Sequence record: SRR16203515_2613
Length of the DNA stretch: 54,506 bases
Strand: one strand, 5' to 3'
The position numbers and the translations under genes are program-made. The notes beneath the pieces were generated by a model. That model was given only the letters and a program-made list of their open reading frames with translations, was not told the DNA's origin and did no database searches. Of the stretch, positions 1-54,506 are shown in pieces; within the stretch, counting starts at the first letter, position 1, and each line of letters opens with the position of its first letter.

Positions 1-170
1 AAGGCGGGGTCTGTTAGGTCTCCGATAATTGAAAAATCACTTGTATGACTCGGCTGTTTGTCGACGCCTACGACAACGGCTCCCGCGTTTTTCAGTGCCT
101 GAATAATGGCAATCCCAATACCGCCTGCCGCACCGGTAACCAAAGCTTTTTGGCCTGAGAGACTAATCAA
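1..170 (-). CDS. SDR family oxidoreductase, N-terminal part (runs off the window edge)
   Basis: Read by hand on the minus strand from TTG at 170: MISLSGQKALVTGAAGGIGIAIIQALKNAGAVVVGVD, containing the TGxxxGIG Rossmann motif. Start overlaps the desaturase stop. Not in the ORF track. Confidence 0.85.
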   Translation of the reverse strand, partial: MISLSGQKALVTGAAGGIGIAIIQALKNAGAVVVGVDKQPSHTSDFSIIGDLTDPA

Positions 171-1134
171 CGGTAAGCCCTCGAGGCGTCGTGAATCCGG
201 CATCTGTCTGTTGCTGCCGGATCATAATAATGATTTCACGAAGTGCACCGAATACGCCGTTCGTTGGTGTTGGACATTGATCCTTTATTGCGCGATGTAA
301 TCGGGGCAACGCATGAAAAGGCACTTGGGGAAACATATGATGCTCAATGTGGAAATTCATATTCCAGTACAGCACGCGAAGCATTGGATTGACGATCATG
401 GTACGTGTGGTGTGGCGGTGGTCTTTAATGTTTTGCGCCATTCCAAGATGCTGTGTCGCGAGGATAATGCCATGCGTAGGCGCCCCAAATGCTCTTGGCA
501 GGATGAACATCACAATGGGCACCCATGACTGTGCGATGAGTGACCAGACAATAATACCGATATAGATGACGAGATAGGTTTGTGCTTCTATAAAAGCCCG
601 GCGCATTTTTTTGACAGGAATACACCTGACGGCATCTTGCCCCGGCCGATGGAGGGCGAGCAAAACTGTGGCCCTAATAAAATACCAGACGCTGCCGATA
701 TCGATGAGCGCTTTTAAGATGAAATCTTTTGGTGTTATTGGATTGGTCAAAATAATTTCGGGATCATTTCCTGCCAGGGCGGTGTGCGAGTGATGATGAG
801 AATGAACGTAGCGCAACAGACACGGTGTTTGCTGAACCATTAACCCGGAAACAAAAAGTACGCTTTCGTTTAGAGTGTGATTCTTAAAGGGTGTGCCGTG
901 AGCGGTTTCGTGAGCCACACTTGTGGCGAATACCCAGATACCCCCGAACAATAAAAATGCGGGAATACTCCAAAGCGTGCCGATTGATAACAAAGCTAAC
1001 GCTCCTGTTATTAAAAGGAGCGCACTAAAATAAAAAAGGTAAACGAGTCCGTGCCAGTTTGTACGCTTCAAGAGCGCTTTTAATAGCGTGCGATCAATTT
1101 GGCACCGATGCCATTTATCAATTGGTTCGCTCAT
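163..1134 (-). CDS. Fatty acid desaturase superfamily membrane di-iron oxygenase (MocD-like)
   Basis: Three His boxes (HETAH, HSHHH, HIEHH), several hydrophobic segments, and a TQHLGM...TTRT...YWNMNFHIEHH region resembling rhizopine catabolism MocD. Confidence 0.8.
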   Translation of the reverse strand: MSEPIDKWHRCQIDRTLLKALLKRTNWHGLVYLFYFSALLLITGALALLSIGTLWSIPAFLLFGGIWVFATSVAHETAHGTPFKNHTLNESVLFVSGLMVQQTPCLLRYVHSHHHSHTALAGNDPEIILTNPITPKDFILKALIDIGSVWYFIRATVLLALHRPGQDAVRCIPVKKMRRAFIEAQTYLVIYIGIIVWSLIAQSWVPIVMFILPRAFGAPTHGIILATQHLGMAQNIKDHRHTTRTMIVNPMLRVLYWNMNFHIEHHMFPQVPFHALPRLHRAIKDQCPTPTNGVFGALREIIIMIRQQQTDAGFTTPRGLTVD

Positions 1135-1190
1135 CTGGATTGGTCGTGCTGCGATCTAAGGAGTTGGCGTTAAGTTATTTTCAGCCAGCG

Positions 1191-1559
1191 TTAAGATGTC
1201 CATCGCGGATCTTCAAATCGCTGAATTTCGATGAGATACCCATTGGGATCCCGCACAAACATTTGGTAGATCTGATAATCAGAATTGAATGTGGGCGGTG
1301 TTTCAATTGGGAGATGGTGTTCGGTAAAAATCTGTTCCCATTCGTCAACATTTTCGGTTACCAAAGTCAGAATTACTCCTTCTTGGATTTTAATTTCGGT
1401 TTTAGCGCAAAACCCAATGAAGCCACCTTGAGCGATTCGGTATATCCGACAACTCGTCTGATCGAGTTGAAGCGGCAGCTTCAGCACGTGCTCGTAAAAG
1501 TGAGTTGTTTTTTCAAGATCCTGTGTGGGCAGGAACGTAATGAAAGAATCGAAAGACAT
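1191..1559 (-). CDS. VOC/glyoxalase family protein
   Basis: 122 aa with DLEKTTHFYEHVL at the N-terminus and FVRDPNGYLIEIQ at the C-terminus. Confidence 0.85.
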   Translation of the reverse strand: MSFDSFITFLPTQDLEKTTHFYEHVLKLPLQLDQTSCRIYRIAQGGFIGFCAKTEIKIQEGVILTLVTENVDEWEQIFTEHHLPIETPPTFNSDYQIYQMFVRDPNGYLIEIQRFEDPRWTS

Positions 1560-1746
1560 TTCGGAGGCCTTGCTTCTTGCTAGCGTATTTTTTCAAATTA
1601 GTTTGCACACGTTTAACGAGTAGCGCTATTTCTAATTTCACTAATGTCGCGGTAGGTTAAAAATAATTCGCGTTTAAGTTGTAGCAAAAGCACGGTTCGC
1701 GGTAATTTAGGAGCCACTTTAAGCTCATTATTCAGGGATTACGCTG

Positions 1747-2577
1747 ATGCCAAGTGTCCTTTCGCAAGAGCAGATTGATCACTTTTATGAATTTGGTTAC
1801 TGCGCGCCAATCGACGTGATGTCGGAAGCAGAAGCGCACACGTTAAAAGCGGAAGTCGAAGCCGCCGAGCAAAGATATCCTGATGAGCTGGGATCGACCA
1901 ATAGAAATAACGCCCATCTTGCATTTCAGCGCCTTGATGCTGTTGCCCACCATCCCGTTATTGTCGAGGCGGTATGCGATCTGATCGGTCCAGACATTCT
2001 TTTATACGGGAGCGTTCTTTTCTTCAAGGAGCCCAACAGTAAAGGATTTGTTAGTTGGCATCAGGACTGCACTTATATGGGCCTTGTGCCTCATGCGTTT
2101 GTGACGCCATGGCTGGCGTTAACACCAAGTAATCCTGAGCTGGGCTGCATCAAGGTGATTCCGGGAAGCCACAAGGGCGAGGTAATGAATCATAACGACA
2201 CCTTTGGTGAAGACAATATCCTGACCCGCGGGCAAGCCATTCAGGAGATTGATGAAAGCAAGGCTGTTGATTTAGTTCTCAAGCCGGGTCAGATGTCGAT
2301 GCATCATGCCAAAACAGTTCATGGTTCGATGCCAAATCAGGGCGATCAGCGGCGGATGGGTATTGCACTCCAGTGTTATATGCGACCGGATACCCGACAG
2401 GTGATTGGCGAGAATTTTGCTCAAATCGTGCGTGGATGCGAAGGCGCGGAGGGTTTTACACCACTACCTCGTCCGGTAGCGGATATGGATGATGCGGGCA
2501 GGCAAGCTCGCCAACAAGCGAATACAAACTGGGCCAACATTCTCTACGATGGCGCTTCAACCGTTAGGGATTACTAG
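1747..2577 (+). CDS. Phytanoyl-CoA dioxygenase (PhyH) family Fe/2OG oxygenase
   Basis: LSQEQIDHFYEFGY start, WHQD (HxD), GCIKVIPGSH, VHGS.PN...RR distal His/Arg motif. Confidence 0.9.
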   Translation: MPSVLSQEQIDHFYEFGYCAPIDVMSEAEAHTLKAEVEAAEQRYPDELGSTNRNNAHLAFQRLDAVAHHPVIVEAVCDLIGPDILLYGSVLFFKEPNSKGFVSWHQDCTYMGLVPHAFVTPWLALTPSNPELGCIKVIPGSHKGEVMNHNDTFGEDNILTRGQAIQEIDESKAVDLVLKPGQMSMHHAKTVHGSMPNQGDQRRMGIALQCYMRPDTRQVIGENFAQIVRGCEGAEGFTPLPRPVADMDDAGRQARQQANTNWANILYDGASTVRDY

Positions 2578-2622
2578 CACGATTAGTCATGTAGTCATGA
2601 GGACTGCGATGTCGCTTTAGGT

Positions 2623-3384
2623 CTAGCCTTGTGGTTCAGGATTCTGCGTGTGGCCATCAACTGCGATCACCTGCCCACTGATGAGCGCCGCCTTCTCACT
2701 GGCGAGAAAAACGGCCATTTCTGCGATATCTTCGGGTCTGATCAGCTTCATCATGGATGATCCGCTTGCGTATTCAGCGAGCACGTCCTCGCGCGTTCGA
2801 CCTTTTTGCTCCGCCTCCCGATCAGCGACAAAATTCATGCGTTCGCCTTCGACTGGCCCGGGGCACAGCGCATTGGCACGAACATTAAACGGCCCAAGTT
2901 CGATAGCGAGCGTTTTCATTAAACCAATAACAGCCCACTTTGCAGAGACATAAGGCGAACGGTTGGCAAATCCAAAAATACCGGCGGTTGACGAGGTAAT
3001 AATTATTGAGCCGGCTCGTTGTGCTTTCATCAGCGGTGCGGTGTGTTTTGCAAACAGAAAAGCACCTTCAAGGCTTACCGAAACACAGGATCGCCAATCG
3101 TCAAGCGAGACCTCTTCAATAGGTGCGCCCGGGCCTGCAACACCGGCGTTTGAGCAAAGCGTATCGAACGATCCCCAGTGACCGTTAATTTCTTTAAACA
3201 ACGAATGAACAGCATCAGCATCGGTAACGTCCAGACAGGATTTATTCCAGGACGTGGGGCAGGATTCAAGTAACGCAGCGTTGTTATCGACAATCCAGAC
3301 GTCGGCCGATTCCCGCTCGAAGGTTTCAGCCATCACTCGTCCGATTCCCCCGGCGCCCGCTGTAATCAGAACGCGCTGTCTCAT
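2623..3384 (-). CDS. SDR family oxidoreductase
   Basis: TAGAGGIG, NAG, YVSAK catalytic motif. Start moved to ATG 3384, giving an ATGA overlap with the upstream ureohydrolase stop. Confidence 0.9.
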   Translation of the reverse strand: MRQRVLITAGAGGIGRVMAETFERESADVWIVDNNAALLESCPTSWNKSCLDVTDADAVHSLFKEINGHWGSFDTLCSNAGVAGPGAPIEEVSLDDWRSCVSVSLEGAFLFAKHTAPLMKAQRAGSIIITSSTAGIFGFANRSPYVSAKWAVIGLMKTLAIELGPFNVRANALCPGPVEGERMNFVADREAEQKGRTREDVLAEYASGSSMMKLIRPEDIAEMAVFLASEKAALISGQVIAVDGHTQNPEPQG

Positions 3385-4361
3385 TTTTTGAGTCTTCGAT
3401 TGCGTTTTTCGACCCACCAGGGTTGTTCACAGATACGACCCATGAACTCCACCATGATGTGTGCGCCCAAATACGCGGTGACGCCGGTCCCCACATCAAG
3501 CTGCGGATTGACTTCGACAAAGTCAAACGCAATGATCTCGGTGCGTCGTGCAATTGCGTCGAGCGTATCGCGCAGCTCGGCGTAGGTCATGCCGTTCGGT
3601 TCGGCAGAAACGCAGCCCGGCACCAAAGAGATATCAAGCACGTCGACATCAATGCTGACGTAGGTCTTCGCACCTTCTGGCACGAGCGCGGCAAGCCCTT
3701 CAGGACCCATGTCATGAAATTGTGTCATGGTCACCACATCATTGCCCTGCACAATGGAGTCTTCAATCATTTCTTCTGAATGCCTCAGGCTCCGAATACC
3801 CGCCTGAATCAGATTCTTCACATTAGGCATCGGCGCGATGTGGCGAAAGGCATGGCCATTGGTGAACTGTAGGTCATGAATAAACGGCGCATAGTCAGCG
3901 TGGGCATCAAAATGAATGACATAAATATCTTCTTCAATTGCGCGAACCACTGGGTAGGTGATTGCATGATCCCCGCCCATCACCACTAGCAAGTCACAAC
4001 CTTCAAGTGCCTGCTGTGTCATTTTCGTGGTGTTATCAAAAGTCTGTTTAATATCAGCTGGCCAAATATCAACATCACCGAGGTCAGTAATTAATCCTTG
4101 CGACATTTCGGTTTCAAGAAATTGCTTGCGATGTTCCGGATCATAGTAGCCCTTGCCTCCCTGGCCAAAACGAAGCGAGTGTTCTCTCAAGGCACGAGGC
4201 CCCATTCGCGAACCGGCCATAAAAGGCGAGCCCTCATCAGTGGGAACGCCCATCACGGCAATGCCCGTGTCAAGATTTTTGATATCGTTGCAGATCTGGG
4301 ATCTCAAAAACGAGGCAATTCCAACAAAGGGTTGGTTCAGTCGAAAATTCTCATCTACCAT
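3381..4361 (-). CDS. Arginase/agmatinase (ureohydrolase) family protein
   Basis: GVP.D...GSRMGPRALR, GGDH, DAHAD, SIDVD and EVNP motifs; GGAG RBS upstream. Confidence 0.9.
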   Translation of the reverse strand: MVDENFRLNQPFVGIASFLRSQICNDIKNLDTGIAVMGVPTDEGSPFMAGSRMGPRALREHSLRFGQGGKGYYDPEHRKQFLETEMSQGLITDLGDVDIWPADIKQTFDNTTKMTQQALEGCDLLVVMGGDHAITYPVVRAIEEDIYVIHFDAHADYAPFIHDLQFTNGHAFRHIAPMPNVKNLIQAGIRSLRHSEEMIEDSIVQGNDVVTMTQFHDMGPEGLAALVPEGAKTYVSIDVDVLDISLVPGCVSAEPNGMTYAELRDTLDAIARRTEIIAFDFVEVNPQLDVGTGVTAYLGAHIMVEFMGRICEQPWWVEKRNRRLKK

Positions 4362-4487
4362 GTTGATCTCCTTTTTGATTAATGAGCTTTTTTAAAAAAA
4401 GAGTGAAAAAAGCTGATTAATGTCGATTGCCGAAGGCAAATAAAAAACGCTAAACTGCTAGCATTCTACGATAAATTTTTCATTGCC

Positions 4488-5300
4488 ATGACCCAAGATT
4501 CCTTAAGCGCAGAGCAAATTGTTGATACGGCGCGTTACCCAATTCAGGATCTGAACTCGCCCGAAGGTGCAAAGCTTGTTGCAGCGTGCCGCGAGGAGTT
4601 TTCGGCCACAGGGCTTTGTATGCTGCCAGGTTTTGTATCACCCGAAGCGCTTGATGTGCTCGCTCATGAGGCCAACGGTCTTTTGGGGGAAGCCTATTTC
4701 TGTGATAGCACGCATAACGCGTATTTAAAGGATGCTGATCCTGGTGTGTCACCCGACGACGTGACGCAGCGTCAGGAGGCGACTTATGTAGGGTCTGTCG
4801 CATACGACTACCTACCCCAAGATGGCGCAATGAAGCGCCTTTATTTGTGGGATCCGTTGATGAATTTCATTGGCGGTATTCTTGATAAAAAACCGTTCTT
4901 TCGATTTGCGGATCCCCTGGGAGCCTGCTCGATTAATGTGTTTGTAAATGGTGGTCAACATGGCTGGCATTTTGACGAGTCGGAATTCACGATTACGCTG
5001 ATGCTGCAGCAACCAGACGGAGGCGGGCTTTTTGAATATGTGCCTCAGATTCGCGGACGGGATAATGAAAAAGAAATCGTCGGCGATGTGCTCGCCGGCA
5101 AGCGTGATGGCGTCAAGCAGCTTCCCTTTACGCCCGGCACGTTGTTGGTTTTTGGTGGCAACCAAACGATTCATCGGGTGACTCAGGTTAAAGGGAAAAC
5201 CCCGCGTCTGGTGCCTGTGCTTTGCTACGCTGAAACACCCGATCATAAAAACAGCGAACAGGTGCGGGAACTCTTCTGGGGCCGCGCGGATACCGGTTAG
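4488..5300 (+). CDS. Fe/2OG oxygenase of the BesD/HalD-like fold with HxD triad (predicted hydroxylase)
   Basis: DPLGACSIN, GWHFD, GGLFEYVPQIR, PGTL.VF.G..TIHRVT...R motifs. Confidence 0.75.
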   Translation: MTQDSLSAEQIVDTARYPIQDLNSPEGAKLVAACREEFSATGLCMLPGFVSPEALDVLAHEANGLLGEAYFCDSTHNAYLKDADPGVSPDDVTQRQEATYVGSVAYDYLPQDGAMKRLYLWDPLMNFIGGILDKKPFFRFADPLGACSINVFVNGGQHGWHFDESEFTITLMLQQPDGGGLFEYVPQIRGRDNEKEIVGDVLAGKRDGVKQLPFTPGTLLVFGGNQTIHRVTQVKGKTPRLVPVLCYAETPDHKNSEQVRELFWGRADTG

Positions 5301-5323
5301 TCGATCTCAGTTGTCATCTCGAT

Positions 5324-6331
5324 TTAGGCACCACGTTGTTTGAGGCTGTCTGAGACGAGGCTAATAATCTCAAACATGACCGCAGCGGCCGTATGGGCCG
5401 TGATCTGATTAGGTGCATCTTTGGTCGGCATCATGCACACCACATCGCCGCCAATAATGTTTTTGCCACGAATGCACCGCAATAGTCGCATTACCTCATC
5501 GACCTGAAATCCCTGCACCCCCGCTTCGATATTCGCGACGCCCGGCGCCACCGTGGGGTCCATACAGTCAAGATCAAAAGTCACATATACCGGCGCATCG
5601 CCGAGACGTTCATTAATAATGGCCATGGTTTTCTCGAGGCCGATCTCCCGGTAGCGTTTCATAGTAATGAGTTCGTATCCAAGATCCTTGCTGGGGTTAA
5701 GCCAGCTTAAAGTCCGCGGGTTGCCACGCATTCCAATCTGCACGCTGTGACTGGCGTCTATCAGGCCGTCGCGTACGAGATAGCTTGCCCAATGTGCGGC
5801 AGACTTTACGGCGCCCAGAAAATGCGGCACTTGCTCGTAGGCATCCGTGTGCGCATCGAAATGCAGAAATACGGCTTTCTCGCCGTTGGTGAGTTTCGAT
5901 TGAGGTCCTGAGATGCCTTGAATAATTCCGCCGGTGACGGCGTGATCCCCGCTTACTGAAACCGGTCGAGCACCGGCTGCGTCAATTTGACGATAAAAAT
6001 CGGTAATCCGTTCAATGCATGCCTCGTTGTTATTGCCTTCCGGCAATGGCACATCACCCAGATCATGAATGCGATGCGTTGCCCAGGGATCGATATTGAA
6101 CTCCACATGCACGCGTTTGGACATGGCTGAGACTTGACGAAGCGCACGCGGACCCAGATGCTGGTCTCGTTCCGTGGTGCCGTTGCCGGTGGAGTGGGGT
6201 ACGCCGACCAACGCGATATCGGCGTTCGCCGGATCACGATCCAAAGGCGTTCGAAACAAGGTGGGGATATCCCACCAGTAGAGCGACTCCAGCATCATTT
6301 TGTCGGAATCAGAAAGATGATCGGTATGCAT
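5324..6331 (-). CDS. Arginase/agmatinase (ureohydrolase) family protein, divergent
   Basis: PTLFR, GVP..GPRALR, SGDH, DAHTD and FDLD motifs. The canonical EVxP is replaced by CMMP. Confidence 0.85.
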   Translation of the reverse strand: MHTDHLSDSDKMMLESLYWWDIPTLFRTPLDRDPANADIALVGVPHSTGNGTTERDQHLGPRALRQVSAMSKRVHVEFNIDPWATHRIHDLGDVPLPEGNNNEACIERITDFYRQIDAAGARPVSVSGDHAVTGGIIQGISGPQSKLTNGEKAVFLHFDAHTDAYEQVPHFLGAVKSAAHWASYLVRDGLIDASHSVQIGMRGNPRTLSWLNPSKDLGYELITMKRYREIGLEKTMAIINERLGDAPVYVTFDLDCMDPTVAPGVANIEAGVQGFQVDEVMRLLRCIRGKNIIGGDVVCMMPTKDAPNQITAHTAAAVMFEIISLVSDSLKQRGA

Positions 6332-6416
6332 ATAAATTCCTTTGAAATTAAAACTTCTTATAATAAAAAGACAAACTTTTAATTAGCCATCTTTGATAGC
6401 TTAAATTGGATACGTA

Positions 6417-7805
6417 ATGATCCGAATTTACCAGTTTTTCGCTGTTATTTTTCTGAGCGCGATATTGTTTATCTCAGGTTGCAGTCAGTCATCGACTGAC
6501 GGCGGTTTGTTAAATCAAGAGCCGGGGGCAGATATCGATGGTGACGGCATTCTTAATGAAAACGACGTTGACGTAGACGGCGATGGCATTCCAAACGCAC
6601 TTGATCCGGATGATGATAACGATGGTGTGCTGGATGAATTGGATCTGGTGCCGCAACCCGATCCGAGCGCGGGTGTCTGTAAGTACCTCGATATTATCCC
6701 GCCTAATGACGAACAGGTTGCCGGGTCGACGGTTATAGTGAAGTGGAAGTTATATGGGGCTAATGGCCTAAAGAAATGCGTTGCGCCAGACAGCGGTCGG
6801 AGAGATCGTGCCTTGGCTTATAACAACGCCGCGCTGATCCCAAATCCATCTAAAAGTGTTCCGGTTGAGGTGGGTGCGCGTTCGGCGGCGCTCAAATTAC
6901 CGGATTGGTGTAATTCGAAGCAGGCGATTACTTACAGCCTGGAAGGTCTTGCTGCTCTATTAGGACAGACCGATCAATCAAGAGGCGCTTTTGAAGCGCT
7001 GATCAGTCATCCACCGAGGAGTTGTAGCGATGGAGGAGAGACGAGCTGCCCTGATGGCCAAGTGATCGTCGACGGCCAATGCGTCACGCCGGGAGGACCC
7101 GAGGCGATTGACTGCGAAGCGGGAGAGATCGAGGTCAATGGACGCTGTGAAGTGCCGGGTGGTGAAGGCTCTTATTGTCCTGAAGGGCAAGTCGAGATCG
7201 ATGGTGTGTGTGAAATTCCAAGCGAGGGATCGGATCCAAATTGTCCAGAAGGTGAGATCCCAATCGATGGCTACTGCAAGGTGCCGGATACCGGAATTGA
7301 TCAACCGACGCCGGGTTTGGGTTGTCCGGGCGATCTTGAGGAAGCCGCTGATGGATCCTGTCAGTGCCCGGGTGATTTGATTCCCGATGACGATAACCCG
7401 TTATCGTGCGTAGCGCCATGGCCTCTGCCTGATGAGTGTCCGGCAGATGAGGAACTGATCGATGGCGAATGTGTGAGCAACATCCCTGAATTTTTCTATG
7501 AGATCCCCGGTTGCCAAGTTTCAGGGCCTGTCATTGCTCACCAGCCTCAGGGGTCGGACGATCATGCAGAGTCAGAACGTCAATGTGCGGATTTGGGAGC
7601 GAGGTTGCCAACCTTAGATGAGTTGACGTGCATATATATGGGTCGAGACGCCGCCGAGTTCCCCTGGACTACGAAAACAAACGGCTATTGGTCGGCCGAT
7701 GAAGGAACGAACGAAGGCACATGGAGAGCGGTCAGTCCCTGGGGGACGCGACTTGATAATAAAGACCCTACCGAGCTTTTGAGCAGAACATGCGTTCTCG
7801 ACTGA
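6417..7805 (+). CDS. Cys-rich repeat lipoprotein with DxDxDG Ca-binding repeats and a C-terminal lectin-like (DUF1566/Lcl-type) domain
   Basis: Hydrophobic signal ending in lipobox-like ISG-C; DIDGDG/DVDGDG/DDDNDG repeats; Cx10C repeats; C-terminal CADLGARLPTLDEL...YWS...C. Confidence 0.7.
   Translation: MIRIYQFFAVIFLSAILFISGCSQSSTDGGLLNQEPGADIDGDGILNENDVDVDGDGIPNALDPDDDNDGVLDELDLVPQPDPSAGVCKYLDIIPPNDEQVAGSTVIVKWKLYGANGLKKCVAPDSGRRDRALAYNNAALIPNPSKSVPVEVGARSAALKLPDWCNSKQAITYSLEGLAALLGQTDQSRGAFEALISHPPRSCSDGGETSCPDGQVIVDGQCVTPGGPEAIDCEAGEIEVNGRCEVPGGEGSYCPEGQVEIDGVCEIPSEGSDPNCPEGEIPIDGYCKVPDTGIDQPTPGLGCPGDLEEAADGSCQCPGDLIPDDDNPLSCVAPWPLPDECPADEELIDGECVSNIPEFFYEIPGCQVSGPVIAHQPQGSDDHAESERQCADLGARLPTLDELTCIYMGRDAAEFPWTTKTNGYWSADEGTNEGTWRAVSPWGTRLDNKDPTELLSRTCVLD
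7047..7277 (+). repeat. Four tandem intragenic Cx10C repeats (about 21-22 aa period)
   Basis: CPDGQVIVDGQC, CEAGEIEVNGRC, CPEGQVEIDGVC, CPEGEIPIDGYC; a fifth copy (CPADEELIDGEC) lies near 7437-7472. Confidence 0.85.
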
Positions 7806-7978
7806 AGGCCTTAGCGGTTGTAAAGTGTCGGCAAATTGCAGGCTGCCGCAATAATGGCACGTCTTCCGGCCGCGAATAGTTGATTGAAGCATCGGGGGAT
7901 CACGATCTTTATTAATAGATTTTCAAAAGCCGTGCTCCAATTCAGACTTGAATCAATTTTTCAACAAGTGATTAGCTA

Positions 7979-8362
7979 ATGTTTAACTTAATAATTTTGA
8001 TCATGATGTCGTTGGCTTGGGCTTCAAGCTATGTCGTGATTTCGACTGTCGAGTTGACACTTTCGCCGCTCTCGATAAGTGCATCGTTGACAACTGTTGG
8101 CGCAATTGTGATGGTTTTTATTGTGCGGGTTATTCAAAGACGCCCACTTCTGCCAATATTGATCTCCAACCCTGTGCCGCTGCTTAATAGTGCGCCCGGG
8201 AATCCACAAAAAAACCGCCGCCGCCGCGTGATTTGTACGCATTGGTTTGGCGATGACGCACGATACGTCGATAAAAAATGGGAGTGTAATCCCAATGAGC
8301 GCGGCGAAGGATTAGTCGATCGTGGTCGGCTTGAGTGTTCGGTTTTTCCGCGAATTTTCTAG
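7979..8362 (+). pseudogene. Chimeric remnant: EamA/DMT transporter N-terminus fused in frame to a PhyH-family C-terminus
   Basis: About 65 aa with two TM helices (LAWASSYVVI...LSPLSI), then SAPGN...RRRRVICTHWFGDDARY...FP, typical of PhyH C-termini. Both halves are incomplete. Confidence 0.65.
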
Positions 8363-8413
8363 ATCAGACTTGAGAACTTGATTTAGATCAGAAAAAAACC
8401 GGTCTAGATAAAG

Positions 8414-9436
8414 CTAGACAAAAAAAGTGGTGACACGTTCAATGGTCCAGTAAGCGGCCACACCACCAATCATGTATCCCGCTAATAGATTTCCGGTTTG
8501 GCCCATTATCGCTTCCGGAAAGGCTCTTAACGAGTGCAGTTTGTGAATGAGATACGCGATGACCAACAGACAAGCCACAAAAATTAATTGCCCGGCCTCA
8601 ATCCCTAAATTGAAGGCAAGCAGTGCAAGCGGAATTTCATTTTGAGGAAGCCCGATTTCTTGTAATGCACTCGCAAAGCCGAGTCCGTGCAGGAGACCAA
8701 ATGCAAAAGCCACAAGCCATGGAGAGCGCTGCATCATGGTTTTTTGGGCGTTATTTTTTGTCACAATCTCGACAGCCAGGAAAACAATCGAAAGTGCAAT
8801 CACCGCTTCGACCGGAGGCGTAGGCACTGATAGCCAGCCTAACGCAGCTAACGCTAGAGTAATACTATGGGACACCGTAAACGCCGTAATTGCCCAAATT
8901 AAGTTCCGGCGATTAGGCACCAGCAAGAACAATGCAAAAACGAATAAAAGATGATCGATCCCGCCTAAAATATGATCGAATCCAAGTGCGATATAACTCG
9001 TCAGGATTGTCCAGGCCGTTTGCACCGGCGGTAAACGAGCAGACGGATAACTAGGGGTCAGTCGCAGGCTTACAGCCGCTTGCCCGGACCCTGGAATAAA
9101 GCGAACCAGAACATCGGTCGCCGTACGGTTTAAACCCTCGATAAAGACTTCGCCGTCCCAGATTTTTTTTGTGCAGTTTGCAATCCAGCCGCTGACATAG
9201 GCGCGACCATCAAACCGGGAGCTGGGCGCTCGACGCGGGGTGCAGCTCTCCGGCAGAACGGCGTCAATTTCCATTGCCTTCCCATTGACCTGCGGTTTAC
9301 GCCAGGCCACTTGCCACTGCTCATTTTCCGTTGGGATGATTTCAAGGTATCCGGGTTCCAGGGCGTGTCCATAGCAGGACGAGGCCAGTAAACACCCGAT
9401 GAAACCGGCAAAAACACTCGCGATAACTTTTTTCAC
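8414..9436 (-). CDS. HupE/UreJ family membrane protein
   Basis: Signal peptide followed by HALEPGYL; LGFDHILGGIDHLLF, TAFTVSHSITL, FGLLHGLGFA, FNLGIEAGQ. GTGA overlap with the upstream PPIase. Confidence 0.9.
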   Translation of the reverse strand: MKKVIASVFAGFIGCLLASSCYGHALEPGYLEIIPTENEQWQVAWRKPQVNGKAMEIDAVLPESCTPRRAPSSRFDGRAYVSGWIANCTKKIWDGEVFIEGLNRTATDVLVRFIPGSGQAAVSLRLTPSYPSARLPPVQTAWTILTSYIALGFDHILGGIDHLLFVFALFLLVPNRRNLIWAITAFTVSHSITLALAALGWLSVPTPPVEAVIALSIVFLAVEIVTKNNAQKTMMQRSPWLVAFAFGLLHGLGFASALQEIGLPQNEIPLALLAFNLGIEAGQLIFVACLLVIAYLIHKLHSLRAFPEAIMGQTGNLLAGYMIGGVAAYWTIERVTTFFV

Positions 9437-10266
9437 TGCGAAAGTATTAAGGCTAAGTCAGGTGTTTCGATGTGATATTGGCTGCGAAGCTGTGCGAGTC
9501 GATCAAGCCTGAGTTCATTTGCTTTATCGCGCCGCCATTCCTGTTCGATACGCCCACGCACAGTTTCAAAGGCCGGCACAGACCCCGAAACGAGGGAATC
9601 AAGGCGTACAAGATGGGCCCCGTATCCGGATCTAATAGGGCCACTCCATGTGCCGGGTTCTAGATTTACAATCTGCTCAAATACACCTGTCCCAAATGAA
9701 CTATCAACGACTTGCTTGGTTAGTGGTGACACCATTGCAGGCAACAATGTTCTTGCGCCGAGAAGGTTAAAGTCATCGCCGTTTGCCAGCTTTTCAAGAA
9801 TGTCTTGCATAGATTCGGTTGCGGGTTCCGGTAATAAAATTTGCGAGAATCCTGCTCGCGAAGCGCTTCGATAGCGCTCCAGGTTATCTTGGAAATAGGC
9901 CTCTAGCATGGCATCGTCCACGAAGGACGCCTCGGCTCCTGCTTCAGTTAAAAACTCCATTTTTTGACTTAAACGTTTCCGGACGATGCTGTCGCCTTGA
10001 TCCAATCCCAACGCCAAAGCTTCACGAACATAAATTTCCTGACGCACAAAAGCCTCAACAAGGGTCTCAAGTTCCTGCTGGGATGGGGGTCGGTTACGCA
10101 TGGACCTGAATTGGGAGGCAAGCCACTGCGCATCTTGTACGGATACGATAATGCTGGGACGATTAGGAGTCTGAGGCGTATCGTTTACAAAAGAGTACAG
10201 GGCAAATAACCCAGCCCCGATGATAAAAAAGTGCAGCAGCGGTTGCCGCAAGAAAGAGACAGCCAT
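9433..10266 (-). CDS. PpiC/rotamase-type peptidyl-prolyl isomerase-like protein
   Basis: LRQPLLHFFIIGA, REALALGLDQGDSIVRKRL.QKMEFL, WSGPIRSGYGAHLV. Start placed at ATG 10266 (the track extends to 10284). Confidence 0.85.
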   Translation of the reverse strand: MAVSFLRQPLLHFFIIGAGLFALYSFVNDTPQTPNRPSIIVSVQDAQWLASQFRSMRNRPPSQQELETLVEAFVRQEIYVREALALGLDQGDSIVRKRLSQKMEFLTEAGAEASFVDDAMLEAYFQDNLERYRSASRAGFSQILLPEPATESMQDILEKLANGDDFNLLGARTLLPAMVSPLTKQVVDSSFGTGVFEQIVNLEPGTWSGPIRSGYGAHLVRLDSLVSGSVPAFETVRGRIEQEWRRDKANELRLDRLAQLRSQYHIETPDLALILSQ

Positions 10267-10364
10267 GGTAGGGGATTTCCACAATCAGATCTAAAGCAAG
10301 ACGTCACTTTAGAGATAAATAGACCGAAGCTAAAGCACTTTTACATTAGCATCGATTCATAAAT

Positions 10365-10400
10365 GTTTGAGCGGGGCAACATCCGTCACCCCGCTCAAAC
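10365..10400 (-). terminator. Stem-loop terminator/stabiliser after the DUF3604 gene
   Basis: GTTTGAGCGGGG/CCCCGCTCAAAC 12-bp perfect arms, extendable with G-U pairs on the minus strand, 3 nt past the stop and followed by ATTTAT. Confidence 0.75.
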
Positions 10401-10403
10401 TAA

Positions 10404-12359
10404 TTAACTTGATGGTGAATACCAGATCGGTGATGTGTACGCACGTTCCTGATGGATTAGCTCGACGCCTTCAGGAATTTCAGCGCCTAAGCGAAGCTGG
10501 TCATAAAGCACCCAGCGCGGCGTTGGGATTTCAATCACGCGTACATAGTAAAACGCACTCAGGTTCGCATCAAAGTCAGGATCTGTCCAAACGGATACCA
10601 GTTCTGATGCGCCAATTGTGTTGGTCCAGTTGGCAGCTTCGATATCCACGGTATTACCCACGGGGCCTACTTTTCCATTTGAATCGGGTTCACGATCTCC
10701 AGACCAGGCAACGTCATAGACTTTTTCTTGCGTCTCGCCGTTGGCATCCAGCCAACCTTTCACAATTTGAATGCGGTCCAGGTTTGCACCAATGGGATCG
10801 CGCAAGGCATAAGCCATAAATGTGGGCGCCTGGCCAGCAGGAGCGCTTGACATGTCACCGCCCATGGGCACGCCTTTCTCATATCCAACAAATGCAAGCT
10901 GGCGGCTACGAAGGTCGTTCTCGTTAAAGTTCCAGCCACCAAAGAATCGTACGGTCATGCGCGACCCCGTGGTTGCGTATGTCTCTTTTCGCGCCATCGC
11001 ATCAAAAAGTGCTTCGCGTGTATTTTCCGTCGCCCAGATTCCCTGGTAACCGGAAGCCAAGAGTTGATCACCTTCGAAGGCTGCAATCTCTGTCTTAACG
11101 AAGGGATGCGAGACACGTGTTTTGGATGGCTCTACGCTAGTCGACTTATTAAAAAAGTTTTCTTCTTCTGCAGTCGTCATTGATGTGTGCGTATCGGTAC
11201 CGCCCACCATGCCGAACTTGTAGGGGTTGGTGCCGAATTTCTTTTCAAGCAGAAGTCCGTTTTTCAAGGCTTCTCGGGCATATTCCCGCTGCAACATGTC
11301 CGGTGTTTTAAGTTGGGTGAGATCGAGGTTGCCGACATCCCAAGTGCCATAGTCCGCGAACTCGTCGTCAGGTGATAGATACGGATGTGCTTCACCGTCG
11401 CCTTTCATCTGCGTTGCCTCGTAAAGCGGCTCCCACTTCGCTCTGAGCTCCACATAGTTTTTGTCGACAGTCCCGCCGGCATAAGTTCCTTCCATTGGGA
11501 ACATCCAGCCATTTGAGAGATTGCCGTTGTGGGAGATGGCGATCGCCTTACCCCCTGTGTTTTTTTCGTAATCTTCAAGCCATTGATATAAATCCAGCGG
11601 GTTTGTTGTTCCCTCTGGTGCCTGGGTGGTCAGGGGAGTCACTTGTTTTCCCCGAATGCCGCTGTCGCGCAAAATGACATTACGGTGCAGGTTCATTCCC
11701 TTCGGGACCGACGTCCATTCAAATCCGATGAACGCTGAAAATCGATGCGGCTCGTTGTAGTAATCCGCAAAATCAACCGTTTTTTCCCAAACGCTGGTGT
11801 AAATAGGGGAGCCTGGACTGTAGTCTTTCAGCATTTGCTTTGGAATGGTTCCTTGTGAAAAATTACCGATTAAATCGAATGCTGCTTCACCCGCCGCTTC
11901 TCCTCCTTTCGCAAATCCATCGGCCCATTGCTTACCCTTTGGATCCCCAACAATGTTTGGCGCTCCGTTCTGGATATCGGTCGCGATTCCCATCAGGTCA
12001 GAGTGGTCGGTCACCACCAGCCAATCCAGTGGCCTGCTCAGTTTTAGAGGCTGACCCGTCGATGAGATAACTTCCTCGCCGCGCGCGAGGCGCAGAGCGG
12101 TATCGGGACCAGTGGTATTTCCAAATAAACCGGCATCGAGAGAGTAGCCTGTGTGAACATGCGCCTCACCCCAGTAGACGTTGTTGGGGAACGATCTTTT
12201 CGCATAAGGCGAGTAGGCTTTGCCTGGATAGATATTCTTCAGAATCTCCATCGAGGGTACACCCGAATCCTGCGCGGATGCGAAGGTTCCGGATCCCATC
12301 ACAGTCAGACCCGCAACAGCGGATCGAATGATGACGTTATTGAAAATTGTTTTAAACAT
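10404..12359 (-). CDS. DUF3604 domain-containing exported protein (PHP-like metallo fold)
   Basis: Signal peptide; [65 protein letters not shown]. Confidence 0.9.
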
Positions 12360-12702
12360 GGGCTCCCCTTTTTGGTTAGGAACAAGTCGTCTGAATGCGC
12401 TAAAAATTCAGACGCGGTAAAAAATGTAATTAGCGAAAATTCTAACCTGACATATGTTCGGATACAAGAACCTAACAAATGGGTCGTGGCACGGCTTTGG
12501 GCTAGGGCGGTAGGAGGCGAGATCACCTAAAAAACCCTTAATCATAGGGTTTATGTAGCCAATGAAATGGTTTTGTGCGGGTCTTGCCGAGGCCCAAAAA
12601 AGCGTGAGATGTCTGTTAGCCGGGAATAGGAGCGGATAGACTAATACCGCGATTATTTTCAATTAAAAAAATCTTTTTAAAAACAAACTCACAGAGTCTC
12701 TT

Positions 12703-14187
12703 TTGAACGCGCCATTATTTGGATTTGATAACTCCTACGCACGCTTACCTGAGCATTTTTATGCTCGCCTTTCGCCGACGCCCGTTTCTGACCCGCGCAT
12801 TATTCGCGTCAATCAGGATCTCGCGGTTTCCCTAAACCTTGATCCTGATTTTTTAAGATCACCAGAAGGCGCTCAGGTGCTTGCGGGCAATAAATTACCG
12901 GCAGACTCAGAGCCCTTGGCGATGGCCTATGCGGGATTTCAGTTTGGGGGTTGGTCGCCTCAACTTGGTGACGGGCGCGCGATTTTGCTTGGCGAGGTGG
13001 TTGATGGGGGCGGGGTCCGTCGGGATGTACAGCTCAAGGGCAGCGGGCGTACGCCGTTTTCGAGAAACGGAGACGGCCGGGCGGCGCTGGGGCCAATATT
13101 AAGGGAATATATCGTGAGTGAGGCCATGCATGCACTGGGGGTGCCGACGACTCGTGCATTGGCTGCGGTGACGACGGGCGAAAACGTAAGAAGAGAAGTG
13201 TTGCAGCCAGGCGCCGTCTTAACCCGGGTCGCGAGAAGCCATATAAGAGTGGGCACATTTCAGTTTTTTGCGGGTCGCCAGGATCTTGAGGCTCTTCGAG
13301 CCCTGGCGGATCATGTGATTGATCGACATTACCCGCATGCCCGCGAATACGAGCGACCCTGTTTGGCGATGCTGGAGAGTGTGATTGATGCTCAGGCGGC
13401 TCTTGTCGCGCAATGGAAGTTAATTGGCTTTATTCATGGGGTAATGAATACAGATAACACCTCAGTGAGCGGGGAAACCATTGACTATGGGCCGTGCGCG
13501 TTCATGGATACGTATGATCCGAACACCGTTTACAGTTCAATTGACCAGCAGGGTCGATATGCTTATTCCAATCAGGCGCCGATAGCCCACTGGAATCTTG
13601 CCGGTTTAGCGCAGACTTTGATTCCGCTGATTGATGAAGACAGTGAAAAAGCGGTTGAGCTCGCCCAGGACCTGATTAACGCCTTCCCTCAAAAATTTGA
13701 AACTGCGTATAACGTTGGTGCGGCAAAAAAACTGGGGCTCGGGACACTTCAAAACGATGACGCAGTGCTCATGACGGAGTTACTGGGCACAATGGCGGAC
13801 CAAGATGCGGATTTCACATTGGTGTTTCGGGGACTGTCTTCGTTAGCTAACCAACCAAGCGATGAAGATGAAGCGGTTCGAGCTCTTTTTAAAGACGGAT
13901 CGGCGTTTGATCAGTGGGTTGGTCGTTGGCGTGAAAGGCTCGCGGCAGAATCAAGTGATGCGGTTAAGCGATGTGTCGATATGCAGTTGGTTAATCCTGC
14001 GTTTATTCCTCGAAATCACCGAATCGAGCAAGCGATTCGTGCAGCCGAAGACCACAATGATTTTTCGTTTTTTGAAAAACTGCACACTGTCTTAACGCAG
14101 CCATTTGTTGATCAGCCACAGGCTCAAGAATATCAAAAGCCACCGCGTCCTGAGGAAGTCGTTCAGGCCACTTTTTGTGGGACTTAG
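12703..14187 (+). CDS. selO: Protein adenylyltransferase SelO (YdiU family)
   Basis: YAGFQFG...QLGDGRA, QLKGSGRTPFSRNGDGRA, GFIHGVMNTDN, IDYGPCAF, NP.FIPRNH, C-terminal TFCGT. Confidence 0.95.
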   Translation: MNAPLFGFDNSYARLPEHFYARLSPTPVSDPRIIRVNQDLAVSLNLDPDFLRSPEGAQVLAGNKLPADSEPLAMAYAGFQFGGWSPQLGDGRAILLGEVVDGGGVRRDVQLKGSGRTPFSRNGDGRAALGPILREYIVSEAMHALGVPTTRALAAVTTGENVRREVLQPGAVLTRVARSHIRVGTFQFFAGRQDLEALRALADHVIDRHYPHAREYERPCLAMLESVIDAQAALVAQWKLIGFIHGVMNTDNTSVSGETIDYGPCAFMDTYDPNTVYSSIDQQGRYAYSNQAPIAHWNLAGLAQTLIPLIDEDSEKAVELAQDLINAFPQKFETAYNVGAAKKLGLGTLQNDDAVLMTELLGTMADQDADFTLVFRGLSSLANQPSDEDEAVRALFKDGSAFDQWVGRWRERLAAESSDAVKRCVDMQLVNPAFIPRNHRIEQAIRAAEDHNDFSFFEKLHTVLTQPFVDQPQAQEYQKPPRPEEVVQATFCGT

Positions 14188-14222
14188 CTTGAGATCACGT
14201 TTGATGAAGGCGAATTTTTGAG

Positions 14223-15260
14223 ATGAGCGAGTTGAAGAAAAATCTCGAAGCCCAGTACTACACTGACCCTCACATTTACGCATTAGAGCGCCAGCATATT
14301 TTTGATGCGAGTTGGCAGCCGGTGGCACCCGTCAGTTTTTTTAAGGAGAAGGGTGATTATCTTGCGCTGGATATTGCCGGCACAAAAATTTTTGTGATTC
14401 GTGATGACTCGGGGGAGCTTCGCGCCTTCCGGAATCTATGTCGTCACCGGGGCGCGGTTTTGGTAAGCGAAGGTCAAGGCCGGTGTCGGTCGATTCGCTG
14501 TCCGTATCATAACTGGGTATATGGCCTTGATGGCGTGCTGACGCGAGCGCCGTGGTTTGAAGAAAAAGAAAAATTAAATTTAGACGATTGGCCGCTTTAC
14601 GCATTAGCGATTGAGATCTGGCGGGGACTGGTATTTGTTTGCATAAAAAAATCCACCAATCTGACGACTCAATTCGGTGATCTGTTGGCCGAAGTCCGGG
14701 ATGATCAAATCGAGGAGTTTCAGTGGGTTGAAAGGCGCCACCTGGTGTTCGACGCCAACTGGAAGATCTATACCGATAACTTTGTAGAGGGCTATCACAT
14801 TCCCGGCATTCACCCTGATTTTTTTAAAGCGATTGATTTTGATCAGTTCGAGACAACCGCAAGTGATAACCTGGTACGCATGAGTGCGCCTACTCGAGGC
14901 GATCTTTTTTATAAAGGGCGGTGGTTATGGATGTGGCCCAATTGGACGATGTCATTTTTTGAGGGGGGTATGAACACTTCAAGAATCAATCCCATATCAG
15001 AGAACAAGACCGAACTGGTCTACGATTTTTATTTTGCTGATGTGTCAAATGCTAATCGCGCTGACCGTGAACAGATCATCAGTAACAACATTGCGGTGAT
15101 TGAGCAGGATTTTGATATTTGCATAACCACCCATCAAAATTATTTGTCGGGTGGTTATGAGCCGGGCCCGCTGAGCCCCCGCCATGAAAAAGGCGTACAC
15201 TTTTTTCAGACGTCAGTGAAAGACGCAATCGGTGAAGTGTCTTTTCAAATCCCGAAATGA
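14223..15260 (+). CDS. Rieske non-heme iron oxygenase alpha subunit (choline monooxygenase/CntA-like group)
   Basis: Rieske motif CRHRG...CPYH; mononuclear Fe motif DNFVEGYHIPGIHP and EQD. Confidence 0.85.
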   Translation: MSELKKNLEAQYYTDPHIYALERQHIFDASWQPVAPVSFFKEKGDYLALDIAGTKIFVIRDDSGELRAFRNLCRHRGAVLVSEGQGRCRSIRCPYHNWVYGLDGVLTRAPWFEEKEKLNLDDWPLYALAIEIWRGLVFVCIKKSTNLTTQFGDLLAEVRDDQIEEFQWVERRHLVFDANWKIYTDNFVEGYHIPGIHPDFFKAIDFDQFETTASDNLVRMSAPTRGDLFYKGRWLWMWPNWTMSFFEGGMNTSRINPISENKTELVYDFYFADVSNANRADREQIISNNIAVIEQDFDICITTHQNYLSGGYEPGPLSPRHEKGVHFFQTSVKDAIGEVSFQIPK

Positions 15261-15285
15261 TCTGTGCGGCGATAGCAAAAGATAC

Positions 15286-16206
15286 TTAAAAATCAGATTG
15301 TTTAGTCATGATAATGGCGGTAATTACTTCGTTATAAGGCGCGGAAAGGCCGAGATGTTTTGCGGTCTCTGGCACCATGCCATTAATAGCATCGACTTCT
15401 GTTTTTCGTTGAGCCATTAGATCCAGTAACATCGAGGGTCGCGCCTCAGGCATTTTGCTGCCAAAATCTTTGACGTACGACACCGGATCATCAAACGAGA
15501 AGTGAATGCCTTTGGCCTTGCCAATTTCATAAGCTTCAATTGCAAGATGCTTTGCGATGGCCCAGGTCACCGGATCGTTGATGACTTCACCGAGTGTTCG
15601 ATTAAAAGCAGCTGCGGACCCACTCAATGCAACGTTACAAATAAATTTTTCCCAGATCAACTGATTGATATCTTCAAAGGCTTTGACGTTGAAGCCGGCT
15701 TCCTGCCAAATTTTTGCAACATCCTCGAGTCGGGTTGTGATGCCACCATTCATTTCTCCGAGTCGAATGAGCTCCATACCATTATGGTGAACATGACCGG
15801 CTTTTGGAATCGAGGCGCCGAACCCGCCAGCCACACCGAGGAGAATGTTTTCACTTGTGATATTGGCCTGGATTCGCTCGCCTGCGCCAAGACCGTTTTG
15901 GATGGTGAGTATGAGGGTTGTATCGGTTAGGATCGGGCCCAGATTTCTCGCGACTGCCCCAACGCCCGAGGCTTTCGTCGCGATGACCACCAGGTCGCAT
16001 GGGCCCGCGTCTGAGATGTTTGTGGATGCATTTAGACCGGCCACTATCCGATCTCCGCTAAATCCCGAAATTTTCAGGCCAGATGTTTGGATCGCAGCCA
16101 CATGCTCTTGCCAAAGGTCGATGGCCCAGACATCGTTTCCGCTTTTAGCGAGCAGCGCGGCATATACGGATCCCATTGCGCCCGCACCAATAATTGCGAT
16201 TTTCAT
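15286..16206 (-). CDS. panE: Ketopantoate reductase family protein
   Basis: MKIAIIGAGAMG, IATK, QNGLG, WEKFICN, SMLLD...TEVDAING. Confidence 0.8.
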   Translation of the reverse strand: MKIAIIGAGAMGSVYAALLAKSGNDVWAIDLWQEHVAAIQTSGLKISGFSGDRIVAGLNASTNISDAGPCDLVVIATKASGVGAVARNLGPILTDTTLILTIQNGLGAGERIQANITSENILLGVAGGFGASIPKAGHVHHNGMELIRLGEMNGGITTRLEDVAKIWQEAGFNVKAFEDINQLIWEKFICNVALSGSAAAFNRTLGEVINDPVTWAIAKHLAIEAYEIGKAKGIHFSFDDPVSYVKDFGSKMPEARPSMLLDLMAQRKTEVDAINGMVPETAKHLGLSAPYNEVITAIIMTKQSDF

Positions 16207-16245
16207 GATTTAAGTAATTGATTTATCGAGAATTCGAAAAAAATT

Positions 16246-16740
16246 CTAGGCCTGAGTTAACAGTTGAGTCTCGCTTAAGACAATGCCATCTGAATCAGCG
16301 TAAAGGAAATCTCCAGGTCGAAACAAGACGCCTCCAAAACGAACGGCAATGTCTAGTTGCCCGCCACCTTCTTTTGAAGGGCGGGTGGGGTTGGTGCCCA
16401 GCGCTTTAACGCCAACAGGCAGTTTTCCAATTTCGGCGCTGTCGCGGATACAGCCATTAATCACAACGCCTGCCCAATGATTATCTATAGCAAGCTGTGC
16501 CAGCTTATCCCCCAGCATCGCGCAGCGCATTGATCCACCGCCATCGATGACCAGTACGTGGCCTTTGCCATCCGTTTCAAGAGTCGAGCGGGTCATTTGA
16601 AAGTTTTCAAATGCTTTGAGAATTTTTATAGGTCCGGTAAATGAGTCTAATCCGCCAAAGTCCCGAAAGATTGGGGCGCAAACTTGGAGCGAGTCACCGT
16701 GTTCGTCGTAAAGGTCAGCAGTCGATATTTTTGTAGTCAT
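16246..16740 (-). CDS. rraA: RraA family protein (RNase E regulator / HMG aldolase-like)
   Basis: STADLYD, GHVLVIDGGGSMRCAMLGD, NGCIRD, PGDFLYADSDG. Start at ATG 16740 (ATGA overlap with the upstream gene). Confidence 0.9.
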   Translation of the reverse strand: MTTKISTADLYDEHGDSLQVCAPIFRDFGGLDSFTGPIKILKAFENFQMTRSTLETDGKGHVLVIDGGGSMRCAMLGDKLAQLAIDNHWAGVVINGCIRDSAEIGKLPVGVKALGTNPTRPSKEGGGQLDIAVRFGGVLFRPGDFLYADSDGIVLSETQLLTQA

Positions 16741-17189
16741 GATGAGTTGCACCAGTTGTGTTTTTGACCCGCCTCAATGGCAAGCGATTTGTAAAGGAGC
16801 TCTTGGCCAAGACTGACATTGTTCAAATAGACGACCGCTTTAAGATCGCCGTTTGGCTGCCGGATTTGCTCGTCGACGGCGATTTCGGTTGTGGCCTCGA
16901 TTTGTTGATCAATAAACTGCTTGGCCGCAATTGCTTTCTGACCTTCAGCCTCACACCAGTTGGCCTGGCCGGTGTGATCAGGTTCAAGGCGCGGCACGAT
17001 GATGTTTGCAATATGAACGACTTCTTTTTCGCCTGCAATTTCCAGAACCAGCGTATCACCGTCGACCACGCTGACTAACCCGGCCTCCGTGTAGTTGCAG
17101 GGGCATCCCGTAGCCGTTGCATCAGAAATAGAAACTAGCGCCTGAAAGGCGATAGCCATAAAGAAAAATTTAAGCGGAAGTCTCAACAT
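16737..17189 (-). CDS. Secreted thermonuclease (SNase)-like protein, probably catalytically degenerate
   Basis: Signal peptide, VVDGDT motif and C-terminal WC. The RLxGIDxPE and DxYGR motifs are replaced by HIANIIVPR and QPNGD. Confidence 0.7.
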   Translation of the reverse strand: MLRLPLKFFFMAIAFQALVSISDATATGCPCNYTEAGLVSVVDGDTLVLEIAGEKEVVHIANIIVPRLEPDHTGQANWCEAEGQKAIAAKQFIDQQIEATTEIAVDEQIRQPNGDLKAVVYLNNVSLGQELLYKSLAIEAGQKHNWCNSS

Positions 17190-17348
17190 GACTTTATAAG
17201 TAATTTCTTATGTAATATTTGGCCACACTATTTCAGTGATCTTGAAAATGAAGATAAACGGGACTTTATATTGTTATTTTATCCGTATCTTTCCCTGAAA
17301 ACCCTGTAGATATAGGTGCTCGTTGTCATGGCGATAAAGAATAAGCGG

Positions 17349-17376
17349 TTGACGGAATTTGCTTGCTATGTTTAAT
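17349..17376 (+). promoter_or_regulatory. Putative sigma70 promoter of the ABC operon
   Basis: TTGACG-16 nt-TTTAAT about 115 nt upstream of the SBP start; GGAGG RBS before ATG 17493. Confidence 0.4.
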
Positions 17377-17492
17377 TGTTTGTAGCCATTTGGCAAGCGC
17401 ATCAGGCGTCTTACGTCTCAGGCGTCAATTAGATCGTAAAAAATAACTTTTAGAAACGTTAGCGCTTTCGAACCTTGGAGGAATAAAGTTCT

Positions 17493-19070
17493 ATGAAAGA
17501 CATTCAAAATTATCAACAGATGTATCGCGATGGCCGTTTAAGTCGGCGAGAGTTTTTGTCAGCGATGGGCGCACTCGGGATTTCTGCAGCGGCGGCCGGA
17601 ACGCTTTTGACGTCTGCCAGCGCCTTAGCATCATCACCAACCCGCGGTGGGTCTGTTATTTTCGCGTCCAATCTTCATGGACCTGATGACACGCTGGACC
17701 CGATTTTGGGTACGTCAACGATCGACTATACCCGTGCAAACACCATGTACAACGGTCTGATTCAAGTCGGGAACGACATGAGTCTGCATCCCGAGCTCGC
17801 TGAAGAGTGGGACGTTAATGATGACGCGACACAGTACACCTTCAAAATTCGAGAGGGCGTGGAGTTTCATGGCGGGGGAGAACTGACCGCTAAAGATGTC
17901 GTATTCAGTATGAATCGGCATATCGCGTCGGGCTCTCCCTCCTCGATTAAGTCTTTTTTCGCTAGTGTCATTGAATGGAGAGCGCTTGATAAGTACACCG
18001 TGAAGCTGAATCTCAATTCACCTGATGCGGATATGCCCATTAAATTGACTCAGCCGCAGGCGAAGATCGTGAAAGCCAACACCATGAACTGGTGGGAAGC
18101 GGGTACGGGCCCTTACAGGATGGATTCATTTCAGGCGGGTGTGAAGTCAACGCACTCACGGAACGACAACTACTGGCGTGACACCGGTCAATGGCTTGAT
18201 GGTATTGAGATCACTGCAATCACTGATCCCAACGCTCGGCTAAATGCATTGCTTGCGGGCAGTGTCGACATGGTCACCATGATCAACGCCAAGACGATCG
18301 ATCGTATTGAGGAGTCAGGTAACAAGGTATCGTCAATTCCTTCGGGTCTTTATGGCGGTATTTGTTGCCTTAAAAACACGGCGCCAGGGTCAGACGATGA
18401 CTTCGTCCAGGGCCTTCGTTACATCCAGGATCGAGAGCGAATTGTCCGCAAATTCCTCAGAGGTCAAGGTACCGTGGGTAATGATCATCCGATTAATATT
18501 GCATACGGCGGAGACCATTGTAGTGAGCTTCCGCAAATTGCATATGATCCGGACAAGGCTAAGTATCATTTGAATAAATCAGGCATCAACGAAGCGGAAG
18601 TTTACGTTGCGCCTGTCATCGGCTTTATCGAAGATGCCATGCTCCTGATGCAGGCCAACCTTAAAAAGATCGGGTTTAATCTGAAGATCAAAAAGGTGCC
18701 GACGGATGGATACTGGGGCGCGGTGTGGATGAAAGAGCCGCTGAACGTGGTGACTTGGAACATGCGTCCAACTGCTAACTCGATGATGGCGATTCAGTTC
18801 GCGCCGAACGGTAACTGGAACGATACATTCTGGAACGACGATCGTATGGGTGTATTGCTGAAGGACTCACTTGCAGAGACGGATCCGGCCAAGCGTCATG
18901 AGATGCATTGCGAGATGCAAAAACTGGTATCCACCAAGAGCGGTATGGTCATTCCGGCCCATACCAACATTTTGGATGCGCATAATCCTAAGATTCATGG
19001 CTTCTCAAATTGCCCATTAGGTCAGTTTGGCGGTAATGGATGGGCGGAGTTTATTTGGAAAGACGCATAA
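17493..19070 (+). CDS. ABC transporter substrate-binding protein, family 5 (Dpp/Opp-like), Tat signal
   Basis: SRREFL twin-arginine signal; TLDP, PELAEEW, YTFKIREGVEFH, DVVFS, GTGPY motifs. Confidence 0.9.
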   Translation: MKDIQNYQQMYRDGRLSRREFLSAMGALGISAAAAGTLLTSASALASSPTRGGSVIFASNLHGPDDTLDPILGTSTIDYTRANTMYNGLIQVGNDMSLHPELAEEWDVNDDATQYTFKIREGVEFHGGGELTAKDVVFSMNRHIASGSPSSIKSFFASVIEWRALDKYTVKLNLNSPDADMPIKLTQPQAKIVKANTMNWWEAGTGPYRMDSFQAGVKSTHSRNDNYWRDTGQWLDGIEITAITDPNARLNALLAGSVDMVTMINAKTIDRIEESGNKVSSIPSGLYGGICCLKNTAPGSDDDFVQGLRYIQDRERIVRKFLRGQGTVGNDHPINIAYGGDHCSELPQIAYDPDKAKYHLNKSGINEAEVYVAPVIGFIEDAMLLMQANLKKIGFNLKIKKVPTDGYWGAVWMKEPLNVVTWNMRPTANSMMAIQFAPNGNWNDTFWNDDRMGVLLKDSLAETDPAKRHEMHCEMQKLVSTKSGMVIPAHTNILDAHNPKIHGFSNCPLGQFGGNGWAEFIWKDA

Positions 19071-19093
19071 ACCTGCCAATTTAGTTGCAATTA

Positions 19094-19131
19094 AAAAGGG
19101 TTCGCACGTTGCTGTGCGAACCCTTTTGTTT
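19094..19131 (+). terminator. Intrinsic terminator/stabiliser between SBP and permease
   Basis: AAAAGGGTTCGCAC-gttgct-GTGCGAACCCTTTT, 14-bp arms, followed by GTTT. Confidence 0.85.
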
Positions 19132-19167
19132 GATCACCTCTTCTTTCAGGATTTTGGATAAATAAAA

Positions 19168-20133
19168 ATGATTTGGCGTGCGCTACTTGCTCGTTTAGGT
19201 ATCAGCCTTGTAACGCTGTGGGTGGTTTCTGTACTCATTTTTATCGGGACTAATTTATTGCCGGGGGATATTGCCCAAATCATTCTCGGCCAGATGGCAA
19301 CGCCGGAAAACACCGCAGTTCTGCGTGAAAAACTGGGACTCGATAAGCATCCTCTCGAGCAGTATCTTGTTTGGTTATCCAATGTGGCAATGGGAGATCT
19401 TGGTATCTCGAAAGCGGGATTGGGTGCTGGTCTCGGTACACCGATCGTTGAGATGCTTGGCCCGCGCATTGATAACACCGCGATGTTGACAGTATTAGTG
19501 GGCGCCATTGCGATACCGATCTCGGTAGCACTTGGATTACTGGCTGCGATGCATCCAGGTACCAAATTGGACCGAACCATCACCTTTTCAACTTTAAATA
19601 TTATTTCGATCCCTGATTTTTTAATCGCTACTATTCTGGTGCTGGTGTTTGCAGTCTCTCTGGGCTGGCTGCCCTCGATCGTTTATTTGCGAGGTGATGA
19701 GAGCGGTTGGGTGTTGATGAAAACGATTGCAATGCCGCTTATGACCCTCGTCATTTTGTGCTCTTCCCAGATTATTCGAATGACGCGAGCCACGGTGTTG
19801 AATGTGATGAGTTCGCCTTACGTCGAGATGGCGATTTTAAAAGGCATTCCACGTCGCCGGATTATTCTTCGCCACGCTCTTTTTAATGCGATTGGGCCGA
19901 TCGTTAATGTGATTGCCCTTAACCTTGCTTGGTTGGTGGGAGGTGTTGTGGTGGTCGAACAGATTTTTTCCTACCCGGGTCTCGCCAAATTAATGATCGA
20001 GGCCGTACAGATGCGGGATATGCCGCTCGTTCAGGCCTGTGCCATGATCTTTTGTGCAGTTTATGTTGTGTTGATATTTATCGCGGACATGGCGACGATT
20101 CTGTCAAACCCCCGTTTACGTCATCCCAAATAA
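19168..20133 (+). CDS. ABC transporter permease (DppB-like)
   Basis: LPGD, LGLD.HPLEQY, GDLG.S, EAA-like YVEMAILKG, VVEQIFSYPG, RDMPLVQ, NPRLR. Confidence 0.92.
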   Translation: MIWRALLARLGISLVTLWVVSVLIFIGTNLLPGDIAQIILGQMATPENTAVLREKLGLDKHPLEQYLVWLSNVAMGDLGISKAGLGAGLGTPIVEMLGPRIDNTAMLTVLVGAIAIPISVALGLLAAMHPGTKLDRTITFSTLNIISIPDFLIATILVLVFAVSLGWLPSIVYLRGDESGWVLMKTIAMPLMTLVILCSSQIIRMTRATVLNVMSSPYVEMAILKGIPRRRIILRHALFNAIGPIVNVIALNLAWLVGGVVVVEQIFSYPGLAKLMIEAVQMRDMPLVQACAMIFCAVYVVLIFIADMATILSNPRLRHPK

Positions 20134-20138
20134 AAATC

Positions 20139-21080
20139 ATGTCTGATCAAGCAAACAACACTGACCAATCGTTCAGCTTTGACGAATTGCCCGATGCGCC
20201 GCCAAAGCGCAAGATCAAGTTAAGTTGGCCGGGCAAGATTGGTATTGCGATTGTGCTCTTTTGGTCCGTGATAGTTGTCATTGGGCCGACGATCTCGCCT
20301 TATCATGAGGCTGATATTCTGGATGAAGATCTTTTTATTGTGCCCGGCAGTGATGAGATGTATCCGGATACCGAATTTCAACCACCGAGCAAAATCGTAT
20401 ATCTCGGCAGCGACTATATTGGTCGAGACCTGTTATCTCGTATTCTGTATGGCGCCCGGACCACAATCGGCATCTCGGTGCTCGCGACATTATTGGCTTA
20501 TTTGATTGGCGTGACGGCCGGCATTGCGGCATCGGTTGGGAGTAGTTATCTGGATATGGGATTGAGCCGTGTTAATGATGCGCTGTTGTCGATACCCTCG
20601 ATCATGTTTGCACTGGTGCTTATCGCGGCGTTAAACAGTCCGGGTATTTTCTGGTTGATTTTGATTACCGGTTTTATTTACGCGGCGAGCGTGTTTCGAA
20701 TCGCGCGCTCACTCGGGCAGGAAGTGATGGTGAGCGATTTTGTTGAAGCTGCCAAGGTCCGCGGTGAAGGACTATGGTGGATTATTACGCGTGAGATTCT
20801 GCCGAATATCGCCATGCCGCTGGCAACCGATTTTGGCTTGCGATTTGTCTGGGTCATATTGTTTATTTCGTCGTTGAGCTTCCTTGGGCTGGGCGTACAA
20901 CCCCCGATGTCGGATTGGGGCAGCATGGTCAAGGAGAATCTCCCGGGATTGGTTCTGGGTTCTTATGCGCCGCTCATGCCGGCTTTCGCGATTGCGAGTT
21001 TGACGATCTCGGTCAATATGATTGTGGATGATCTCTCTGCTGCAACAGGCGGCAAACTGGCAAAGAGAATGATCTCATGA
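20139..21080 (+). CDS. ABC transporter permease (DppC-like)
   Basis: LGSDYIGRDLLSRILYGAR, FVEAAKVRGE, SFLGLGVQPP.SDWG. Start placed at ATG 20139. Confidence 0.9.
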   Translation: MSDQANNTDQSFSFDELPDAPPKRKIKLSWPGKIGIAIVLFWSVIVVIGPTISPYHEADILDEDLFIVPGSDEMYPDTEFQPPSKIVYLGSDYIGRDLLSRILYGARTTIGISVLATLLAYLIGVTAGIAASVGSSYLDMGLSRVNDALLSIPSIMFALVLIAALNSPGIFWLILITGFIYAASVFRIARSLGQEVMVSDFVEAAKVRGEGLWWIITREILPNIAMPLATDFGLRFVWVILFISSLSFLGLGVQPPMSDWGSMVKENLPGLVLGSYAPLMPAFAIASLTISVNMIVDDLSAATGGKLAKRMIS

Positions 21081-22891
21081 GCGCGCTTCTTGAAGTAGAT
21101 AACTTACAAATTAGCGCGCGCAATGACGACGACGAGTTAACGCCTATTGTCAAAGGCGTCAGTTTTAATGTACAGCCTGGAGAGGTTGTGGCTTTAATTG
21201 GTGAGTCGGGTTCAGGCAAAACAACAATTGCACTTTCATCCCTGGGCTATACCAAGCCAGGGCTGGAATTTGTGGGGGGCGAGGTTAGACTCCACGGCGA
21301 AGACGTAATCTCAATGCAGAATGACCGATTGCGCGGACTACGGGGTCAACGCGTTGCTTATCTTGCGCAGAGTGCAGCAGCTACCTTTAATCCGGCGTTA
21401 ACTATTGGTGAGCAGGTGACCGAGTCAACCGTTTTGCACGGCCTGATGTCTCAAGAAGAGGCAAATCGCCGCGCTGAAGATCTGTATCGAGCCTTGGAGT
21501 TGCCAGACCCTGATCGGCTTGGAAAGCGATACCCTCATCAGGTATCAGGTGGTCAGTTACAGCGCTTGATGGCAGCAACCGCCCTTTGCGGAAAACCCGA
21601 TCTTTTGGTTCTTGACGAGCCCACAACGGCTTTGGATGTCACAACGCAAATTGAGGTTCTAAAGTCTTTTAAGTCAGTCATCCAGCAGGAAGGGGCATCC
21701 GCTATCTATGTGACACACGATCTCTCAGTGGTCGCGCAGATTGCTGATCATATCGTTGTGTTGTACGCGGGAGAGATTCAGGAGTATGGCACGGCCGACC
21801 AAGTCGTGACCCAACCGAGCCACGAATACACGCGACGATTGATGTATGCGGTTCGACCGCCGCCGGCCGCGGGCCAGGGCGATGAGACTTCTGATGAACA
21901 TCAGCGCAAAGCGCCCGCACTTGAGGTGAAAAATCTGCTTGCCGGTTACGGTAGAACCCAAAACGGCGCTCCTGAAATTACCGTGCTGCGCGATGTAAAT
22001 GTTGCGATTGAACGCGGACACAGCGTCGGTGTGATCGGTGAATCAGGCTGCGGTAAATCGACGCTGGCCCGGGTGATGGCTGGATTGCTGCCTGCGGCTC
22101 AGGGGGAAGTGCTGTTGGATGGCGCAGCATTGCAGCCTGCCTTGCAACAACGAAGTCGAAATGAGTTACAAAAAATACAGTTTGTATTCCAGATGGCGGA
22201 TACAGCGCTTAACCCGCGTCAGCGAATCGATAAGATACTGGGCCGCCCCGTTGAGTTTTATCACGGACTGAAGGGTGAAGAGAAACGCCGACGGGTCGGC
22301 GAGCTTTTACAGATGGTGGAACTGCCTCAGGAGTTTGCGGGAAGATACCCGGAAGAACTTTCGGGTGGACAAAAGCAGCGTATTAATCTCGCGCGTGCTT
22401 TAGCAGCGTCTCCTGAGGTGTTGCTTTGCGATGAGGTGATTTCGGCGTTGGATTCAATTGTGGGCGCAAATGTCATTGAGTTGTTAAAAAGACTACGCAA
22501 GCAGACCGGTGTCTCCTTCGTGTTTATCAGCCACGATCTTTCAACAGTCGCATCATTTGCTGATCAGATCGTGGTGTTGTATGCGGGTCGAGTGGTGGAG
22601 CAAGGACCAACCAACGCCGTGCTCTCGCCACCTTATCATCCCTATACCCGTCTTTTGATTAGTTCTGTTCCTGAGTTGCGGGTTGGCTGGTTAGAAGAAA
22701 CAATGGAGACCCAGGAGGCCCAGGCAGGTATTGATCGGGTGGTCACGCTTACCGATAAAGGGTGCCCATTTTTTGATCGTTGTCCGCGCGCAATGAAGGG
22801 AACTTGCGACGAAGAAACGCCGCCTGTGCGTAATGTGACCGGGAGCCATTCAATCGAATGTCATCTCAGTGAGGCTGAGTTCGCGCAGTAG
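21077..22891 (+). CDS. ABC transporter ATP-binding protein with two fused NBDs (DppD/F-like)
   Basis: Two Walker A motifs (GESGSGKT, GESGCGKS), two SGGQ signatures, C-terminal CPFFDRC...C oligopeptide-type tail. Confidence 0.93.
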   Translation: MSALLEVDNLQISARNDDDELTPIVKGVSFNVQPGEVVALIGESGSGKTTIALSSLGYTKPGLEFVGGEVRLHGEDVISMQNDRLRGLRGQRVAYLAQSAAATFNPALTIGEQVTESTVLHGLMSQEEANRRAEDLYRALELPDPDRLGKRYPHQVSGGQLQRLMAATALCGKPDLLVLDEPTTALDVTTQIEVLKSFKSVIQQEGASAIYVTHDLSVVAQIADHIVVLYAGEIQEYGTADQVVTQPSHEYTRRLMYAVRPPPAAGQGDETSDEHQRKAPALEVKNLLAGYGRTQNGAPEITVLRDVNVAIERGHSVGVIGESGCGKSTLARVMAGLLPAAQGEVLLDGAALQPALQQRSRNELQKIQFVFQMADTALNPRQRIDKILGRPVEFYHGLKGEEKRRRVGELLQMVELPQEFAGRYPEELSGGQKQRINLARALAASPEVLLCDEVISALDSIVGANVIELLKRLRKQTGVSFVFISHDLSTVASFADQIVVLYAGRVVEQGPTNAVLSPPYHPYTRLLISSVPELRVGWLEETMETQEAQAGIDRVVTLTDKGCPFFDRCPRAMKGTCDEETPPVRNVTGSHSIECHLSEAEFAQ

Positions 22892-23000
22892 CCGTTTTTG
22901 CTCAGACAGTCGCCATTGATGGCGAAAACGTGTGGTAAATATAATCCGTCACTCTCTTGGCTGACGTTGTATTTCTCGAAGGCTATGACAGAATGTACTG

Positions 23001-24107
23001 ATGTCTGAATATCGAACAACCGCTTTAGCCAAGAAACTGCCGTCGACCGTCCCTTTTGTTGGGCCCGAGGCGCAGGAGCGCGCGCAAGAAAGAGCGTTCC
23101 GCGTCCGGATCGGCGCAAACGAGAGCGTATTCGGACCTTCTCCTCAAGTTAAAAAAGCGATTAACGCCGCGGCGATCAATGCCTGGAAATATGGTGATCC
23201 TGAATTTTTTGATCTACGCCATGCCATTGCCGAGCATCATAAGGTAGCGCCTGAACACATCATGGTCGGTGAAGGAATTGACGGCTTGTTTGGCTACCTT
23301 GCCCGATTGTTTATTGAACCAGGAGATAAGGTTGTCACGTCGGCAGGTGCTTACCCGACGTTTAATTTCCATGTCGCGGGTTATGGTGGCGAATTAGCGC
23401 TCGCATCGTATCGGGATGATTATGAAGATCCTGATGCACTTATCGAGCTTAGCGAGATTCACCGCCCCAAATTAATTTATATCGCGAACCCTGATAATCC
23501 GATGGGGACATGGTGGCCGGCTCACACAATCGAAAAAATGATTGAGCAGGTACCTGATGGATCGCTCCTCGTACTCGATGAGGCTTACGGGGAGTTTGCG
23601 CCCGATGGCGTGCTGCCAAACATAGATCCTTTTGATCCTCGTGTCCTGCGTTTTCGAACATTCTCAAAGGCGTATGGTCTAGCTGGAATTCGGGTTGGAT
23701 ATGCCATTGGTGAACCCACCTTGATCAATGAGTTTAATAAAATTCGAAACCACTTTGGCGTAGGCAGTCTCGCGCAAGCCGCTTGTACGGCGGCGATCTC
23801 TGATCAGGCTTACTTGGTCCAGACGGTCGCGAATGTTGCAGCGGCAAGAGAGCAGCTTTATCAGATTGCGCTCGACAATGATATTCAGTCGATACCATCC
23901 GCAACAAACTTCGTGGCCCTGGATTGTGGCAGGGACGGCGAGTTTGCTTCCACGGTTTTAAAGCATCTGATTGGTAGCGGTATTTTTGTCAGGATGCCAG
24001 GGGTCGCGCCATTGAATCGATGCATCCGTGTGTCGGTGGGAGCGCAGAAAGATTTGGATCAGTTCTCTGAGGCGCTTAAAGGAGCGTTGAAATCAGTTTC
24101 AGGATGA
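23001..24107 (+). CDS. PLP-dependent aminotransferase, class I/II (HisC-like paralog)
   Basis: ANES.FGPS, ANPDNPMG, LDEAY, RTFSKAYGLAGIRVGY. Confidence 0.88.
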   Translation: MSEYRTTALAKKLPSTVPFVGPEAQERAQERAFRVRIGANESVFGPSPQVKKAINAAAINAWKYGDPEFFDLRHAIAEHHKVAPEHIMVGEGIDGLFGYLARLFIEPGDKVVTSAGAYPTFNFHVAGYGGELALASYRDDYEDPDALIELSEIHRPKLIYIANPDNPMGTWWPAHTIEKMIEQVPDGSLLVLDEAYGEFAPDGVLPNIDPFDPRVLRFRTFSKAYGLAGIRVGYAIGEPTLINEFNKIRNHFGVGSLAQAACTAAISDQAYLVQTVANVAAAREQLYQIALDNDIQSIPSATNFVALDCGRDGEFASTVLKHLIGSGIFVRMPGVAPLNRCIRVSVGAQKDLDQFSEALKGALKSVSG

Positions 24108-24146
24108 ATCACCGGTAAAAACTTATTTCTAAGTGAGGAGTAGATT

Positions 24147-24575
24147 ATGTCGATCAGTCTTGATCAAGCAAAAGTTGTTGTAGAGAGCACGATTGCTGAA
24201 GCCCGAAAACTCGACCTTAAACCTGTCAGCGTGATTGTGCTGGACCCGCGGGGATCGATTGTCTCGGCGGGCTCAGAAGATGGCGTGAGTGCAATGCGAG
24301 CGCAGATTGCTCATGGGAAGGCCAATGCGGCGATCCAGCTGGGCATGGGTACGCGAGCGCTGATGAATCGCGCAGAACAGCAGGCTTACTTTATTCAGGC
24401 GATGAATGGACTGGCCGGGGGTGATATGGTTCCGGTCCCGGGCGGTTTACTGTTGCGAGACGCATCCGGTGCGCTTTTGGGCGCCGTTGGTATTTCGGGA
24501 GATACGTCGGATAACGATGAGGCAGCCGCTTTAGGCGGCGTTGCGGCCGCAGGCCTTGCGGCAGAGACAGGTTGA
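24147..24575 (+). CDS. GlcG/HbpS family heme-binding protein
   Basis: IAHGKA, PVPGGLLLRD..G.LLGAVGISG.TSDNDE; GAGGAG RBS. Confidence 0.9.
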   Translation: MSISLDQAKVVVESTIAEARKLDLKPVSVIVLDPRGSIVSAGSEDGVSAMRAQIAHGKANAAIQLGMGTRALMNRAEQQAYFIQAMNGLAGGDMVPVPGGLLLRDASGALLGAVGISGDTSDNDEAAALGGVAAAGLAAETG

Positions 24576-24638
24576 ATCAGGAACGATCATTTAAATACAA
24601 GCGCCTGTCTGCTTGTGCTCGCGATTTTGAACAATGGG

Positions 24639-25550
24639 TTACGTCGCTAAGTTCTCCCGAAGCGTCTTGATATGTTCAACACCAAGTCCGCAACAGCATC
24701 CGAGTGCGTTGATCCCCTGCGCACACCATTCATTTGATGCTTGAAGATAATCCTCGGGCGAGATCACCCCATCAAAATCCCATGCATGCTTGTTGTGGTT
24801 TGTAACCCTATCTCCACGACTATGGGCATAAACCCCGGTCGAACCCGCCCAGCTGTCGTTGAGCTTGCTTAAGCATTCAGTAATGATATCCACCTCGGTA
24901 TGCATAATGCTAATCAAGGGAATCGTATAAGTCTTTAATGACTCTAATGCGCTTGATAGTGGTTCTCCGTTCCTCAGGCAGACAACGCCCTGGCTATCAA
25001 TCTTGCAGGTCACACCAACCCATACGGGCAGATCACTGGCGAGTGCCCCCTCCAGAGTGACACACATTCGATCAATATCGATCATCATTTCGAGCATCAG
25101 AAGATCAGCGCCGGCATTTTTCATAATGCCAGCCTGATCGGTAACGCTCGCGCTAAGTGCGCTCAGTGAAGGTTTGTTTCCCGTAAAGCTCCAGTAGGAG
25201 ATCCCGCCCGCCACCAGCACGTCAGGCGCTTGGGATTGATCGCGCGCTTCAACCGCTAGCTCCACGCCCCGGCGGTTGAGCGTCTCAAAATGCTCTGCCA
25301 TGCCGGCATCTCTCAGCGTGTGTTCGCAGGTCGCAAACGTATTGCTGATAATAATTTGAGATCCCGCCTCAATGTAATCCTGGTGAACTTCTCTTACGAT
25401 TGATGGATGACTCAGTGCGCCACCCCCGTTCCATGCATTGTTGAGTTGAGGAACACCTCGACGCTCGATCTCGGTGCCGGTCGCGCCATCGATAAGGATG
25501 AGTTCTCCTGCATCCATTCGAGACATTAGTTTTTGATATCGGTTGCTCAT
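24639..25550 (-). CDS. Homocysteine S-methyltransferase family protein
   Basis: ILIDGATGTEIERRG, H.DYI.AG..II.SNTF, C-terminal GCCCG..EHI. Confidence 0.85.
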   Translation of the reverse strand: MSNRYQKLMSRMDAGELILIDGATGTEIERRGVPQLNNAWNGGGALSHPSIVREVHQDYIEAGSQIIISNTFATCEHTLRDAGMAEHFETLNRRGVELAVEARDQSQAPDVLVAGGISYWSFTGNKPSLSALSASVTDQAGIMKNAGADLLMLEMMIDIDRMCVTLEGALASDLPVWVGVTCKIDSQGVVCLRNGEPLSSALESLKTYTIPLISIMHTEVDIITECLSKLNDSWAGSTGVYAHSRGDRVTNHNKHAWDFDGVISPEDYLQASNEWCAQGINALGCCCGLGVEHIKTLRENLAT

Positions 25551-25584
25551 CGGATCCCGAGAGTCCGTTTAAATATGATGTTTT

Positions 25585-26418
25585 TCAAGAGAGACCTTTG
25601 GGCTTGTGCTCAGAGTCCGCATATAGGGTTTGCGTAATCGCTTCGAGCGAGCGTTTTTGATGTGCGATATTTTCTAACGGATCCTGTGACACCGGACCGT
25701 GTTCAAGATCAAAGTGGCCAAAATGATCCTCCCCTCGGACCAGAATAGCAGTATCACGGGGACCTTCCTTGATTGCGTGAGTGGGTAGATAATCCATCAG
25801 CAGACCTATTCTGCGATCGTCAGATTGATTCAGTCCGGAGCTGTGAATAATGCCGTGGTTAATTACCGTGACTTCACCCGGGGCAAGTTCAATATCTAAA
25901 GCGGTTGAGTCGTCGAATGGCTCATCAATAAACTGGGCGCGCGATAAGATGCTTTTGGAATCATGCCCCTCCTGATGTGAGAGTAATGCCCATTTGTGTG
26001 AGCCGGGAATCACGCGAAGACATCCGCTATCGCGGGTCGCGGCACTCAATGCGAGCCAACAGATTGCCAGGAAGGGTTTCAATTTAATGTAGGCCGTATC
26101 CTGATGCCAAGCTGCATGCTGACCTGTATTCGACTCTTTGATTCGGAATGTGGAATTCCAGTGGAGTAGATTAGGGCCGAGAAGATCTTCCATCAGGTTC
26201 AGGAGGCGCTCATTTCTAGACAGGCGATCAACAGCAGGCAAAATCAGATTAGCTTTGAAATCAAGTTGTCCGGCCAGTTCAGGATGACGGGCTTCAAAGT
26301 CTTCAACTTGCGCTCGAAGCGAAATTGCCTCATCGGTGGCCAAGATTCGAACGGGCGGCAAGAAGCCAAACTCGTCAAAATGTTCAATCTGACTCTGGTT
26401 AAGAAGCAAAGTCTTCAT
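25585..26418 (-). CDS. Phytanoyl-CoA dioxygenase (PhyH) family Fe/2OG oxygenase
   Basis: WHQD, GCLRVIPGSH, IHSS..N.SDDRRIG; paralog of 1747-2577. Confidence 0.9.
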   Translation of the reverse strand: MKTLLLNQSQIEHFDEFGFLPPVRILATDEAISLRAQVEDFEARHPELAGQLDFKANLILPAVDRLSRNERLLNLMEDLLGPNLLHWNSTFRIKESNTGQHAAWHQDTAYIKLKPFLAICWLALSAATRDSGCLRVIPGSHKWALLSHQEGHDSKSILSRAQFIDEPFDDSTALDIELAPGEVTVINHGIIHSSGLNQSDDRRIGLLMDYLPTHAIKEGPRDTAILVRGEDHFGHFDLEHGPVSQDPLENIAHQKRSLEAITQTLYADSEHKPKGLS

Positions 26419-26605
26419 CTGTTGGCCTTCCGTTAGGGATATCCTGATGGTGTTTGTTCGAAATAAGCGTGCCTAAAATTGTAAAGTATTTTCGTCAGGT
26501 GATGATTCCGGGCTAAAAACCAGTTTTTATCAAAAAATAACTGGTGCGTTTGTCTCGGCAAAGGTATGATTTTGTGCGCATAAAAACATCCGGATTTCCT
26601 GAAAA

Positions 26606-27706
26606 ATGTATCAACTGACTCCTTCCATTCGCTTGAGGCGAACGCCTTTTTCAAATCGGGTTGAGCAGGCGGGCGCAACGGCCTTCACGATTTACAACCA
26701 TATGCGACTCGCCTCATTTTATGAGTCACCCGAAGCGGACTATCGACATTTAAAAAACGCAGTACAAGTATGGGATGTCTCCGTTGAACGCCAGGTGGAG
26801 GTCATAGGACCTGATGCATTGCGTCTGGTGCAGATGACGACGCCTCGGGATATGTCCAGAATGCAGGATGATCAGTGCTACTACATCCCGATGGTGGATA
26901 CCGACGGCAAGTTAATGAATGATCCGGTTGCGATACGCCTGAATCAAGATCGTTATTGGCTATCGTTGGCAGATTCGGACATGCTTCTTTACTGTAAAGG
27001 CCTGGCGGCCGCTGGAAAACTTGATGTCGAAGTTTTTGAGCCTGACGTGTCGCCGCTGGCTATTCAGGGGCCCAAAGCCGACGAACTGGTTGCTCGTGTA
27101 TTTGGCGAGGATGTCGTGAAAACGCGGTTTTTTAGACATACAACGATTAACTTCGAAGGCCAGGATATGATTCTGGCGAGATCGGGATGGTCCCATCAGG
27201 GGGGTTTTGAGCTTTATCTTGATGGAAGTGAGTACGGCGAGGCGGTTTGGGACGCGTTATTTGCCGCTGGTGAAGATCTTGATGTTCGGGCCGGGTGCCC
27301 CAACTTAATCGAGCGAATTGAAGCTGGATTGCTTTCATTTGGCAGTGATGTCACTTACGCCCATACGCCATTTGAGGCGGGGCTCACTAAGTATTGCAAT
27401 CTCGACACCGTTAAGGGGTTTCTTGGACGTGATGCCTTGATGAAGTTGAGGGATCCTGTGAGGCAGATTCGGGCATTATCGGTGGATGGTGATCCAGTAC
27501 CGCCGATCAATCATCCCTGGCCACTGCTCGATACATCAGGTTCAGTTGTGGGACATATCTCGTCTTCAACCTGGTCTCCGGATTTTGAGACTAATGTCAC
27601 CATCGCAATGGTAAACCGAACGCATTGGGATCATGACACAAAATTAACCGCCAAAATTCCTGATAGCGAACGCACGGCGACTGTACGATCAGGATTTTGG
27701 ATCTAA
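26606..27706 (+). CDS. dmdA: Dimethylsulfoniopropionate demethylase
   Basis: RLRRTPFS, YNHM, HLK.AVQVWDV..ERQV, PRDMSRMQDDQCYY, NDPVA, EPDVSPLAIQGP, RSGWS.QGGFE, VRAGCPNLIERIE.GLLS: the motif series I recall for Roseobacter/SAR11 DmdA. Confidence 0.88.
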   Translation: MYQLTPSIRLRRTPFSNRVEQAGATAFTIYNHMRLASFYESPEADYRHLKNAVQVWDVSVERQVEVIGPDALRLVQMTTPRDMSRMQDDQCYYIPMVDTDGKLMNDPVAIRLNQDRYWLSLADSDMLLYCKGLAAAGKLDVEVFEPDVSPLAIQGPKADELVARVFGEDVVKTRFFRHTTINFEGQDMILARSGWSHQGGFELYLDGSEYGEAVWDALFAAGEDLDVRAGCPNLIERIEAGLLSFGSDVTYAHTPFEAGLTKYCNLDTVKGFLGRDALMKLRDPVRQIRALSVDGDPVPPINHPWPLLDTSGSVVGHISSSTWSPDFETNVTIAMVNRTHWDHDTKLTAKIPDSERTATVRSGFWI

Positions 27707-27730
27707 GGCATTTGAGAAATATTAAACGTT

Positions 27731-28861
27731 ATGGGATTACATAAAGAACTAGACGGTTTGCTTGTGGTCTCGATGGATCAAGCAGTGGCGGCACCCTATT
27801 GTGCATTGATGCTGGCAGATGCCGGCGCTCGCGTAATAAAAGTTGAACGCAAAGAAGGGGACTTCGCGAGAGGATATGACAAGGGCGCTGACGGCAAGAG
27901 CGTTTTTTTCTCTTGGCTCAATCGCGGCAAGGAATCAATCTGTGTCGATATTAAAGACGCTAACGACGAACAGTTGCTACGTTCGATGTTAAGCCGTGCC
28001 GACGTATTTCTGCACAACCTTGCACCCGGTGCATTAGTCAGGCGAGGGTTTGGTGGAGACGTTTTGCGTGAGACGAACCCTGGTCTTATTACCTGTGAGA
28101 TTAACGGCTACGGCACGACCGGGGATTGGGCGCGAAAAAAAGCCTATGACGCCTTAGTGCAGGCGGAAAGCGGTATTTTTTCTGTTAACGGAACCCATGA
28201 GCATCCCTCTCGAGTCGGGATTTCAATTTGTGACATCTCGTCTGGGCAGACGGCTTTTTCTACGATTCTTCGTGCGCTAATACAACGAGGTGTTACAGGA
28301 GTTGGAATTGATATTTCAATATCAATGTTCGATGTGATGGCGGACTACATGAATTTTCCGTTGCTGTCACACCGCTATCTGGGTCAGGCGCCCGGACGAA
28401 TGGGCATTACCCATCCCCTAATTGCACCATATGGGGCTTACCCGGCTAAAGGCGGCCAGCAAGTGATGATTTCGATTCAAAGTGATCGAGAGTGGCAGCA
28501 TTTTTGCGCTCTGGTATTGAATCAGCCTGAGCTTGGTAAAGATTCACGCTTTGCAGACAATACACATCGCGTAAAGAATCGCAATGAAATGGATAAAGCG
28601 ATCAATTCAACTTTCAGCGTCCACGATATTGATGAGCTGATTAGCATTCTTGATCAAGCGAAGATTGCAAACAGTCGACTCAGTAGTGTTTCTGATCTTT
28701 CAGATCATGAGTTGATTCGAAACGTAGTAGCTGATTTCGATGGCACTGAAGTCAGTATGGCAGATCTCCCTGTTGAGACTGATGCCGATCGGCCTAGAGT
28801 GGTCCCCACTTTGGATCAACATGGGCCAGCAATTAGATCCGAATTTTCCCCAGAGCATTAG
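27731..28861 (+). CDS. CaiB/BaiF family (class III) CoA-transferase
   Basis: QAVAAPYC..LADAGARVIKVER..GDFARGYD, WLNRGKES, KAYD..VQAESG, IAPYG. Confidence 0.9.
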   Translation: MGLHKELDGLLVVSMDQAVAAPYCALMLADAGARVIKVERKEGDFARGYDKGADGKSVFFSWLNRGKESICVDIKDANDEQLLRSMLSRADVFLHNLAPGALVRRGFGGDVLRETNPGLITCEINGYGTTGDWARKKAYDALVQAESGIFSVNGTHEHPSRVGISICDISSGQTAFSTILRALIQRGVTGVGIDISISMFDVMADYMNFPLLSHRYLGQAPGRMGITHPLIAPYGAYPAKGGQQVMISIQSDREWQHFCALVLNQPELGKDSRFADNTHRVKNRNEMDKAINSTFSVHDIDELISILDQAKIANSRLSSVSDLSDHELIRNVVADFDGTEVSMADLPVETDADRPRVVPTLDQHGPAIRSEFSPEH

Positions 28862-28870
28862 AAATCGAAT

Positions 28871-30043
28871 ATGAGTATAAAACCGCCTACCTATAGCCTT
28901 GATCACCCCGAGATAAGAGAGAGCGTTTCACGTCTTTGTGCTGATTTTCCCGGAGAATACTGGCGGCGATGTGACCGAGAACAGGCTTACCCCAGTGAGT
29001 TCGTGCAAGCACTGACAGCTGCCGGTTTTCTGAGCGCTTTGATCCCCGAGCAATACGAGGGTTCAGGGTTGCCGCTTTCAGCAGGCGCCGCGATTTTGGA
29101 AGAAATCCACCGTTCGGGGGGCAACGCGGGTGCTTGTCATGCGCAGATGTATACGATGGGCACCTTGCTGCGTCACGGCTCTGAGACCCAAAAAGAAACT
29201 TATCTGCCAGCAATCGCCCGGGGAGAGCTTCGACTTCAGGCTTTTGGGGTGACAGAGCCTACCAGTGGTACCGATACATCGTCATTAAGAACAACAGCGC
29301 GTCTGGACGGCGATCATTTTGTTGTCAATGGCCAAAAAATCTGGACGTCACGATCTGAGTATTCAGATTTAATGATTCTGTTGTGTCGGACTACGCCTCA
29401 AGATAAAAGTCAGAAGAAGACGGATGGGCTTTCTGTGCTACTGGTCGATATGCGCGAGGCAAGGGATAAGACGCTGACGATCCGCCCGATTCGCACAATG
29501 ATGAATCATGCGACGACCGAGATCTTTTTTGATGATATGCGGGTGCCAGCCCATCATCTGATTGGTGAAGAAGGAAAAGGTTTTAGATACATTCTCTCCG
29601 GCATGAATGCTGAGCGGATTCTGATCGCAGCGGAATGTATTGGCGATGCAAAGTGGTTTATTGAGAAAGCAACAGCGTATGCGGCTGAACGTTCAGTTTT
29701 TGGTCGGCCGATTGGCCAGAATCAGGGCGTTCAGTTTCCGATCGCGCGAGCATATGCCCAGATGCGGGCGGCGGAGCTCGTTCTGCGTGAAGCGATACAA
29801 CTCTATGATGCAGGTGAGAATCCGGGCGAAGAGGCGAACTTGGCCAAAATGCTCGCAGCCGAAGCATCCTGGGCGGCAGCGGAGATGTGTGTCCAGACTC
29901 ACGGCGGATTTGGTTTTGCAGAGGAGTATGACGTTGAGCGAAAATTCCGCGAAACACGACTTTATCAAGTGGCCCCAATCTCTACGAATCTGATCCTAAG
30001 CTACGTTGGCGAGCATGTGCTGGGTTTGCCACGGTCGTACTAA
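28871..30043 (+). CDS. Acyl-CoA dehydrogenase family protein
   Basis: FGVTEPTSGTD, NGQKIW, FGRPIGQNQGVQF, QTHGGFGFAEEYDVERKFRE. Confidence 0.92.
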   Translation: MSIKPPTYSLDHPEIRESVSRLCADFPGEYWRRCDREQAYPSEFVQALTAAGFLSALIPEQYEGSGLPLSAGAAILEEIHRSGGNAGACHAQMYTMGTLLRHGSETQKETYLPAIARGELRLQAFGVTEPTSGTDTSSLRTTARLDGDHFVVNGQKIWTSRSEYSDLMILLCRTTPQDKSQKKTDGLSVLLVDMREARDKTLTIRPIRTMMNHATTEIFFDDMRVPAHHLIGEEGKGFRYILSGMNAERILIAAECIGDAKWFIEKATAYAAERSVFGRPIGQNQGVQFPIARAYAQMRAAELVLREAIQLYDAGENPGEEANLAKMLAAEASWAAAEMCVQTHGGFGFAEEYDVERKFRETRLYQVAPISTNLILSYVGEHVLGLPRSY

Positions 30044-30061
30044 CTGTAATAAGAACTAAGC

Positions 30062-30928
30062 ATGACAGAAGAATACAACCAGAGTGCGCAGTCTCGCCGA
30101 AGTTTTATTTTTGCTCCCGGGTTGAGGCCAGAGTTGTATCCAAAGGCCTTGGCGAGCGGTGCTGATATTGTGTGTGTGGAACTCGAAGACGGGATCGCAC
30201 CGCATGATAAGGATGAAGCGCGGGAAAAGACCCTGGCGCTTTTTGCTGAACCGCAGGCCAATGACGGAGTCGAGCGGATTGTTCGTATTAATTGTCTGCG
30301 GTCAGTTGTCGGGCTGGACGATGTTAAGGCAATTCTTGCGACAGAAACGCCGCCGCCGGCATTGATGCTACCGAAGGTGGTTTCTCCGGATGAAGTGGTT
30401 TGGCTTGATGATCTGCTTACTGAGCGTGGTCACGATACCCGTCTGCATATCATCATTGAGATGAATGCCGGTCTCGAAGCCGTTTTTGACATTGCCCGAT
30501 CGAGTTCTCGTATCGATGCGCTGTTCTTTGGTGGAGTGGATATGGCGGCAGATCTGAGATGCAAGAATGCTTGGGAGCCGTTGCTCTATGCGCGATCCCG
30601 GGTTGTGCATGCCGCCGCCAGTGTCGGCGTGGATGCCGTGGATGTGCCTTATTTGGATCTTGAAGATTTGGAGGGCATGAAGATCCAGGCTCGCCAGGCC
30701 AGAGATCTCGGTTTTAGCGGTAAGGGAGCCATTCATCCTAAACAGATTGCTGATCTTAATGAGGTGTTCACGCCCTCGGCAGAGGAGGTCGCCCGGGCTC
30801 GTAAAGTCGTTACTGCTTTTGAGGAGGCCAACACCGGACTCGTAGTCGTGGATGGAAAGCTAATTGAAAAGCCGGTGGTCCGGGAGATGCAGCGAATTCT
30901 CTCCGTGGCGGATCGTGCCGGGGTCTAG
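30062..30928 (+). CDS. CitE/HpcH-HpaI family CoA-ester lyase (citramalyl/malyl-CoA lyase-like)
   Basis: RRS.IFAPG, SGADIVCVELEDG, VRIN, GGVDMAADL, GKGAIHPKQ, VDGKLIEKP. Confidence 0.88.
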   Translation: MTEEYNQSAQSRRSFIFAPGLRPELYPKALASGADIVCVELEDGIAPHDKDEAREKTLALFAEPQANDGVERIVRINCLRSVVGLDDVKAILATETPPPALMLPKVVSPDEVVWLDDLLTERGHDTRLHIIIEMNAGLEAVFDIARSSSRIDALFFGGVDMAADLRCKNAWEPLLYARSRVVHAAASVGVDAVDVPYLDLEDLEGMKIQARQARDLGFSGKGAIHPKQIADLNEVFTPSAEEVARARKVVTAFEEANTGLVVVDGKLIEKPVVREMQRILSVADRAGV

Positions 30929-30946
30929 ATTGTTAAAACCACGCGC

Positions 30947-31891
30947 TTAACTGAAACACGCGTTGAGCGCGTCAGCGCCATCACGCAGTGCTTCGGTGGC
31001 CTGATTGAGCATACGGCTGTAATGGATAAAACTATGCAGCACCCCCGGATAGATTTTCAAAGTCGCTGGCCGACCCTCTCTTTCCATGGCCTTGTAAAGC
31101 GCTATCGAATCATCCTGTAGCGGGTCGCATTCGGCCGCTGCGATGAAGGCGCGTGGTAGTAAGCCGATGCCTCCTTTTAAAACATTGAATCGAGGATCAT
31201 TTCTGTCGTGGGCGTCGCCCAGGTAACTCGTCAGGTAGAACTCTTTTTCCTCGCGGGTAAATTCGAACTCCGCGTTGCCGTACTGCTGCCAGGATGCTGA
31301 CTCGGTTAGGCCGTACGCGCCGTAGTAAAGGAGCAGGAACTGAATCAGTCCAGGACTTTGCTGGTGACAGAGTTGGGTGACCGAAACCGCCAGGTTTGCA
31401 CCAGCAGAATCTCCCCCAATTCCCAGCTGGGTGCTATCAAGTCCGTGATCTGGACCGTGAGCCTGTAACCAGTCGAGCACGGCTCGCACTTCATTGATCG
31501 CCACTGGAAACTTGTATTCGGGTGAGAGTGCATAGTCGACGCCAACAACCCGAGCGCCAGAGAAGTCAGCCAGCAGCCGCATCACCCGGTCATGGGTTTC
31601 AAGATTCCCGAGGATCCAGCCGCCACCATGAAGGTATAAAAGAGTGGGTCCCTGATCTAGATCACTTGGCTTGTAAACACGTATCGGTATATCCCGTACC
31701 GGTCCCGCAACGTGTGTGTTTATTACATCATGCATCTCAGGCTTGAGTTCGTTCCACCAGGCGCGCTCGGCGTTATACGCATCTCGAACTCCGTTGAGAG
31801 TGAGGTCTGCTACGTCACTCGCCCCGTCAGTTAGCGTCGCGCGTTTTTTCATGACCGCGATCATCTGGGGATCCAGTGTCACGTGGGTCAA
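30947..31891 (-). CDS. Alpha/beta hydrolase, HSL/Aes acetyl esterase family
   Basis: HGGGW oxyanion motif, GDSAG nucleophile, DPL, GVLHSF. TTG start overlaps the GcvT-family stop. Confidence 0.88.
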   Translation of the reverse strand: MTHVTLDPQMIAVMKKRATLTDGASDVADLTLNGVRDAYNAERAWWNELKPEMHDVINTHVAGPVRDIPIRVYKPSDLDQGPTLLYLHGGGWILGNLETHDRVMRLLADFSGARVVGVDYALSPEYKFPVAINEVRAVLDWLQAHGPDHGLDSTQLGIGGDSAGANLAVSVTQLCHQQSPGLIQFLLLYYGAYGLTESASWQQYGNAEFEFTREEKEFYLTSYLGDAHDRNDPRFNVLKGGIGLLPRAFIAAAECDPLQDDSIALYKAMEREGRPATLKIYPGVLHSFIHYSRMLNQATEALRDGADALNACFS

Positions 31892-34332
31892 CCTTTTATT
31901 CGCGAGGATGCGGGGTCATAGAGCGGCTCCAGGTGAAGTGAGCAGGGTACTCGGGTGCCGGCGATCTCCAGACTGTAAGCGCCACGCTCAAGATATTCTC
32001 GATCGACGCCGTCGGCATTCCGTACATAACCATAACCAATTGGGCGACCGATCGTGTGTCCAAAACCTGCGCTTGTCAGCCAGCCAACGCGCTGATCATC
32101 TCTGAAAATGGTCTCGCGTCCAATCAGATTGATGTTCGAATCGTCTGTTGTAAAACAGGCGAGTTGTTTCTTTACCCCCTCACGTTTCTGTTGCAAGAGA
32201 GCTTCCTTGCCCAGGAAGTCCGTTTTGCCCGTCAGTTTGACCGCCCAGCCCAACCCGGCTTCTAAAGGGGTATGGTCTGGCGAGAGATCTGACCCCCACG
32301 CCCGGTAGCCTTTCTCAAGTCTCAGGCTTTCAATAGCACGGTATCCGGCGTTGCGGATGCCGAGGTCAGCTCCCGAGGTTATCAGCGCCCGATAAACATC
32401 GAGTGCGTGATCAATCGGAATATGCAATTCGTAACCGAGCTCGCCTACATAAGTGAGTCGAACTGCCGTGATGACAGATGACGTTACTTGCAGTTGTCGT
32501 GAGGCGGCAAAGGGCAGGGCAGTATCGTCTACATTCTCCGAAGCGACACGGGCCAGCAGTTCACGAGATCGCGGGCCCATGACGGATAAAACCGCGAAAC
32601 GGTCAGTTTGATCTGTAATCCTGACATCAAGGTGCTCTGGTAGGCTGCGCTGGATCCAGTGATAGTCATGAGTAACAAATCCAGTGCCGGTGACAAGATA
32701 AAAACGATCCGGGGCCAGCCGAGTTACGGTCAGATCGCTTTCAATACCGCCGCGGCTGTTGAGAAGCTGGGTATAGATCACCGATCCCACTGGCCGATCA
32801 ATGCGGTTAGCGCAGATCCACTCTAAAGCCCGGGCACTGTCCGCTCCCTCGACGATGAACTTGCCAAATGAGGTTTGATCAAAAACTGCAACTGCTTCGC
32901 GCGCCGCCCGGTGTTCATCGCCGGAGTAACGAACCCAATTTTGTTCACCAAAACTGTACTCGTCCTCAGGCGTTACACCCTCGGGCGCAAACCAGTTTGG
33001 CCGCTCCCAGCCGAGTTTTTCTCCAAAGCATGCGCCCTGGGTTTTAAGTTCTTCATATAAAGGGGAACAGCGGAAGGGTCGACCGGACTGATGTTCCTCA
33101 TGCGGCCACGCCATGGTGTAGTGCTTGCCGTACATTTCATGGGTGCGCTCACGAACCCATTCGATCTCGGAATGAGGTTTGCCAAAGCGGCGGATATCGA
33201 CGGGCCAAAGATCAAAAGGAGGTTCACCTCCCGCAATCCACTGGGCCAGCGCCTGCCCAGCGCCACCTCCAGCCGCAATGCCAAAAGCATTAAAGCCTGC
33301 AGCGACATAAAAGCCAGTAAGTTCCGGCGCCTCACCCAGGATAAAGTTGCCATCAGGCGTAAAACTCTCAGGGCCATTGAGCAGCTCCTTGATACCGGCA
33401 TGGGCAAGGGCGGGAACCCGCGGTAGCGCCTGTACCATCAGTTGCTCAAAATGATCCCAGTCTGAGTCCAGCAGTGAAAACGCAAAATTTTCCGGAAAGC
33501 CCGCTTGTGCCCAGCCCACCGGGTTGGGTTCGTAGCCACCCATGACAAGGCCGCCGACTTCCTCTTTGAAGTACGTTAAACGATCAGGATCCCTCAGTGT
33601 GGGAAGATCGGACGTGACACCATCGATAGTCTCGGTAATAAGGTACTGATGCTGCACAGAGACCAATGGCACATTAACCCCTGCCAACTGACCGACTTTC
33701 CGTGCCCATTGCCCGGCACAGTTGACCAGAATTTCGCAATCCACAGGACCCGAAGAAGTGTCGATACCGGTTACGCGGCCGTTTTCAGATCGCACACCAG
33801 TCACTTGGATGTTTTCAAGAATCGTTACGCCGTGATTGCGGGCACCTTTTGCAAGTGCTTGGGTAATGTCGGACGGACTCGCTTGGCCGTCTGAAGGCAA
33901 AAATGCTGCGCCCAGGACATCACCAGTATCCATCAGCGGCCATAGATCTTTTGCTTCAGATGGCGTCAGAAGATGCATTTCAAGGCCGAAACTGCGTGCG
34001 GTTGTTGCCTGGCGTGCAATCTCGGTCATTCTGGATTCATTGCAAGCAAGACGCAGACCGCCATTCATCTTCCAGCCGGTAGATAGTCCTGTTTCGGCCT
34101 CCAGCCGGTCGTACAGGGCGACAGAGTTGCCCAGTAATTGCGTAATGCCGGCTTGTGAACGCAGTTGGCCCACTAATCCGGCTGCGTGCCAAGTACTGCC
34201 GCTGGTCAATTGGTGTCGTTCCAGCAGCAGTACATCTTTGTACCCCAGTTGGGCCAGGTGATACGCTGTCGAGCATCCGGCGATTCCGCCACCGATGATT
34301 ACGACCTGGGCGTGTCGCGGCAGGGTTGTCAT
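31888..34332 (-). CDS. FAD-dependent GcvT-family amine dehydrogenase (dimethylglycine/sarcosine dehydrogenase-like)
   Basis: IIGGGIAG, GSTWHAAG, GPESFTPDG, GWERP.WF, YVGELGYEL, LRLEKGY, C-terminal THF-binding domain. Start at ATG 34332. Confidence 0.92.
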   Translation of the reverse strand: MTTLPRHAQVVIIGGGIAGCSTAYHLAQLGYKDVLLLERHQLTSGSTWHAAGLVGQLRSQAGITQLLGNSVALYDRLEAETGLSTGWKMNGGLRLACNESRMTEIARQATTARSFGLEMHLLTPSEAKDLWPLMDTGDVLGAAFLPSDGQASPSDITQALAKGARNHGVTILENIQVTGVRSENGRVTGIDTSSGPVDCEILVNCAGQWARKVGQLAGVNVPLVSVQHQYLITETIDGVTSDLPTLRDPDRLTYFKEEVGGLVMGGYEPNPVGWAQAGFPENFAFSLLDSDWDHFEQLMVQALPRVPALAHAGIKELLNGPESFTPDGNFILGEAPELTGFYVAAGFNAFGIAAGGGAGQALAQWIAGGEPPFDLWPVDIRRFGKPHSEIEWVRERTHEMYGKHYTMAWPHEEHQSGRPFRCSPLYEELKTQGACFGEKLGWERPNWFAPEGVTPEDEYSFGEQNWVRYSGDEHRAAREAVAVFDQTSFGKFIVEGADSARALEWICANRIDRPVGSVIYTQLLNSRGGIESDLTVTRLAPDRFYLVTGTGFVTHDYHWIQRSLPEHLDVRITDQTDRFAVLSVMGPRSRELLARVASENVDDTALPFAASRQLQVTSSVITAVRLTYVGELGYELHIPIDHALDVYRALITSGADLGIRNAGYRAIESLRLEKGYRAWGSDLSPDHTPLEAGLGWAVKLTGKTDFLGKEALLQQKREGVKKQLACFTTDDSNINLIGRETIFRDDQRVGWLTSAGFGHTIGRPIGYGYVRNADGVDREYLERGAYSLEIAGTRVPCSLHLEPLYDPASSRIKG

Positions 34333-34381
34333 ATTGATAGTCTTCCTCGGGAATTTGTGGTGTGGTCGTCTTTGAATACTT

Positions 34382-35257
34382 TCAGACGGAAAAAGAATTC
34401 CATTGCTGGTCAAACCGCTCCAGGTTTTCACGGGTGTAGTCTACAAAGTCGAAATCGAGTTGGGAGTGAATTTCGGACACCATGCTCCAAAGTGTTTCTC
34501 TCAGTAATGACGCACACTTCATCGCCTCAAATCCATGTCGAGTTTGATCAGAAATGGGACCGTTAAAGTAGCGTTGTAGGAGCCAATCCTCCTGATTTCG
34601 GGTGAGACCATTATTCGATGCCAGATTGGCGAGATCAAAAAGTGGACTGTTGTAGCCAGCGTAGTCCCAGTCAATGAGCCAGAGCCGGTTGCCATCGTCG
34701 ATAAAGTTAGCAGCCAGAAGGTCATTATGTCCGTAGACGATATCAACCGATCCGACGGCCGCCTCAAGAACCGCACCTTTTTCCTGTAGCGCGGGTAGCA
34801 TGTCGCTCAAGCGACTCCCATCATTTCGGAGTGTCCCTAGGTAATCGCGGATGACGTGAAAGACCCAGAAGATAAGAGCCGGACCCCGCATCTGTTGGGC
34901 CAGTTCCCGATGACAGGTGTGCAGCATCGGTAAGATTCGCTCAAGATATACATCCTGCCTGATTTCTGCCTCAGTGAGGGTCTTGCCTTCGATGAAATTA
35001 AGGATCAGCACTCCTGGCGCGTGGTATGCCACGTCGGGGGAAAGACCGACTTTGGCTGCTGCGATACTGGCCTCAAGCTCGTTAAATCGCATAACGCCGT
35101 GGAGCGGAATATCGTTACCCATGCGGACAAAGAATTTTTGACCTTGGTTGGTTACAACGAAATTCTGGTTGGTGATGCCGCCCTCGATGGGTTCAAGCGT
35201 GATACCCCCTTTCCAGAAGTCCAGTTCCCGTATTTGTTGTTCAAGTGTTTTACGCAT
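34382..35257 (-). CDS. Choline/ethanolamine kinase family phosphotransferase
   Basis: GGITNQN, Brenner motif HNDLLAAN, LIDWDYAG...PLFDLA. Confidence 0.9.
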   Translation of the reverse strand: MRKTLEQQIRELDFWKGGITLEPIEGGITNQNFVVTNQGQKFFVRMGNDIPLHGVMRFNELEASIAAAKVGLSPDVAYHAPGVLILNFIEGKTLTEAEIRQDVYLERILPMLHTCHRELAQQMRGPALIFWVFHVIRDYLGTLRNDGSRLSDMLPALQEKGAVLEAAVGSVDIVYGHNDLLAANFIDDGNRLWLIDWDYAGYNSPLFDLANLASNNGLTRNQEDWLLQRYFNGPISDQTRHGFEAMKCASLLRETLWSMVSEIHSQLDFDFVDYTRENLERFDQQWNSFSV

Positions 35258-35277
35258 AGCAAGGATTCACGGTTGTT

Positions 35278-37281
35278 TTAAGACTGAAGCCCAAACTCCA
35301 TTCTCTTTCTTTGTGCCCACCGATTGATCAGGCGGTCAGCCACGATGGCAATACAGGCAACGCCGATGCCGGCAATAATGCCCCGACCTGTATCTGCTTT
35401 GGTCAGGGCGATATAGACCTCTTGTCCAAGGTCCCGGGTTCCCACCAATGCCGTGATCACCAGCATGGAAAGCGCCATCATGATTGTCTGGTTTATTCCG
35501 AGCATGATCTGAGGCAAAGCAATGGGAAGTTCGATGCGCCATCGGATTTGAGTCCGGGTACAGCCGATTGCTCGCGCCGCTTCAATCAGATGCGTGGGAA
35601 CTTGCTCAATTCCGAGGATGGTATAGCGGATAGCAGGTGCAAGAGAGTAGGCAATCACAGCCAGCATCGCTGCAAAATCGCCAACCCGAAACAACATGAC
35701 GACCGGTATCAGGTAGACGAACGACGGCAGGGTTTGTAGCGTGTCAATAAGGGCTTGAGTTACGCGGTTTAGTTTTGAGTGGGAAGCGGCTAGGATGCCT
35801 GCCGGAATACCGATACAAGCCGCAAACAGAACCGAAACGCCGCAAAGATAGACCGTGATCATGGCTTTCGTCCATAGCCCGGTCACCGCTATGAATAAAC
35901 TGAGCACGGTGGTCAGCGCGGCTAGCCGTAACCCCCCTAGCCGAAAACTGACCAAAGCAATCAGTGCGACCACAACGCTCCACGGAGTGTTCAGCAGGAA
36001 GCGTTTGACCGGGATCATGATGTGAATCAACACGAAGGTTTTAACGGCTTCAAGTTGATCGAAAAAATTAATGTTGATCCACTTAACTGCTGCATCCCAG
36101 AAATGACTTGTTGTGACCTGAAGTGACTCTGGAAAAATAGCGAGCGCCGGGAAAAAATGAGCGGCTAGCCAGGAGACAATAAGAATCAGAATGATCAGCG
36201 CGCCAAAACGGGGGCCCGTTAGGAATTCGGAACTGTCCGCCCGTGCGGATTTTGTCGAGCGACTGTTGTATGCCTGTCCTAATCGGTCCAAGGCGATGGC
36301 GAGTAGCGTTATCGCAAGACCGGCTTCAAGGCCATCACCGATCGCGAGCCTGCGAAGAGAGCTGAGGACATCAAAACCAAGGCCTCCTGCGCCGATCATT
36401 GACGCGATGATCACCATGTTCAATGAAAGCATGATGACCTGATTGATGCCGACCATGAGGGAATTTCGTGCAACAGGAACTTGAATTTTGCGGAGCAGTT
36501 GCCGTCGGCTGCAGCCAGCCATGTCACCGTACTCAATCAATTCTTCGGGTATCTGGCGGAGCGACAGGATCGTTACTCTAACCATTGGAGGTGTTGCGTA
36601 GATCATCGTGGCAATCATTGCCGCAACCGGTCCAAAGCCGAAAAGAAATAGAACCGGTACCAGATATGCAAATACAGGGACCGTTTGCATAAGATCAAGT
36701 ACCGGGGAGAGCATGCGCTCCAGAAGGGGGTGGCGGTAGGCGGTGATACCGAGCGCAAAACCTATTCCTACACCTAGCGGAACAGCAATAATGATTGAAC
36801 TCAAAGTCACCATGGCGCTTTGCCACTGACCAAAAATAACAAGGTAGAAAAAGCAGCCCGTGACAAGGAGGGTCAGGCGAATTCCGGAAAGCTGGAATGC
36901 GAGCAGACCGACAATGCTTACAATGGCAATCCAGGGTGCCGGCGGTAGGATAATAGGCGCCCCCGGTTCGGTCGAGAAAGTAAAACCGGTGGCAAGGAAG
37001 CTGTTGGCAATCGATAACGGCCACTCGAGCACCCATGCTATTGAGCGAGTAAGCTCCTTAAAGGTAAAAAGACCAAGGTCAAAATCTTTGATCAGCCATT
37101 GCATAAGATCGCTGATCCAGAATCTAAGCGGAATGATCCAGTCTTTAGGGTACTTCACTAAAAAGGGCGTGAGTTCCTTGTTTAGATATAACAGAATGCC
37201 GAGACAAAAAATGACGGTTAACGAAAGCCAGAGCCCCCAGCGGAATTTGACGGGAGCCTCGGGAATCGGGATTGATTGCAT
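35278..37281 (-). CDS. ABC transporter permease, ProW-like with two fused TM domains
   Basis: Two QT.P.F.YL.P motifs, each followed by GINQ.IM..LSM. Confidence 0.92.
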   Translation of the reverse strand: MQSIPIPEAPVKFRWGLWLSLTVIFCLGILLYLNKELTPFLVKYPKDWIIPLRFWISDLMQWLIKDFDLGLFTFKELTRSIAWVLEWPLSIANSFLATGFTFSTEPGAPIILPPAPWIAIVSIVGLLAFQLSGIRLTLLVTGCFFYLVIFGQWQSAMVTLSSIIIAVPLGVGIGFALGITAYRHPLLERMLSPVLDLMQTVPVFAYLVPVLFLFGFGPVAAMIATMIYATPPMVRVTILSLRQIPEELIEYGDMAGCSRRQLLRKIQVPVARNSLMVGINQVIMLSLNMVIIASMIGAGGLGFDVLSSLRRLAIGDGLEAGLAITLLAIALDRLGQAYNSRSTKSARADSSEFLTGPRFGALIILILIVSWLAAHFFPALAIFPESLQVTTSHFWDAAVKWININFFDQLEAVKTFVLIHIMIPVKRFLLNTPWSVVVALIALVSFRLGGLRLAALTTVLSLFIAVTGLWTKAMITVYLCGVSVLFAACIGIPAGILAASHSKLNRVTQALIDTLQTLPSFVYLIPVVMLFRVGDFAAMLAVIAYSLAPAIRYTILGIEQVPTHLIEAARAIGCTRTQIRWRIELPIALPQIMLGINQTIMMALSMLVITALVGTRDLGQEVYIALTKADTGRGIIAGIGVACIAIVADRLINRWAQRKRMEFGLQS

Positions 37282-37283
37282 TG

Positions 37284-38330
37284 TCAGTACGAGCCGGCAG
37301 GCTCTCTGCCTACGAGCACATTCAGAACAGATTGTCGGTCAATCACTCCAATAACCGATCCGGTGTCGTTAATCACACCGATCGGGTCTTCAGAATGGAC
37401 TGCCTGATCTGCAAATTCCTGAACTTTAGCGTCGTGTCTTTGCAACTCCCGAAGCGTGTCTTTCTCGTTTGATGCCAGAGGTCTCATGACCATCCGGGCT
37501 GAGAAGACTTTTGCGCGGGAAACATCCCGCGTAAATTCAGCGACATACTCTGTCGCGGGGTTGATAATGAGGTCTTCAGGTGTCCCGATCTGAATGACAG
37601 CCCCATCCTTCATGATTGCGATCCTGTCAGCTAATCGGATAGCTTCATCAAAATCATGGGTGATAAATACGATTGTTTTTTTCAGAATGTCCTGCAACTT
37701 TAGAAACTCGTCCTGCATTTCCCGCCGGATGAGCGGATCCAACGCTGAAAATGGCTCGTCAAGAAACCAAATATCAGGCTCCACTGCCAGTGATCGCGCA
37801 ATACCGACACGCTGTTGCTGGCCGCCTGACAGTTCACGGGGATAGTAATCCTCCCGTCCAGACAAACCGACCAGAGAAATCATTTCGCGAGCTCTTTGTT
37901 CCCGGGTTTTCTTATCGATACCTTGAATCTCGAGGGGAAAGGCGACGTTTCCAAGGACTGACATATGGGGTAAGAGCGCAAAATGTTGAAATACCATACC
38001 CATCTTATGTCTACGAATCTGGATAAGTTCATCCTCGGAAGCCGAGAGAAGGTTCTGACCGGCGAACATGATCTCTCCAGCAGTGGGTTCGATCAGGCGA
38101 CTCATGCATCGGACTAGCGTTGATTTCCCGGAACCGGATAGCCCCATGATGACGAAAATCTCTCCATTGAAAATATCGAGCGTGACGTCACGAACGGCTG
38201 GAATCAGGCCAGCATCGTTTAATTCAGTGAGCGAAGGTGACCTGGAAGTTTTTTCCAGTAAGTGGGAAGCATCATCGCCAAAAATCTTCCAGATGTTTCG
38301 GAGTTGTAGCGCTGGTTTTACTTTCGACAT
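37284..38330 (-). CDS. Glycine betaine/proline-type ABC ATP-binding protein (ProV-like)
   Basis: GLSGSGKS, LSGGQQQRVG, DEPFSALDPLIR, CBS-like tail. Start placed at ATG 38330 because the track TTG at 38372 lies in the terminator tail. Confidence 0.9.
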   Translation of the reverse strand: MSKVKPALQLRNIWKIFGDDASHLLEKTSRSPSLTELNDAGLIPAVRDVTLDIFNGEIFVIMGLSGSGKSTLVRCMSRLIEPTAGEIMFAGQNLLSASEDELIQIRRHKMGMVFQHFALLPHMSVLGNVAFPLEIQGIDKKTREQRAREMISLVGLSGREDYYPRELSGGQQQRVGIARSLAVEPDIWFLDEPFSALDPLIRREMQDEFLKLQDILKKTIVFITHDFDEAIRLADRIAIMKDGAVIQIGTPEDLIINPATEYVAEFTRDVSRAKVFSARMVMRPLASNEKDTLRELQRHDAKVQEFADQAVHSEDPIGVINDTGSVIGVIDRQSVLNVLVGREPAGSY

Positions 38331-38378
38331 TCCGATTGCTGTACTTTGGTGATTTGTAAGATTGATAGACAAACAACA

Positions 38379-38409
38379 TAGCAGGTGGCTCGCGAAGAAC
38401 CACCTGCTA
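38379..38409 (-). terminator. Stem-loop after the SBP gene
   Basis: TAGCAGGTGG/CCACCTGCTA arms; followed by TGTTGTTTGT on the minus strand. Confidence 0.75.
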
Positions 38410-38441
38410 CTTTTTGGAGCCCGAACTGGAAGTGAGGGCCT

Positions 38442-39395
38442 TTAGTTACACTGGGTCCACGGCTCCCAAGTTGCCTTATTGGCATCCAGCCATGCCGAAA
38501 CGACGTCCGCTATTTTTTTGCCTTCAAGGTCTACCTCAACGATCATCTGGCCAATCGTGGGGTTATCGATTTCAAAGTTACGAACCGCTTGATACGCGCA
38601 GGGCCATTTGGCTTCGCCTCCTTTCCAGCCGACTTTTTTGATCCAGCCCCTGGGTTTCCCGCAGTCATAGGCCATGTTGGTGTTTAAGCCAACACTCGGA
38701 TCTTCATAGCAGGCGTCACTGTAGGGTGGAAACTCGATAAATTCCCCTTCGAATTTCACCGTCGACCAATGAGGATGATAGACCCAGCCGATCCAAGGGG
38801 CTTTACGCTGGTAAGCTGATTCCAGCTCGGCCCAGAGTGCCGCATCCGTGCCGGCGTGGACGACTTCGAAGTCGAGTCCGAGCGCTTCAACTCGTTCTTC
38901 GTCGAAGCCCGCCCAGGTGACAGGTCCGCCCAGGTATCTTCCGGCCGGCGCGGTCTCCGGTGTTGAAAACGCTTCCGCGCATTCGTTCAATGCTTTCCAG
39001 TCAGGGAGACCTGGACATTTTTCTTTCATATACATGGGGTACCACCATTCCTCGATGGCGTTCATTCCTGTCTCACCGAGATCAACTGTTCCCCCAGTGC
39101 CCAGGCTGGCTTCCATGGCCTGCTTGCCCGTGGTTTCCCACATCTCCATCGCAATATGCAGGTCGCCGGACTCCAGTCCTGCGAACTGTGCGATGTAGTC
39201 GGCTTGTTGATATTTGACGTTATAGCCCATGTTTTCCAGGATTCGACCCATCAGCTCGGTGTTGATCAGCTGACCCGTCCAGTCGTGAAGCGTAAGGATA
39301 ATGGGATCTTTCGACTCGACTGCCATGGCAGCGTTTGAGAACAGTGCGCTTGCGAGGAGCGCAACAAAAAGTCTTTTTATCTTGCTAAAAAGCAT
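38442..39395 (-). CDS. Betaine/TMAO-type ABC substrate-binding protein (TmoX-related clade)
   Basis: Signal peptide; HDWTGQ, EEWWYP.YMKEKCPGLPDWKALNECA, GPVTW, YDCG; GGGAGG RBS. Confidence 0.88.
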   Translation of the reverse strand: MLFSKIKRLFVALLASALFSNAAMAVESKDPIILTLHDWTGQLINTELMGRILENMGYNVKYQQADYIAQFAGLESGDLHIAMEMWETTGKQAMEASLGTGGTVDLGETGMNAIEEWWYPMYMKEKCPGLPDWKALNECAEAFSTPETAPAGRYLGGPVTWAGFDEERVEALGLDFEVVHAGTDAALWAELESAYQRKAPWIGWVYHPHWSTVKFEGEFIEFPPYSDACYEDPSVGLNTNMAYDCGKPRGWIKKVGWKGGEAKWPCAYQAVRNFEIDNPTIGQMIVEVDLEGKKIADVVSAWLDANKATWEPWTQCN

Positions 39396-39569
39396 TGGAA
39401 TTCCTCCCGTTAGTTAAATACTTTTATTATTGCTAAGGACAACGCCTTAACGATAAGAGAATTACACAAAATAGCATATAAATAAACAAAAAAATCGGAT
39501 TTAGAAACGAAATCCACAGTAATATCCACAATATTACTCAATTTGATCAGTTTTGAAGATCTGAAAAAT

Positions 39570-40346
39570 ATGGCGCTCGTCAGTAAATACGAAGCCGCGA
39601 TCATGGACGCGCTTAATCTCTGTGGCCAGGTCACCATCAATGACCTTGCAGTTCAGTTGGGCGTGTCAGGAGAGACCGTCAGACGACACGTCGATCCTTT
39701 GGTAAAGCGAGGCCTTGCTTTAAGAGTGCATGGTGGAATTATTGCCCCCATTTCGACTCAAGAAGCGCCCTTTCATCGCCGCCTTAGAAAAAATCTTGAT
39801 GCCAAACGCAGATTGGCCAAAACGGCTTCCGAGTTGATAAAGGACGGAGACTCATTGATTATCGATTGCGGCTCAACGACAGCCTATGTTGCTCAGGCAC
39901 TATGTGATCACAGTGGCTTGAACGTTGTGACTAACTCTATTGAGATTGCACGCACGTTGGCCTCCCGAAACGGGAATCGTACTTATGTCACTGGCGGCGA
40001 GCTGCGAGCTGATGATGCCGCGGCTTTTGGTAAGGGTGCAATCGATTTTATCCAGCAGTTTAATGTCGACTATGCCATTCTCTCCGTTGGCGCCATTAAT
40101 AGAGGCAACGAATTCCTGGACTTCCATCTGTGTGAGGCAGAATTCTCCAGGGCTGCAATCGGCCAGGCTCGGAAGAGTTGTTTTGTTACTGACAGTTCCA
40201 AATTTGACTCTGATGCGCTGGTAAAAGTCTGCGGCCTCGATGACGTTGATATCGTGGTGACTGAAGCCCAGCCTCCAGCTTCTTTCCGGGAAGCTTGTGA
40301 ACTCAGTGAAACCCGTTTGTTCTTTCCCGTTGAGGACTTAACGTAA
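39570..40346 (+). CDS. DeoR/GlpR family transcriptional regulator
   Basis: LGVSGETVRR HTH, RVHGG, IDCGSTT, VVTNS, DSSKF. Start placed at ATG 39570. Confidence 0.92.
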   Translation: MALVSKYEAAIMDALNLCGQVTINDLAVQLGVSGETVRRHVDPLVKRGLALRVHGGIIAPISTQEAPFHRRLRKNLDAKRRLAKTASELIKDGDSLIIDCGSTTAYVAQALCDHSGLNVVTNSIEIARTLASRNGNRTYVTGGELRADDAAAFGKGAIDFIQQFNVDYAILSVGAINRGNEFLDFHLCEAEFSRAAIGQARKSCFVTDSSKFDSDALVKVCGLDDVDIVVTEAQPPASFREACELSETRLFFPVEDLT

Positions 40347-40358
40347 GCTCTATTTTGT

Positions 40359-41270
40359 TTATTTACGCACGGTGTTGGGAAGCACTTTGGAAATAATGTT
40401 GCAAAAAATTTGGAGTGCTGCTTCTCGGGGAAAACTGTTTCGGTAAACTAATCTGACTTCTCTAATCGCATTTGGAATCTCGACTTTTCGCAGAATCACT
40501 TTGTCTGTTGCCAGGCGGCCGCCGTGCACAGAGAGCGCGGGCACGAGTGTTACGCCAAGCCCCATACCAACGAGTTGTACCAGTGTCTCGAGGCTCGACG
40601 CATTGAGTTTGGGCATGGGATACGAGGAGTCCTCTCGTTGAATTCGACAGGCACTAATCACTTGCTCAGACAGGCAGTGCTCTTGAGACAGCAAAAGTAT
40701 TTTTTCATGCTTGAGATCATTTAAGGTGATTTCATCTTTTTCGTACAAGTGATGATCTCGTGGGTGTGCCAGCCAGAACGGCTCTTTGAATAATTTAATC
40801 TGCTTTAGGCCATCGCCCGGAGGGGCAGTCGCAAGAAGCGCGCCGTCGATTTGATGAGCACGTATCTTTAAAAGTAGTTGCTCGGTTGTCGATTCAGTGA
40901 GTTCCAGTGACAACTCGGGATGTTGTCGTTGCAGCTCGAGCATAAACAATGGCACAAGATAGGGGCTTAGCGTGTGGATTGCGCCAATACGAAGCGGACC
41001 TGCGAGGGGGTCATGCTGCGCTTTGGCAAGGCTTCGCATGACGTCTGCCTGTTCGAGAATTTTTCGAGCATGCTCGATCATGGTTTCACCCATGGGCGTG
41101 ATGTGGACGCTACGATTCGTTCGCTCAAAAAGCATCACGCCCAGCTCCTGTTCAAGCTTATTGATTTGCCCTGAAAGGGTGGGCTGGCTGACAAAACAAC
41201 GCCGCGCCGCTTGCCCAAAATGCAGTGTTTCACCTACCGCAACCAGGTATTCGAGGTCTTTAAGGTTCAT
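40359..41270 (-). CDS. oxyR: Hydrogen peroxide-sensing LysR regulator OxyR
   Basis: HFGQAARRCFVSQPTLS HTH; HCLSEQVISAC has both redox Cys 9 residues apart (C199/C208 equivalents); ASSLETL. Confidence 0.9.
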   Translation of the reverse strand: MNLKDLEYLVAVGETLHFGQAARRCFVSQPTLSGQINKLEQELGVMLFERTNRSVHITPMGETMIEHARKILEQADVMRSLAKAQHDPLAGPLRIGAIHTLSPYLVPLFMLELQRQHPELSLELTESTTEQLLLKIRAHQIDGALLATAPPGDGLKQIKLFKEPFWLAHPRDHHLYEKDEITLNDLKHEKILLLSQEHCLSEQVISACRIQREDSSYPMPKLNASSLETLVQLVGMGLGVTLVPALSVHGGRLATDKVILRKVEIPNAIREVRLVYRNSFPREAALQIFCNIISKVLPNTVRK

Positions 41271-41277
41271 TTAAATA

Positions 41278-41314
41278 ATAGGAAAAAACTATTAATATTA
41301 TTATAACAAACGAT
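41278..41314. promoter_or_regulatory. OxyR binding site
   Basis: ATAG-N7-CTAT-N7-ATTA-N7-CGAT matches the ATAG-N7-CTAT-N7-ATAG-N7-CTAT consensus at 13 of 16 positions, in the oxyR/rbr divergent region. Confidence 0.8.
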
Positions 41315-41404
41315 TATACATATTAATATCTTGACCTTATATTACGACTTCCGGATGAAACGTACATCCGGAATTATTGATAAACAAACCTTACGGAGAA
41401 CGAC

Positions 41405-41824
41405 ATGTCACTTAAAGACTCCAAAACAGAACAAAATCTGAAGGACGCTTTCGCCGGTGAATCGCAGGCAAACAGGCGTTACCTTTATTTTGCTTCAAAA
41501 GCCGATGTTGAAGGTTACAACGACGTTGCTGCTGTGTTTCGATCGACTGCAGAAGGGGAAACAGGCCACGCGCATGGTCACCTTGAGTATCTTGAGGAAA
41601 CAGGAGATCCCGCAACGGGTCTGCCCATTGGTGGTACGTCCGACAATCTGAAAGCCGCTGTCGCGGGCGAGACTCATGAGTACACCGATATGTACCCCGG
41701 TATGGCGAAGACTGCTCGTGATGAGGGTTTCGATGAGATCGCTGATTGGTTTGAGACGCTTGGAAAAGCCGAACGCTCCCATGCCAATCGATTCCAGAAG
41801 GCTTTGGATTCATTAGACGGTTAA
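41405..41824 (+). CDS. rbr: Rubrerythrin, short aerobic type without a rubredoxin domain
   Basis: [41 protein letters not shown] di-iron motifs; no CxxC domain. Confidence 0.92.
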
Positions 41825-41842
41825 GAGCTGTTTATTTGACGA

Positions 41843-41881
41843 TGCGAGAAGCGTTTCGGCGCTTCTCGCAAATTTTTATTT
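41843..41881 (+). terminator. Intrinsic terminator/stabiliser after rubrerythrin
   Basis: TGCGAGAAGCG...CGCTTCTCGCA arms around a TTCG loop, followed by AATTTTTATTT. Confidence 0.8.
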
Positions 41882-41898
41882 AGATCGGTGAGTTAAAA

Positions 41899-43224
41899 AT
41901 GGAAGGAAGCTTAAGCGCCCCAATTCGTCATCCAATTGATTGGCTGAGTAAGGATTTTAATGACGAAGAGAAGTTAATGACGGAGCTTGAACGCGTGTTT
42001 GACCTGTGTCATGGCTGCAGGCGCTGTGTATCGCTGTGTGACAGCTTTCCCACCCTTTTTGATCTCGTTGATGAATCGTCGACGATGGAAGTCGACGGGG
42101 TCGACAAGCAAGATTACTGGAAAGTGGTCGATCAGTGCTATTTGTGTGATCTGTGTTACATGACCAAATGCCCTTATGTTCCGCCCCATGAGTGGAACAT
42201 AGACTTTCCACATTTGATGTTGCGGGCGAAATCGGTGCGTTACCAAAAAGAAGGCGCGTCCGCTCGCGACAAGATGCTCACAAGTACTGATGCGGTGGGG
42301 AAAACGGCCGGGTTGCCCGGCGTCTCTATTGTGGTTAATGCCTCAAATCGCACAAAACCGATCAGAAAAGCGCTGGAAAAAGTGGCAGGTATTCACGCTG
42401 ACGCCCGAATTCCACCTTTTGAGTCTCGTCCATTGAGAAAAAGGATCGCAAAACGATTAACTCCTCTGGGAGAGGGTGCTGTGCCGGGCAAAAAGACCAA
42501 AGGCAAAGTTGCACTTTTTGCAACCTGTTATGTCAATCGCAACGAGCCGGGCCTTGGGGAAGATCTGTTATCCGTGCTCGAACACAATAACATTCCAGTC
42601 TCGATTGCAGAAAAAGAGGCGTGTTGTGGAATGCCGAAGCTCGAGTTGGGTGATCTCAAGTCAGTACAGAAAGCCAAGGAGCAGAATATTCCGCATCTCG
42701 CCAAATGTGTTGATGAAGGCTGGGATCTGCTGGCGTTAGTGCCGTCCTGTGCGTTGATGTTTAAACAGGAGTTGCCGCTACTTTTTCCTGATGATCCCGA
42801 TGTCCAAAAAGTGGCCAATGCATTTTATGATCCTTTTGAGTATCTGATGTTGCGCCATACCGAGGGACTACTGAGTACTGAATTCCAGAATGAGCTTGGA
42901 ACCGTGGTTTATCACGCCTCCTGCCATCAGCGTGTCCAGAATGCGGGCCCCAAAACACGTGACCTTCTCTCGCTAATACCGGGTACAGAAGTCACCATGA
43001 TCGAGCGGTGTTCTGGTCATGACGGGACTTATGGCGTGAAAGTCGAAACGTTTGATAAGGCGATGAAAATCGGTAGGCCGGTGATCAACGCAGTGAAAAA
43101 AAATCATCCGGATCATTATGGCAGCGACTGCCCCATTGCGGGCCATCACATCGCCAATGGCGTTAGCGACGGTAGTGAGCCGGCACACCCGATTAGCCTG
43201 CTTAAACAGGCGTATGGCATTTAA
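41899..43224 (+). CDS. Fe-S oxidoreductase (GlpC/heterodisulfide reductase-like, rubrerythrin-associated)
   Basis: CHGCRRCVSLC and CYLCDLC...CP 4Fe-4S motifs; CCG domains (CCGMP, CSGHDG, SDCP). Confidence 0.9.
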   Translation: MEGSLSAPIRHPIDWLSKDFNDEEKLMTELERVFDLCHGCRRCVSLCDSFPTLFDLVDESSTMEVDGVDKQDYWKVVDQCYLCDLCYMTKCPYVPPHEWNIDFPHLMLRAKSVRYQKEGASARDKMLTSTDAVGKTAGLPGVSIVVNASNRTKPIRKALEKVAGIHADARIPPFESRPLRKRIAKRLTPLGEGAVPGKKTKGKVALFATCYVNRNEPGLGEDLLSVLEHNNIPVSIAEKEACCGMPKLELGDLKSVQKAKEQNIPHLAKCVDEGWDLLALVPSCALMFKQELPLLFPDDPDVQKVANAFYDPFEYLMLRHTEGLLSTEFQNELGTVVYHASCHQRVQNAGPKTRDLLSLIPGTEVTMIERCSGHDGTYGVKVETFDKAMKIGRPVINAVKKNHPDHYGSDCPIAGHHIANGVSDGSEPAHPISLLKQAYGI

Positions 43225-43247
43225 ATTAATTGATGACAGGAGTAACC

Positions 43248-43838
43248 ATGAACACGTTAACCCGAGAAGATCTTTTTTCTCTAGAAGCCTATTCGACCGA
43301 GCGACAAGCTTTCCGAGCAAAGGTGCTGGATCATAAAGCCCATCGGCGCGTTACCATCGGGAAGAATGCGACGCTGTATTTTGAGGATGCATTAACGATG
43401 CAATACCAGGTTCAAGAGATGCTCCGCATTGAGCGCATTTTTGAGGCCGGTCAAATCCAGGAAGAACTTGACTCGTACAATCCGCTTATCCCGGATGGGT
43501 CCAATCTGAAGGCGACTTTTATGCTTGAGTACCCCGAAGTTGACGAGCGCCGCGAAGCCTTGGCACGTCTACTTGGGGTCGAGAGATCGGTGTGGCTCGC
43601 AGTTGGGGAAAACGATCGTATTCGACCGATTGCCAATGAAGATCTTGAAAGGGAAACCAGCGACAAAACCTCGGCAGTTCATTTTTTACGCTTTGAATTA
43701 TCGGAGCAGGACATTGCCGGATTTAAAGGGGGCGCGGTAGTGCGCTTTGGTATTGATCACCCTGAGTACGCATATGAAACAGAGATCAGTCCAGAGGTGA
43801 AGCAATCATTAGCAGCGGACCTTCAGAGCGCGGTTTAG
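43248..43838 (+). CDS. DUF3501 family protein
   Basis: YQVQEMLRIER, YNPLIP, KTSAVHFLRF, DHPEY; AGGAG RBS before ATG 43248. Confidence 0.88.
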   Translation: MNTLTREDLFSLEAYSTERQAFRAKVLDHKAHRRVTIGKNATLYFEDALTMQYQVQEMLRIERIFEAGQIQEELDSYNPLIPDGSNLKATFMLEYPEVDERREALARLLGVERSVWLAVGENDRIRPIANEDLERETSDKTSAVHFLRFELSEQDIAGFKGGAVVRFGIDHPEYAYETEISPEVKQSLAADLQSAV

Positions 43839-43845
43839 ACTTCTG

Positions 43846-43871
43846 ATCAGTACCTGAATTCAGGTACTGAT
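43846..43871. repeat. Perfect 26-bp palindrome between convergent operons
   Basis: ATCAGTACCTGAATTCAGGTACTGAT is its own reverse complement and overlaps the hutU stop codon. Confidence 0.9.
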
Positions 43872-45548
43872 ACCGGGTAGGTTTAGATTGTGCGCCTTTG
43901 CGCAATCGATTGCTTCTTCATAGCCCGCGTCGGCATGACGCATTACGCCGGACGCGGGATCATTCCACAGGACCCGAGCCAGTTTCTGGTCTGCAGAATG
44001 AGAGCCGTCAGCGAGGATAACGAGGCCTGCGTGCTGGGAAAAGCCGATACCGACACCACCACCGTGATGAAGGGAAACCCAGGTCGCGCCGGATGCCGTA
44101 TTGAGAAGTGCATTCAGTAACGGCCAGTCGGAAACGGCGTCAGATCCATCCTTCATCTTTTCGGTTTCGCGGTTTGGACTGGCAACCGACCCGCTATCCA
44201 GATGATCTCTGCCAATGACCACGGGCGCGCTGAGTTCGCCGTTCGCGACCATTTGGTTAAAAGCTCGTCCCACTCGGTCGCGATCGCCGAGACCGAGCCA
44301 GCAGATTCGGCTTGGCATCCCTTGAAACGAGATTCTTTTTTGTGCCATATCCAGCCATTGGTGTAGCTGGGGGTTGTCTGGAATGAGTTCCTTTACTTTC
44401 GCGTCAGTTCGATAAATATCTTCAGGATCTCCCGAGAGCGCGGCCCAGCGAAAGGGACCAATTCCCCTGCAAAACAGCGGTCGAACGTATGCGGGGACGA
44501 AGCCAGGATAATCAAATGCGTTGGCGATGCCGGACTCCTGGGCCATCTGGCGAATATTATTTCCGTAATCGACGACTGGTACCCCCCGGTCCCAGAAGTC
44601 GAGCATGGCTTTGACCTGGGTGGCCATGGAGGCTTTTGCCGCAGCGGCTACTGCATTGGGATCGGTCTTGCGCCGCGTTGTCCATTCTTCTACTGTCCAT
44701 CCCGCCGGAAGATAACCGTTTTGAGGATCATGAGCAGAGGTTTGATCGGTGACGGCATCCGGCTGGTATCGAGGGTCAGACTGAGAGCGGGCAACGAGGT
44801 CAGGATAAATTTCAGCTGCGTTTCCGAGCAGACCCACCGATATTGCCCTGCCATCAGCATGCGCATTTTCAACAAGATGAAGAGCATCCTCCACCGTGTC
44901 TGCCCAGGCGTCGAGGTAACGTGTTTTGAGTCGGAATTCAATAGACGCTCGATTACACTCGACGGCGATCATGGAGAAACCACTCATGGTGGCCGCGAGG
45001 GGTTGGGCGCCGCCCATGCCGCCGAGACCTGCTGTCAGGATCCATCGACCTTTTGCAGATCCGCCAAAATGTTGTCGCGCCATTTCGGCGAAGGTTTCGA
45101 AGGTGCCTTGAACGATGCCTTGGGAGCCGATATATATCCAAGAGCCGGCAGTCATCTGACCGTACATCATCAGTCCACGTTGATCGAGTTCCGAGAAGTG
45201 CTCTAAGGTTGCCCAATGCGGGACAAGGTTTGAATTAGCGATCAGGACGCGGGGCGCCTGCTCGTGGGTCTGAAAGACGCCAACGGGTTTGCCCGATTGA
45301 ACAAGCAATGTCTGGTCAATCTCAAGCGTCTTGAGGGAGGAGATAATCCGGTCGAAGCTGTCCCAGTCTCGTGCCGCTCGACCCACCCCGCCATAAACAA
45401 CCAACTCTGCCGGATTCTCGGCAACTGCCGGGTCAAGGTTGTTCATCAGCATCCGCATGGGTGCTTCCGTACTCCAATGCTTGCATTGCAGTTCGGGCCC
45501 TTTGGGCGCTTCGATATGTCTTTCGGGTGCGTATCGGTTGAGTTTCAT
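43860..45548 (-). CDS. hutU: Urocanate hydratase
   Basis: [67 protein letters not shown]. Start placed at ATG 45548. Confidence 0.97.
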
Positions 45549-45606
45549 TTTGATGAGTTGGATGGACGATGGGGTAATAATGCTTGTTGTAAACTTTTGG
45601 GTCGGG

Positions 45607-46185
45607 TCAGCTTCCGTAGCGGGACACCAGCTGTTTGACTGTTTCGGCGACTTGCGCCTGATGATAGCGTTCAAAATTATCCCAGGTCACGAGGCTGCGC
45701 GAATCTTTAACTCGATCCAAAAAAAGCATTCCCAAGAGGTGATCAACTTCGTGCTGGTAGGTTGCTGCTGTCATTCCTTTAACGCGTGTCTTTATCGGGT
45801 TGCCGTGGCGGTCTAGCGCGGTGACATCAATCTCGCAGTGTCGCTGCACCTTACCTCGAAGATTAGGCACACTAAGACATCCTTCATAATTTTCAAACGT
45901 ATCGTTACCGACAGGCGTGAGAATAGGATTAACCAGCACGGTAAGCGGGATGTTTGGGCGGTAGGGGTAACGAGGATTATCAAGGACTTCAATGACGCAG
46001 ATACGAAGCGACCGGTGAACCTGATTGGCGGCGAGCCCCGCGCCGTTAGCCGCCCGCATAGTCGCGATCAACTCGTCGATAAATAACTGCGTTTCTTTAT
46101 GTGCAAGCGTTTCGAGACTCAGCTCCATGGTGGGTTCACGCAGCACTGGATGGCCGACTTGTGCAATATCGAGAATCTTGGTCAT
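45607..46185 (-). CDS. def: Peptide deformylase family protein inside the hut operon
   Basis: All three PDF motifs: [23 protein letters not shown] overlap with the hutH stop. Confidence 0.93.
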
Positions 46186-47723
46186 GATGCGTCGACTACC
46201 GTGTCGAGTGGTTGGGTGGGCAGCAGCGTGGCGAGTTCACCGTGACTGATCAGGGACGATGCTGTATCGATATCAGGATAGAACACTCGGTCTTCCTGAT
46301 ACTCTGTTATTTGCCGTCGTAGTTTTTTAACAGCCGTTTCGACACAAGATGAGGATGTGAGTGGTCGCCGCAATGAAATCCCCTGTGATGCAGCAAGATA
46401 TTCAATTGCCAGAATATTTTGAGTGTTTTCGTTCATGGCGCGTAGCCGTCTTGCAGCAAATGTTGCCATGCTGACATGATCTTCCTGGTTCGCCGAGGTG
46501 GGCAGGCTATCCACGCTTGCGGGATGGGAAAGACTCTTATTTTCTGAGGCGAGTGCCGCTGCAGTCACATGGGCAACCATAAAGCCTGATTCAAGTCCTG
46601 CCTTGGTGGTAAGAAATGGGGGTAACTCGCTGATGCTCGAGTCGATGAGCATCGCGATCCGTCGCTCTGACAAACTGCCGGTCTCGGAAATGGCGAGCGC
46701 GATGTTGTCAGCCACCATTGCGACCGGCTCCGCATGAAAATTTCCGGCAGAGAGGACTTCACCGGTTTCTGGACAAATCAGAGGATTATCGGAGACTGCA
46801 TTGGCTTCGCGTAATAGTATTTTGGCGCCGTGATCGAGTTGGTCGAGGCATGCCCCCAGCACTTGTGGCTGACAGCGAAGACTGTATGGGTCTTGAACAC
46901 GGTCACAATTTGCATGGGATTGATTCAGTTGGCTATCGTTTAGCAGTGTCCGGTATAGGCTAGCGACTCGTGATTGACCAGATTGCCGTCTCACTTCGTG
47001 GATGCGCTGATCAAAAGGGACGTAACTTCCAAGCGTTGCGTCTACTGTTATTGAGCCGATCACAATTGCGCTGGCAAGATTTTGCTCCGCCGAAAAGAGA
47101 CCGTCGATGGCGAGAGCCGTAGAAATTTGTGTGCCGTTCAGTAAGGCTAGCCCTTCTTTTGCCTCCAGCACAAGGGGTGTTAATCCAGCGATCTGTAGCG
47201 CTTTAGCTGCCGGCATTCTGGTCTCGTTTAAAAAAACCTCTCCTTCCCCAATTAATGGGAGAGATAGATGAGCAAGCGGCGCGAGATCACCCGATGCGCC
47301 AACCGAGCCCTTTTCGGGGACAACGGGCACGATATCGTGACTGAGCATTGCCATGAAGTGCTCAATAATTTTTGGTCGCACGCCTGAATATCCCTGAGCA
47401 AGACTCAGAAGTTTGAGGATCATCGCGAGACGCACCACTTGCAGATCAATCGGTGTGCCAACGCCGGCAGCATGTGAGCGGATCAGGTTATGTTGTAGCG
47501 TTGATAAGTCGTTGACATCGACCTGAGTTTTTGCGAGTTTGCCAAAACCTGTATTGATGCCGTATGCGGGCGTTCCCCGTTGCACGACGGCAATGAGATG
47601 CTGATGACTGCGTTTGATCGGCTCCCAAGCAGAGTCAGGCAGTGAGATTTGGATGGGTTGTGATCTGATTTCTCGCAGTTCGTTTAAGATCAGGTGACCC
47701 GGGTTTAGCGTATAGGTTTGCAT
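46182..47723 (-). CDS. hutH: Histidine ammonia-lyase
   Basis: YGINTGFG, GSVGASGDLAPL (MIO-forming ASG), KEGLALLNGT, QDPYSLRCQPQV, GNFHAEP, NQEDHVSM. ATG 47723 (GTG 47729 is an alternative). Confidence 0.97.
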   Translation of the reverse strand: MQTYTLNPGHLILNELREIRSQPIQISLPDSAWEPIKRSHQHLIAVVQRGTPAYGINTGFGKLAKTQVDVNDLSTLQHNLIRSHAAGVGTPIDLQVVRLAMILKLLSLAQGYSGVRPKIIEHFMAMLSHDIVPVVPEKGSVGASGDLAPLAHLSLPLIGEGEVFLNETRMPAAKALQIAGLTPLVLEAKEGLALLNGTQISTALAIDGLFSAEQNLASAIVIGSITVDATLGSYVPFDQRIHEVRRQSGQSRVASLYRTLLNDSQLNQSHANCDRVQDPYSLRCQPQVLGACLDQLDHGAKILLREANAVSDNPLICPETGEVLSAGNFHAEPVAMVADNIALAISETGSLSERRIAMLIDSSISELPPFLTTKAGLESGFMVAHVTAAALASENKSLSHPASVDSLPTSANQEDHVSMATFAARRLRAMNENTQNILAIEYLAASQGISLRRPLTSSSCVETAVKKLRRQITEYQEDRVFYPDIDTASSLISHGELATLLPTQPLDTVVDAS

Positions 47724-47996
47724 GAGCACGGTTTTAACAGATTTTCGGAAACCGGACGAGTAAATTTTTTTATATTATTTTATTTTTTCTAACTTTTAAA
47801 ATTGTGAAGCAATGACGAGCAGAGTCTAAAAATGGAACGACATCTAAGTGGTCATTTTAAAAGTGCTGGGTGTGTTCACGCTTTTTGAAACTGGTGCTGC
47901 CTTTACGGCGCCAATCTGGGGTCACTGTTTGACCAGTCTGGGAGGGAATATCCGGCCCCCTTCCTCTTTCTCAACTTTTAAGAGACGGTAAACACT

Positions 47997-48155
47997 ATGG
48001 ATGCCTTGCTACTGCCCATAACCGCTACAGTAATCGTGGTGAGCCTGCTTTGGAGGTTCCGCTCAACAAAATGGGCGATCGGAATTATCTTTGCATTGTG
48101 CTCAATCGGGGTTTACGCGCTCTTATATCTCGGATGGGTACAGTTTCAGTTTTAG
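47997..48155 (+). CDS. Small 52-aa two-helix membrane protein, or the 3' remnant of a decayed membrane protein gene
   Basis: Read by hand: MDALLLPITATVIVVSLLWRFRSTKWAIGIIFALCSIGVYALLYLGWVQFQF*. Below the ORF-track cutoff, no clear RBS. Confidence 0.4.
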   Translation: MDALLLPITATVIVVSLLWRFRSTKWAIGIIFALCSIGVYALLYLGWVQFQF

Positions 48156-48164
48156 TTGGAGTCT

Positions 48165-49568
48165 TCACGTTTCGGTGAGTGCCAACGATTGGATCATCCT
48201 GCGATAAGCCGTTGTTGCAGCTTCCCGGTTCGGGTGCACCCCGTTTTGAACAACCTGCTTTGCCCCAACAATCACGGTTTTTACCGGATTAAACGGGCCT
48301 GAAAAAATCCAGGTATCCAGGACCTGATCGAGGGTTCGGTTAGAGAATTCAACATGGTCCGAATTCAGCTCAACGAGATCACCCCGTGACCCGGGCTGTA
48401 GTCCGCATACAAACTCGCCTTGCGCCCGGTTGCCGCCAATGACTGCGGCGTCTATGAGTGATCGACCATTACTTTTTGTAGCATCTGTAACCAGTACCGC
48501 CCGCTTTTGCCGACTCAATCTCTGTCCGTATTCAAGAAGCTGAAGCTCGTGAGCCGGAGATGTGCTGACCTGGCTGTCAGATCCAATCCCGAAAAAGCCA
48601 TTGTTTGCTATTAGCTCTGATGCGGGAAAAATACCGTCTCCTAGATTTGCTTCGGTTGCGGGGCAGAGTCCAACGGTCACGCCGCTTTTGGCAATTAGCG
48701 CTTGTTCTTTACGATCGACATGTGTCGCGTGAATCAGACACCACTGATGAGTGACATCACATTGATCGAATAACCAGCTAACGGGTCTAGCAGAATTGAC
48801 CGCCACGCAGTCATTTACTTCTTTTATCTGTTCGGCCACATGAATGTGAATCGGGGCGTCCTTAAGAATACTTTTTGCGTGCGTTATTGTGGCGTTTAAA
48901 TCTTGAGGAGAAACGGCACGTAGGGAATGGGCCGCAATGCCTATCGAGCGGTCAGAATCTTCAGCACAGAGCGAGTGGCATTCAGAAAGAAGTCTAAGAT
49001 AGCCATCTGGATCGTGAAAGAACCGATTCTGTGCGTCCTTGATCGGTTCATTTTCAAAACCGCCACGACAATAAAGCGTGGGCAGTAAAGTGATAGCGAT
49101 ACCGGCCTCTGAGGCTGCGTCGAAAAGGCGTTCCGACATTTCACTTTGGTTTGAATATGGAATGCCATCAGGCTGATGATGCAGGTAGTGAAACTCCGCA
49201 ACAGATGTATACCCCTTGACCAACATATCAATATAAAGGTAGTTAGCGATTATCTGCAGCTGTTCAGGGTTAAGTCGCGAATTAGCGCGGTACATCAGTT
49301 CGCGCCATCCCCAGAAATCATCCTGACCCGGTACTCGATGTTCGGTTAATCCCGTGATCGCTTTTTGATGCGCATGAGAGTGCAGGTTTGGGATGCCTGC
49401 AATAACAATACCCTCAAGATAAAGGTCTACATCAGAGGTTTCATCTTCCCGAACGCTCTCAATTCGGCCCTGATCACTAAATTGCACAACGCAGTTTTTC
49501 TGCCAGCCGGATGCGGTCAGCGCATTGGCGCATCGGACGGACGTTAGGCGAGAGACTGAATGGTTCAT
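48165..49568 (-). CDS. hutF: Formimidoylglutamate deiminase
   Basis: PNLHSHAHQ, DDFWGWRE.MY, GYTSVAEFHYLHH, HSLRAV, HIHVAEQ, EANLGDGIF, GSDS, LEYGQRL. Confidence 0.95.
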   Translation of the reverse strand: MNHSVSRLTSVRCANALTASGWQKNCVVQFSDQGRIESVREDETSDVDLYLEGIVIAGIPNLHSHAHQKAITGLTEHRVPGQDDFWGWRELMYRANSRLNPEQLQIIANYLYIDMLVKGYTSVAEFHYLHHQPDGIPYSNQSEMSERLFDAASEAGIAITLLPTLYCRGGFENEPIKDAQNRFFHDPDGYLRLLSECHSLCAEDSDRSIGIAAHSLRAVSPQDLNATITHAKSILKDAPIHIHVAEQIKEVNDCVAVNSARPVSWLFDQCDVTHQWCLIHATHVDRKEQALIAKSGVTVGLCPATEANLGDGIFPASELIANNGFFGIGSDSQVSTSPAHELQLLEYGQRLSRQKRAVLVTDATKSNGRSLIDAAVIGGNRAQGEFVCGLQPGSRGDLVELNSDHVEFSNRTLDQVLDTWIFSGPFNPVKTVIVGAKQVVQNGVHPNREAATTAYRRMIQSLALTET

Positions 49569-49676
49569 GCGATGTTCAGTTAATTGTGGGATGACAGATT
49601 TGTTACTGATGAGTATGACTTGTACTAACTGATGATAGACATTTTAGATTCATTTAAGCTATCCCGGCTTGGCCAT

Positions 49677-51269
49677 CTAACGCAGAATGACATCTGCAAG
49701 TTTTTCCGCCATCATGGTGACAGGCGCGTTGAGATTAGCGGTCACGTTGTGAGGCATGATTGACGCATCAACGACGCGTAATCCTTCTGTCTCGTGAACC
49801 AATCCCTCCGAATTTGTAACAGAATTATCGCCAGTTCCCATGCGACAGGTTGAGGTGGGGTGGTATTCCGTTGAGGCAGTCGCGCGGAGCCAACTCATAA
49901 TTTCATCATCGCTTTGCACGTCTTTCCCTGGTGCCAGCTCATGACTTCGCAAACCATCAAAAGCGGGTTGTGCTGCCATCTCACGTGTTCGTCTGACACC
50001 GTCGATCATAACTTGGCGATCACGCTCTGCTTCAAAAAAATGATATGAGATTGAGGGGTGATGATTGGGGTTACCTGATTTCAGCATCACCTTTCCGCGA
50101 CTCTCGGGCCGCATTAAACCCATCGAGAACATGAAACCGTCCTCAAAGTTTGCGACAGGATCACCCATATCGGCGGTCATGGCATAAAATTCATGCTGAA
50201 GATCTGCGTAGTCAACATCAGGCGAGCTCTTAAAGAAACAGCCAGTCTCGCAGATAGTTGATGCGCCTAATCCGGATTTCAACAGCATCCATTCAAGACC
50301 GATACGGTATTTCCCCAAGCCTTTGAAACTCTGAGCCCATGAAACGCCTTTTGGCGTCGCATAAGTGATCGGCACAATTTGATGATTTTCGAGATTTTTT
50401 CCGACCGCGGGGACATTGGCTACCGTGGTGATGCCGTGACTGGCGAGATGGACAGGGTCACCAACTCCCGATAACAAAAGAAGCTGAGGGGAATTGATCG
50501 CACCGCTAGATAAAATTATTTCGCGACTTGCCTCATACCGAGTCTGCCTTCCATTTTTTTCTGCAAGTACCGCAACAGCACGTTTGCCATCAAACTGAAT
50601 TTGGTGAGCCAGAGTATTCGTTAAAACGGCGAGATTTTCCCGTTGCATAACAGGATGTAAATATGCCTTCGCTGCGCTACAGCGCTGACCGTTTCGTGTG
50701 AAACTCTGGGCAACGTGAAAGCCCTCGTGTTGTTTGCCGTTCTGGTCCGAGGTAATTCCATAGCCGGCTTGTTGGCCAGCCTTCAGAAATGCCTGGTGAA
50801 GGGGGTGCGTTGCGTTGCACGTTTCTATGGTTTGCGGTCCACTGTCGCCTCGAAACTCGCTTTTACCTTTATCTGATGTTTCCATTTTTCGGAAATAAGG
50901 CAGACACTCTTCATAACGCCACTCCGAAAGGCCTTCGCTTGCCCACGCATCATAATCCTTGGGATTACCGCGATTGGCAACCATGCCATTGATAGCTGAA
51001 GAGCCTCCAAGGACTCGACCGCGATGCTCCAAAATTTGCCGCCCGTCACAGTATGGTTCAGGTTCACTGGTGTACCCCCAATCGAAACGCGGGTCACGTG
51101 CTGCCATTCCACAAGCGGCTGGCATTTGAATGAGGATGCTTCGATCATTCCCCCCAGCCTCTATCAGCAAGACCCGATTGGACGATTGCTCAGTTAGCCT
51201 GTTGGCTAGAACACATCCAGCTGATCCAGCGCCAACAATGATGTAATCAAAGATCCGATTTTGTTCCAC
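49677..51269 (-). CDS. GMC family oxidoreductase (choline dehydrogenase-like)
   Basis: DYIIVGAGSAGC, RGRVLGGSSAINGM, GAINSPQLLLLSG, YHPTSTCRMG, LRVVDASIMP, NLNAP. Substrate uncertain. Confidence 0.9.
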   Translation of the reverse strand: MEQNRIFDYIIVGAGSAGCVLANRLTEQSSNRVLLIEAGGNDRSILIQMPAACGMAARDPRFDWGYTSEPEPYCDGRQILEHRGRVLGGSSAINGMVANRGNPKDYDAWASEGLSEWRYEECLPYFRKMETSDKGKSEFRGDSGPQTIETCNATHPLHQAFLKAGQQAGYGITSDQNGKQHEGFHVAQSFTRNGQRCSAAKAYLHPVMQRENLAVLTNTLAHQIQFDGKRAVAVLAEKNGRQTRYEASREIILSSGAINSPQLLLLSGVGDPVHLASHGITTVANVPAVGKNLENHQIVPITYATPKGVSWAQSFKGLGKYRIGLEWMLLKSGLGASTICETGCFFKSSPDVDYADLQHEFYAMTADMGDPVANFEDGFMFSMGLMRPESRGKVMLKSGNPNHHPSISYHFFEAERDRQVMIDGVRRTREMAAQPAFDGLRSHELAPGKDVQSDDEIMSWLRATASTEYHPTSTCRMGTGDNSVTNSEGLVHETEGLRVVDASIMPHNVTANLNAPVTMMAEKLADVILR

Positions 51270-51574
51270 TAGGTTATCCTTGAAAAGGCTAAAGTCTAAA
51301 CTCTGATCGGCAATTCAATCGAGGTATTCCTGATAGGGCTGCCGCCCCTCACAATCATAAACTTATCTCTATATTAACGAGACAATTTTTTGAATTCTTT
51401 AAGCAAGCTTCAAATCAGAATTCAAAAACAAGATTACACTGAAGTATTACTAAATCATCACTTAAAAACAAAAAATGAAAGGAGACAAGGCGCACTTTCG
51501 TTTTGCCTTTTTGATGTTGAGATTGATTATTTTGTGACGGTCGGGACAGAAAGACAGGCGAGAACAAAAGGACT

Positions 51575-53200
51575 CTAATTAAGTGGAAGGGGGTGGTAGA
51601 CGCCTTCGAGAAACTGTTCGCGTAAGACGAATTTCTGAATCTTTCGCGAGCCCGTCATCGGAAACTCTTCTACCCGACACCAGATCGTTGGTGTTTTTTG
51701 AGGGGAAAGCCGTTCACGGCAGAAATCATGTAAATCTTTTGCGGCCGTGGGTTGATTGTCTTCCGTGCGAAAGAAGCAGGCAATCACCTCTCCCCATTTG
51801 TCATCGGGAATACCTACTACAGCCACCTCAGCAAGATCGGGATTCTCGAGCAAAGCGTTTTCGATTTCCGCGGGAAACATGTTCTCGCCTCCTCGGATAA
51901 TCATGTCTTTTACCCGGCCGGTGATTTTCAGATACCCCCGGTCATCCATACTGCCCAGATCTCCGGTGTGCAGCCAGCCGTCTGCATCGATCGCTTCATT
52001 CGTCGCCTGGGGGTTGTTGTGGTAACTGATCATGTTGCAATAGGCCCGGACGCAGATTTCCCCTACGTCGTTGACAGGCAGCACCTTCTGGGATTCCACG
52101 CTGCGGATGCTGACTTCGGTTTGCGGCAACGGCTGGCCGATGGTATCGCAAATATCCTCGATGGAATCATCGGGGAAGTGCTGGGTGATTACTGGCGACG
52201 TTTCTGTTTGTCCGTAAAGGGTCCCAAACCCACAGCCGAACAGTCGTTTAATATTCCTCACCAACTCCGGGGCAACCATGGCCCCACCCGAGGAAAACAT
52301 TTCTACTGAGGAGACGTCGTAGGACTCCTTATCCAGTGCCTCCAGTATGGCAACGAGCATAGTTGGCACGCCGAGAATAGTACTGACTTTTTCCCGTTCG
52401 ATAACTCGGCAAATGGCTGGAGGCTCAAACAGTTTGACGATCAGCATCTTGCAACCGGCCTGCAAACACCCCAGGGTGACCATGCCGCAGCCGCTGGTGT
52501 GAAACATCGGCATGATGTTGATCCACACGGAATTTCTGCTTACACCGAGACGATCTGCATAGAATCGTGCATTGTTGAGCAGGCTCAAGTGACTCAGTAC
52601 GGCACCTTTAGGAAAGCCGGTGGTGCCAGAGGTATATTGAATCATGGCCGCATCTTCTGGCTGAACACTCGGCAACACATCCACGGGGTTCAGTACGCGC
52701 CGCATCGCTTGATGATCGTTCATGTCAATACATTCGCGTATTCCACTTAGGCCGTCGCAAGCCTCAATCGAAATTTTTGCCATCGGGTTACCGCGGTAAG
52801 TCTCCACCAGAAACAAAGCGACAGATTCCGACTGATCCAGGATGTAACGTAGTTCTCTCGCCTGTAGAGCCGGATTGGCAGTGACAATGACAATGCCAGC
52901 CATCGCGCAGGCAAATTCCATGATGACCCACTCCGGCGTATTCGGTGACCACACCGTAACGCGCTCTCCGGGCAGAAATCGGCTGGCTAACGCAAACGCC
53001 TGTTCTTCACATTCAGTGAGTAAGGAGGACCAGGTCCAAGAGCGGCCAATATCGCCGTCGATATCGACCTCAACCAGCGCTGTTTCTTGGGGATAAGCTT
53101 GAGCGGTTAGCTTGAGTTGTTCGCCGATGGTGATGGATTGGACTTGGGAGTCGGTCTGAGCGGGAAACAGAGATTCGGTTAATCGAATCGCGTAACTCAT
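51575..53200 (-). CDS. AMP-binding acyl-CoA synthetase
   Basis: YTSGTTGFPKG, YGQTETSP, GWLHTGD, RVKDMIIRGGEN. Confidence 0.93.
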   Translation of the reverse strand: MSYAIRLTESLFPAQTDSQVQSITIGEQLKLTAQAYPQETALVEVDIDGDIGRSWTWSSLLTECEEQAFALASRFLPGERVTVWSPNTPEWVIMEFACAMAGIVIVTANPALQARELRYILDQSESVALFLVETYRGNPMAKISIEACDGLSGIRECIDMNDHQAMRRVLNPVDVLPSVQPEDAAMIQYTSGTTGFPKGAVLSHLSLLNNARFYADRLGVSRNSVWINIMPMFHTSGCGMVTLGCLQAGCKMLIVKLFEPPAICRVIEREKVSTILGVPTMLVAILEALDKESYDVSSVEMFSSGGAMVAPELVRNIKRLFGCGFGTLYGQTETSPVITQHFPDDSIEDICDTIGQPLPQTEVSIRSVESQKVLPVNDVGEICVRAYCNMISYHNNPQATNEAIDADGWLHTGDLGSMDDRGYLKITGRVKDMIIRGGENMFPAEIENALLENPDLAEVAVVGIPDDKWGEVIACFFRTEDNQPTAAKDLHDFCRERLSPQKTPTIWCRVEEFPMTGSRKIQKFVLREQFLEGVYHPLPLN

Positions 53201-53202
53201 CG

Positions 53203-54060
53203 CTAGTGCCCGCGGTTGGGTTCAGTTTTGCTCCCCGGGATAGGTTCGCCGGAATCCCGCTCGGCGACGGCCTGTTTGAAACCTGCTTCCTGAGCTCGAG
53301 TCTTAAATGCCACGCCTTCAGGGCTGTGGCGGGCGAATCCGTCAAACAAGGTAGCGAGTGTTTGGGTGCCGGCAAGACCCATATTGTCGTACGCCTGATT
53401 GACCAGCATCTTCGACATCGCCAACTGATTTTTGGGGATACCCTTGATGCGCTTTACAAGGCTCTGGACCGCATCGTCTAGATCATCGAGCGGGACCGCC
53501 TGTAGGACTAACCCGATCTCTTCTGCCTCTGCGCCTGTAATGAGATCTCCTGTAAACAGCATACGCTTTGCGCGCTCTGCACCGAGTCGATACACCCACA
53601 TGGCCGTCGTAGGGCAGCCCCACACCCGCGCGGGCGGATAGCCAATGCGAGCGGCTTCATTCATGATAATGATGTCCGCACATAACGCGATATCACTGCC
53701 GCCAGCCACGGCATCTCCCTGGACTTTGGCGATCACGGGTTTGGGGCATCGCCACAACGACATGAAACTGTCGGTACAGCGCTGCATGAACTGATAATCG
53801 ATCATGGCATCCCAGGGCATTTCCTGAATAGCGGGACTATCTCCTTCAGCAAAAACATTGAGGTCATAGCCCCCACAGAAACCCCGACCTGCTCCTGTTA
53901 GAACAATGACGTGAACCGCATCGTCATTGGTTCCCTGCTCAACCGCTCGCCGAAGATCGCCTGGCATGCTTTCTGTAATCGCATTGAATTTGTCCGGCCG
54001 GTTCAGCGTGATCGTTGCGACGCGTTCGTTTACCTCGTAGTCGATATCACCGATTTGCAT
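53203..54060 (-). CDS. Crotonase/enoyl-CoA hydratase family protein
   Basis: ITLNRPDKFNAI, GRGFCGGYDL, KPVIAKVQG.AVAGG. Start at ATG 54060 with a GGAG RBS. Confidence 0.9.
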   Translation of the reverse strand: MQIGDIDYEVNERVATITLNRPDKFNAITESMPGDLRRAVEQGTNDDAVHVIVLTGAGRGFCGGYDLNVFAEGDSPAIQEMPWDAMIDYQFMQRCTDSFMSLWRCPKPVIAKVQGDAVAGGSDIALCADIIIMNEAARIGYPPARVWGCPTTAMWVYRLGAERAKRMLFTGDLITGAEAEEIGLVLQAVPLDDLDDAVQSLVKRIKGIPKNQLAMSKMLVNQAYDNMGLAGTQTLATLFDGFARHSPEGVAFKTRAQEAGFKQAVAERDSGEPIPGSKTEPNRGH

Positions 54061-54073
54061 GATTGATCTCCAC

Positions 54074-54506
54074 TTAGTCTTTTTCAGATGGATTGGAAAA
54101 CTGTCCTGCACCACGAATACCTTCCTGAAACAATGCTTTTCGCCCGTTGTGCCATTCATAAGTCATGGCCTCCCGCAGGGTTTTCCCGTGCTGGTTTTTC
54201 AAAGAACGCCGGTCTGCGCGAACACAAATCTGCGGGTGGGCGGCAATTTCATGAGCAAGAGCTTCCGCTTTCTCTCGGCACTCACCCTTCTCGACAAGAT
54301 ATTCACATAGCCCGATCGCAAGAGATTCATCAGCATCGATGCGGCGTCCGGTAAGGATAATTTCCCGAGCACGGCCCTCGCCGACTAATCGAGGTAAACG
54401 AACTGTACCGCCGTCGATAAGCGGAATACCCCAACGGCGGCAGTAGACCCCCATGAAGGCGGTCTCTTCCATCACCCGGATATCGCACCAAAGCGCCAGT
54501 TCCATG
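54074..54506 (-). CDS. Crotonase/enoyl-CoA hydratase family protein, C-terminal part (start outside the window)
   Basis: ELALWCDIRV, GVYCRRWGIPLIDGGTVRLPRLVG, ILTGR. Confidence 0.88.
   Translation of the reverse strand, partial: MELALWCDIRVMEETAFMGVYCRRWGIPLIDGGTVRLPRLVGEGRAREIILTGRRIDADESLAIGLCEYLVEKGECREKAEALAHEIAAHPQICVRADRRSLKNQHGKTLREAMTYEWHNGRKALFQEGIRGAGQFSNPSEKD

Follow-up and report, generated by a model that had tools for sequence, protein, structure and literature searches.

Three CoA-ester genes behind dmdA in an Arenicellales genus are probably no new DMSP pathway

The window, a stretch of 54,506 nucleotides from a marine bacterium (record SRR16203515_2613), carries four genes on the plus strand between positions 26606 and 30928, in the order dmdA, class III CoA-transferase, acyl-CoA dehydrogenase (ACAD) and CitE-like protein, with products of 366, 376, 390 and 288 amino acids. 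An initial annotation had described them as tightly spaced genes on one strand and had assigned them to these families; the former is borne out by the ORF coordinates, which leave gaps of 24, 9 and 18 nt, and the latter by Pfam and NCBIfam matches for all four genes. The annotation was also right that the block holds neither dmdB-, dmdC- or dmdD-type genes nor a hydratase gene. In other species of the genus, the spacer between dmdA and the CoA-transferase gene is about 140–190 nt, and the gap of 24 nt is not general. Contigs from RNA libraries of three studies cover all four genes and span the CoA-transferase/ACAD and ACAD/CitE-like junctions, while co-transcription with dmdA is presumed. Divergent from dmdA lies a gene for a PhyH-family Fe/2-oxoglutarate dioxygenase (25585..26418, minus strand; PF05721, 88.8 bits), which is kept at the same place in two other loci and in many metagenome loci, and relatives of it (31–34%) occur within a few kb of dmdA and a CitE-like gene in two more. 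Convergent on the fourth gene is that of an alpha/beta-hydrolase esterase (30947..31891, minus strand; Abhydrolase_3, 184.8 bits), which stays below the cut-off of the acetyl esterase model (295.5 bits against 389) and stands just 3′ of the block in most loci of the genus. Genes of DMGDH-like, BHMT-like and choline-kinase-like type flank the block.

The first gene (26606..27706, plus strand) is, judged by the curated model, a genuine dmdA, encoding the GcvT-family (“type 1”) DMSP demethylase. Its product passes the DmdA equivalog NF009133 (534.4 bits, cut-off 410), contains the GCV_T and GCV_T_C domains and matches PDB 3tfh over residues 3–353 with 342.7 bits, a structure titled as a GcvT-like aminomethyltransferase which we take to be Pelagibacter DmdA. 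The nearest genome holds, elsewhere, a second DmdA paralogue (37–50% identical) and, outside the block, a DmdC-type ACAD of 594 aa (612 bits to PDB 6ijc, presumably DmdC) and a DmdB-like ligase (344 bits to PDB 6ihk/6ijb, presumably DmdB). The NCBIfam cut-off for DmdB was not reached by any ligase in the five genomes that were examined from the order. Reisch et al. 2011 is said to be the original paper on the DMSP demethylation pathway. This pathway, as summarised in the available part of PMC13360808, runs through DmdA, DmdB, DmdC and DmdD/AcuH, and the block shares with it the first enzyme and, on paper, the activation to a CoA ester followed by dehydrogenation. However, it has a CoA-transferase in place of the AMP-forming ligase DmdB, an ACAD of 390 aa without the C-terminal domain PF12806 in place of DmdC (about 590 aa), and no crotonase that would correspond to DmdD/AcuH.

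The second gene (27731..28861, plus strand) encodes an Ict-like class III (CaiB/BaiF) CoA-transferase (PF02515, CoA_transf_3, 317.6 bits), and the third (28871..30043, plus strand) a short ACAD of the Mcd type, with three ACAD Pfam domains and without the long C-terminal domain, which belongs to the orthologue group of itaconate/methylsuccinate clusters. Neither reached an NCBIfam equivalog: the top model for the CoA-transferase was that of oxalate CoA-transferase (222 bits, cut-off 522), with the succinate-glutarate and succinyl-CoA:mesaconate models next, and for the ACAD it was AcrC (226 bits, cut-off 640). The best solved relative of the CoA-transferase is YfdE (193 bits); the protein is 45–46% identical to those of full itaconate-type clusters and 54–66% identical to marine ones beside MmgE/PrpD. 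Orthologues of the ACAD, 72–88% identical, were present in all 80 loci fetched from Alpha- and Gammaproteobacteria, with a CoA-transferase homologue at most 2.5 kb away in 58 and dmdA plus a CitE gene of the window's type in only three. Identity is 79% for the ACAD on Mesorhizobium ciceri pMESCI01 (cluster LysR-ACAD-CaiB-MaoC-CoA ester lyase-MmgE/PrpD) and for that of Palleronia (fumarase-CoA-transferase-ACAD-PrpD), and 65% for those of Phaeobacter inhibens (MaoC-ACAD-CaiB-lyase-TRAP) and Ralstonia (beside a CoA-transferase and a lyase).

Through the Mesorhizobium plasmid (79%) and Phaeobacter (65%) ACADs, the likeness to the Pseudomonas itaconate/methylsuccinate cluster that had been pointed out before has become stronger. 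The “Pseudomonadal” ich-mcd-mmgE-ict-ccl cluster is known from P. aeruginosa (PA0878-PA0883) and C. necator (E6A55_22580-22600) (Gonner et al., 2025; PMC12290011), and shares with the block a class III CoA-transferase, a short ACAD and a CitE-family protein encoded on the same strand. Although the window's ACAD is 65–79% identical to ACADs encoded within full clusters of this kind on named plasmids, the block is headed by dmdA, contains neither the Ich hydratase nor an MmgE/PrpD gene, and ends with a CitE-like protein only 29–35% identical to the Ccl-type lyases of itaconate clusters, in which Glu replaces the lid Asp. The presumed orthology of the ACAD to the characterised enzymes PA0879 and Q0K3E4 rests on synteny. 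A search of the nearest genomes for an Ich-type double hot-dog hydratase found none, which leaves the proposed dicarboxylate route one step short at the locus; these genomes encode seven crotonases and a class I fumarase.

The initial annotation had favoured an ATP-sparing route for MMPA. In such a scheme, the CoA-transferase would act for DmdB, the short ACAD for DmdC and the CitE-like protein for DmdD, by C-C or thioester cleavage. Such a route would agree with the tight spacing of the four genes in the window, with the placement of the CoA-transferase/ACAD pair exactly between dmdA and its otherwise direct neighbour, with the lack of an equivalog-level DmdB in the five genomes, and with the stronger divergence of the CoA-transferase (45–66%) than of the ACAD, which would allow for a shift in the acid that is accepted. 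Yet it appears quite improbable: the ACAD is 65–82% identical to dicarboxylate-cluster ACADs of soil bacteria, at loci without dmdA, and carries no lineage-specific substitutions, the 38 dmdA-linked ACADs showing, N-terminus excepted, none at columns with at least 90% conservation among 85 further orthologues. Near ACAD orthologues, genes for MmgE/PrpD and for TRAP dicarboxylate transporters are indicative of 1,4-dicarboxylates (PMC12290011), a hydratase gene is absent from the operon, and the pair is linked to dmdA in one genus only. The nearest genome has, outside the block, its own DmdC-type ACAD and DmdB-like ligase. Furthermore, the same DmdB-like ligase (424–480 bits) is kept in the insertion-bearing genome and in genomes without the insertion, so that nothing was replaced.

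The fourth gene (30062..30928, plus strand) encodes a CitE-like protein (PF03328, HpcH_HpaI, 129.5 bits), a candidate lyase or thioesterase whose clade is separate and well supported in the tree (100/99). The (S)-citramalyl-CoA lyase RipC/Ccl of the Yersinia type is its best-scoring family (NF038242, 267.8 bits), below the curated cut-off of 375, and its best solved relative is PDB 3qll (200 bits), which we take to be Y. pestis RipC. The Mg and Arg residues E42/D43, R75, E133 and D160 are kept; the lid Asp of 3qll, however, is Glu at position 269, a position held by Asp in four solved relatives and by Glu in all 99 orthologues that are at least 60% identical, and RipA/RipB-type neighbours are missing. 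The previously given name “CoA-ester lyase” is therefore right as to the CitE-like family but may be wrong as to the activity, because the catalytic lid Asp is Glu, and since the protein also fails the RipC/Ccl cut-off, its putative role as terminal lyase is not secure. Erb et al. 2010 is reportedly the reference for Mcl2, the (3S)-malyl-CoA thioesterase of Rhodobacter sphaeroides. Mcl2 has in common with the window's protein a length of about 290 aa, the Mg ligands and Arg, and the lid Glu, an exchange which the available part of Zarzycki and Kerfeld (2013; PMC3832036) reports only for the malyl-CoA thioesterase cluster of the CitE-like superfamily. Nevertheless, the window's protein shares only about 31–32% identity with the CitE-like proteins with a lid Glu that three Rhodobacterales and Hoeflea genomes encode, and its clade stands apart in the tree, so its lid Glu probably arose independently of the Mcl2 group.

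The four-gene arrangement is found in 12 of the 15 dmdA-bearing genomes of the genus, the other three being fragmented, and, among 80 metagenome loci retrieved by means of the CitE-like gene, in 28 (of the remaining 52, 24 are too short upstream to tell), which exceeds chance. Across a synteny survey of 121 Arenicellales genomes, the CoA-transferase/ACAD pair lies between dmdA and the fourth gene in this genus only. Linkage to dmdA does not recur elsewhere in the order for the pair, but it does for the CitE-like gene, which directly follows dmdA in four other genomes (four genera, two families, differing flanks) and in 14 of the 80 metagenome loci. Three of these genomes belong to the window's own family and have, on another contig, an ACAD only 66% identical; the fourth, G026, from another family, has one of 82%, also on another contig, and identity rises to 82–83% for ACADs from the order's other families. 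Immediately 5′ of dmdA and the CitE-like gene, G026 carries genes for a PaaK-like CoA ligase and a crotonase, while G014, of the same genus, has dmdA without the CitE-like gene. Among 11 further loci, seven, from seven more Arenicellales genomes, have the CitE-like orthologue (70–75%) after a GcvT-family gene other than dmdA, with no more than 28% identity to DmdA, and one genome has the CitE-like gene beside a CoA-transferase-ALDH-ACAD set without dmdA. No GcvT-family gene was found within 1.5 kb of the CitE-like gene in 30 alphaproteobacterial loci, nor directly 5′ in 13 of the 80 metagenome loci. In Azospirillum, the last gene of a plasmid-borne soxBDAG-dipeptidase-FAD oxidoreductase operon encodes a relative with 56% identity. 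Betaine-type ABC transporter genes adjoin GcvT-family/CitE-like pairs and also occur in the window.

This direct adjacency, together with the ligase-crotonase-dmdA-CitE-like order of G026, has led us to consider that dmdA and the CitE-like gene are a true unit, interrupted by an unrelated CoA-transferase/ACAD insertion, in which the CitE-like protein would perform the second half of the DmdD reaction, hydrolysing or cleaving the hydrate of methylthioacryloyl-CoA, or 3-oxopropionyl-CoA, with DmdB/DmdC-like enzymes supplied from elsewhere. The lid Glu of the thioesterase cluster and the DmdC-type ACAD and DmdB-like ligase of the nearest genome are consistent with such a unit. A precedent exists in Roseobacters, where, according to the accessible text of Todd et al. 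(2012; PMC3338564), dmdA is co-transcribed with the helper gene acuI, likewise a same-strand gene after dmdA for a CoA-ester enzyme that takes no part in the demethylation pathway; there, however, the partner is an MDR-family acryloyl-CoA reductase and, as far as that text goes, CoA-transferase and ACAD genes are lacking. The unit is nonetheless unlikely, as the CitE-like gene follows the 28%-identical GcvT-family gene as well, occurs in the unrelated alphaproteobacterial and metagenome contexts described above, and is missing behind dmdA in G014. In addition, the Mg/Arg site of the family would bind a C3 hydroxyl and a carboxylate, to judge from the part of PMC3832036 available, and esters derived from MMPA have no such carboxylate.

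Even less probable, and indeed very unlikely, is a reading that assigns the CitE-like gene not to dmdA but to a methylated-osmolyte/glycine island, in which its product would condense or hydrolyse malyl-CoA derived from glyoxylate, arising from betaine-type demethylation to glycine, with dmdA and the other GcvT-family gene being merely the demethylases of the island. The Azospirillum sox operon, the betaine-type transporters and the flanking genes of the window would fit this picture, but its support is gene context only. Moreover, DMSP demethylation yields no glycine, and the nearest genomes encode both malate synthase G and isocitrate lyase, leaving no gap that a CitE-like enzyme would need to fill.

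The best explanation, a tentative one with somewhat less than an even chance, is that dmdA was separated from an older CitE-like partner by the insertion of a methylsuccinate-type CoA module, giving genes that are probably co-expressed without forming one pathway. The fortuitous fusion of two operons, named at the outset as the alternative, came closest to this, although the block has three parts and not two. According to the composite reading, DmdA would yield MMPA and 5-methyl-THF; the CoA-transferase, probably using succinyl-CoA as donor, would activate a branched C4/C5 dicarboxylate, for example methylsuccinate; and the ACAD would oxidise the ester to an enoyl-CoA (mesaconyl-C4-CoA). Hydration may come from one of the seven crotonases, or from the class I fumarase after CoA has been returned to the free acid, and the CitE-like protein would act on a malyl- or citramalyl-type CoA ester, by cleavage or, as its lid Glu suggests, by hydrolysis. 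The CoA-transferase/ACAD pair would have entered in the ancestor of one genus. Of this reading, the analysis establishes which genes are present, their orthology as judged by synteny, how far each linkage extends taxonomically and which residues are kept, whereas the substrates, the insertion, joint transcription with dmdA and the part played by the CitE-like protein are inferred. Against this composite reading, the adjacency of dmdA and the CitE-like gene amid differing flanks looks like a functional pair, and the gene order of G026 resembles a CoA-dependent route from the DmdA product. In essence, the three CoA-ester genes that follow dmdA probably represent no new DMSP pathway, while the pairing of dmdA with a CitE-like gene is itself new.

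The four genes are tentatively read as a composite of three parts, in which an Ict/Mcd-type dicarboxylate module has been inserted between a true dmdA and an older CitE-like partner with a glutamate in its lid; this is the reading that we favour, with real reservations. All four lie on the plus strand: dmdA (gene 1, 26606-27706, 366 aa), a family III CoA-transferase with a CoA_transf_3 domain (gene 2, 27731-28861, 376 aa), a short acyl-CoA dehydrogenase, ACAD, with three ACAD domains (gene 3, 28871-30043, 390 aa) and an HpcH/CitE-like gene (gene 4, 30062-30928, 288 aa). These ORF coordinates reproduce the gaps of 24, 9 and 18 nt on one strand reported in the initial annotation. The dmdA/CoA-transferase spacer measures about 20-25 nt in the closest relatives of the window and about 140-190 nt in other species of its genus. 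Gene 1 passed the NCBIfam DmdA equivalog NF009133 (534.4 bits, cut-off 410) and matched PDB 3tfh/3tfi/3tfj, which we take to be Pelagibacter DmdA, over residues 3-353 with 342.7 bits; profile and full-length similarity thus identify it as a true dmdA, predicted to encode DMSP demethylase. None of genes 2-4 reached the cut-off of any NCBIfam equivalog. In the genome nearest to the window (G001, Arenicellales bacterium nBUS_45; 2.7 Mb, one contig) the ACAD is 99% identical, and in its congener G002 all four genes are intact, at 99% identity. At G001:C1:496778-501038 (L009) each of the two dmdA copies is broken into two frames, and only partial alignments were obtained for the CitE-like and BHMT-like genes. 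The window and G002 have intact versions of all these genes, and the defects in G001 are likely assembly indels, not pseudogenes.

The neighbourhood of the block is made up of osmolyte and one-carbon genes. A BHMT-like homocysteine methyltransferase and a PhyH-type dioxygenase are divergent from dmdA, and the other neighbours are an esterase, a DMGDH-like fusion protein and a choline-kinase-like gene, whose best model, GntI kinase, scored below its cut-off. Upstream of the block, an Opp/Nik-type ABC transporter with a fused double ATPase occupies 17493-22891. Downstream, at 34382-39395, the choline-kinase-like gene is found with a fused double ProW permease, ProV and a binding protein, and a ProVW-type betaine ABC transporter thus lies 3' of the block. 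Both transporter regions, together with the BHMT-like and DMGDH-like genes, form an osmolyte-catabolism island. Within such an island gene 4 could have a glycine/glyoxylate role, a reading to which we give very little credence.

The composite reading draws on where the CoA-transferase and the ACAD have their relatives. The best equivalog for gene 2 was oxalate CoA-transferase (222 bits against a cut-off of 522), and that for gene 3 was AcrC (226 bits against 640). The ACAD was rejected both as an acryloyl-CoA reductase (226 bits, cut-off 640) and as a 3-sulfinopropionyl-CoA desulfinase (186 bits, cut-off 600). Searching the genome collection for the ACAD gave 80 loci with identities of 72-99%, spread over Bradyrhizobium, Bosea, Mesorhizobium-like Hyphomicrobiales, Rhodobacteraceae, SAR116, sphingomonads and other bacteria. 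A CoA-transferase homologue lies within 2.5 kb of the ACAD in 58 of the 80 (45-66% identical outside the genus of the window), and dmdA with a window-type CitE gene occurs in only three, all of them Arenicellales-like. Elsewhere the neighbourhood repeatedly includes a 284-aa double hot-dog hydratase, a TPP enzyme, LysR, MmgE/PrpD and crotonases, followed by aldehyde dehydrogenase, P450s and MetE-like proteins. Several side observations concern the same pair. In a Bradyrhizobium type (L016-L082) it occurs with two P450s, a second ACAD, a hot-dog hydratase and a TPP enzyme; in a Pseudolabrys type (L039, L064, L070, L072, L076) with three to four tandem MetE-like (Meth_synt_2) paralogues, an SDR and an MFS transporter; and in the SAR116-type locus L049 it adjoins a GcvT-like gene. 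Demethylase-type enzymes are repeated neighbours of the pair across unrelated lineages.

In high-GC loci, genes were called with a GC3-weighted ORF caller. Gene orders were also read from annotated plasmid records. M. ciceri pMESCI01 carries LysR-ACAD (79%)-oxidoreductase-CaiB-MaoC-CoA ester lyase-MmgE/PrpD, and P. inhibens pDOK1-1-2 carries LysR-MaoC-ACAD (65%)-CaiB-CoA ester lyase-TRAP transporter. Ralstonia has the CoA-transferase, lyase and ACAD (65%), Palleronia has fumarase-CaiB-ACAD (79%)-MmgE/PrpD, and P. terrae has crotonase-CoA-transferase-ACAD (68%)-MmgE/PrpD-EtfBA-HMG-CoA lyase. These five sets represent the "pseudomonadal" itaconate/methylsuccinate cluster of five genes, or variants of it; in C. 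metallidurans the ACAD (66%) is followed by PrpD and a hot-dog hydratase. The likeness to the Pseudomonas cluster proposed earlier is therefore real, the ACAD being 65-79% identical to ACADs in such clusters, and identity and synteny argue that gene 3 is an orthologue of the ACADs in ich-mcd-(mmgE)-ict-ccl clusters. When 38 dmdA-linked ACADs were compared with 85 orthologues, no group-specific substitution was found at columns conserved to at least 90% outside residues 1-5, the exception being a short N-terminal extension, and nothing in the sequences suggests an altered substrate. In the window ACAD (28871-30043), Glu is absent from the MCAD-type "YEG" position close to the C-terminus and present within an "NAER" motif, presumably on the helix that carries the catalytic base in isovaleryl-CoA dehydrogenase. 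Gonner and others showed the cluster ACAD to be a (RS)-methylsuccinyl-C4-CoA dehydrogenase, the MmgE/PrpD protein to be a methylsuccinate isomerase and the CoA-transferase to activate both itaconate and methylsuccinate (Gonner et al., 2025; PMC12290011).

To follow the linkage with dmdA, DmdA, the ACAD and gene 4 were used as queries against 121 genomes of the order. In the genus of the window, type 1 DmdA is present in 15 of 16 genomes, and in 12 of these 15 the ACAD lies about 1.2 kb 3' of dmdA on the same contig, the other three being fragmented or incomplete. Outside the genus, type 1 DmdA was found in five genomes of the order at 65-69% identity. In four of these (G048, G060, G115 and G026) gene 4, 73-77% identical, directly follows dmdA, with the ACAD on a different contig. 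In the three of the four that belong to the window's own family this ACAD is just 66% identical; ACADs from the order's other families reach 82-83%. G026, listed with 6% contamination, has a PaaK-like CoA ligase, a crotonase, dmdA and gene 4 in a row (L123:2138-6375). In G014 (L124), of the same genus, the ligase-crotonase pair lies about 6 kb from dmdA, and gene 4 was found nowhere in the genome at E<=1e-50. The most parsimonious account is that the ancestor of a single genus gained a foreign-type CoA-transferase/ACAD pair, inserted between dmdA and gene 4.

When metagenomes were searched with gene 4, 80 loci were obtained and sorted by arrangement. All four genes occur in order in 28, dmdA is directly followed by gene 4 in 14, and 13 have no GcvT-family gene directly upstream of gene 4. 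Another 16 have less than 1.2 kb upstream of gene 4, eight show the ACAD and gene 4 on a contig too short upstream, and one has aminotransferase-ACAD-gene 4. These arrangements agree with the insertion history seen in the genomes of the order. At L177:3424-6610 a PRK08153-type aminotransferase is directly followed by the ACAD (82%) and a CitE-like gene (80%), with neither dmdA nor a CoA-transferase.

The initial annotation had proposed that the block encodes a complete ATP-sparing route for MMPA, the DMSP demethylation product made by DmdA. The wider linkage of the CoA-transferase and ACAD to dmdA on which such a route would draw did not hold, as the synteny survey of 121 genomes confines that linkage to one genus. 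The block has no DmdB-type AMP-forming acyl-CoA ligase, gene 2 being a CoA_transf_3 protein; gene 3, at 390 aa and without a PF12806 match, is not of the DmdC type (about 590 aa, Acyl-CoA_dh_C PF12806); and among the four genes there is no hydratase gene, including one of the DmdD/AcuH crotonase type. Elsewhere in G001 two long ACADs carry PF12806. The 594-aa one gave 612 bits to PDB 6ijc, which we take to be DmdC, and belongs to a ligase-thiolase-FadB-ACAD operon about 10 kb from a second DmdA paralogue. This paralogue (L112:4583-5720, G001 2274622-2275717; 37-50% identical to the window's DmdA) lies in a minus-strand run that also contains a TPP enzyme (acetolactate synthase/2-hydroxyacyl-CoA lyase-like), an LldD-like gene and an SDR.

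Against the DmdB equivalog NF005426 (cut-off 822), the best ligases scored 424-480 bits and none of five genomes of the order passed. The best ligase in G001 scored 440 bits to this model, and 344 bits to 6ihk/6ijb versus 633 bits to an acyl-ACP synthetase. G002 and three genomes without the CoA-transferase/ACAD insertion also have this ligase type (424-480 bits). Genomes with the insertion have therefore not lost it, but with every genome below the DmdB cut-off this comparison carries little weight. Seven crotonases each were found in G001 and G002. The long ACADs and ligases of G001 therefore provide DmdB- and DmdC-like candidates, although the ligase falls below the DmdB cut-off and a complete dmdBCD set is unproven. 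Taken as a whole, the complete ATP-sparing MMPA route is improbable. A cultured UBA868 isolate is stated, in a preprint, to encode DmdABCD (bioRxiv 10.64898/2026.04.01.715867).

If the inserted module handles a dicarboxylate, as the composite reading would have it, hydration is the step for which the block has no gene. Gonner and others name Ich and Ccl as the specific enzymes of the itaconate degradation pathway (PMC12290011). The absence of Ich from the block, claimed earlier, was borne out, and a search of G001 with the Mesorhizobium cluster hydratase, of the double hot-dog MaoC type, likewise gave no match; from G001 and from G002 alike, PF01575 retrieved only two single-domain hot-dog proteins (157 and 171 aa). 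Both genomes have one class I fumarase, and their best crotonase is 51% identical to one flanking CoA-transferase-ACAD-PrpD in a SAR116-type locus. The same authors report that (S)-citramalate is formed from mesaconate by class I fumarases, and that citramalate is among the acids accepted by the Pseudomonas CoA-transferase (Gonner et al., PMC12290011). Because of this fumarase activity, the CoA transfer to citramalate and the fumarase pairing in Palleronia, a route in which hydration would take place at the level of the free acid, in place of Ich, is plausible.

All four genes are represented, at 95-100% likeness, among contigs assembled from four metatranscriptome libraries in three studies. 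The CoA-transferase/ACAD junction is spanned by single contigs (X1, X3 and X4), as is the ACAD/gene 4 junction (X2), although contigs from RNA libraries neither prove a single transcript nor exclude DNA carry-over. Across the dmdA/CoA-transferase junction, no listed RNA contig extends 31 nt or more to both sides. Promoter and terminator consensus scans of the window block and of L163 gave nothing clearly above shuffled sequences at useful positions.

Gene 4 is the third part of the composite. The sites named in a study of the CitE-like superfamily (Zarzycki and Kerfeld, 2013; PMC3832036) were checked in alignments to 3qll, 5ugr, 5vxc and 4l9y. Aligned with MCL, gene 4 keeps the Glu-Asp pair E42/D43, the arginine R75 and the Mg ligands E133 and D160. 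In the same source, the catalytic Asp of the lid hairpin is Asp299 in R. sphaeroides MCL, and it is conserved superfamily-wide except in the R. sphaeroides malyl-CoA thioesterase cluster, which has Glu (PMC3832036). Glu269 of gene 4 stands opposite the lid Asp of all four structures, and the lid Glu occurs in 99 of 99 orthologues at 60% identity or more. Among six more distant homologues five have the lid Asp and the sixth, an Azospirillum relative (56%), has Glu; Ccl-type lyases of itaconate clusters have the lid Asp. Against RipC_Ccl NF038242, its best equivalog, gene 4 scored 267.8 bits, below the cut-off of 375. Because of these residues, this score and the lid Glu, gene 4 is placed in the CitE-like superfamily and does not qualify as a RipC/Ccl lyase. 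Given the lid Glu, its earlier description as a CoA-ester lyase may be a misnomer. While the lid Glu is common to gene 4 and the Mcl2-type malyl-CoA thioesterase cluster, a maximum-likelihood tree did not place gene 4 with Mcl2-like sequences: its clade (100/99) stands apart from Mcl1-like, Ccl-type and Rhodobacterales/Hoeflea lid-Glu proteins, the last of which are about 31-32% identical to gene 4 and were taken as Mcl2-like solely from the lid Glu. From this one residue, gene 4 may be a thioesterase. As a substitute for malate synthase it was rejected, since malate synthase G and isocitrate lyase are present.

The occurrence of gene 4 directly behind dmdA also admits a reading in which the two form a functional pair that finishes the breakdown of MMPA-CoA, which we regard as unlikely. 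The partners of gene 4 vary. Eleven further orthologue loci (70-75% identical) were found in other genera of the order, and in seven of them (L128-L136, from G062, G072, G107, G059, G099, G053 and G119; e.g., L129:6894-8944) a different GcvT-family gene stands directly upstream. These GcvT-family proteins have 393-401 aa and are 77-93% identical to each other and about 28% to DmdA; the best model for the clade was the C-terminal domain of TMAO demethylase (184 bits). The spacing to gene 4 varies between -4 and 230 nt, and beyond gene 4 there is either a TRAP transporter with an amidase or a GST. These loci look like a catabolic operon for some imported acid. In G092, which has no dmdA, gene 4 is divergent from CoA-transferase-ALDH-ACAD. 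Among 401 sampled alphaproteobacterial genomes 34 have an orthologue; none of the 30 loci returned has a GcvT-family gene within 1.5 kb, and the neighbours are diverse. A 64% relative on a Tistrella plasmid adjoins a cupin, and a 56% relative on an Azospirillum plasmid is the last gene of a soxBDAG-dipeptidase-FAD oxidoreductase operon.

A bolder reading, which we consider improbable, extends the pairing to a whole abundant marine gammaproteobacterial order. In it, the Glu-lid CitE-like enzyme would be an obligate partner of DmdA that hydrolyses or cleaves a malyl-CoA-like hydrate of methylthioacryloyl-CoA, independently of DmdD, and the CoA-transferase and short ACAD of one genus would complete a ligase-free, ATP-sparing operon from DMSP to methanethiol. 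A literature search in which subscription journals and supplements were thinly covered found no description of dmdA beside a CitE-like, CoA-transferase or short ACAD gene.

A large part of the organic sulfur in the sea is routed to methanethiol by DMSP demethylation, and except in Roseobacters and SAR11 what follows DmdA is, to our knowledge, poorly characterised. On the composite reading, the Arenicellales block, built by insertion of a methylsuccinate-type module, is a caution against deducing a new MMPA pathway from gene order alone. A cleaner puzzle is the distinct CitE-like clade, with its thioesterase-like lid residue, whose gene in several genera comes directly after either dmdA or a second, folate-dependent gene of the GcvT family. 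The role of gene 4 could expose a missing step or a protective function in the folate-dependent demethylation of osmolytes.

Follow-up and report, generated by a model that had tools for sequence, protein, structure and literature searches.

An operon of marine bacteria that may import methylated ethanolamines and demethylate them as phosphate esters

The window analysed here, a stretch of 54,506 nucleotides from sequence record SRR16203515_2613, carries a marine bacterial operon that may well serve to import and break down a small cationic amino alcohol with N-methyl groups, by demethylation of its phosphate ester; the likeliest substrates are N,N-dimethylethanolamine and/or N-methylethanolamine. 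In the proposed route, a TmoX-type ABC importer would take up the methylated ethanolamine and an enzyme of the choline kinase fold would phosphorylate its hydroxyl, so that the alcohol would become an acidic amine similar to dimethylglycine or sarcosine. A DMGDH-type flavoenzyme would then oxidise the phosphate ester at an N-methyl group, delivering the one-carbon unit to tetrahydrofolate and the electrons to ETF, and a DeoR repressor would probably respond to a phosphate ester of the route. Many relatives carry a second dehydrogenase-kinase pair and a HisN-like phosphatase, which would lead on to phosphoethanolamine and then to ethanolamine; in this lineage neither is part of the cluster, and an Aes-type esterase is presumably co-transcribed instead. 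Since the operon contains one dehydrogenase, it encodes the proposed route only in part. Gene content, motifs, synteny and the structure of the clades were observed directly; the substrate is inferred from genomic context and resemblance to known families, and the order of the steps and the inducer are inferred as well.

The genes for the binding protein (SBP), ATPase, permease, kinase, dehydrogenase and esterase all lie on the minus strand, divergent from the DeoR gene on the plus strand, and all seven genes of the initial annotation were recovered at their positions with matches to family profiles:

39543..40346, plus strand: DeoR/GlpR-family regulator (HTH_DeoR 38.9 bits, DeoRC 160.4 bits)
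39396..39542, no strand: divergent intergenic region of 147 nt, with candidate operator
38442..39395, minus strand: periplasmic binding protein (SBP), a TmoX paralogue (OpuAC 154.6 bits)
38378..38410, minus strand: intercistronic stem-loop 3' of the SBP gene (14 bp, 7 of them G-C, T-rich tail)
37284..38372, minus strand: ABC ATPase of the ProV type (proV subfamily TIGR01186, 360.3 bits, cut-off 326.6)
35278..37281, minus strand: fused double ProW-type permease, 667 aa (two BPD_transp_1 stretches; TIGR03416, 419.2 bits, cut-off 363)
34382..35257, minus strand: small-molecule kinase KIN1 of the choline/ethanolamine kinase fold (PF01633, 77.5 bits, cut-off 29; APH match)
31888..34332, minus strand: DMGDH-type FAD and GcvT (THF) amine dehydrogenase DH1, 814 aa (DAO/FAO_M/GCV_T/GCV_T_C)
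30947..31891, minus strand: cytoplasmic Aes/HSL-type carboxylesterase, last gene of the operon (Abhydrolase_3, 184.8 bits)

The junctions first reported downstream of the ATPase gene were likewise reproduced: 2 nt between ATPase and permease, 20 nt between permease and kinase, 49 nt between kinase and DH1, and a 4-nt overlap (TTGA) of the DH1 stop with the esterase start. The 49-nt value requires that DH1, whose longest open reading frame spans 31888-34431 on the minus strand, begins at the ATG at 34332, which is preceded 8 nt upstream by a GAGGAAG ribosome site and gives a protein of 814 aa, as long as its orthologues. On sequence grounds, the esterase is translationally coupled to DH1 in this operon. 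The gap between SBP and ATPase is 69 nt by longest open reading frame and contains the stem-loop (38410-38378), to be taken as a lead only, because such sites were no commoner in a scan than in shuffled sequence. In four RNA libraries, which come from three studies, contigs with 95% identity or more cover the operon and bridge every gene junction; this is weak support, since RNA libraries can contain DNA.

The ATPase of the importer and its permease, recognised as a fused double ProW-type protein because of the two BPD_transp_1 stretches, are of the same type as those of TmoXWV from Ruegeria pomeroyi and SAR11, and the SBP matches R. pomeroyi TmoX (PDB 4xz6) with an E-value of 8.7e-85 and about 50% identity. 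According to the part of PMC8918994 drawn on here, TmoX binds TMAO and choline and does not bind betaine, carnitine, TMA or DMA, and pockets of this type are small, exclude carboxylates and hold the ligand oxygen by a hydrogen bond from a Glu. The SBP retains W55, W102, E131 and W177 of TmoX; unlike TmoX, it has Gly for F106, Trp for F220 and Tyr for W222, so that three of the seven pocket residues differ, and this altered pattern recurs in all 33 cluster-linked copies, three of them with Ala in place of Gly at position 106. By sequence, the SBP thus belongs to the TMAO/choline-binding TmoX branch. The earlier description of a betaine-type ABC system therefore stands as regards an ABC importer and is too broad as regards its type, and the proposal that the operon encodes a route not yet described, with a small N-methylated amino alcohol as substrate, gains comparative support from this TmoX paralogue with its consistently altered pocket.

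KIN1 can be compared with LicA (PDB 4r77), whose ligand contacts were taken from part of PMC4364537. The two share the fold and the choline-kinase motif, and the P-loop Thr29, the Brenner Asp179, Tyr199, Trp257 and Tyr274 of KIN1 correspond to Thr29, Asp176, Tyr197, Trp251 and Tyr268 of LicA; the catalytic motifs and three of the four LicA cage aromatics are invariant in 12 aligned members of the KIN1 family. In contrast, the KIN1 profile score is only 77 bits, and Trp254 and Glu213 of LicA are replaced by Val260 and Asn215. Because these two replacements fall at choline contacts of LicA, the ligand of KIN1 is probably not simply choline-like.

DH1 has the complete domain build of the DMGDH-type enzymes (DAO 243, FAO_M 78, GCV_T 267 and GCV_T_C 62 bits), shared with DMGDH, sarcosine dehydrogenase and Arthrobacter dimethylglycine oxidase (DMGO) (PDB 4pab, 5l46, 1pj5; 563 bits against rat DMGDH, 4pab), as well as the flavinylated His (covalent FAD) and the His/Tyr dyad. 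It differs from them in belonging to a separate clade, kinase-linked in every case. In a tree, DH1 (46 rows) groups with the kinase-linked paralogue DH2 (10 rows), apart from six paralogues of the nearest genome, G001, on a branch of length 1.5 and support 100. Invariant residues common to DH1 and DH2, among them Arg91, Arg140, Lys289 and Arg429, are absent from all six; by alignment reading, the position of Arg91 is occupied by His in rat DMGDH and Asn in DMGO, and that of Lys289 by Arg in both. These clade-specific Arg and Lys residues may take part in phosphate binding.

A set of 185,579 species genomes contains at least 593 relatives, from which the related loci were drawn, and related arrangements occur in Alpha-, Gamma- and Deltaproteobacteria, Acidimicrobiia and Terriglobia. 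Among the 65 related loci in which 2.5 kb or more can be viewed downstream, 47 have DH1 directly after KIN1; SBP and permease lie upstream of the kinase in 25/52, and the full core of DeoR, SBP, permease, kinase and dehydrogenase is present in 20/49. Judged by this recurrence in several bacterial phyla, the gene arrangement is not due to chance, and the suggested coupling of phosphorylation to THF-linked oxidative N-demethylation finds comparative support in the pairing and in the separate clade. A second pair (DH2/KIN2) is found in the same locus in 10 of 80 cases, and 11 of 80 loci include a HisN-like phosphatase of the IMPase fold, which reaches 251.5 bits against the cut-off of 275 for the histidinol-phosphatase model; histidinol phosphate is itself an amino-alcohol phosphate. 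On a Ruegeria plasmid the HisN-like gene lies immediately 3' of DH1, and a plasmid of Agrobacterium encodes ethanolamine ammonia-lyase EutBC together with a kinase of the KIN1 fold and a HisN-like protein.

Several observations count against the proposed route. Of the 65 loci viewed downstream, 18 lack DH1 directly after the kinase, and four loci with the kinase only have guanidino-type neighbours (DDAH/ADI-like and arginase-family genes). No cluster-linked phosphatase was found in the window or in G001, where the only strong HisN-like gene has an unrelated context, and a search of G001, a 95% complete genome, did not find EutB. Phosphorylation followed by dephosphorylation also costs ATP, which is unusual in catabolism. 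The module can no longer be called complete, as it was in the initial annotation: the phosphatase and the second dehydrogenase-kinase pair often added by relatives are both missing from the window, and no gene here would serve phosphate removal or product use.

The esterase raises the question of whether an ester is the true substrate. It matches Aes (NF007547) with 295.5 bits, under the cut-off of 389, has intact HGGG, GDSAG, Asp and His motifs, and showed no signal peptide when one was sought. It is unlikely that the amino alcohol is used in this lineage as its O-acetyl or another O-acyl ester, with the esterase as an obligatory first cytoplasmic step, even though the start of the gene overlaps the dehydrogenase stop, RNA-library contigs span this junction in two runs, and the esterase lies 3' of DH1 in all five members of the lineage with enough sequence (L001, L002, L004, L005 and G001). 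Apart from the nearest genome, it is limited to those four of the 80 related loci and was not found in the other 76; in relatives a phosphatase, not an esterase, takes the slot after DH1. The seven SBP pocket positions, including the Glu for the ligand oxygen, are alike whether or not the esterase is present (three copies have Ala for Gly at one of them), and therefore the imported ligand is probably the same free alcohol. By its distribution the esterase is a lineage-specific addition, and de-esterification as a general first step, as initially envisaged, is not borne out.

A doubtful though possible variant keeps the mechanism and changes the substrate to another small hydroxylated N-methyl amine, such as an N-methylated aminopropanol, a serinol or homoserinol derivative, or an uncatalogued seawater compound. 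The carbon skeleton is not fixed by sequence, Gly or Ala for Phe106 of TmoX could make space for a larger ligand, the KIN1 cage departs from LicA at two of seven contact residues, and genes for Fe-ADH, aldehyde dehydrogenase and class III aminotransferase lie near the cluster in three to four loci each. Pulling the other way are the small, carboxylate-excluding TmoX-type pocket, the Agrobacterium cluster, which ties the kinase fold and the HisN-like phosphatase to ethanolamine ammonia-lyase, and an anaerobic precedent concerned, in the part of PMC12155760 used, with exactly the choline/DMAE series. It seems improbable that DH1 is an ordinary dimethylglycine/sarcosine dehydrogenase, adjacent only through shared regulation by choline-type compounds to a kinase with another role, such as supplying lipids or envelope decoration with phosphocholine or phosphoethanolamine. 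Such a function would agree with the DMGDH domains, catalytic residues and score of DH1, with the binding of choline by TmoX, and with another G001 kinase of the KIN1 fold whose gene overlaps that of a SAM methyltransferase and which looks biosynthetic. However, sixteen matches to DH1 at E <= 1e-20 lie in G001, of which about nine are DMGDH-like loci, the kinase-linked enzymes make up a separate clade with shared invariant residues that six of those paralogues lack, the pairing is kept across phyla and doubled within some loci, and the conserved core of the related loci has no betaine or dimethylglycine genes. Very improbable, finally, is an N-oxide or N-hydroxy substrate (TMAO or a dimethylhydroxylamine-type compound) phosphorylated on its N-O oxygen, as by GntI in guanitoxin synthesis. 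The N-oxide kinase GntI is the nearest NCBIfam family for KIN1 (158 bits) and KIN2 (158 to 160 bits for the two), and the SBP keeps the Glu that contacts the TMAO oxygen, but these scores are far under the 357-bit cut-off, and in G001 a bona fide tdm (1225 bits, cut-off 1100) adjoins a separate TmoX-type binder with an F..W pocket. General flavoenzyme chemistry also implies that TMAO would offer a flavin amine dehydrogenase no nitrogen lone pair, and we know of no natural N-oxide or N-hydroxy substrate of this kind.

The DeoR regulator (best NCBIfam PRK10906, 171 bits, under the cut-off of 331) has homologues in 28 of the 52 related loci for which 5.5 kb or more can be viewed upstream. The intergenic region holds, as a candidate operator, an 8-nt perfect inverted repeat (AGTAATAT-N5-ATATTACT, 39518-39538) and a 12-nt direct repeat (39512-39535); the repeat is conserved in G001 with one change, and a core of the palindrome was found in 0 of the 92 fetched loci searched. 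DeoR plausibly senses a phosphorylated intermediate, as first suggested for this divergent regulator, and comparative evidence supports that suggestion as plausible.

A literature search brought up no aerobic kinase-primed demethylation route of this kind, and phosphate-tagged demethylation onto folate would be a mechanism not yet described in oxygen-using bacteria. The closest precedent is the MthK/MthB-MthC-MthA phosphocholine:THF methyltransferase system of Eubacterium limosum, in which, in the part of PMC12155760 drawn on here, the kinase acts first on choline, only the phosphate ester is demethylated, the methyl group goes to tetrahydrofolate, and the genes for kinase and demethylase lie side by side; in its authors' view, the kinase renders the alcohol acidic and thereby fit for binding by a betaine-type enzyme. 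That system is anaerobic, cobalamin-dependent and non-homologous to the operon here: its demethylase is an MttB-family methyltransferase rather than a flavoenzyme, MthK is described as a relative of serine kinases rather than a choline-kinase-fold protein, it acts on choline, a quaternary compound that should be unacceptable to a flavin amine dehydrogenase, and its product DMAE is excreted. The other known systems differ in context as well: the operon here does not adjoin tdm, LicA is biosynthetic (cell-wall phosphorylcholine, in the part of its source used) whereas KIN1 lies in an uptake operon with a demethylase, and DH1 has an amino-alcohol-type kinase and an importer as neighbours, not betaine genes. 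The SAM-dependent phosphobase methylation pathway (PEAMT/PMT) operates in plants, Plasmodium and nematodes. As far as consulted accounts of it go, its intermediates, phospho-mono- and phospho-dimethylethanolamine, are likewise handled as phosphate esters, but by unrelated enzymes and through SAM methylation, in contrast to the oxidative demethylation to THF proposed here.

The operon consists of six genes on the minus strand, from which the gene of a DeoR regulator diverges. The gene set of the initial annotation is present in full, and each family call was confirmed by Pfam and NCBIfam:

30947-31891, minus strand, Aes-type esterase
31888-34431 (longest ORF), minus strand, DMGDH-type FAD/folate dehydrogenase (DH1)
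34382-35257, minus strand, choline-kinase-fold kinase (KIN1)
35278-37281, minus strand, fused double permease
37284-38372, minus strand, ProV-type ATPase
38442-39395, minus strand, binding protein
39543-40346, divergent from the six-gene operon, DeoR regulator

The most likely start of DH1, as read from the sequence, is the ATG at 34332, which lies downstream of a GAGGAAG ribosome site and would give a protein of 814 aa. With this start the gap of 49 nt between kinase and dehydrogenase noted in the initial annotation is reproduced. The gaps of 2 nt (ATPase/permease) and 20 nt (permease/kinase) agree with it too, as does the dehydrogenase/esterase overlap, in which the stop codon of DH1 and the start of the esterase share the sequence TTGA. 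A 14-bp stem-loop is located within the 69-nt space 3' of the binding-protein gene.

The DeoR regulator combines an N-terminal DeoR HTH domain (38.9 bits) with a C-terminal DeoRC sensor domain (160.4 bits), and no NCBIfam model reached its equivalog cut-off on this protein. The palindrome at 39518-39538, a candidate operator, shows one change in G001, the genome nearest to the window, whose cluster proteins are 95-99% identical to those studied here; the core of the palindrome was found in none of the 92 fetched loci. Scans for promoter-like and terminator-like sites gave no excess over shuffled sequence (4 sites vs a shuffled mean of 7.9, and 8 vs 10.4, respectively). Close copies of this stretch are present in seawater and marine metagenomes and in RNA libraries from 15 studies. 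Contigs of four RNA libraries, belonging to three studies, match the operon stretch at no less than 95% identity and bridge the esterase/dehydrogenase, dehydrogenase/kinase, kinase/permease, permease/ATPase and ATPase/binding-protein junctions; for runs X16 and X17, parts of the stretch are without RNA-library cover, which speaks neither for nor against expression. These contigs lend weak support to the expression of the operon, because a single transcript cannot be proved from contigs and DNA may be present in RNA libraries.

The operon is real, widespread and probably expressed. When an alignment of 12 kinase homologues was used for a pattern scan of 185,579 species genomes, at least 593 relatives of the kinase emerged, from which the best 80 loci were kept; synteny was counted only in loci with enough flanking sequence. 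Among these best 80 of at least 593, DH1 lies directly after the kinase in 47 of 65 loci, binding protein and permease are found upstream of the kinase in 25 of 52, and the complete series of DeoR, binding protein, permease, kinase and dehydrogenase occurs in 20 of 49. The carriers among the matches listed belong to the Alpha-, Gamma- and Deltaproteobacteria and the Acidimicrobiia, with one Terriglobia MAG, and the cultured ones among them include Kiloniella laminariae, Pelagibius marinus, Dongia soli, Hoeflea and Roseospira. Furthermore, the operon is carried on plasmids in Ruegeria, Labrenzia and Salipiger, and the kinase matches 127 plasmid records, 78 of which are from Rhizobium and Agrobacterium. 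In loci L003 and L005 neither DeoR nor importer genes intervene between the kinase and the OxyR-like LysR gene immediately 5' of it. Clustering of codon-usage-filtered ORFs across the best 80 of the at least 593 relatives identified only two further recurrent partners, namely an IMPase-fold gene (11/80 loci) and a second, paralogous dehydrogenase-kinase pair, DH2 and KIN2 (10/80 loci), whose members are 45-50% identical to DH1 and 27-30% identical to KIN1, respectively.

The binding protein is related to the TMAO binder TmoX of Ruegeria pomeroyi, whose structure has been solved (E 8.7e-85, about 50% identity). TMAO and choline are ligands of TmoX; betaine, carnitine, TMA and DMA are not. The pocket of TmoX consists of W55, W102, F106, E131, W177, F220 and W222, and the oxygen of the ligand is bonded by E131 (PMC8918994). 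W55, W102, E131 and W177, four of the seven, are kept in the window's protein, in which F106 is replaced by G, F220 by W and W222 by Y. This altered pocket is shared by the 33 cluster-linked binding proteins: W102, E131 and W177 are kept in all of them and W55 in 31, the remaining two having alignment gaps; the F106 position is G in 30 and A in three, and the F220 and W222 positions are W and Y throughout. The operon binder thus departs from TmoX both in the seven-residue pocket and in linkage to tdm, a gene that Pfam and NCBIfam did not find in the window. In G001, tdm is at 1.70 Mb (1225 bits vs a cut-off of 1100), and directly beside it is a different TmoX-family binder with an F..W pocket. 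Since the tdm of G001 is adjoined by this separate binder and the pocket is altered here, the operon binder is a TmoX paralogue with its own predicted specificity, and its predicted ligand is still a small cation bearing an oxygen.

KIN1 scores 77.5 bits on the Pfam choline/ethanolamine kinase model PF01633 (cut-off 29). The Brenner motif HxDxxxxN (H177-N178-D179 ... N184) and the choline-kinase motif (D196-W197-D198-Y199 ... N203 ... D208) are both invariant in 12 sequences. No NCBIfam equivalog fits; the best model, that of the pre-guanitoxin N-oxide kinase GntI (NF041256), was rejected, as KIN1 reaches 158.4 bits on it vs a cut-off of 357. In LicA, choline is contacted by Thr29, Asp176, Tyr197, Glu213, Trp251, Trp254 and Tyr268 (PMC4364537). 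Five of these seven contacts are kept in KIN1, Glu213 being replaced by Asn215 and Trp254 by Val260, and the P-loop Thr, the Brenner Asp, Tyr197, Trp251 and Tyr268 (LicA numbering) are invariant in 12 members of the kinase family, in which an invariant Glu262 is also found in sequence near the changed positions. This pattern fits a cationic amino alcohol, not necessarily choline, as the predicted substrate. Four loci in which no dehydrogenase follows the kinase (L023, L029 and others, among the best 80 of at least 593) have DDAH/ADI-like, arginase-family or class I/II aminotransferase genes as neighbours, a hint that some members of the kinase family take part in guanidino-compound metabolism; GntI, the nearest NCBIfam model, is a guanitoxin kinase.

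DH1 has the full DMGDH build, with DAO (243 bits), FAO_M (78), GCV_T (267) and GCV_T_C (62) domains at full length, and scores 563 bits against rat DMGDH. Its His82, His261 and Tyr287 (longest-ORF numbering) align with the flavinylated His48 and with the catalytic dyad His225/Tyr259 of DMGO. The His/Tyr dyad is named in PMC5082570. G001 contains sixteen matches to DH1 at E <= 1e-20, about nine of which are DMGDH-like loci, so that family membership by itself does not single out "the" DMGDH. In a tree of 46 DH1 and 10 DH2 proteins and six G001 paralogues, with the reference DMGDH left out and the paralogues on long branches, DH1 forms one side of a branch with support of 100 and DH2 does likewise with support of 99; the two together are split from the six paralogues by a branch of length 1.5 with support of 100. 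Gly88, Arg91, Thr97, Ser103, Arg140, Ser147, Phe148, Lys289, Gly299, Ala386 and Arg429 are invariant in DH1 and DH2 and are missing from the six G001 paralogues. In the alignment, Arg91, nine residues past the flavinylated His, corresponds to His in rat DMGDH and Asn in DMGO, and Lys289, two residues past the catalytic Tyr, to Arg in rat DMGDH, DMGO and the six paralogues.

Among the DH1 paralogues of G001 the closest, at 1.158 Mb, is 44-47% identical, has no kinase link and lies near an MttB homologue and ETF genes. In this locus (L092, G001:C1:1149000-1168900, 8750-15460) the paralogue and the MttB-family gene are each broken up into a pair of overlapping ORFs, with the genes of ETF alpha and beta beside them; these two genes may carry assembly frameshifts and not be pseudogenes. 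Another G001 locus (L086, G001:C1:2223000-2242900, 6995-14403) contains a second kinase, of the KIN2 type and 56% identical to KIN2 of locus L064, which comes after a DMGDH-like gene that is read as a pair of overlapping ORFs; at its end the kinase gene overlaps one for a SAM methyltransferase, beyond which lie genes for PhyH and two TauD-family dioxygenases.

Two readings of the substrate have to be weighed against the one that we favour, in which the kinase would phosphorylate a methylated ethanolamine and the resulting phosphate ester would be demethylated by DH1. Dimethylglycine or sarcosine could be expected from the build of the enzyme; the genomic context argues against them, because DH1 belongs to a kinase-linked clade apart from the six G001 paralogues. 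The initial annotation had placed a de-esterification at the beginning of the route. The esterase has no signal peptide, and its translation contains LHGGGW, GGDSAG, CDPL and LHSF, which represent the HGGG oxyanion motif, the GDSAG nucleophile elbow and the catalytic Asp and His of the hormone-sensitive-lipase/Aes type; it scores 184.8 bits on Abhydrolase_3 and 295.5 bits on the Aes equivalog, below the cut-off of 389. The gene is coupled to that of DH1. However, it is found in only four of the 80 loci (L001, L002, L004 and L005, among the best 80 of at least 593) and in G001, all of which belong to the window's own lineage, and the pocket of the binding protein is the same in lineages that lack it. 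For this reason the esterase is treated as a putative lineage-specific accessory rather than as step one of the pathway.

For phosphate esters of methylated ethanolamines, five lines of evidence point the same way, and from them we infer both the substrate and the order of the steps. Almost everywhere, the dehydrogenase gene comes at a short distance after the kinase gene. The recurrent IMPase-fold partner, which directly follows DH1 on a plasmid of Ruegeria sp. AD91A, scores 251.5 bits on a histidinol-phosphatase model (cut-off 275) and therefore resembles an amino-alcohol-phosphate phosphatase. On an Agrobacterium plasmid, one of two plasmid records examined among the 127 with a kinase match, the genes clustered with a kinase of the KIN1 fold encode DeoR, a HisN-like protein and the ethanolamine ammonia-lyase EutBC, and this union of kinase fold, HisN-like gene and EutBC likewise supports the phosphate-ester reading. 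The two paralogous dehydrogenases mirror the DMGDH/SARDH pair, which removes two methyls in turn. Finally, flavin amine dehydrogenases need the lone pair of the nitrogen, and on this general flavoenzyme chemistry one would expect DH1 to act on a tertiary or secondary amine rather than on choline or TMAO. The window itself holds a single kinase-dehydrogenase pair and no phosphatase; the best HisN-like gene of G001, at 882693, lies among unrelated genes, and EutB was not found in that genome.

A more far-reaching joint reading can be offered only tentatively, and we rather doubt that it holds as a whole. It would be a "reverse phosphobase" pathway, present in aerobes of many phyla, in which methylated ethanolamines would be demethylated only as phosphate esters, by a dedicated DMGDH-type clade whose anion site would have been retuned from carboxylate to phosphate, with Arg91, Arg140, Lys289 and Arg429 as candidate phosphate-site residues; where there is no phosphatase, as in the window, the kinase may also hand the phosphate of the demethylated product on to the next substrate molecule. 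The idea of a phosphate site draws on clade-specific residues only. On this joint reading mono- and dimethylethanolamine would be an unrecognised source of one-carbon units and energy for planktonic marine heterotrophs, and the pathway would act as the aerobic sink for the dimethylethanolamine that anaerobes set free on demethylating choline.

Many genes of the window relate to small methylated or nitrogen-containing solutes; they include a BHMT-like gene, PhyH dioxygenases, arginase-family genes, hutU, hutH and a GMC oxidoreductase. At 26606-30928 (plus strand) dmdA (NF009133, 534 bits, cut-off 410) is followed 3' by three same-strand genes, encoding a family III CoA-transferase, an acyl-CoA dehydrogenase and a CitE/RipC-like lyase; this four-gene set recurs in L001, L002, L004 and L005 and could represent a variant in which the product of DMSP demethylation is processed with no DmdB-type ligase encoded in the operon. 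A further catabolic cluster for small solutes occupies 1747-6331: a HalD-like gene lies there between two arginase-family genes, with a PhyH dioxygenase and an SDR next to them. At 40359-43838, an OxyR-like LysR gene (251 bits, below the 329 cut-off) diverges from a set of genes encoding a rubrerythrin, an iron-sulfur protein of the GlpC-like CCG type and a DUF3501 protein. In the cluster of the Agrobacterium tumefaciens plasmid (L082, NC_015184, 1466-13897), which has two APH/choline-kinase-fold kinases, the HisN-like phosphatase and EutBC, a peptide-type ABC importer, the DeoR gene and a Zn-dependent hydrolase are also present.

The enzymes belong to known families, and the pathway logic is undescribed for aerobes: in the literature searched, with subscription journals largely outside it, neither an aerobic pathway of this kind nor a characterised member of the kinase or dehydrogenase clade was found. 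If the favoured reading is true, mono- and dimethylethanolamine, which anaerobes make from choline and which are also lipid head-group intermediates (Pmt reactions), would have an aerobic route. The reading would also assign a function to one clade among the many DMGDH-like paralogues of marine heterotrophs, and would exemplify a general evolutionary trick, the recruitment of a kinase that turns an alcohol into an acid which an enzyme of N-methyl-amino acids accepts.

The closest parallel comes from an anaerobe and qualifies the undescribed route proposed in the initial annotation, which would be new as far as aerobes are concerned and has a kinase-primed precedent in Eubacterium limosum (PMC12155760). 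In this organism MthK phosphorylates choline, only phosphocholine is demethylated, with the methyl passing to THF, and the authors argue that the kinase renders the alcohol acidic and thereby fit for binding by an enzyme of the betaine type (PMC12155760). DMAE (dimethylethanolamine), formed there from choline, is an excreted product (PMC12155760). The MthK/MthB system is anaerobic and its enzymes are unrelated to those described here: Pfam and NCBIfam found no MttB-family methyltransferase, corrinoid protein or serine-kinase-related choline kinase in the operon. The recycling of phosphate from product to next substrate is a feature of MthK, proposed for KIN1 by likeness, and what the two systems would have in common is their logic only.

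Follow-up and report, generated by a model that had tools for sequence, protein, structure and literature searches.

The stretch of DNA analysed here, 54,506 nt of sequence record SRR16203515_2613 from a marine bacterium and referred to throughout, at its full length, as the window, carries on its minus strand a group of hut genes of the histidine pathway, with a member of the peptide deformylase (PDF) family embedded among them (Table 1). The order is hutF, hutH, the PDF-family gene and hutU, and the product of HutF is N-formyl-L-glutamate. We use the name PDFh for the PDF subclade that includes the 192-aa protein of the window.

Table 1. Features of the hut region of the window, in the order in which the minus strand reads
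Feature	Position	Strand	Evidence
hutF (formimidoylglutamate deiminase)	48165-49568	minus	TIGR02022, 542.4 bits (cut-off 413); NF006684, 579 bits; PF01979
hutF/hutH spacer, 435 nt	47730-48164	minus	ORF coordinates; one promoter-like match at 47974-47947
hutH (histidine ammonia-lyase)	46182-47729	minus	TIGR01225, 666.5 bits; PF00221, 600 bits
PDFh (PDF-family paralog, 192 aa; candidate N-formylglutamate deformylase)	45607-46185	minus	PF01327, 152.9 bits
PDFh/hutU spacer, 58 nt	45549-45606	minus	ORF coordinates and sequence
hutU (urocanate hydratase), start at ATG 45548	43860-45548	minus	TIGR01228, 934.6 bits; three urocanase Pfam domains

The layout described in the initial annotation holds in all its parts. 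The plus strand reads TCAT at 46182-46185, so that the minus strand reads ATGA and the ATG of PDFh overlaps the TGA of hutH, which couples the two genes in translation; hutF does lie just upstream; and the claimed 58 nt between PDFh and hutU is right with the hutU start given in Table 1. The longest hutU ORF opens further out, at a TTG (45674) inside the PDFh gene, and the start used here is its first ATG, 10 residues before the point where the alignment to the hutU model begins. A tblastn search of the whole window with hutG, fmt, hutI, the housekeeping def and the PF05013 paralog discussed below matched only the four hut/def genes; it found no hutG, fmt or hutI, and in the case of hutG and fmt the absence had already been claimed.

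A scan for promoters and terminators between 43600 and 49900 gave counts no higher than in shuffled sequence, and found no terminator-like site in the spacer between PDFh and hutU. The promoter-like match in the hutF/hutH spacer is at most a possible start of a hutH-PDFh-hutU unit, bearing in mind that such matches are no commoner in this region than in the shuffles. Contigs assembled from RNA libraries (four runs, three studies) cover PDFh, and a 742-nt contig of run X4 (45704-46445) spans the hutH/PDFh junction; contigs of this kind cannot prove a single transcript, and DNA may have been present in the libraries.

The nearest complete genome, G001, is a single contig of 2.74 Mb and contains 40% of the 31-mers sampled from the window. 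It carries the same hutF-hutH-PDFh-hutU cluster, with hutI at 536 kb, about 20 kb away. The search that the initial annotation had proposed, for a hutG and for a separate def-fmt locus, came out in its favour on both counts. G001 has a separate housekeeping def (180 aa) with fmt immediately after it, and it has no formiminoglutamase above the model cut-off. No protein at the level of hutG is encoded in the nearest complete genomes, where proteins score at best 38-44 bits on TIGR02017 (cut-off 278.75) and, in G001, no more than 38 bits, this genome-wide absence being a statement about G001 and its close relatives rather than about the window's own assembly. A housekeeping Def would be associated with fmt or would be the only def, and PDFh is neither, with no fmt in the window and a separate def-fmt pair in G001.

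The PDFh protein and its clade

PDFh passes the cut-offs of the PDF family models (PF01327, 152.9 vs. 22.8 bits; NF001159, 152 vs. 125) and, narrowly, that of the equivalog model TIGR00079 (109.4 vs. 103.95 bits). Family scans of the protein gave no match to PF05013 or TIGR02017; PDFh lies outside the FGase family of HutG and has no sequence or fold relationship to it. The three PDF catalytic motifs (GxGLAAxQ, EGCLS and QHExDH) are all present, as [15 protein letters not shown] and ATYQHEVDH, and are invariant among 38 diverse members of the clade, in keeping with the earlier claim that they are intact. Assigned from these motifs, the metal ligands are C103, H145 and H149 and the catalytic residues E146 and Q55. 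An AF2 model computed from the 38 clade members has a pLDDT of 96.8. Its best Foldseek match is the PDF of Leptospira interrogans (1SV2; TM 0.86/0.97, rmsd 1.0 A), the top 40 or more matches are all PDFs, and PDFh, as modelled, has the PDF fold.

The residues that set the subclade apart lie in the pocket, in a loop and at the C-terminus. In the window's protein the signature reads G48-A49-G50, N70-P-R-Y-P-Y-R-P77, N99 and A141-T142, together with the conserved T167, W168, F171 and R173 within the last 30 residues, whose conservation is specific to the clade. A49, R72, Y73, Y75, T142 and all the catalytic residues are invariant in the 38 diverse members, and A141 is nearly so, being Ala or Gly across the clade. 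The hydrophobic S1' pocket of a housekeeping Def is therefore not what is seen at positions 49, 141 and 142, which are Ala, Ala and Thr in PDFh as against I, I and C in the housekeeping def of G001 and V, I and V in the Leptospira PDF. We take A141 and T142 to correspond to Ile128 and Cys129 of the E. coli enzyme and N99 to its Ile86; the housekeeping def of G001 carries I, C and T at the alignment columns of A141, T142 and N99, in agreement with this mapping. According to the available text of PMC3101196, the residue at position 49 (Ile44 in E. coli, Ile42 in Arabidopsis) helps to shape the hydrophobic S1' pocket for the side chain of fMet, and the hydrophobic P1':S1' contact is the primary driving force for closure of the active site. 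The initial annotation had listed several differences near this pocket. The Ala of GAG and the A-T that precedes the Tyr stand as clade-specific; the Tyr of YQHE does not, and it is not in itself a sign of altered specificity because the Leptospira protein, a genuine PDF, also has YQHE.

Homologs of PDFh, at 59-99% identity, occur in Arenicellales and other marine Gammaproteobacteria, in SAR324, in Acidimicrobiia and in many Myxococcota, and all those named in the databases are annotated as peptide deformylase. The window's order also holds a more distant PDFh subclade at 45-51% identity. Across 88 aligned sequences and 150 scanned cluster representatives, the clade is marked by a tight signature: GAG, an NxRYPY[R/K]P loop, A[A/G]T-x-QHE, Asn directly before EGC in most members, and the conserved C-terminal segment. 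Among 93 PDFs placed on a maximum-likelihood tree, the 38 rows that bear the signature all fall in one branch (SH-aLRT 96), with no signature-free rows inside it. Five distant carriers were looked at by name (Nannocystis, Enhygromyxa, Plesiocystis, an Acidimicrobiia MAG and a SAR324 MAG): all five have hutF, none has a hutG above the cut-off, and each has at least two PDF genes. That PDFh might be the sole housekeeping PDF of Myxococcota was ruled out, the three Myxococcota genomes checked having 2-4 PDF genes apiece.

Distribution of PDFh, hutF and hutG

The strongest evidence for reading PDFh as an N-formylglutamate deformylase is its phyletic pattern. Three samples, 313 genomes in all (151 of the window's order, 81 of Polyangia and 81 of Acidimicrobiia), were each searched with the PDFh protein and with the models of hutF and hutG. 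Taken together, PDFh is present in 53 of the 66 genomes that have hutF without hutG, in one of the 42 that have both, and in 6 of the 205 that lack hutF; put the other way, hutF is present in 54 of the 60 genomes that bear PDFh. Related genomes are not independent, and raw counts such as these overstate the statistics. The initial annotation had expected this PDF clade to co-occur with hutF and to anti-correlate with hutG, and in three distant lineages PDFh and hutG are indeed almost mutually exclusive. A distribution complementary to that of hutG, and co-occurrence and linkage with hutF, are to be expected of an N-formylglutamate deformylase of whatever fold, and PDFh shows both.

Within the order, where a protein was counted as PDFh-like at no less than 45% identity and 174 bits (with a gap down to 128 bits below that), it is found in 29 of 151 genomes and hutF in 79. 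All 29 have hutF and 28 of them lack hutG; no PDFh-like protein was found in the 72 hutF-minus genomes. The exception is G051, the one PDFh carrier among 40 genomes with both hutF and hutG (one of these 40 hutG genes being a fragment at a contig end). The alternation extends below the level of the genus: of ten hutF-bearing genomes in genus g16 five have hutG and five PDFh, and in genus g22 PDFh occurs in two genomes and hutG in one. Eleven genomes of the order have hutF and neither hutG nor PDFh. Four of them lack hutU (G016, G080, G085 and G008), in G065 hutU is cut at contig starts, and G003, G086 and G101 have a partial hutF or are 71-92% complete. The true exceptions are G038, G050 and G112, which are complete or nearly so and have hutU-hutI and hutF-hutH clusters; lacking both enzymes, they indicate that the step can be done, or skipped, in some other way.

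Polyangia have PDFh in 16 of 16 genomes with hutF and no hutG, in neither of the two with both, and in 6 of the 63 without hutF, two weaker PDF matches (171 and 136 bits) being left out of the count. Five of these last six were checked; hutU is present in every one, as is a hutF-like amidohydrolase that scores 150-180 bits, below the level at which hutF was counted. In Acidimicrobiia, where the hutG model found no hutG in any of the 81 genomes, PDFh is present in nine, each of which also has hutF, and two further genomes have hutF without PDFh. Here PDFh lies within 60 nt of hutF in seven of the nine and within 3 kb in all of them, in both gene orders.

Gene order was compared at 80 PDFh loci. 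The 19 loci of genus g1 (at least 72% identity) read hutF-hutH-PDFh-hutU, those with truncated flanks keeping the order in the genes that remain. An Acidimicrobiia MAG has hutU-hutF-PDFh-hutI with overlapping ORFs (hutF 455 bits, hutI 378 bits). In the more distant subclade of the window's own order, G077 has PDFh adjoining hutI, and G052 has hutF-hutH-PDFh where its congener G046 has hutG after hutH instead. The hut linkage predicted for relatives thus recurs in several gene orders, though most of the Myxococcota members are unlinked: about 50 Myxococcota loci show no physical linkage to hut genes, PDFh having MXAN_5187-family and ComEC genes beside it. Five marine loci at 67-71% identity are likewise unlinked, with genes for a NudC-like protein and an F420-type oxidoreductase downstream. 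The longest ORF of locus L087 encodes a second HAL-family lyase and not hutI.

Because related genomes are not independent, a hutF tree was built from 60 of the 74 full-length matches in the order, leaving out 12 near-duplicate rows of g1 and two of g17. On this tree, which covers one order, there are at least six switches between hutG and PDFh as the partner of hutF. A swap of hutG for PDFh in place within genus g16, where both genes follow hutH, was ruled out: the two carry different hutF lineages, which makes them two types of cluster, and these have probably been exchanged as wholes.

Proposed function and its alternatives

The central proposal of the initial annotation, that a PDF paralog replaces HutG, is supported by the comparative evidence: no hutG-level gene in the nearest genomes, alternation with hutG, and linkage to hut genes. 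We consider it probable that the PDFh of the window is a non-orthologous N-formylglutamate deformylase standing in for HutG in the HutF-type histidine pathway. With somewhat less assurance, we also think it fairly likely that the clade as a whole is a widespread N-formylglutamate deformylase which has replaced HutG repeatedly by means of a re-tooled pocket, and that it would be the first PDF-fold enzyme to have a free small molecule as its physiological substrate; this wider reading would span Gammaproteobacteria, Myxococcota, Acidimicrobiia, SAR324 and Bdellovibrionota-like MAGs. It counts against both that canonical PDFs act poorly on free N-formyl amino acids. The three true exceptions, the six Polyangia genomes with PDFh and no hutF at the cut-off, the presence of both enzymes in G051, and the loci without hut linkage also weigh against the proposal.

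As we would reconstruct the pathway, HutH, HutU and HutI (the last from the gene some 20 kb away in the nearest genome) would convert histidine to N-formimino-L-glutamate, HutF would deiminate this to N-formyl-L-glutamate, and PDFh would hydrolyse the formyl amide to give formate and L-glutamate, a step for which the usual enzyme is the unrelated HutG (FGase, EC 3.5.1.68). Both the substrate and the specificity are inferred, by us, from genomic context and from residues. The chemistry would be that of PDFs, with Cys103, His145 and His149 binding the metal, Glu146 acting as general acid/base, and Gln55 and the amide of Leu104 forming the oxyanion hole. The fMet pocket would have been altered by Ile to Ala in GxG, by Ile to Ala or Gly and Cys to Thr before QHE, and by Ile to Asn before EGC. 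These changes and the basic and aromatic lid-loop residues R72, Y75 and R/K76 may adapt the site to the side chain of glutamate and to its free alpha-carboxylate, and the conserved C-terminal segment may join them in re-tooling it for a dicarboxylate.

The alternative that survives best, unlikely as we judge it, keeps PDFh in the histidine pathway and gives it another substrate (N-formimino-L-glutamate, N-formyl-L-aspartate, or a formylated product of a PhyH-family dioxygenase), with N-formylglutamate handled elsewhere. A PhyH-family gene is found near hutF or PDFh in 17 of the 80 loci; it adjoins PDFh in G031, which has two copies, and in G097, and it is the constant neighbour in family f8, where five of six PDFh loci have no physical linkage to hut genes and where it could point to another substrate. 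Three genomes, the true exceptions described above, run hutF without hutG or PDFh. The nearest genome, moreover, has a single PF05013 member, a paralog that might take on N-formylglutamate. What speaks for the replacement of HutG instead is, above all, that near-exclusive alternation with hutG specifically is the prediction of replacing that step, and that PDFh is immediately adjacent to hutF in seven of nine Acidimicrobiia. The window has no close homolog of that PhyH-family gene, the best tblastn matches being 28% and 24% identical. The PF05013 paralog, for its part, is present in 18 of 18 sampled genomes of the genus, including two without hutF and three without hutU; being kept regardless of either, it does not track the hut pathway, and for that reason it was dropped as a hidden hutG that would be the main explanation.

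Less probable again is that PDFh is an ordinary accessory PDF whose substrates are nascent fMet-peptides, perhaps a spare copy that tolerates stress or inhibitors, and that it hitch-hikes in hut clusters with no metabolic role there. Its catalytic motifs and fold are those of active PDFs, it does pass the TIGR00079 equivalog cut-off, if narrowly, most of its Myxococcota members are not hut-linked, and accessory PDFs are common in bacteria and are read, in the available text of PMC12690207, as adaptive spare copies. Hitch-hiking does not account for the absence of PDFh from 199 of the 205 genomes that lack hutF and from all but one of the 42 with both hutF and hutG, or for its presence in 53 of the 66 with hutF alone, across three phyla and including lineages in which the genes are unlinked. 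Nor does it account for S1' positions that have invariably lost their hydrophobic residues. We hardly credit the third alternative, in which the PF05013 paralog is the real N-formylglutamate amidohydrolase and PDFh an auxiliary, such as a deformylase insensitive to accumulating N-formylglutamate: the paralog scores 145 bits to PF05013 in G001, in a family that includes characterised HutG, but only about 38-42 bits to the hutG equivalog model TIGR02017 (cut-off 278.75), and it is flanked by an EamA transporter and a hydantoinase-like gene rather than by hut genes, and is kept in genomes with or without hutF and hutU. All three alternatives explain the alternation with hutG and the adjacency to hutF poorly.

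PDFs are regarded as enzymes dedicated to co-translational work and as targets for antibiotics, and a subclade at work in amino-acid catabolism, if this is what PDFh is, would extend the chemistry known for this fold and would show that a few changes in the pocket are enough to turn it from fMet-peptides to a formyl amino acid that is dicarboxylic. The HutF-type histidine pathway, in which the lack of a last enzyme is a recognised hole, would be completed. The annotation 'peptide deformylase' would then be wrong for the PDFh clade in thousands of genomes and metagenomes, and its correction would improve metabolic reconstruction of the abundant marine Arenicellales, of Acidimicrobiia and of Myxococcota, whose histidine pathway otherwise looks incomplete.

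Relation to known enzymes

The same hole in the pathway has been assigned before to a different protein family. The SEED 'alternative form' for this step in organisms with hutF and no hutG was considered here as a possible PDF and ruled out, since the available text of PMC3223725 identifies it as COG0624, an M20 protein, and its Table 3 reports no deformylase activity for the COG0624 candidate of Streptomyces avermitilis. Our full-text literature search, covering articles outside subscription journals and supplements, found no paper that connects members of the PDF family with N-formylglutamate or hut genes. The accessory PDFs surveyed in Mol Biol Evol in 2025 (PMC12690207) resemble PDFh in being second PDF copies beside a def-fmt housekeeping gene; as far as its available text goes, that study takes them to deformylate peptides and associates them with mobile elements, biosynthetic clusters and resistance to inhibitors, and its main text has no occurrence of 'hut', 'urocan' or 'metabolic'.

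Among solved structures the best sequence match to PDFh is the same Leptospira interrogans PDF (1SV2, 1SZZ and 1Y6H; EC 3.5.1.88) whose fold it shares, at 126 bits in phmmer and without gaps. The two have the same three motifs, the Cys and two His ligands, the catalytic Glu and the oxyanion Gln, and in both the inter-strand loop with R-Y-P is enlarged; this is the 'CD loop' of PMC3101196, in the available text of which it opens and closes over the active site of the Leptospira enzyme. The differences are in the pocket, with Ala49, Asn99, Ala/Gly141 and Thr142 in PDFh against Ile/Val, Ile/Phe, Ile and Cys/Val in housekeeping PDFs, in the loop, with its invariant Y75 and R/K76, and in the clade-specific C-terminal 30 residues. 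They extend to the genome, where the PDFh gene, unlike def, is not beside fmt and is found in, or co-occurring with, hutF-type hut genes.

With HutG (PF05013, TIGR02017, EC 3.5.1.68), of the five-step pathway of the Pseudomonas type, PDFh would share the reaction and the place in the pathway. Either gene can be found after hutH, as in the congeners G046 (hutG) and G052 (PDFh), and the two alternate among hutF-bearing genomes. PDFh would give a known enzyme family a new function, at a step of the pathway that is itself known.

Genes recurring beside hutF and PDFh

A gene for a PhyH-family (PF05721) dioxygenase is found repeatedly near hutF, the formimidoylglutamate deiminase gene, or near PDFh, the peptide-deformylase-family paralog of the hut cluster, in the order Arenicellales, in family f8 and in Acidimicrobiia. 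In family f8 it directly adjoins PDFh, in divergent orientation, and G031 carries two such PhyH-PDFh pairs, mutually inverted and about 6 kb apart, whose PDFh copies are near-identical (end branches of 0.004 and 0 in the PDF tree). A search of the window found no close PhyH copy there. In the relatives, the PhyH gene also forms part of a minus-strand trio immediately upstream of hutF, together with an ornithine-cyclodeaminase-like gene and a second HAL-family lyase. The nearest complete genome, G001, has a second HAL-family lyase of 479 amino acids adjoining hutI (locus L087, about 535-539 kb), with 28% identity to hutH; together with the trio seen in relatives, this second lyase may form a route that feeds in a histidine derivative.

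Coordinates of the features discussed, by locus or contig
Feature	Location	Coordinates	Strand	Remark
Second HAL-family lyase	L012	581-2008	-	trio
Ornithine-cyclodeaminase-like	L012	2074-3075	-	trio
PhyH	L012	3113-3940	-	trio; same protein cluster as L017 and 15 more loci
PhyH	L017	3929-4756		same protein cluster as L012 and 15 more loci
PhyH, two genes	L101 (G031)	6110-6955, 14151-14996
PhyH-PDFh pairs	L101 (G031)	6110-7616, 13490-14996		mutually inverted
PhyH	L108	6309-7121
PhyH	L069	10862-11668
PDFh	G002 contig 1	530941-531516
hutF	G002 contig 1	546529-547884
PF05013 paralog	L004 (G001)	8231-9001		~1.025 Mb
Rubrerythrin (139 aa), GlpC-like CCG/4Fe-4S protein (441 aa), DUF3501 (202 aa)	window	41405-43838	+	trio

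Spacing and borders of the cluster

The distance between hutF and PDFh is 2 kb in the window and in G001 but about 15 kb in the close relative G002, a difference that points to DNA inserted between the hutH and hutF genes of the latter. At the other border of the window's cluster, the plus-strand rubrerythrin trio abuts the end of hutU, which lies on the opposite strand.

Genomes with other gene complements

Three complete or near-complete genomes (G038, G050 and G112; loci L104, L105 and L106, respectively) contain hutU-hutI and hutF-hutH clusters, and neither hutG nor PDFh was found in them; these genomes must either have a third way to handle N-formylglutamate or leave the compound unhydrolysed. 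G001 encodes a paralog in PF05013, the FGase family of HutG, which scores far under the hutG cut-off, is flanked by genes for an EamA exporter and a hydantoinase/oxoprolinase-like protein, and is kept in all 18 sampled genomes of the genus. Five Polyangia genomes (G194, G184, G165, G209 and G174) have both PDFh and hutU, and their hutF-like amidohydrolase, which reaches only 150-180 bits, well below the hutF cut-off, may be a divergent formiminoglutamate deiminase.
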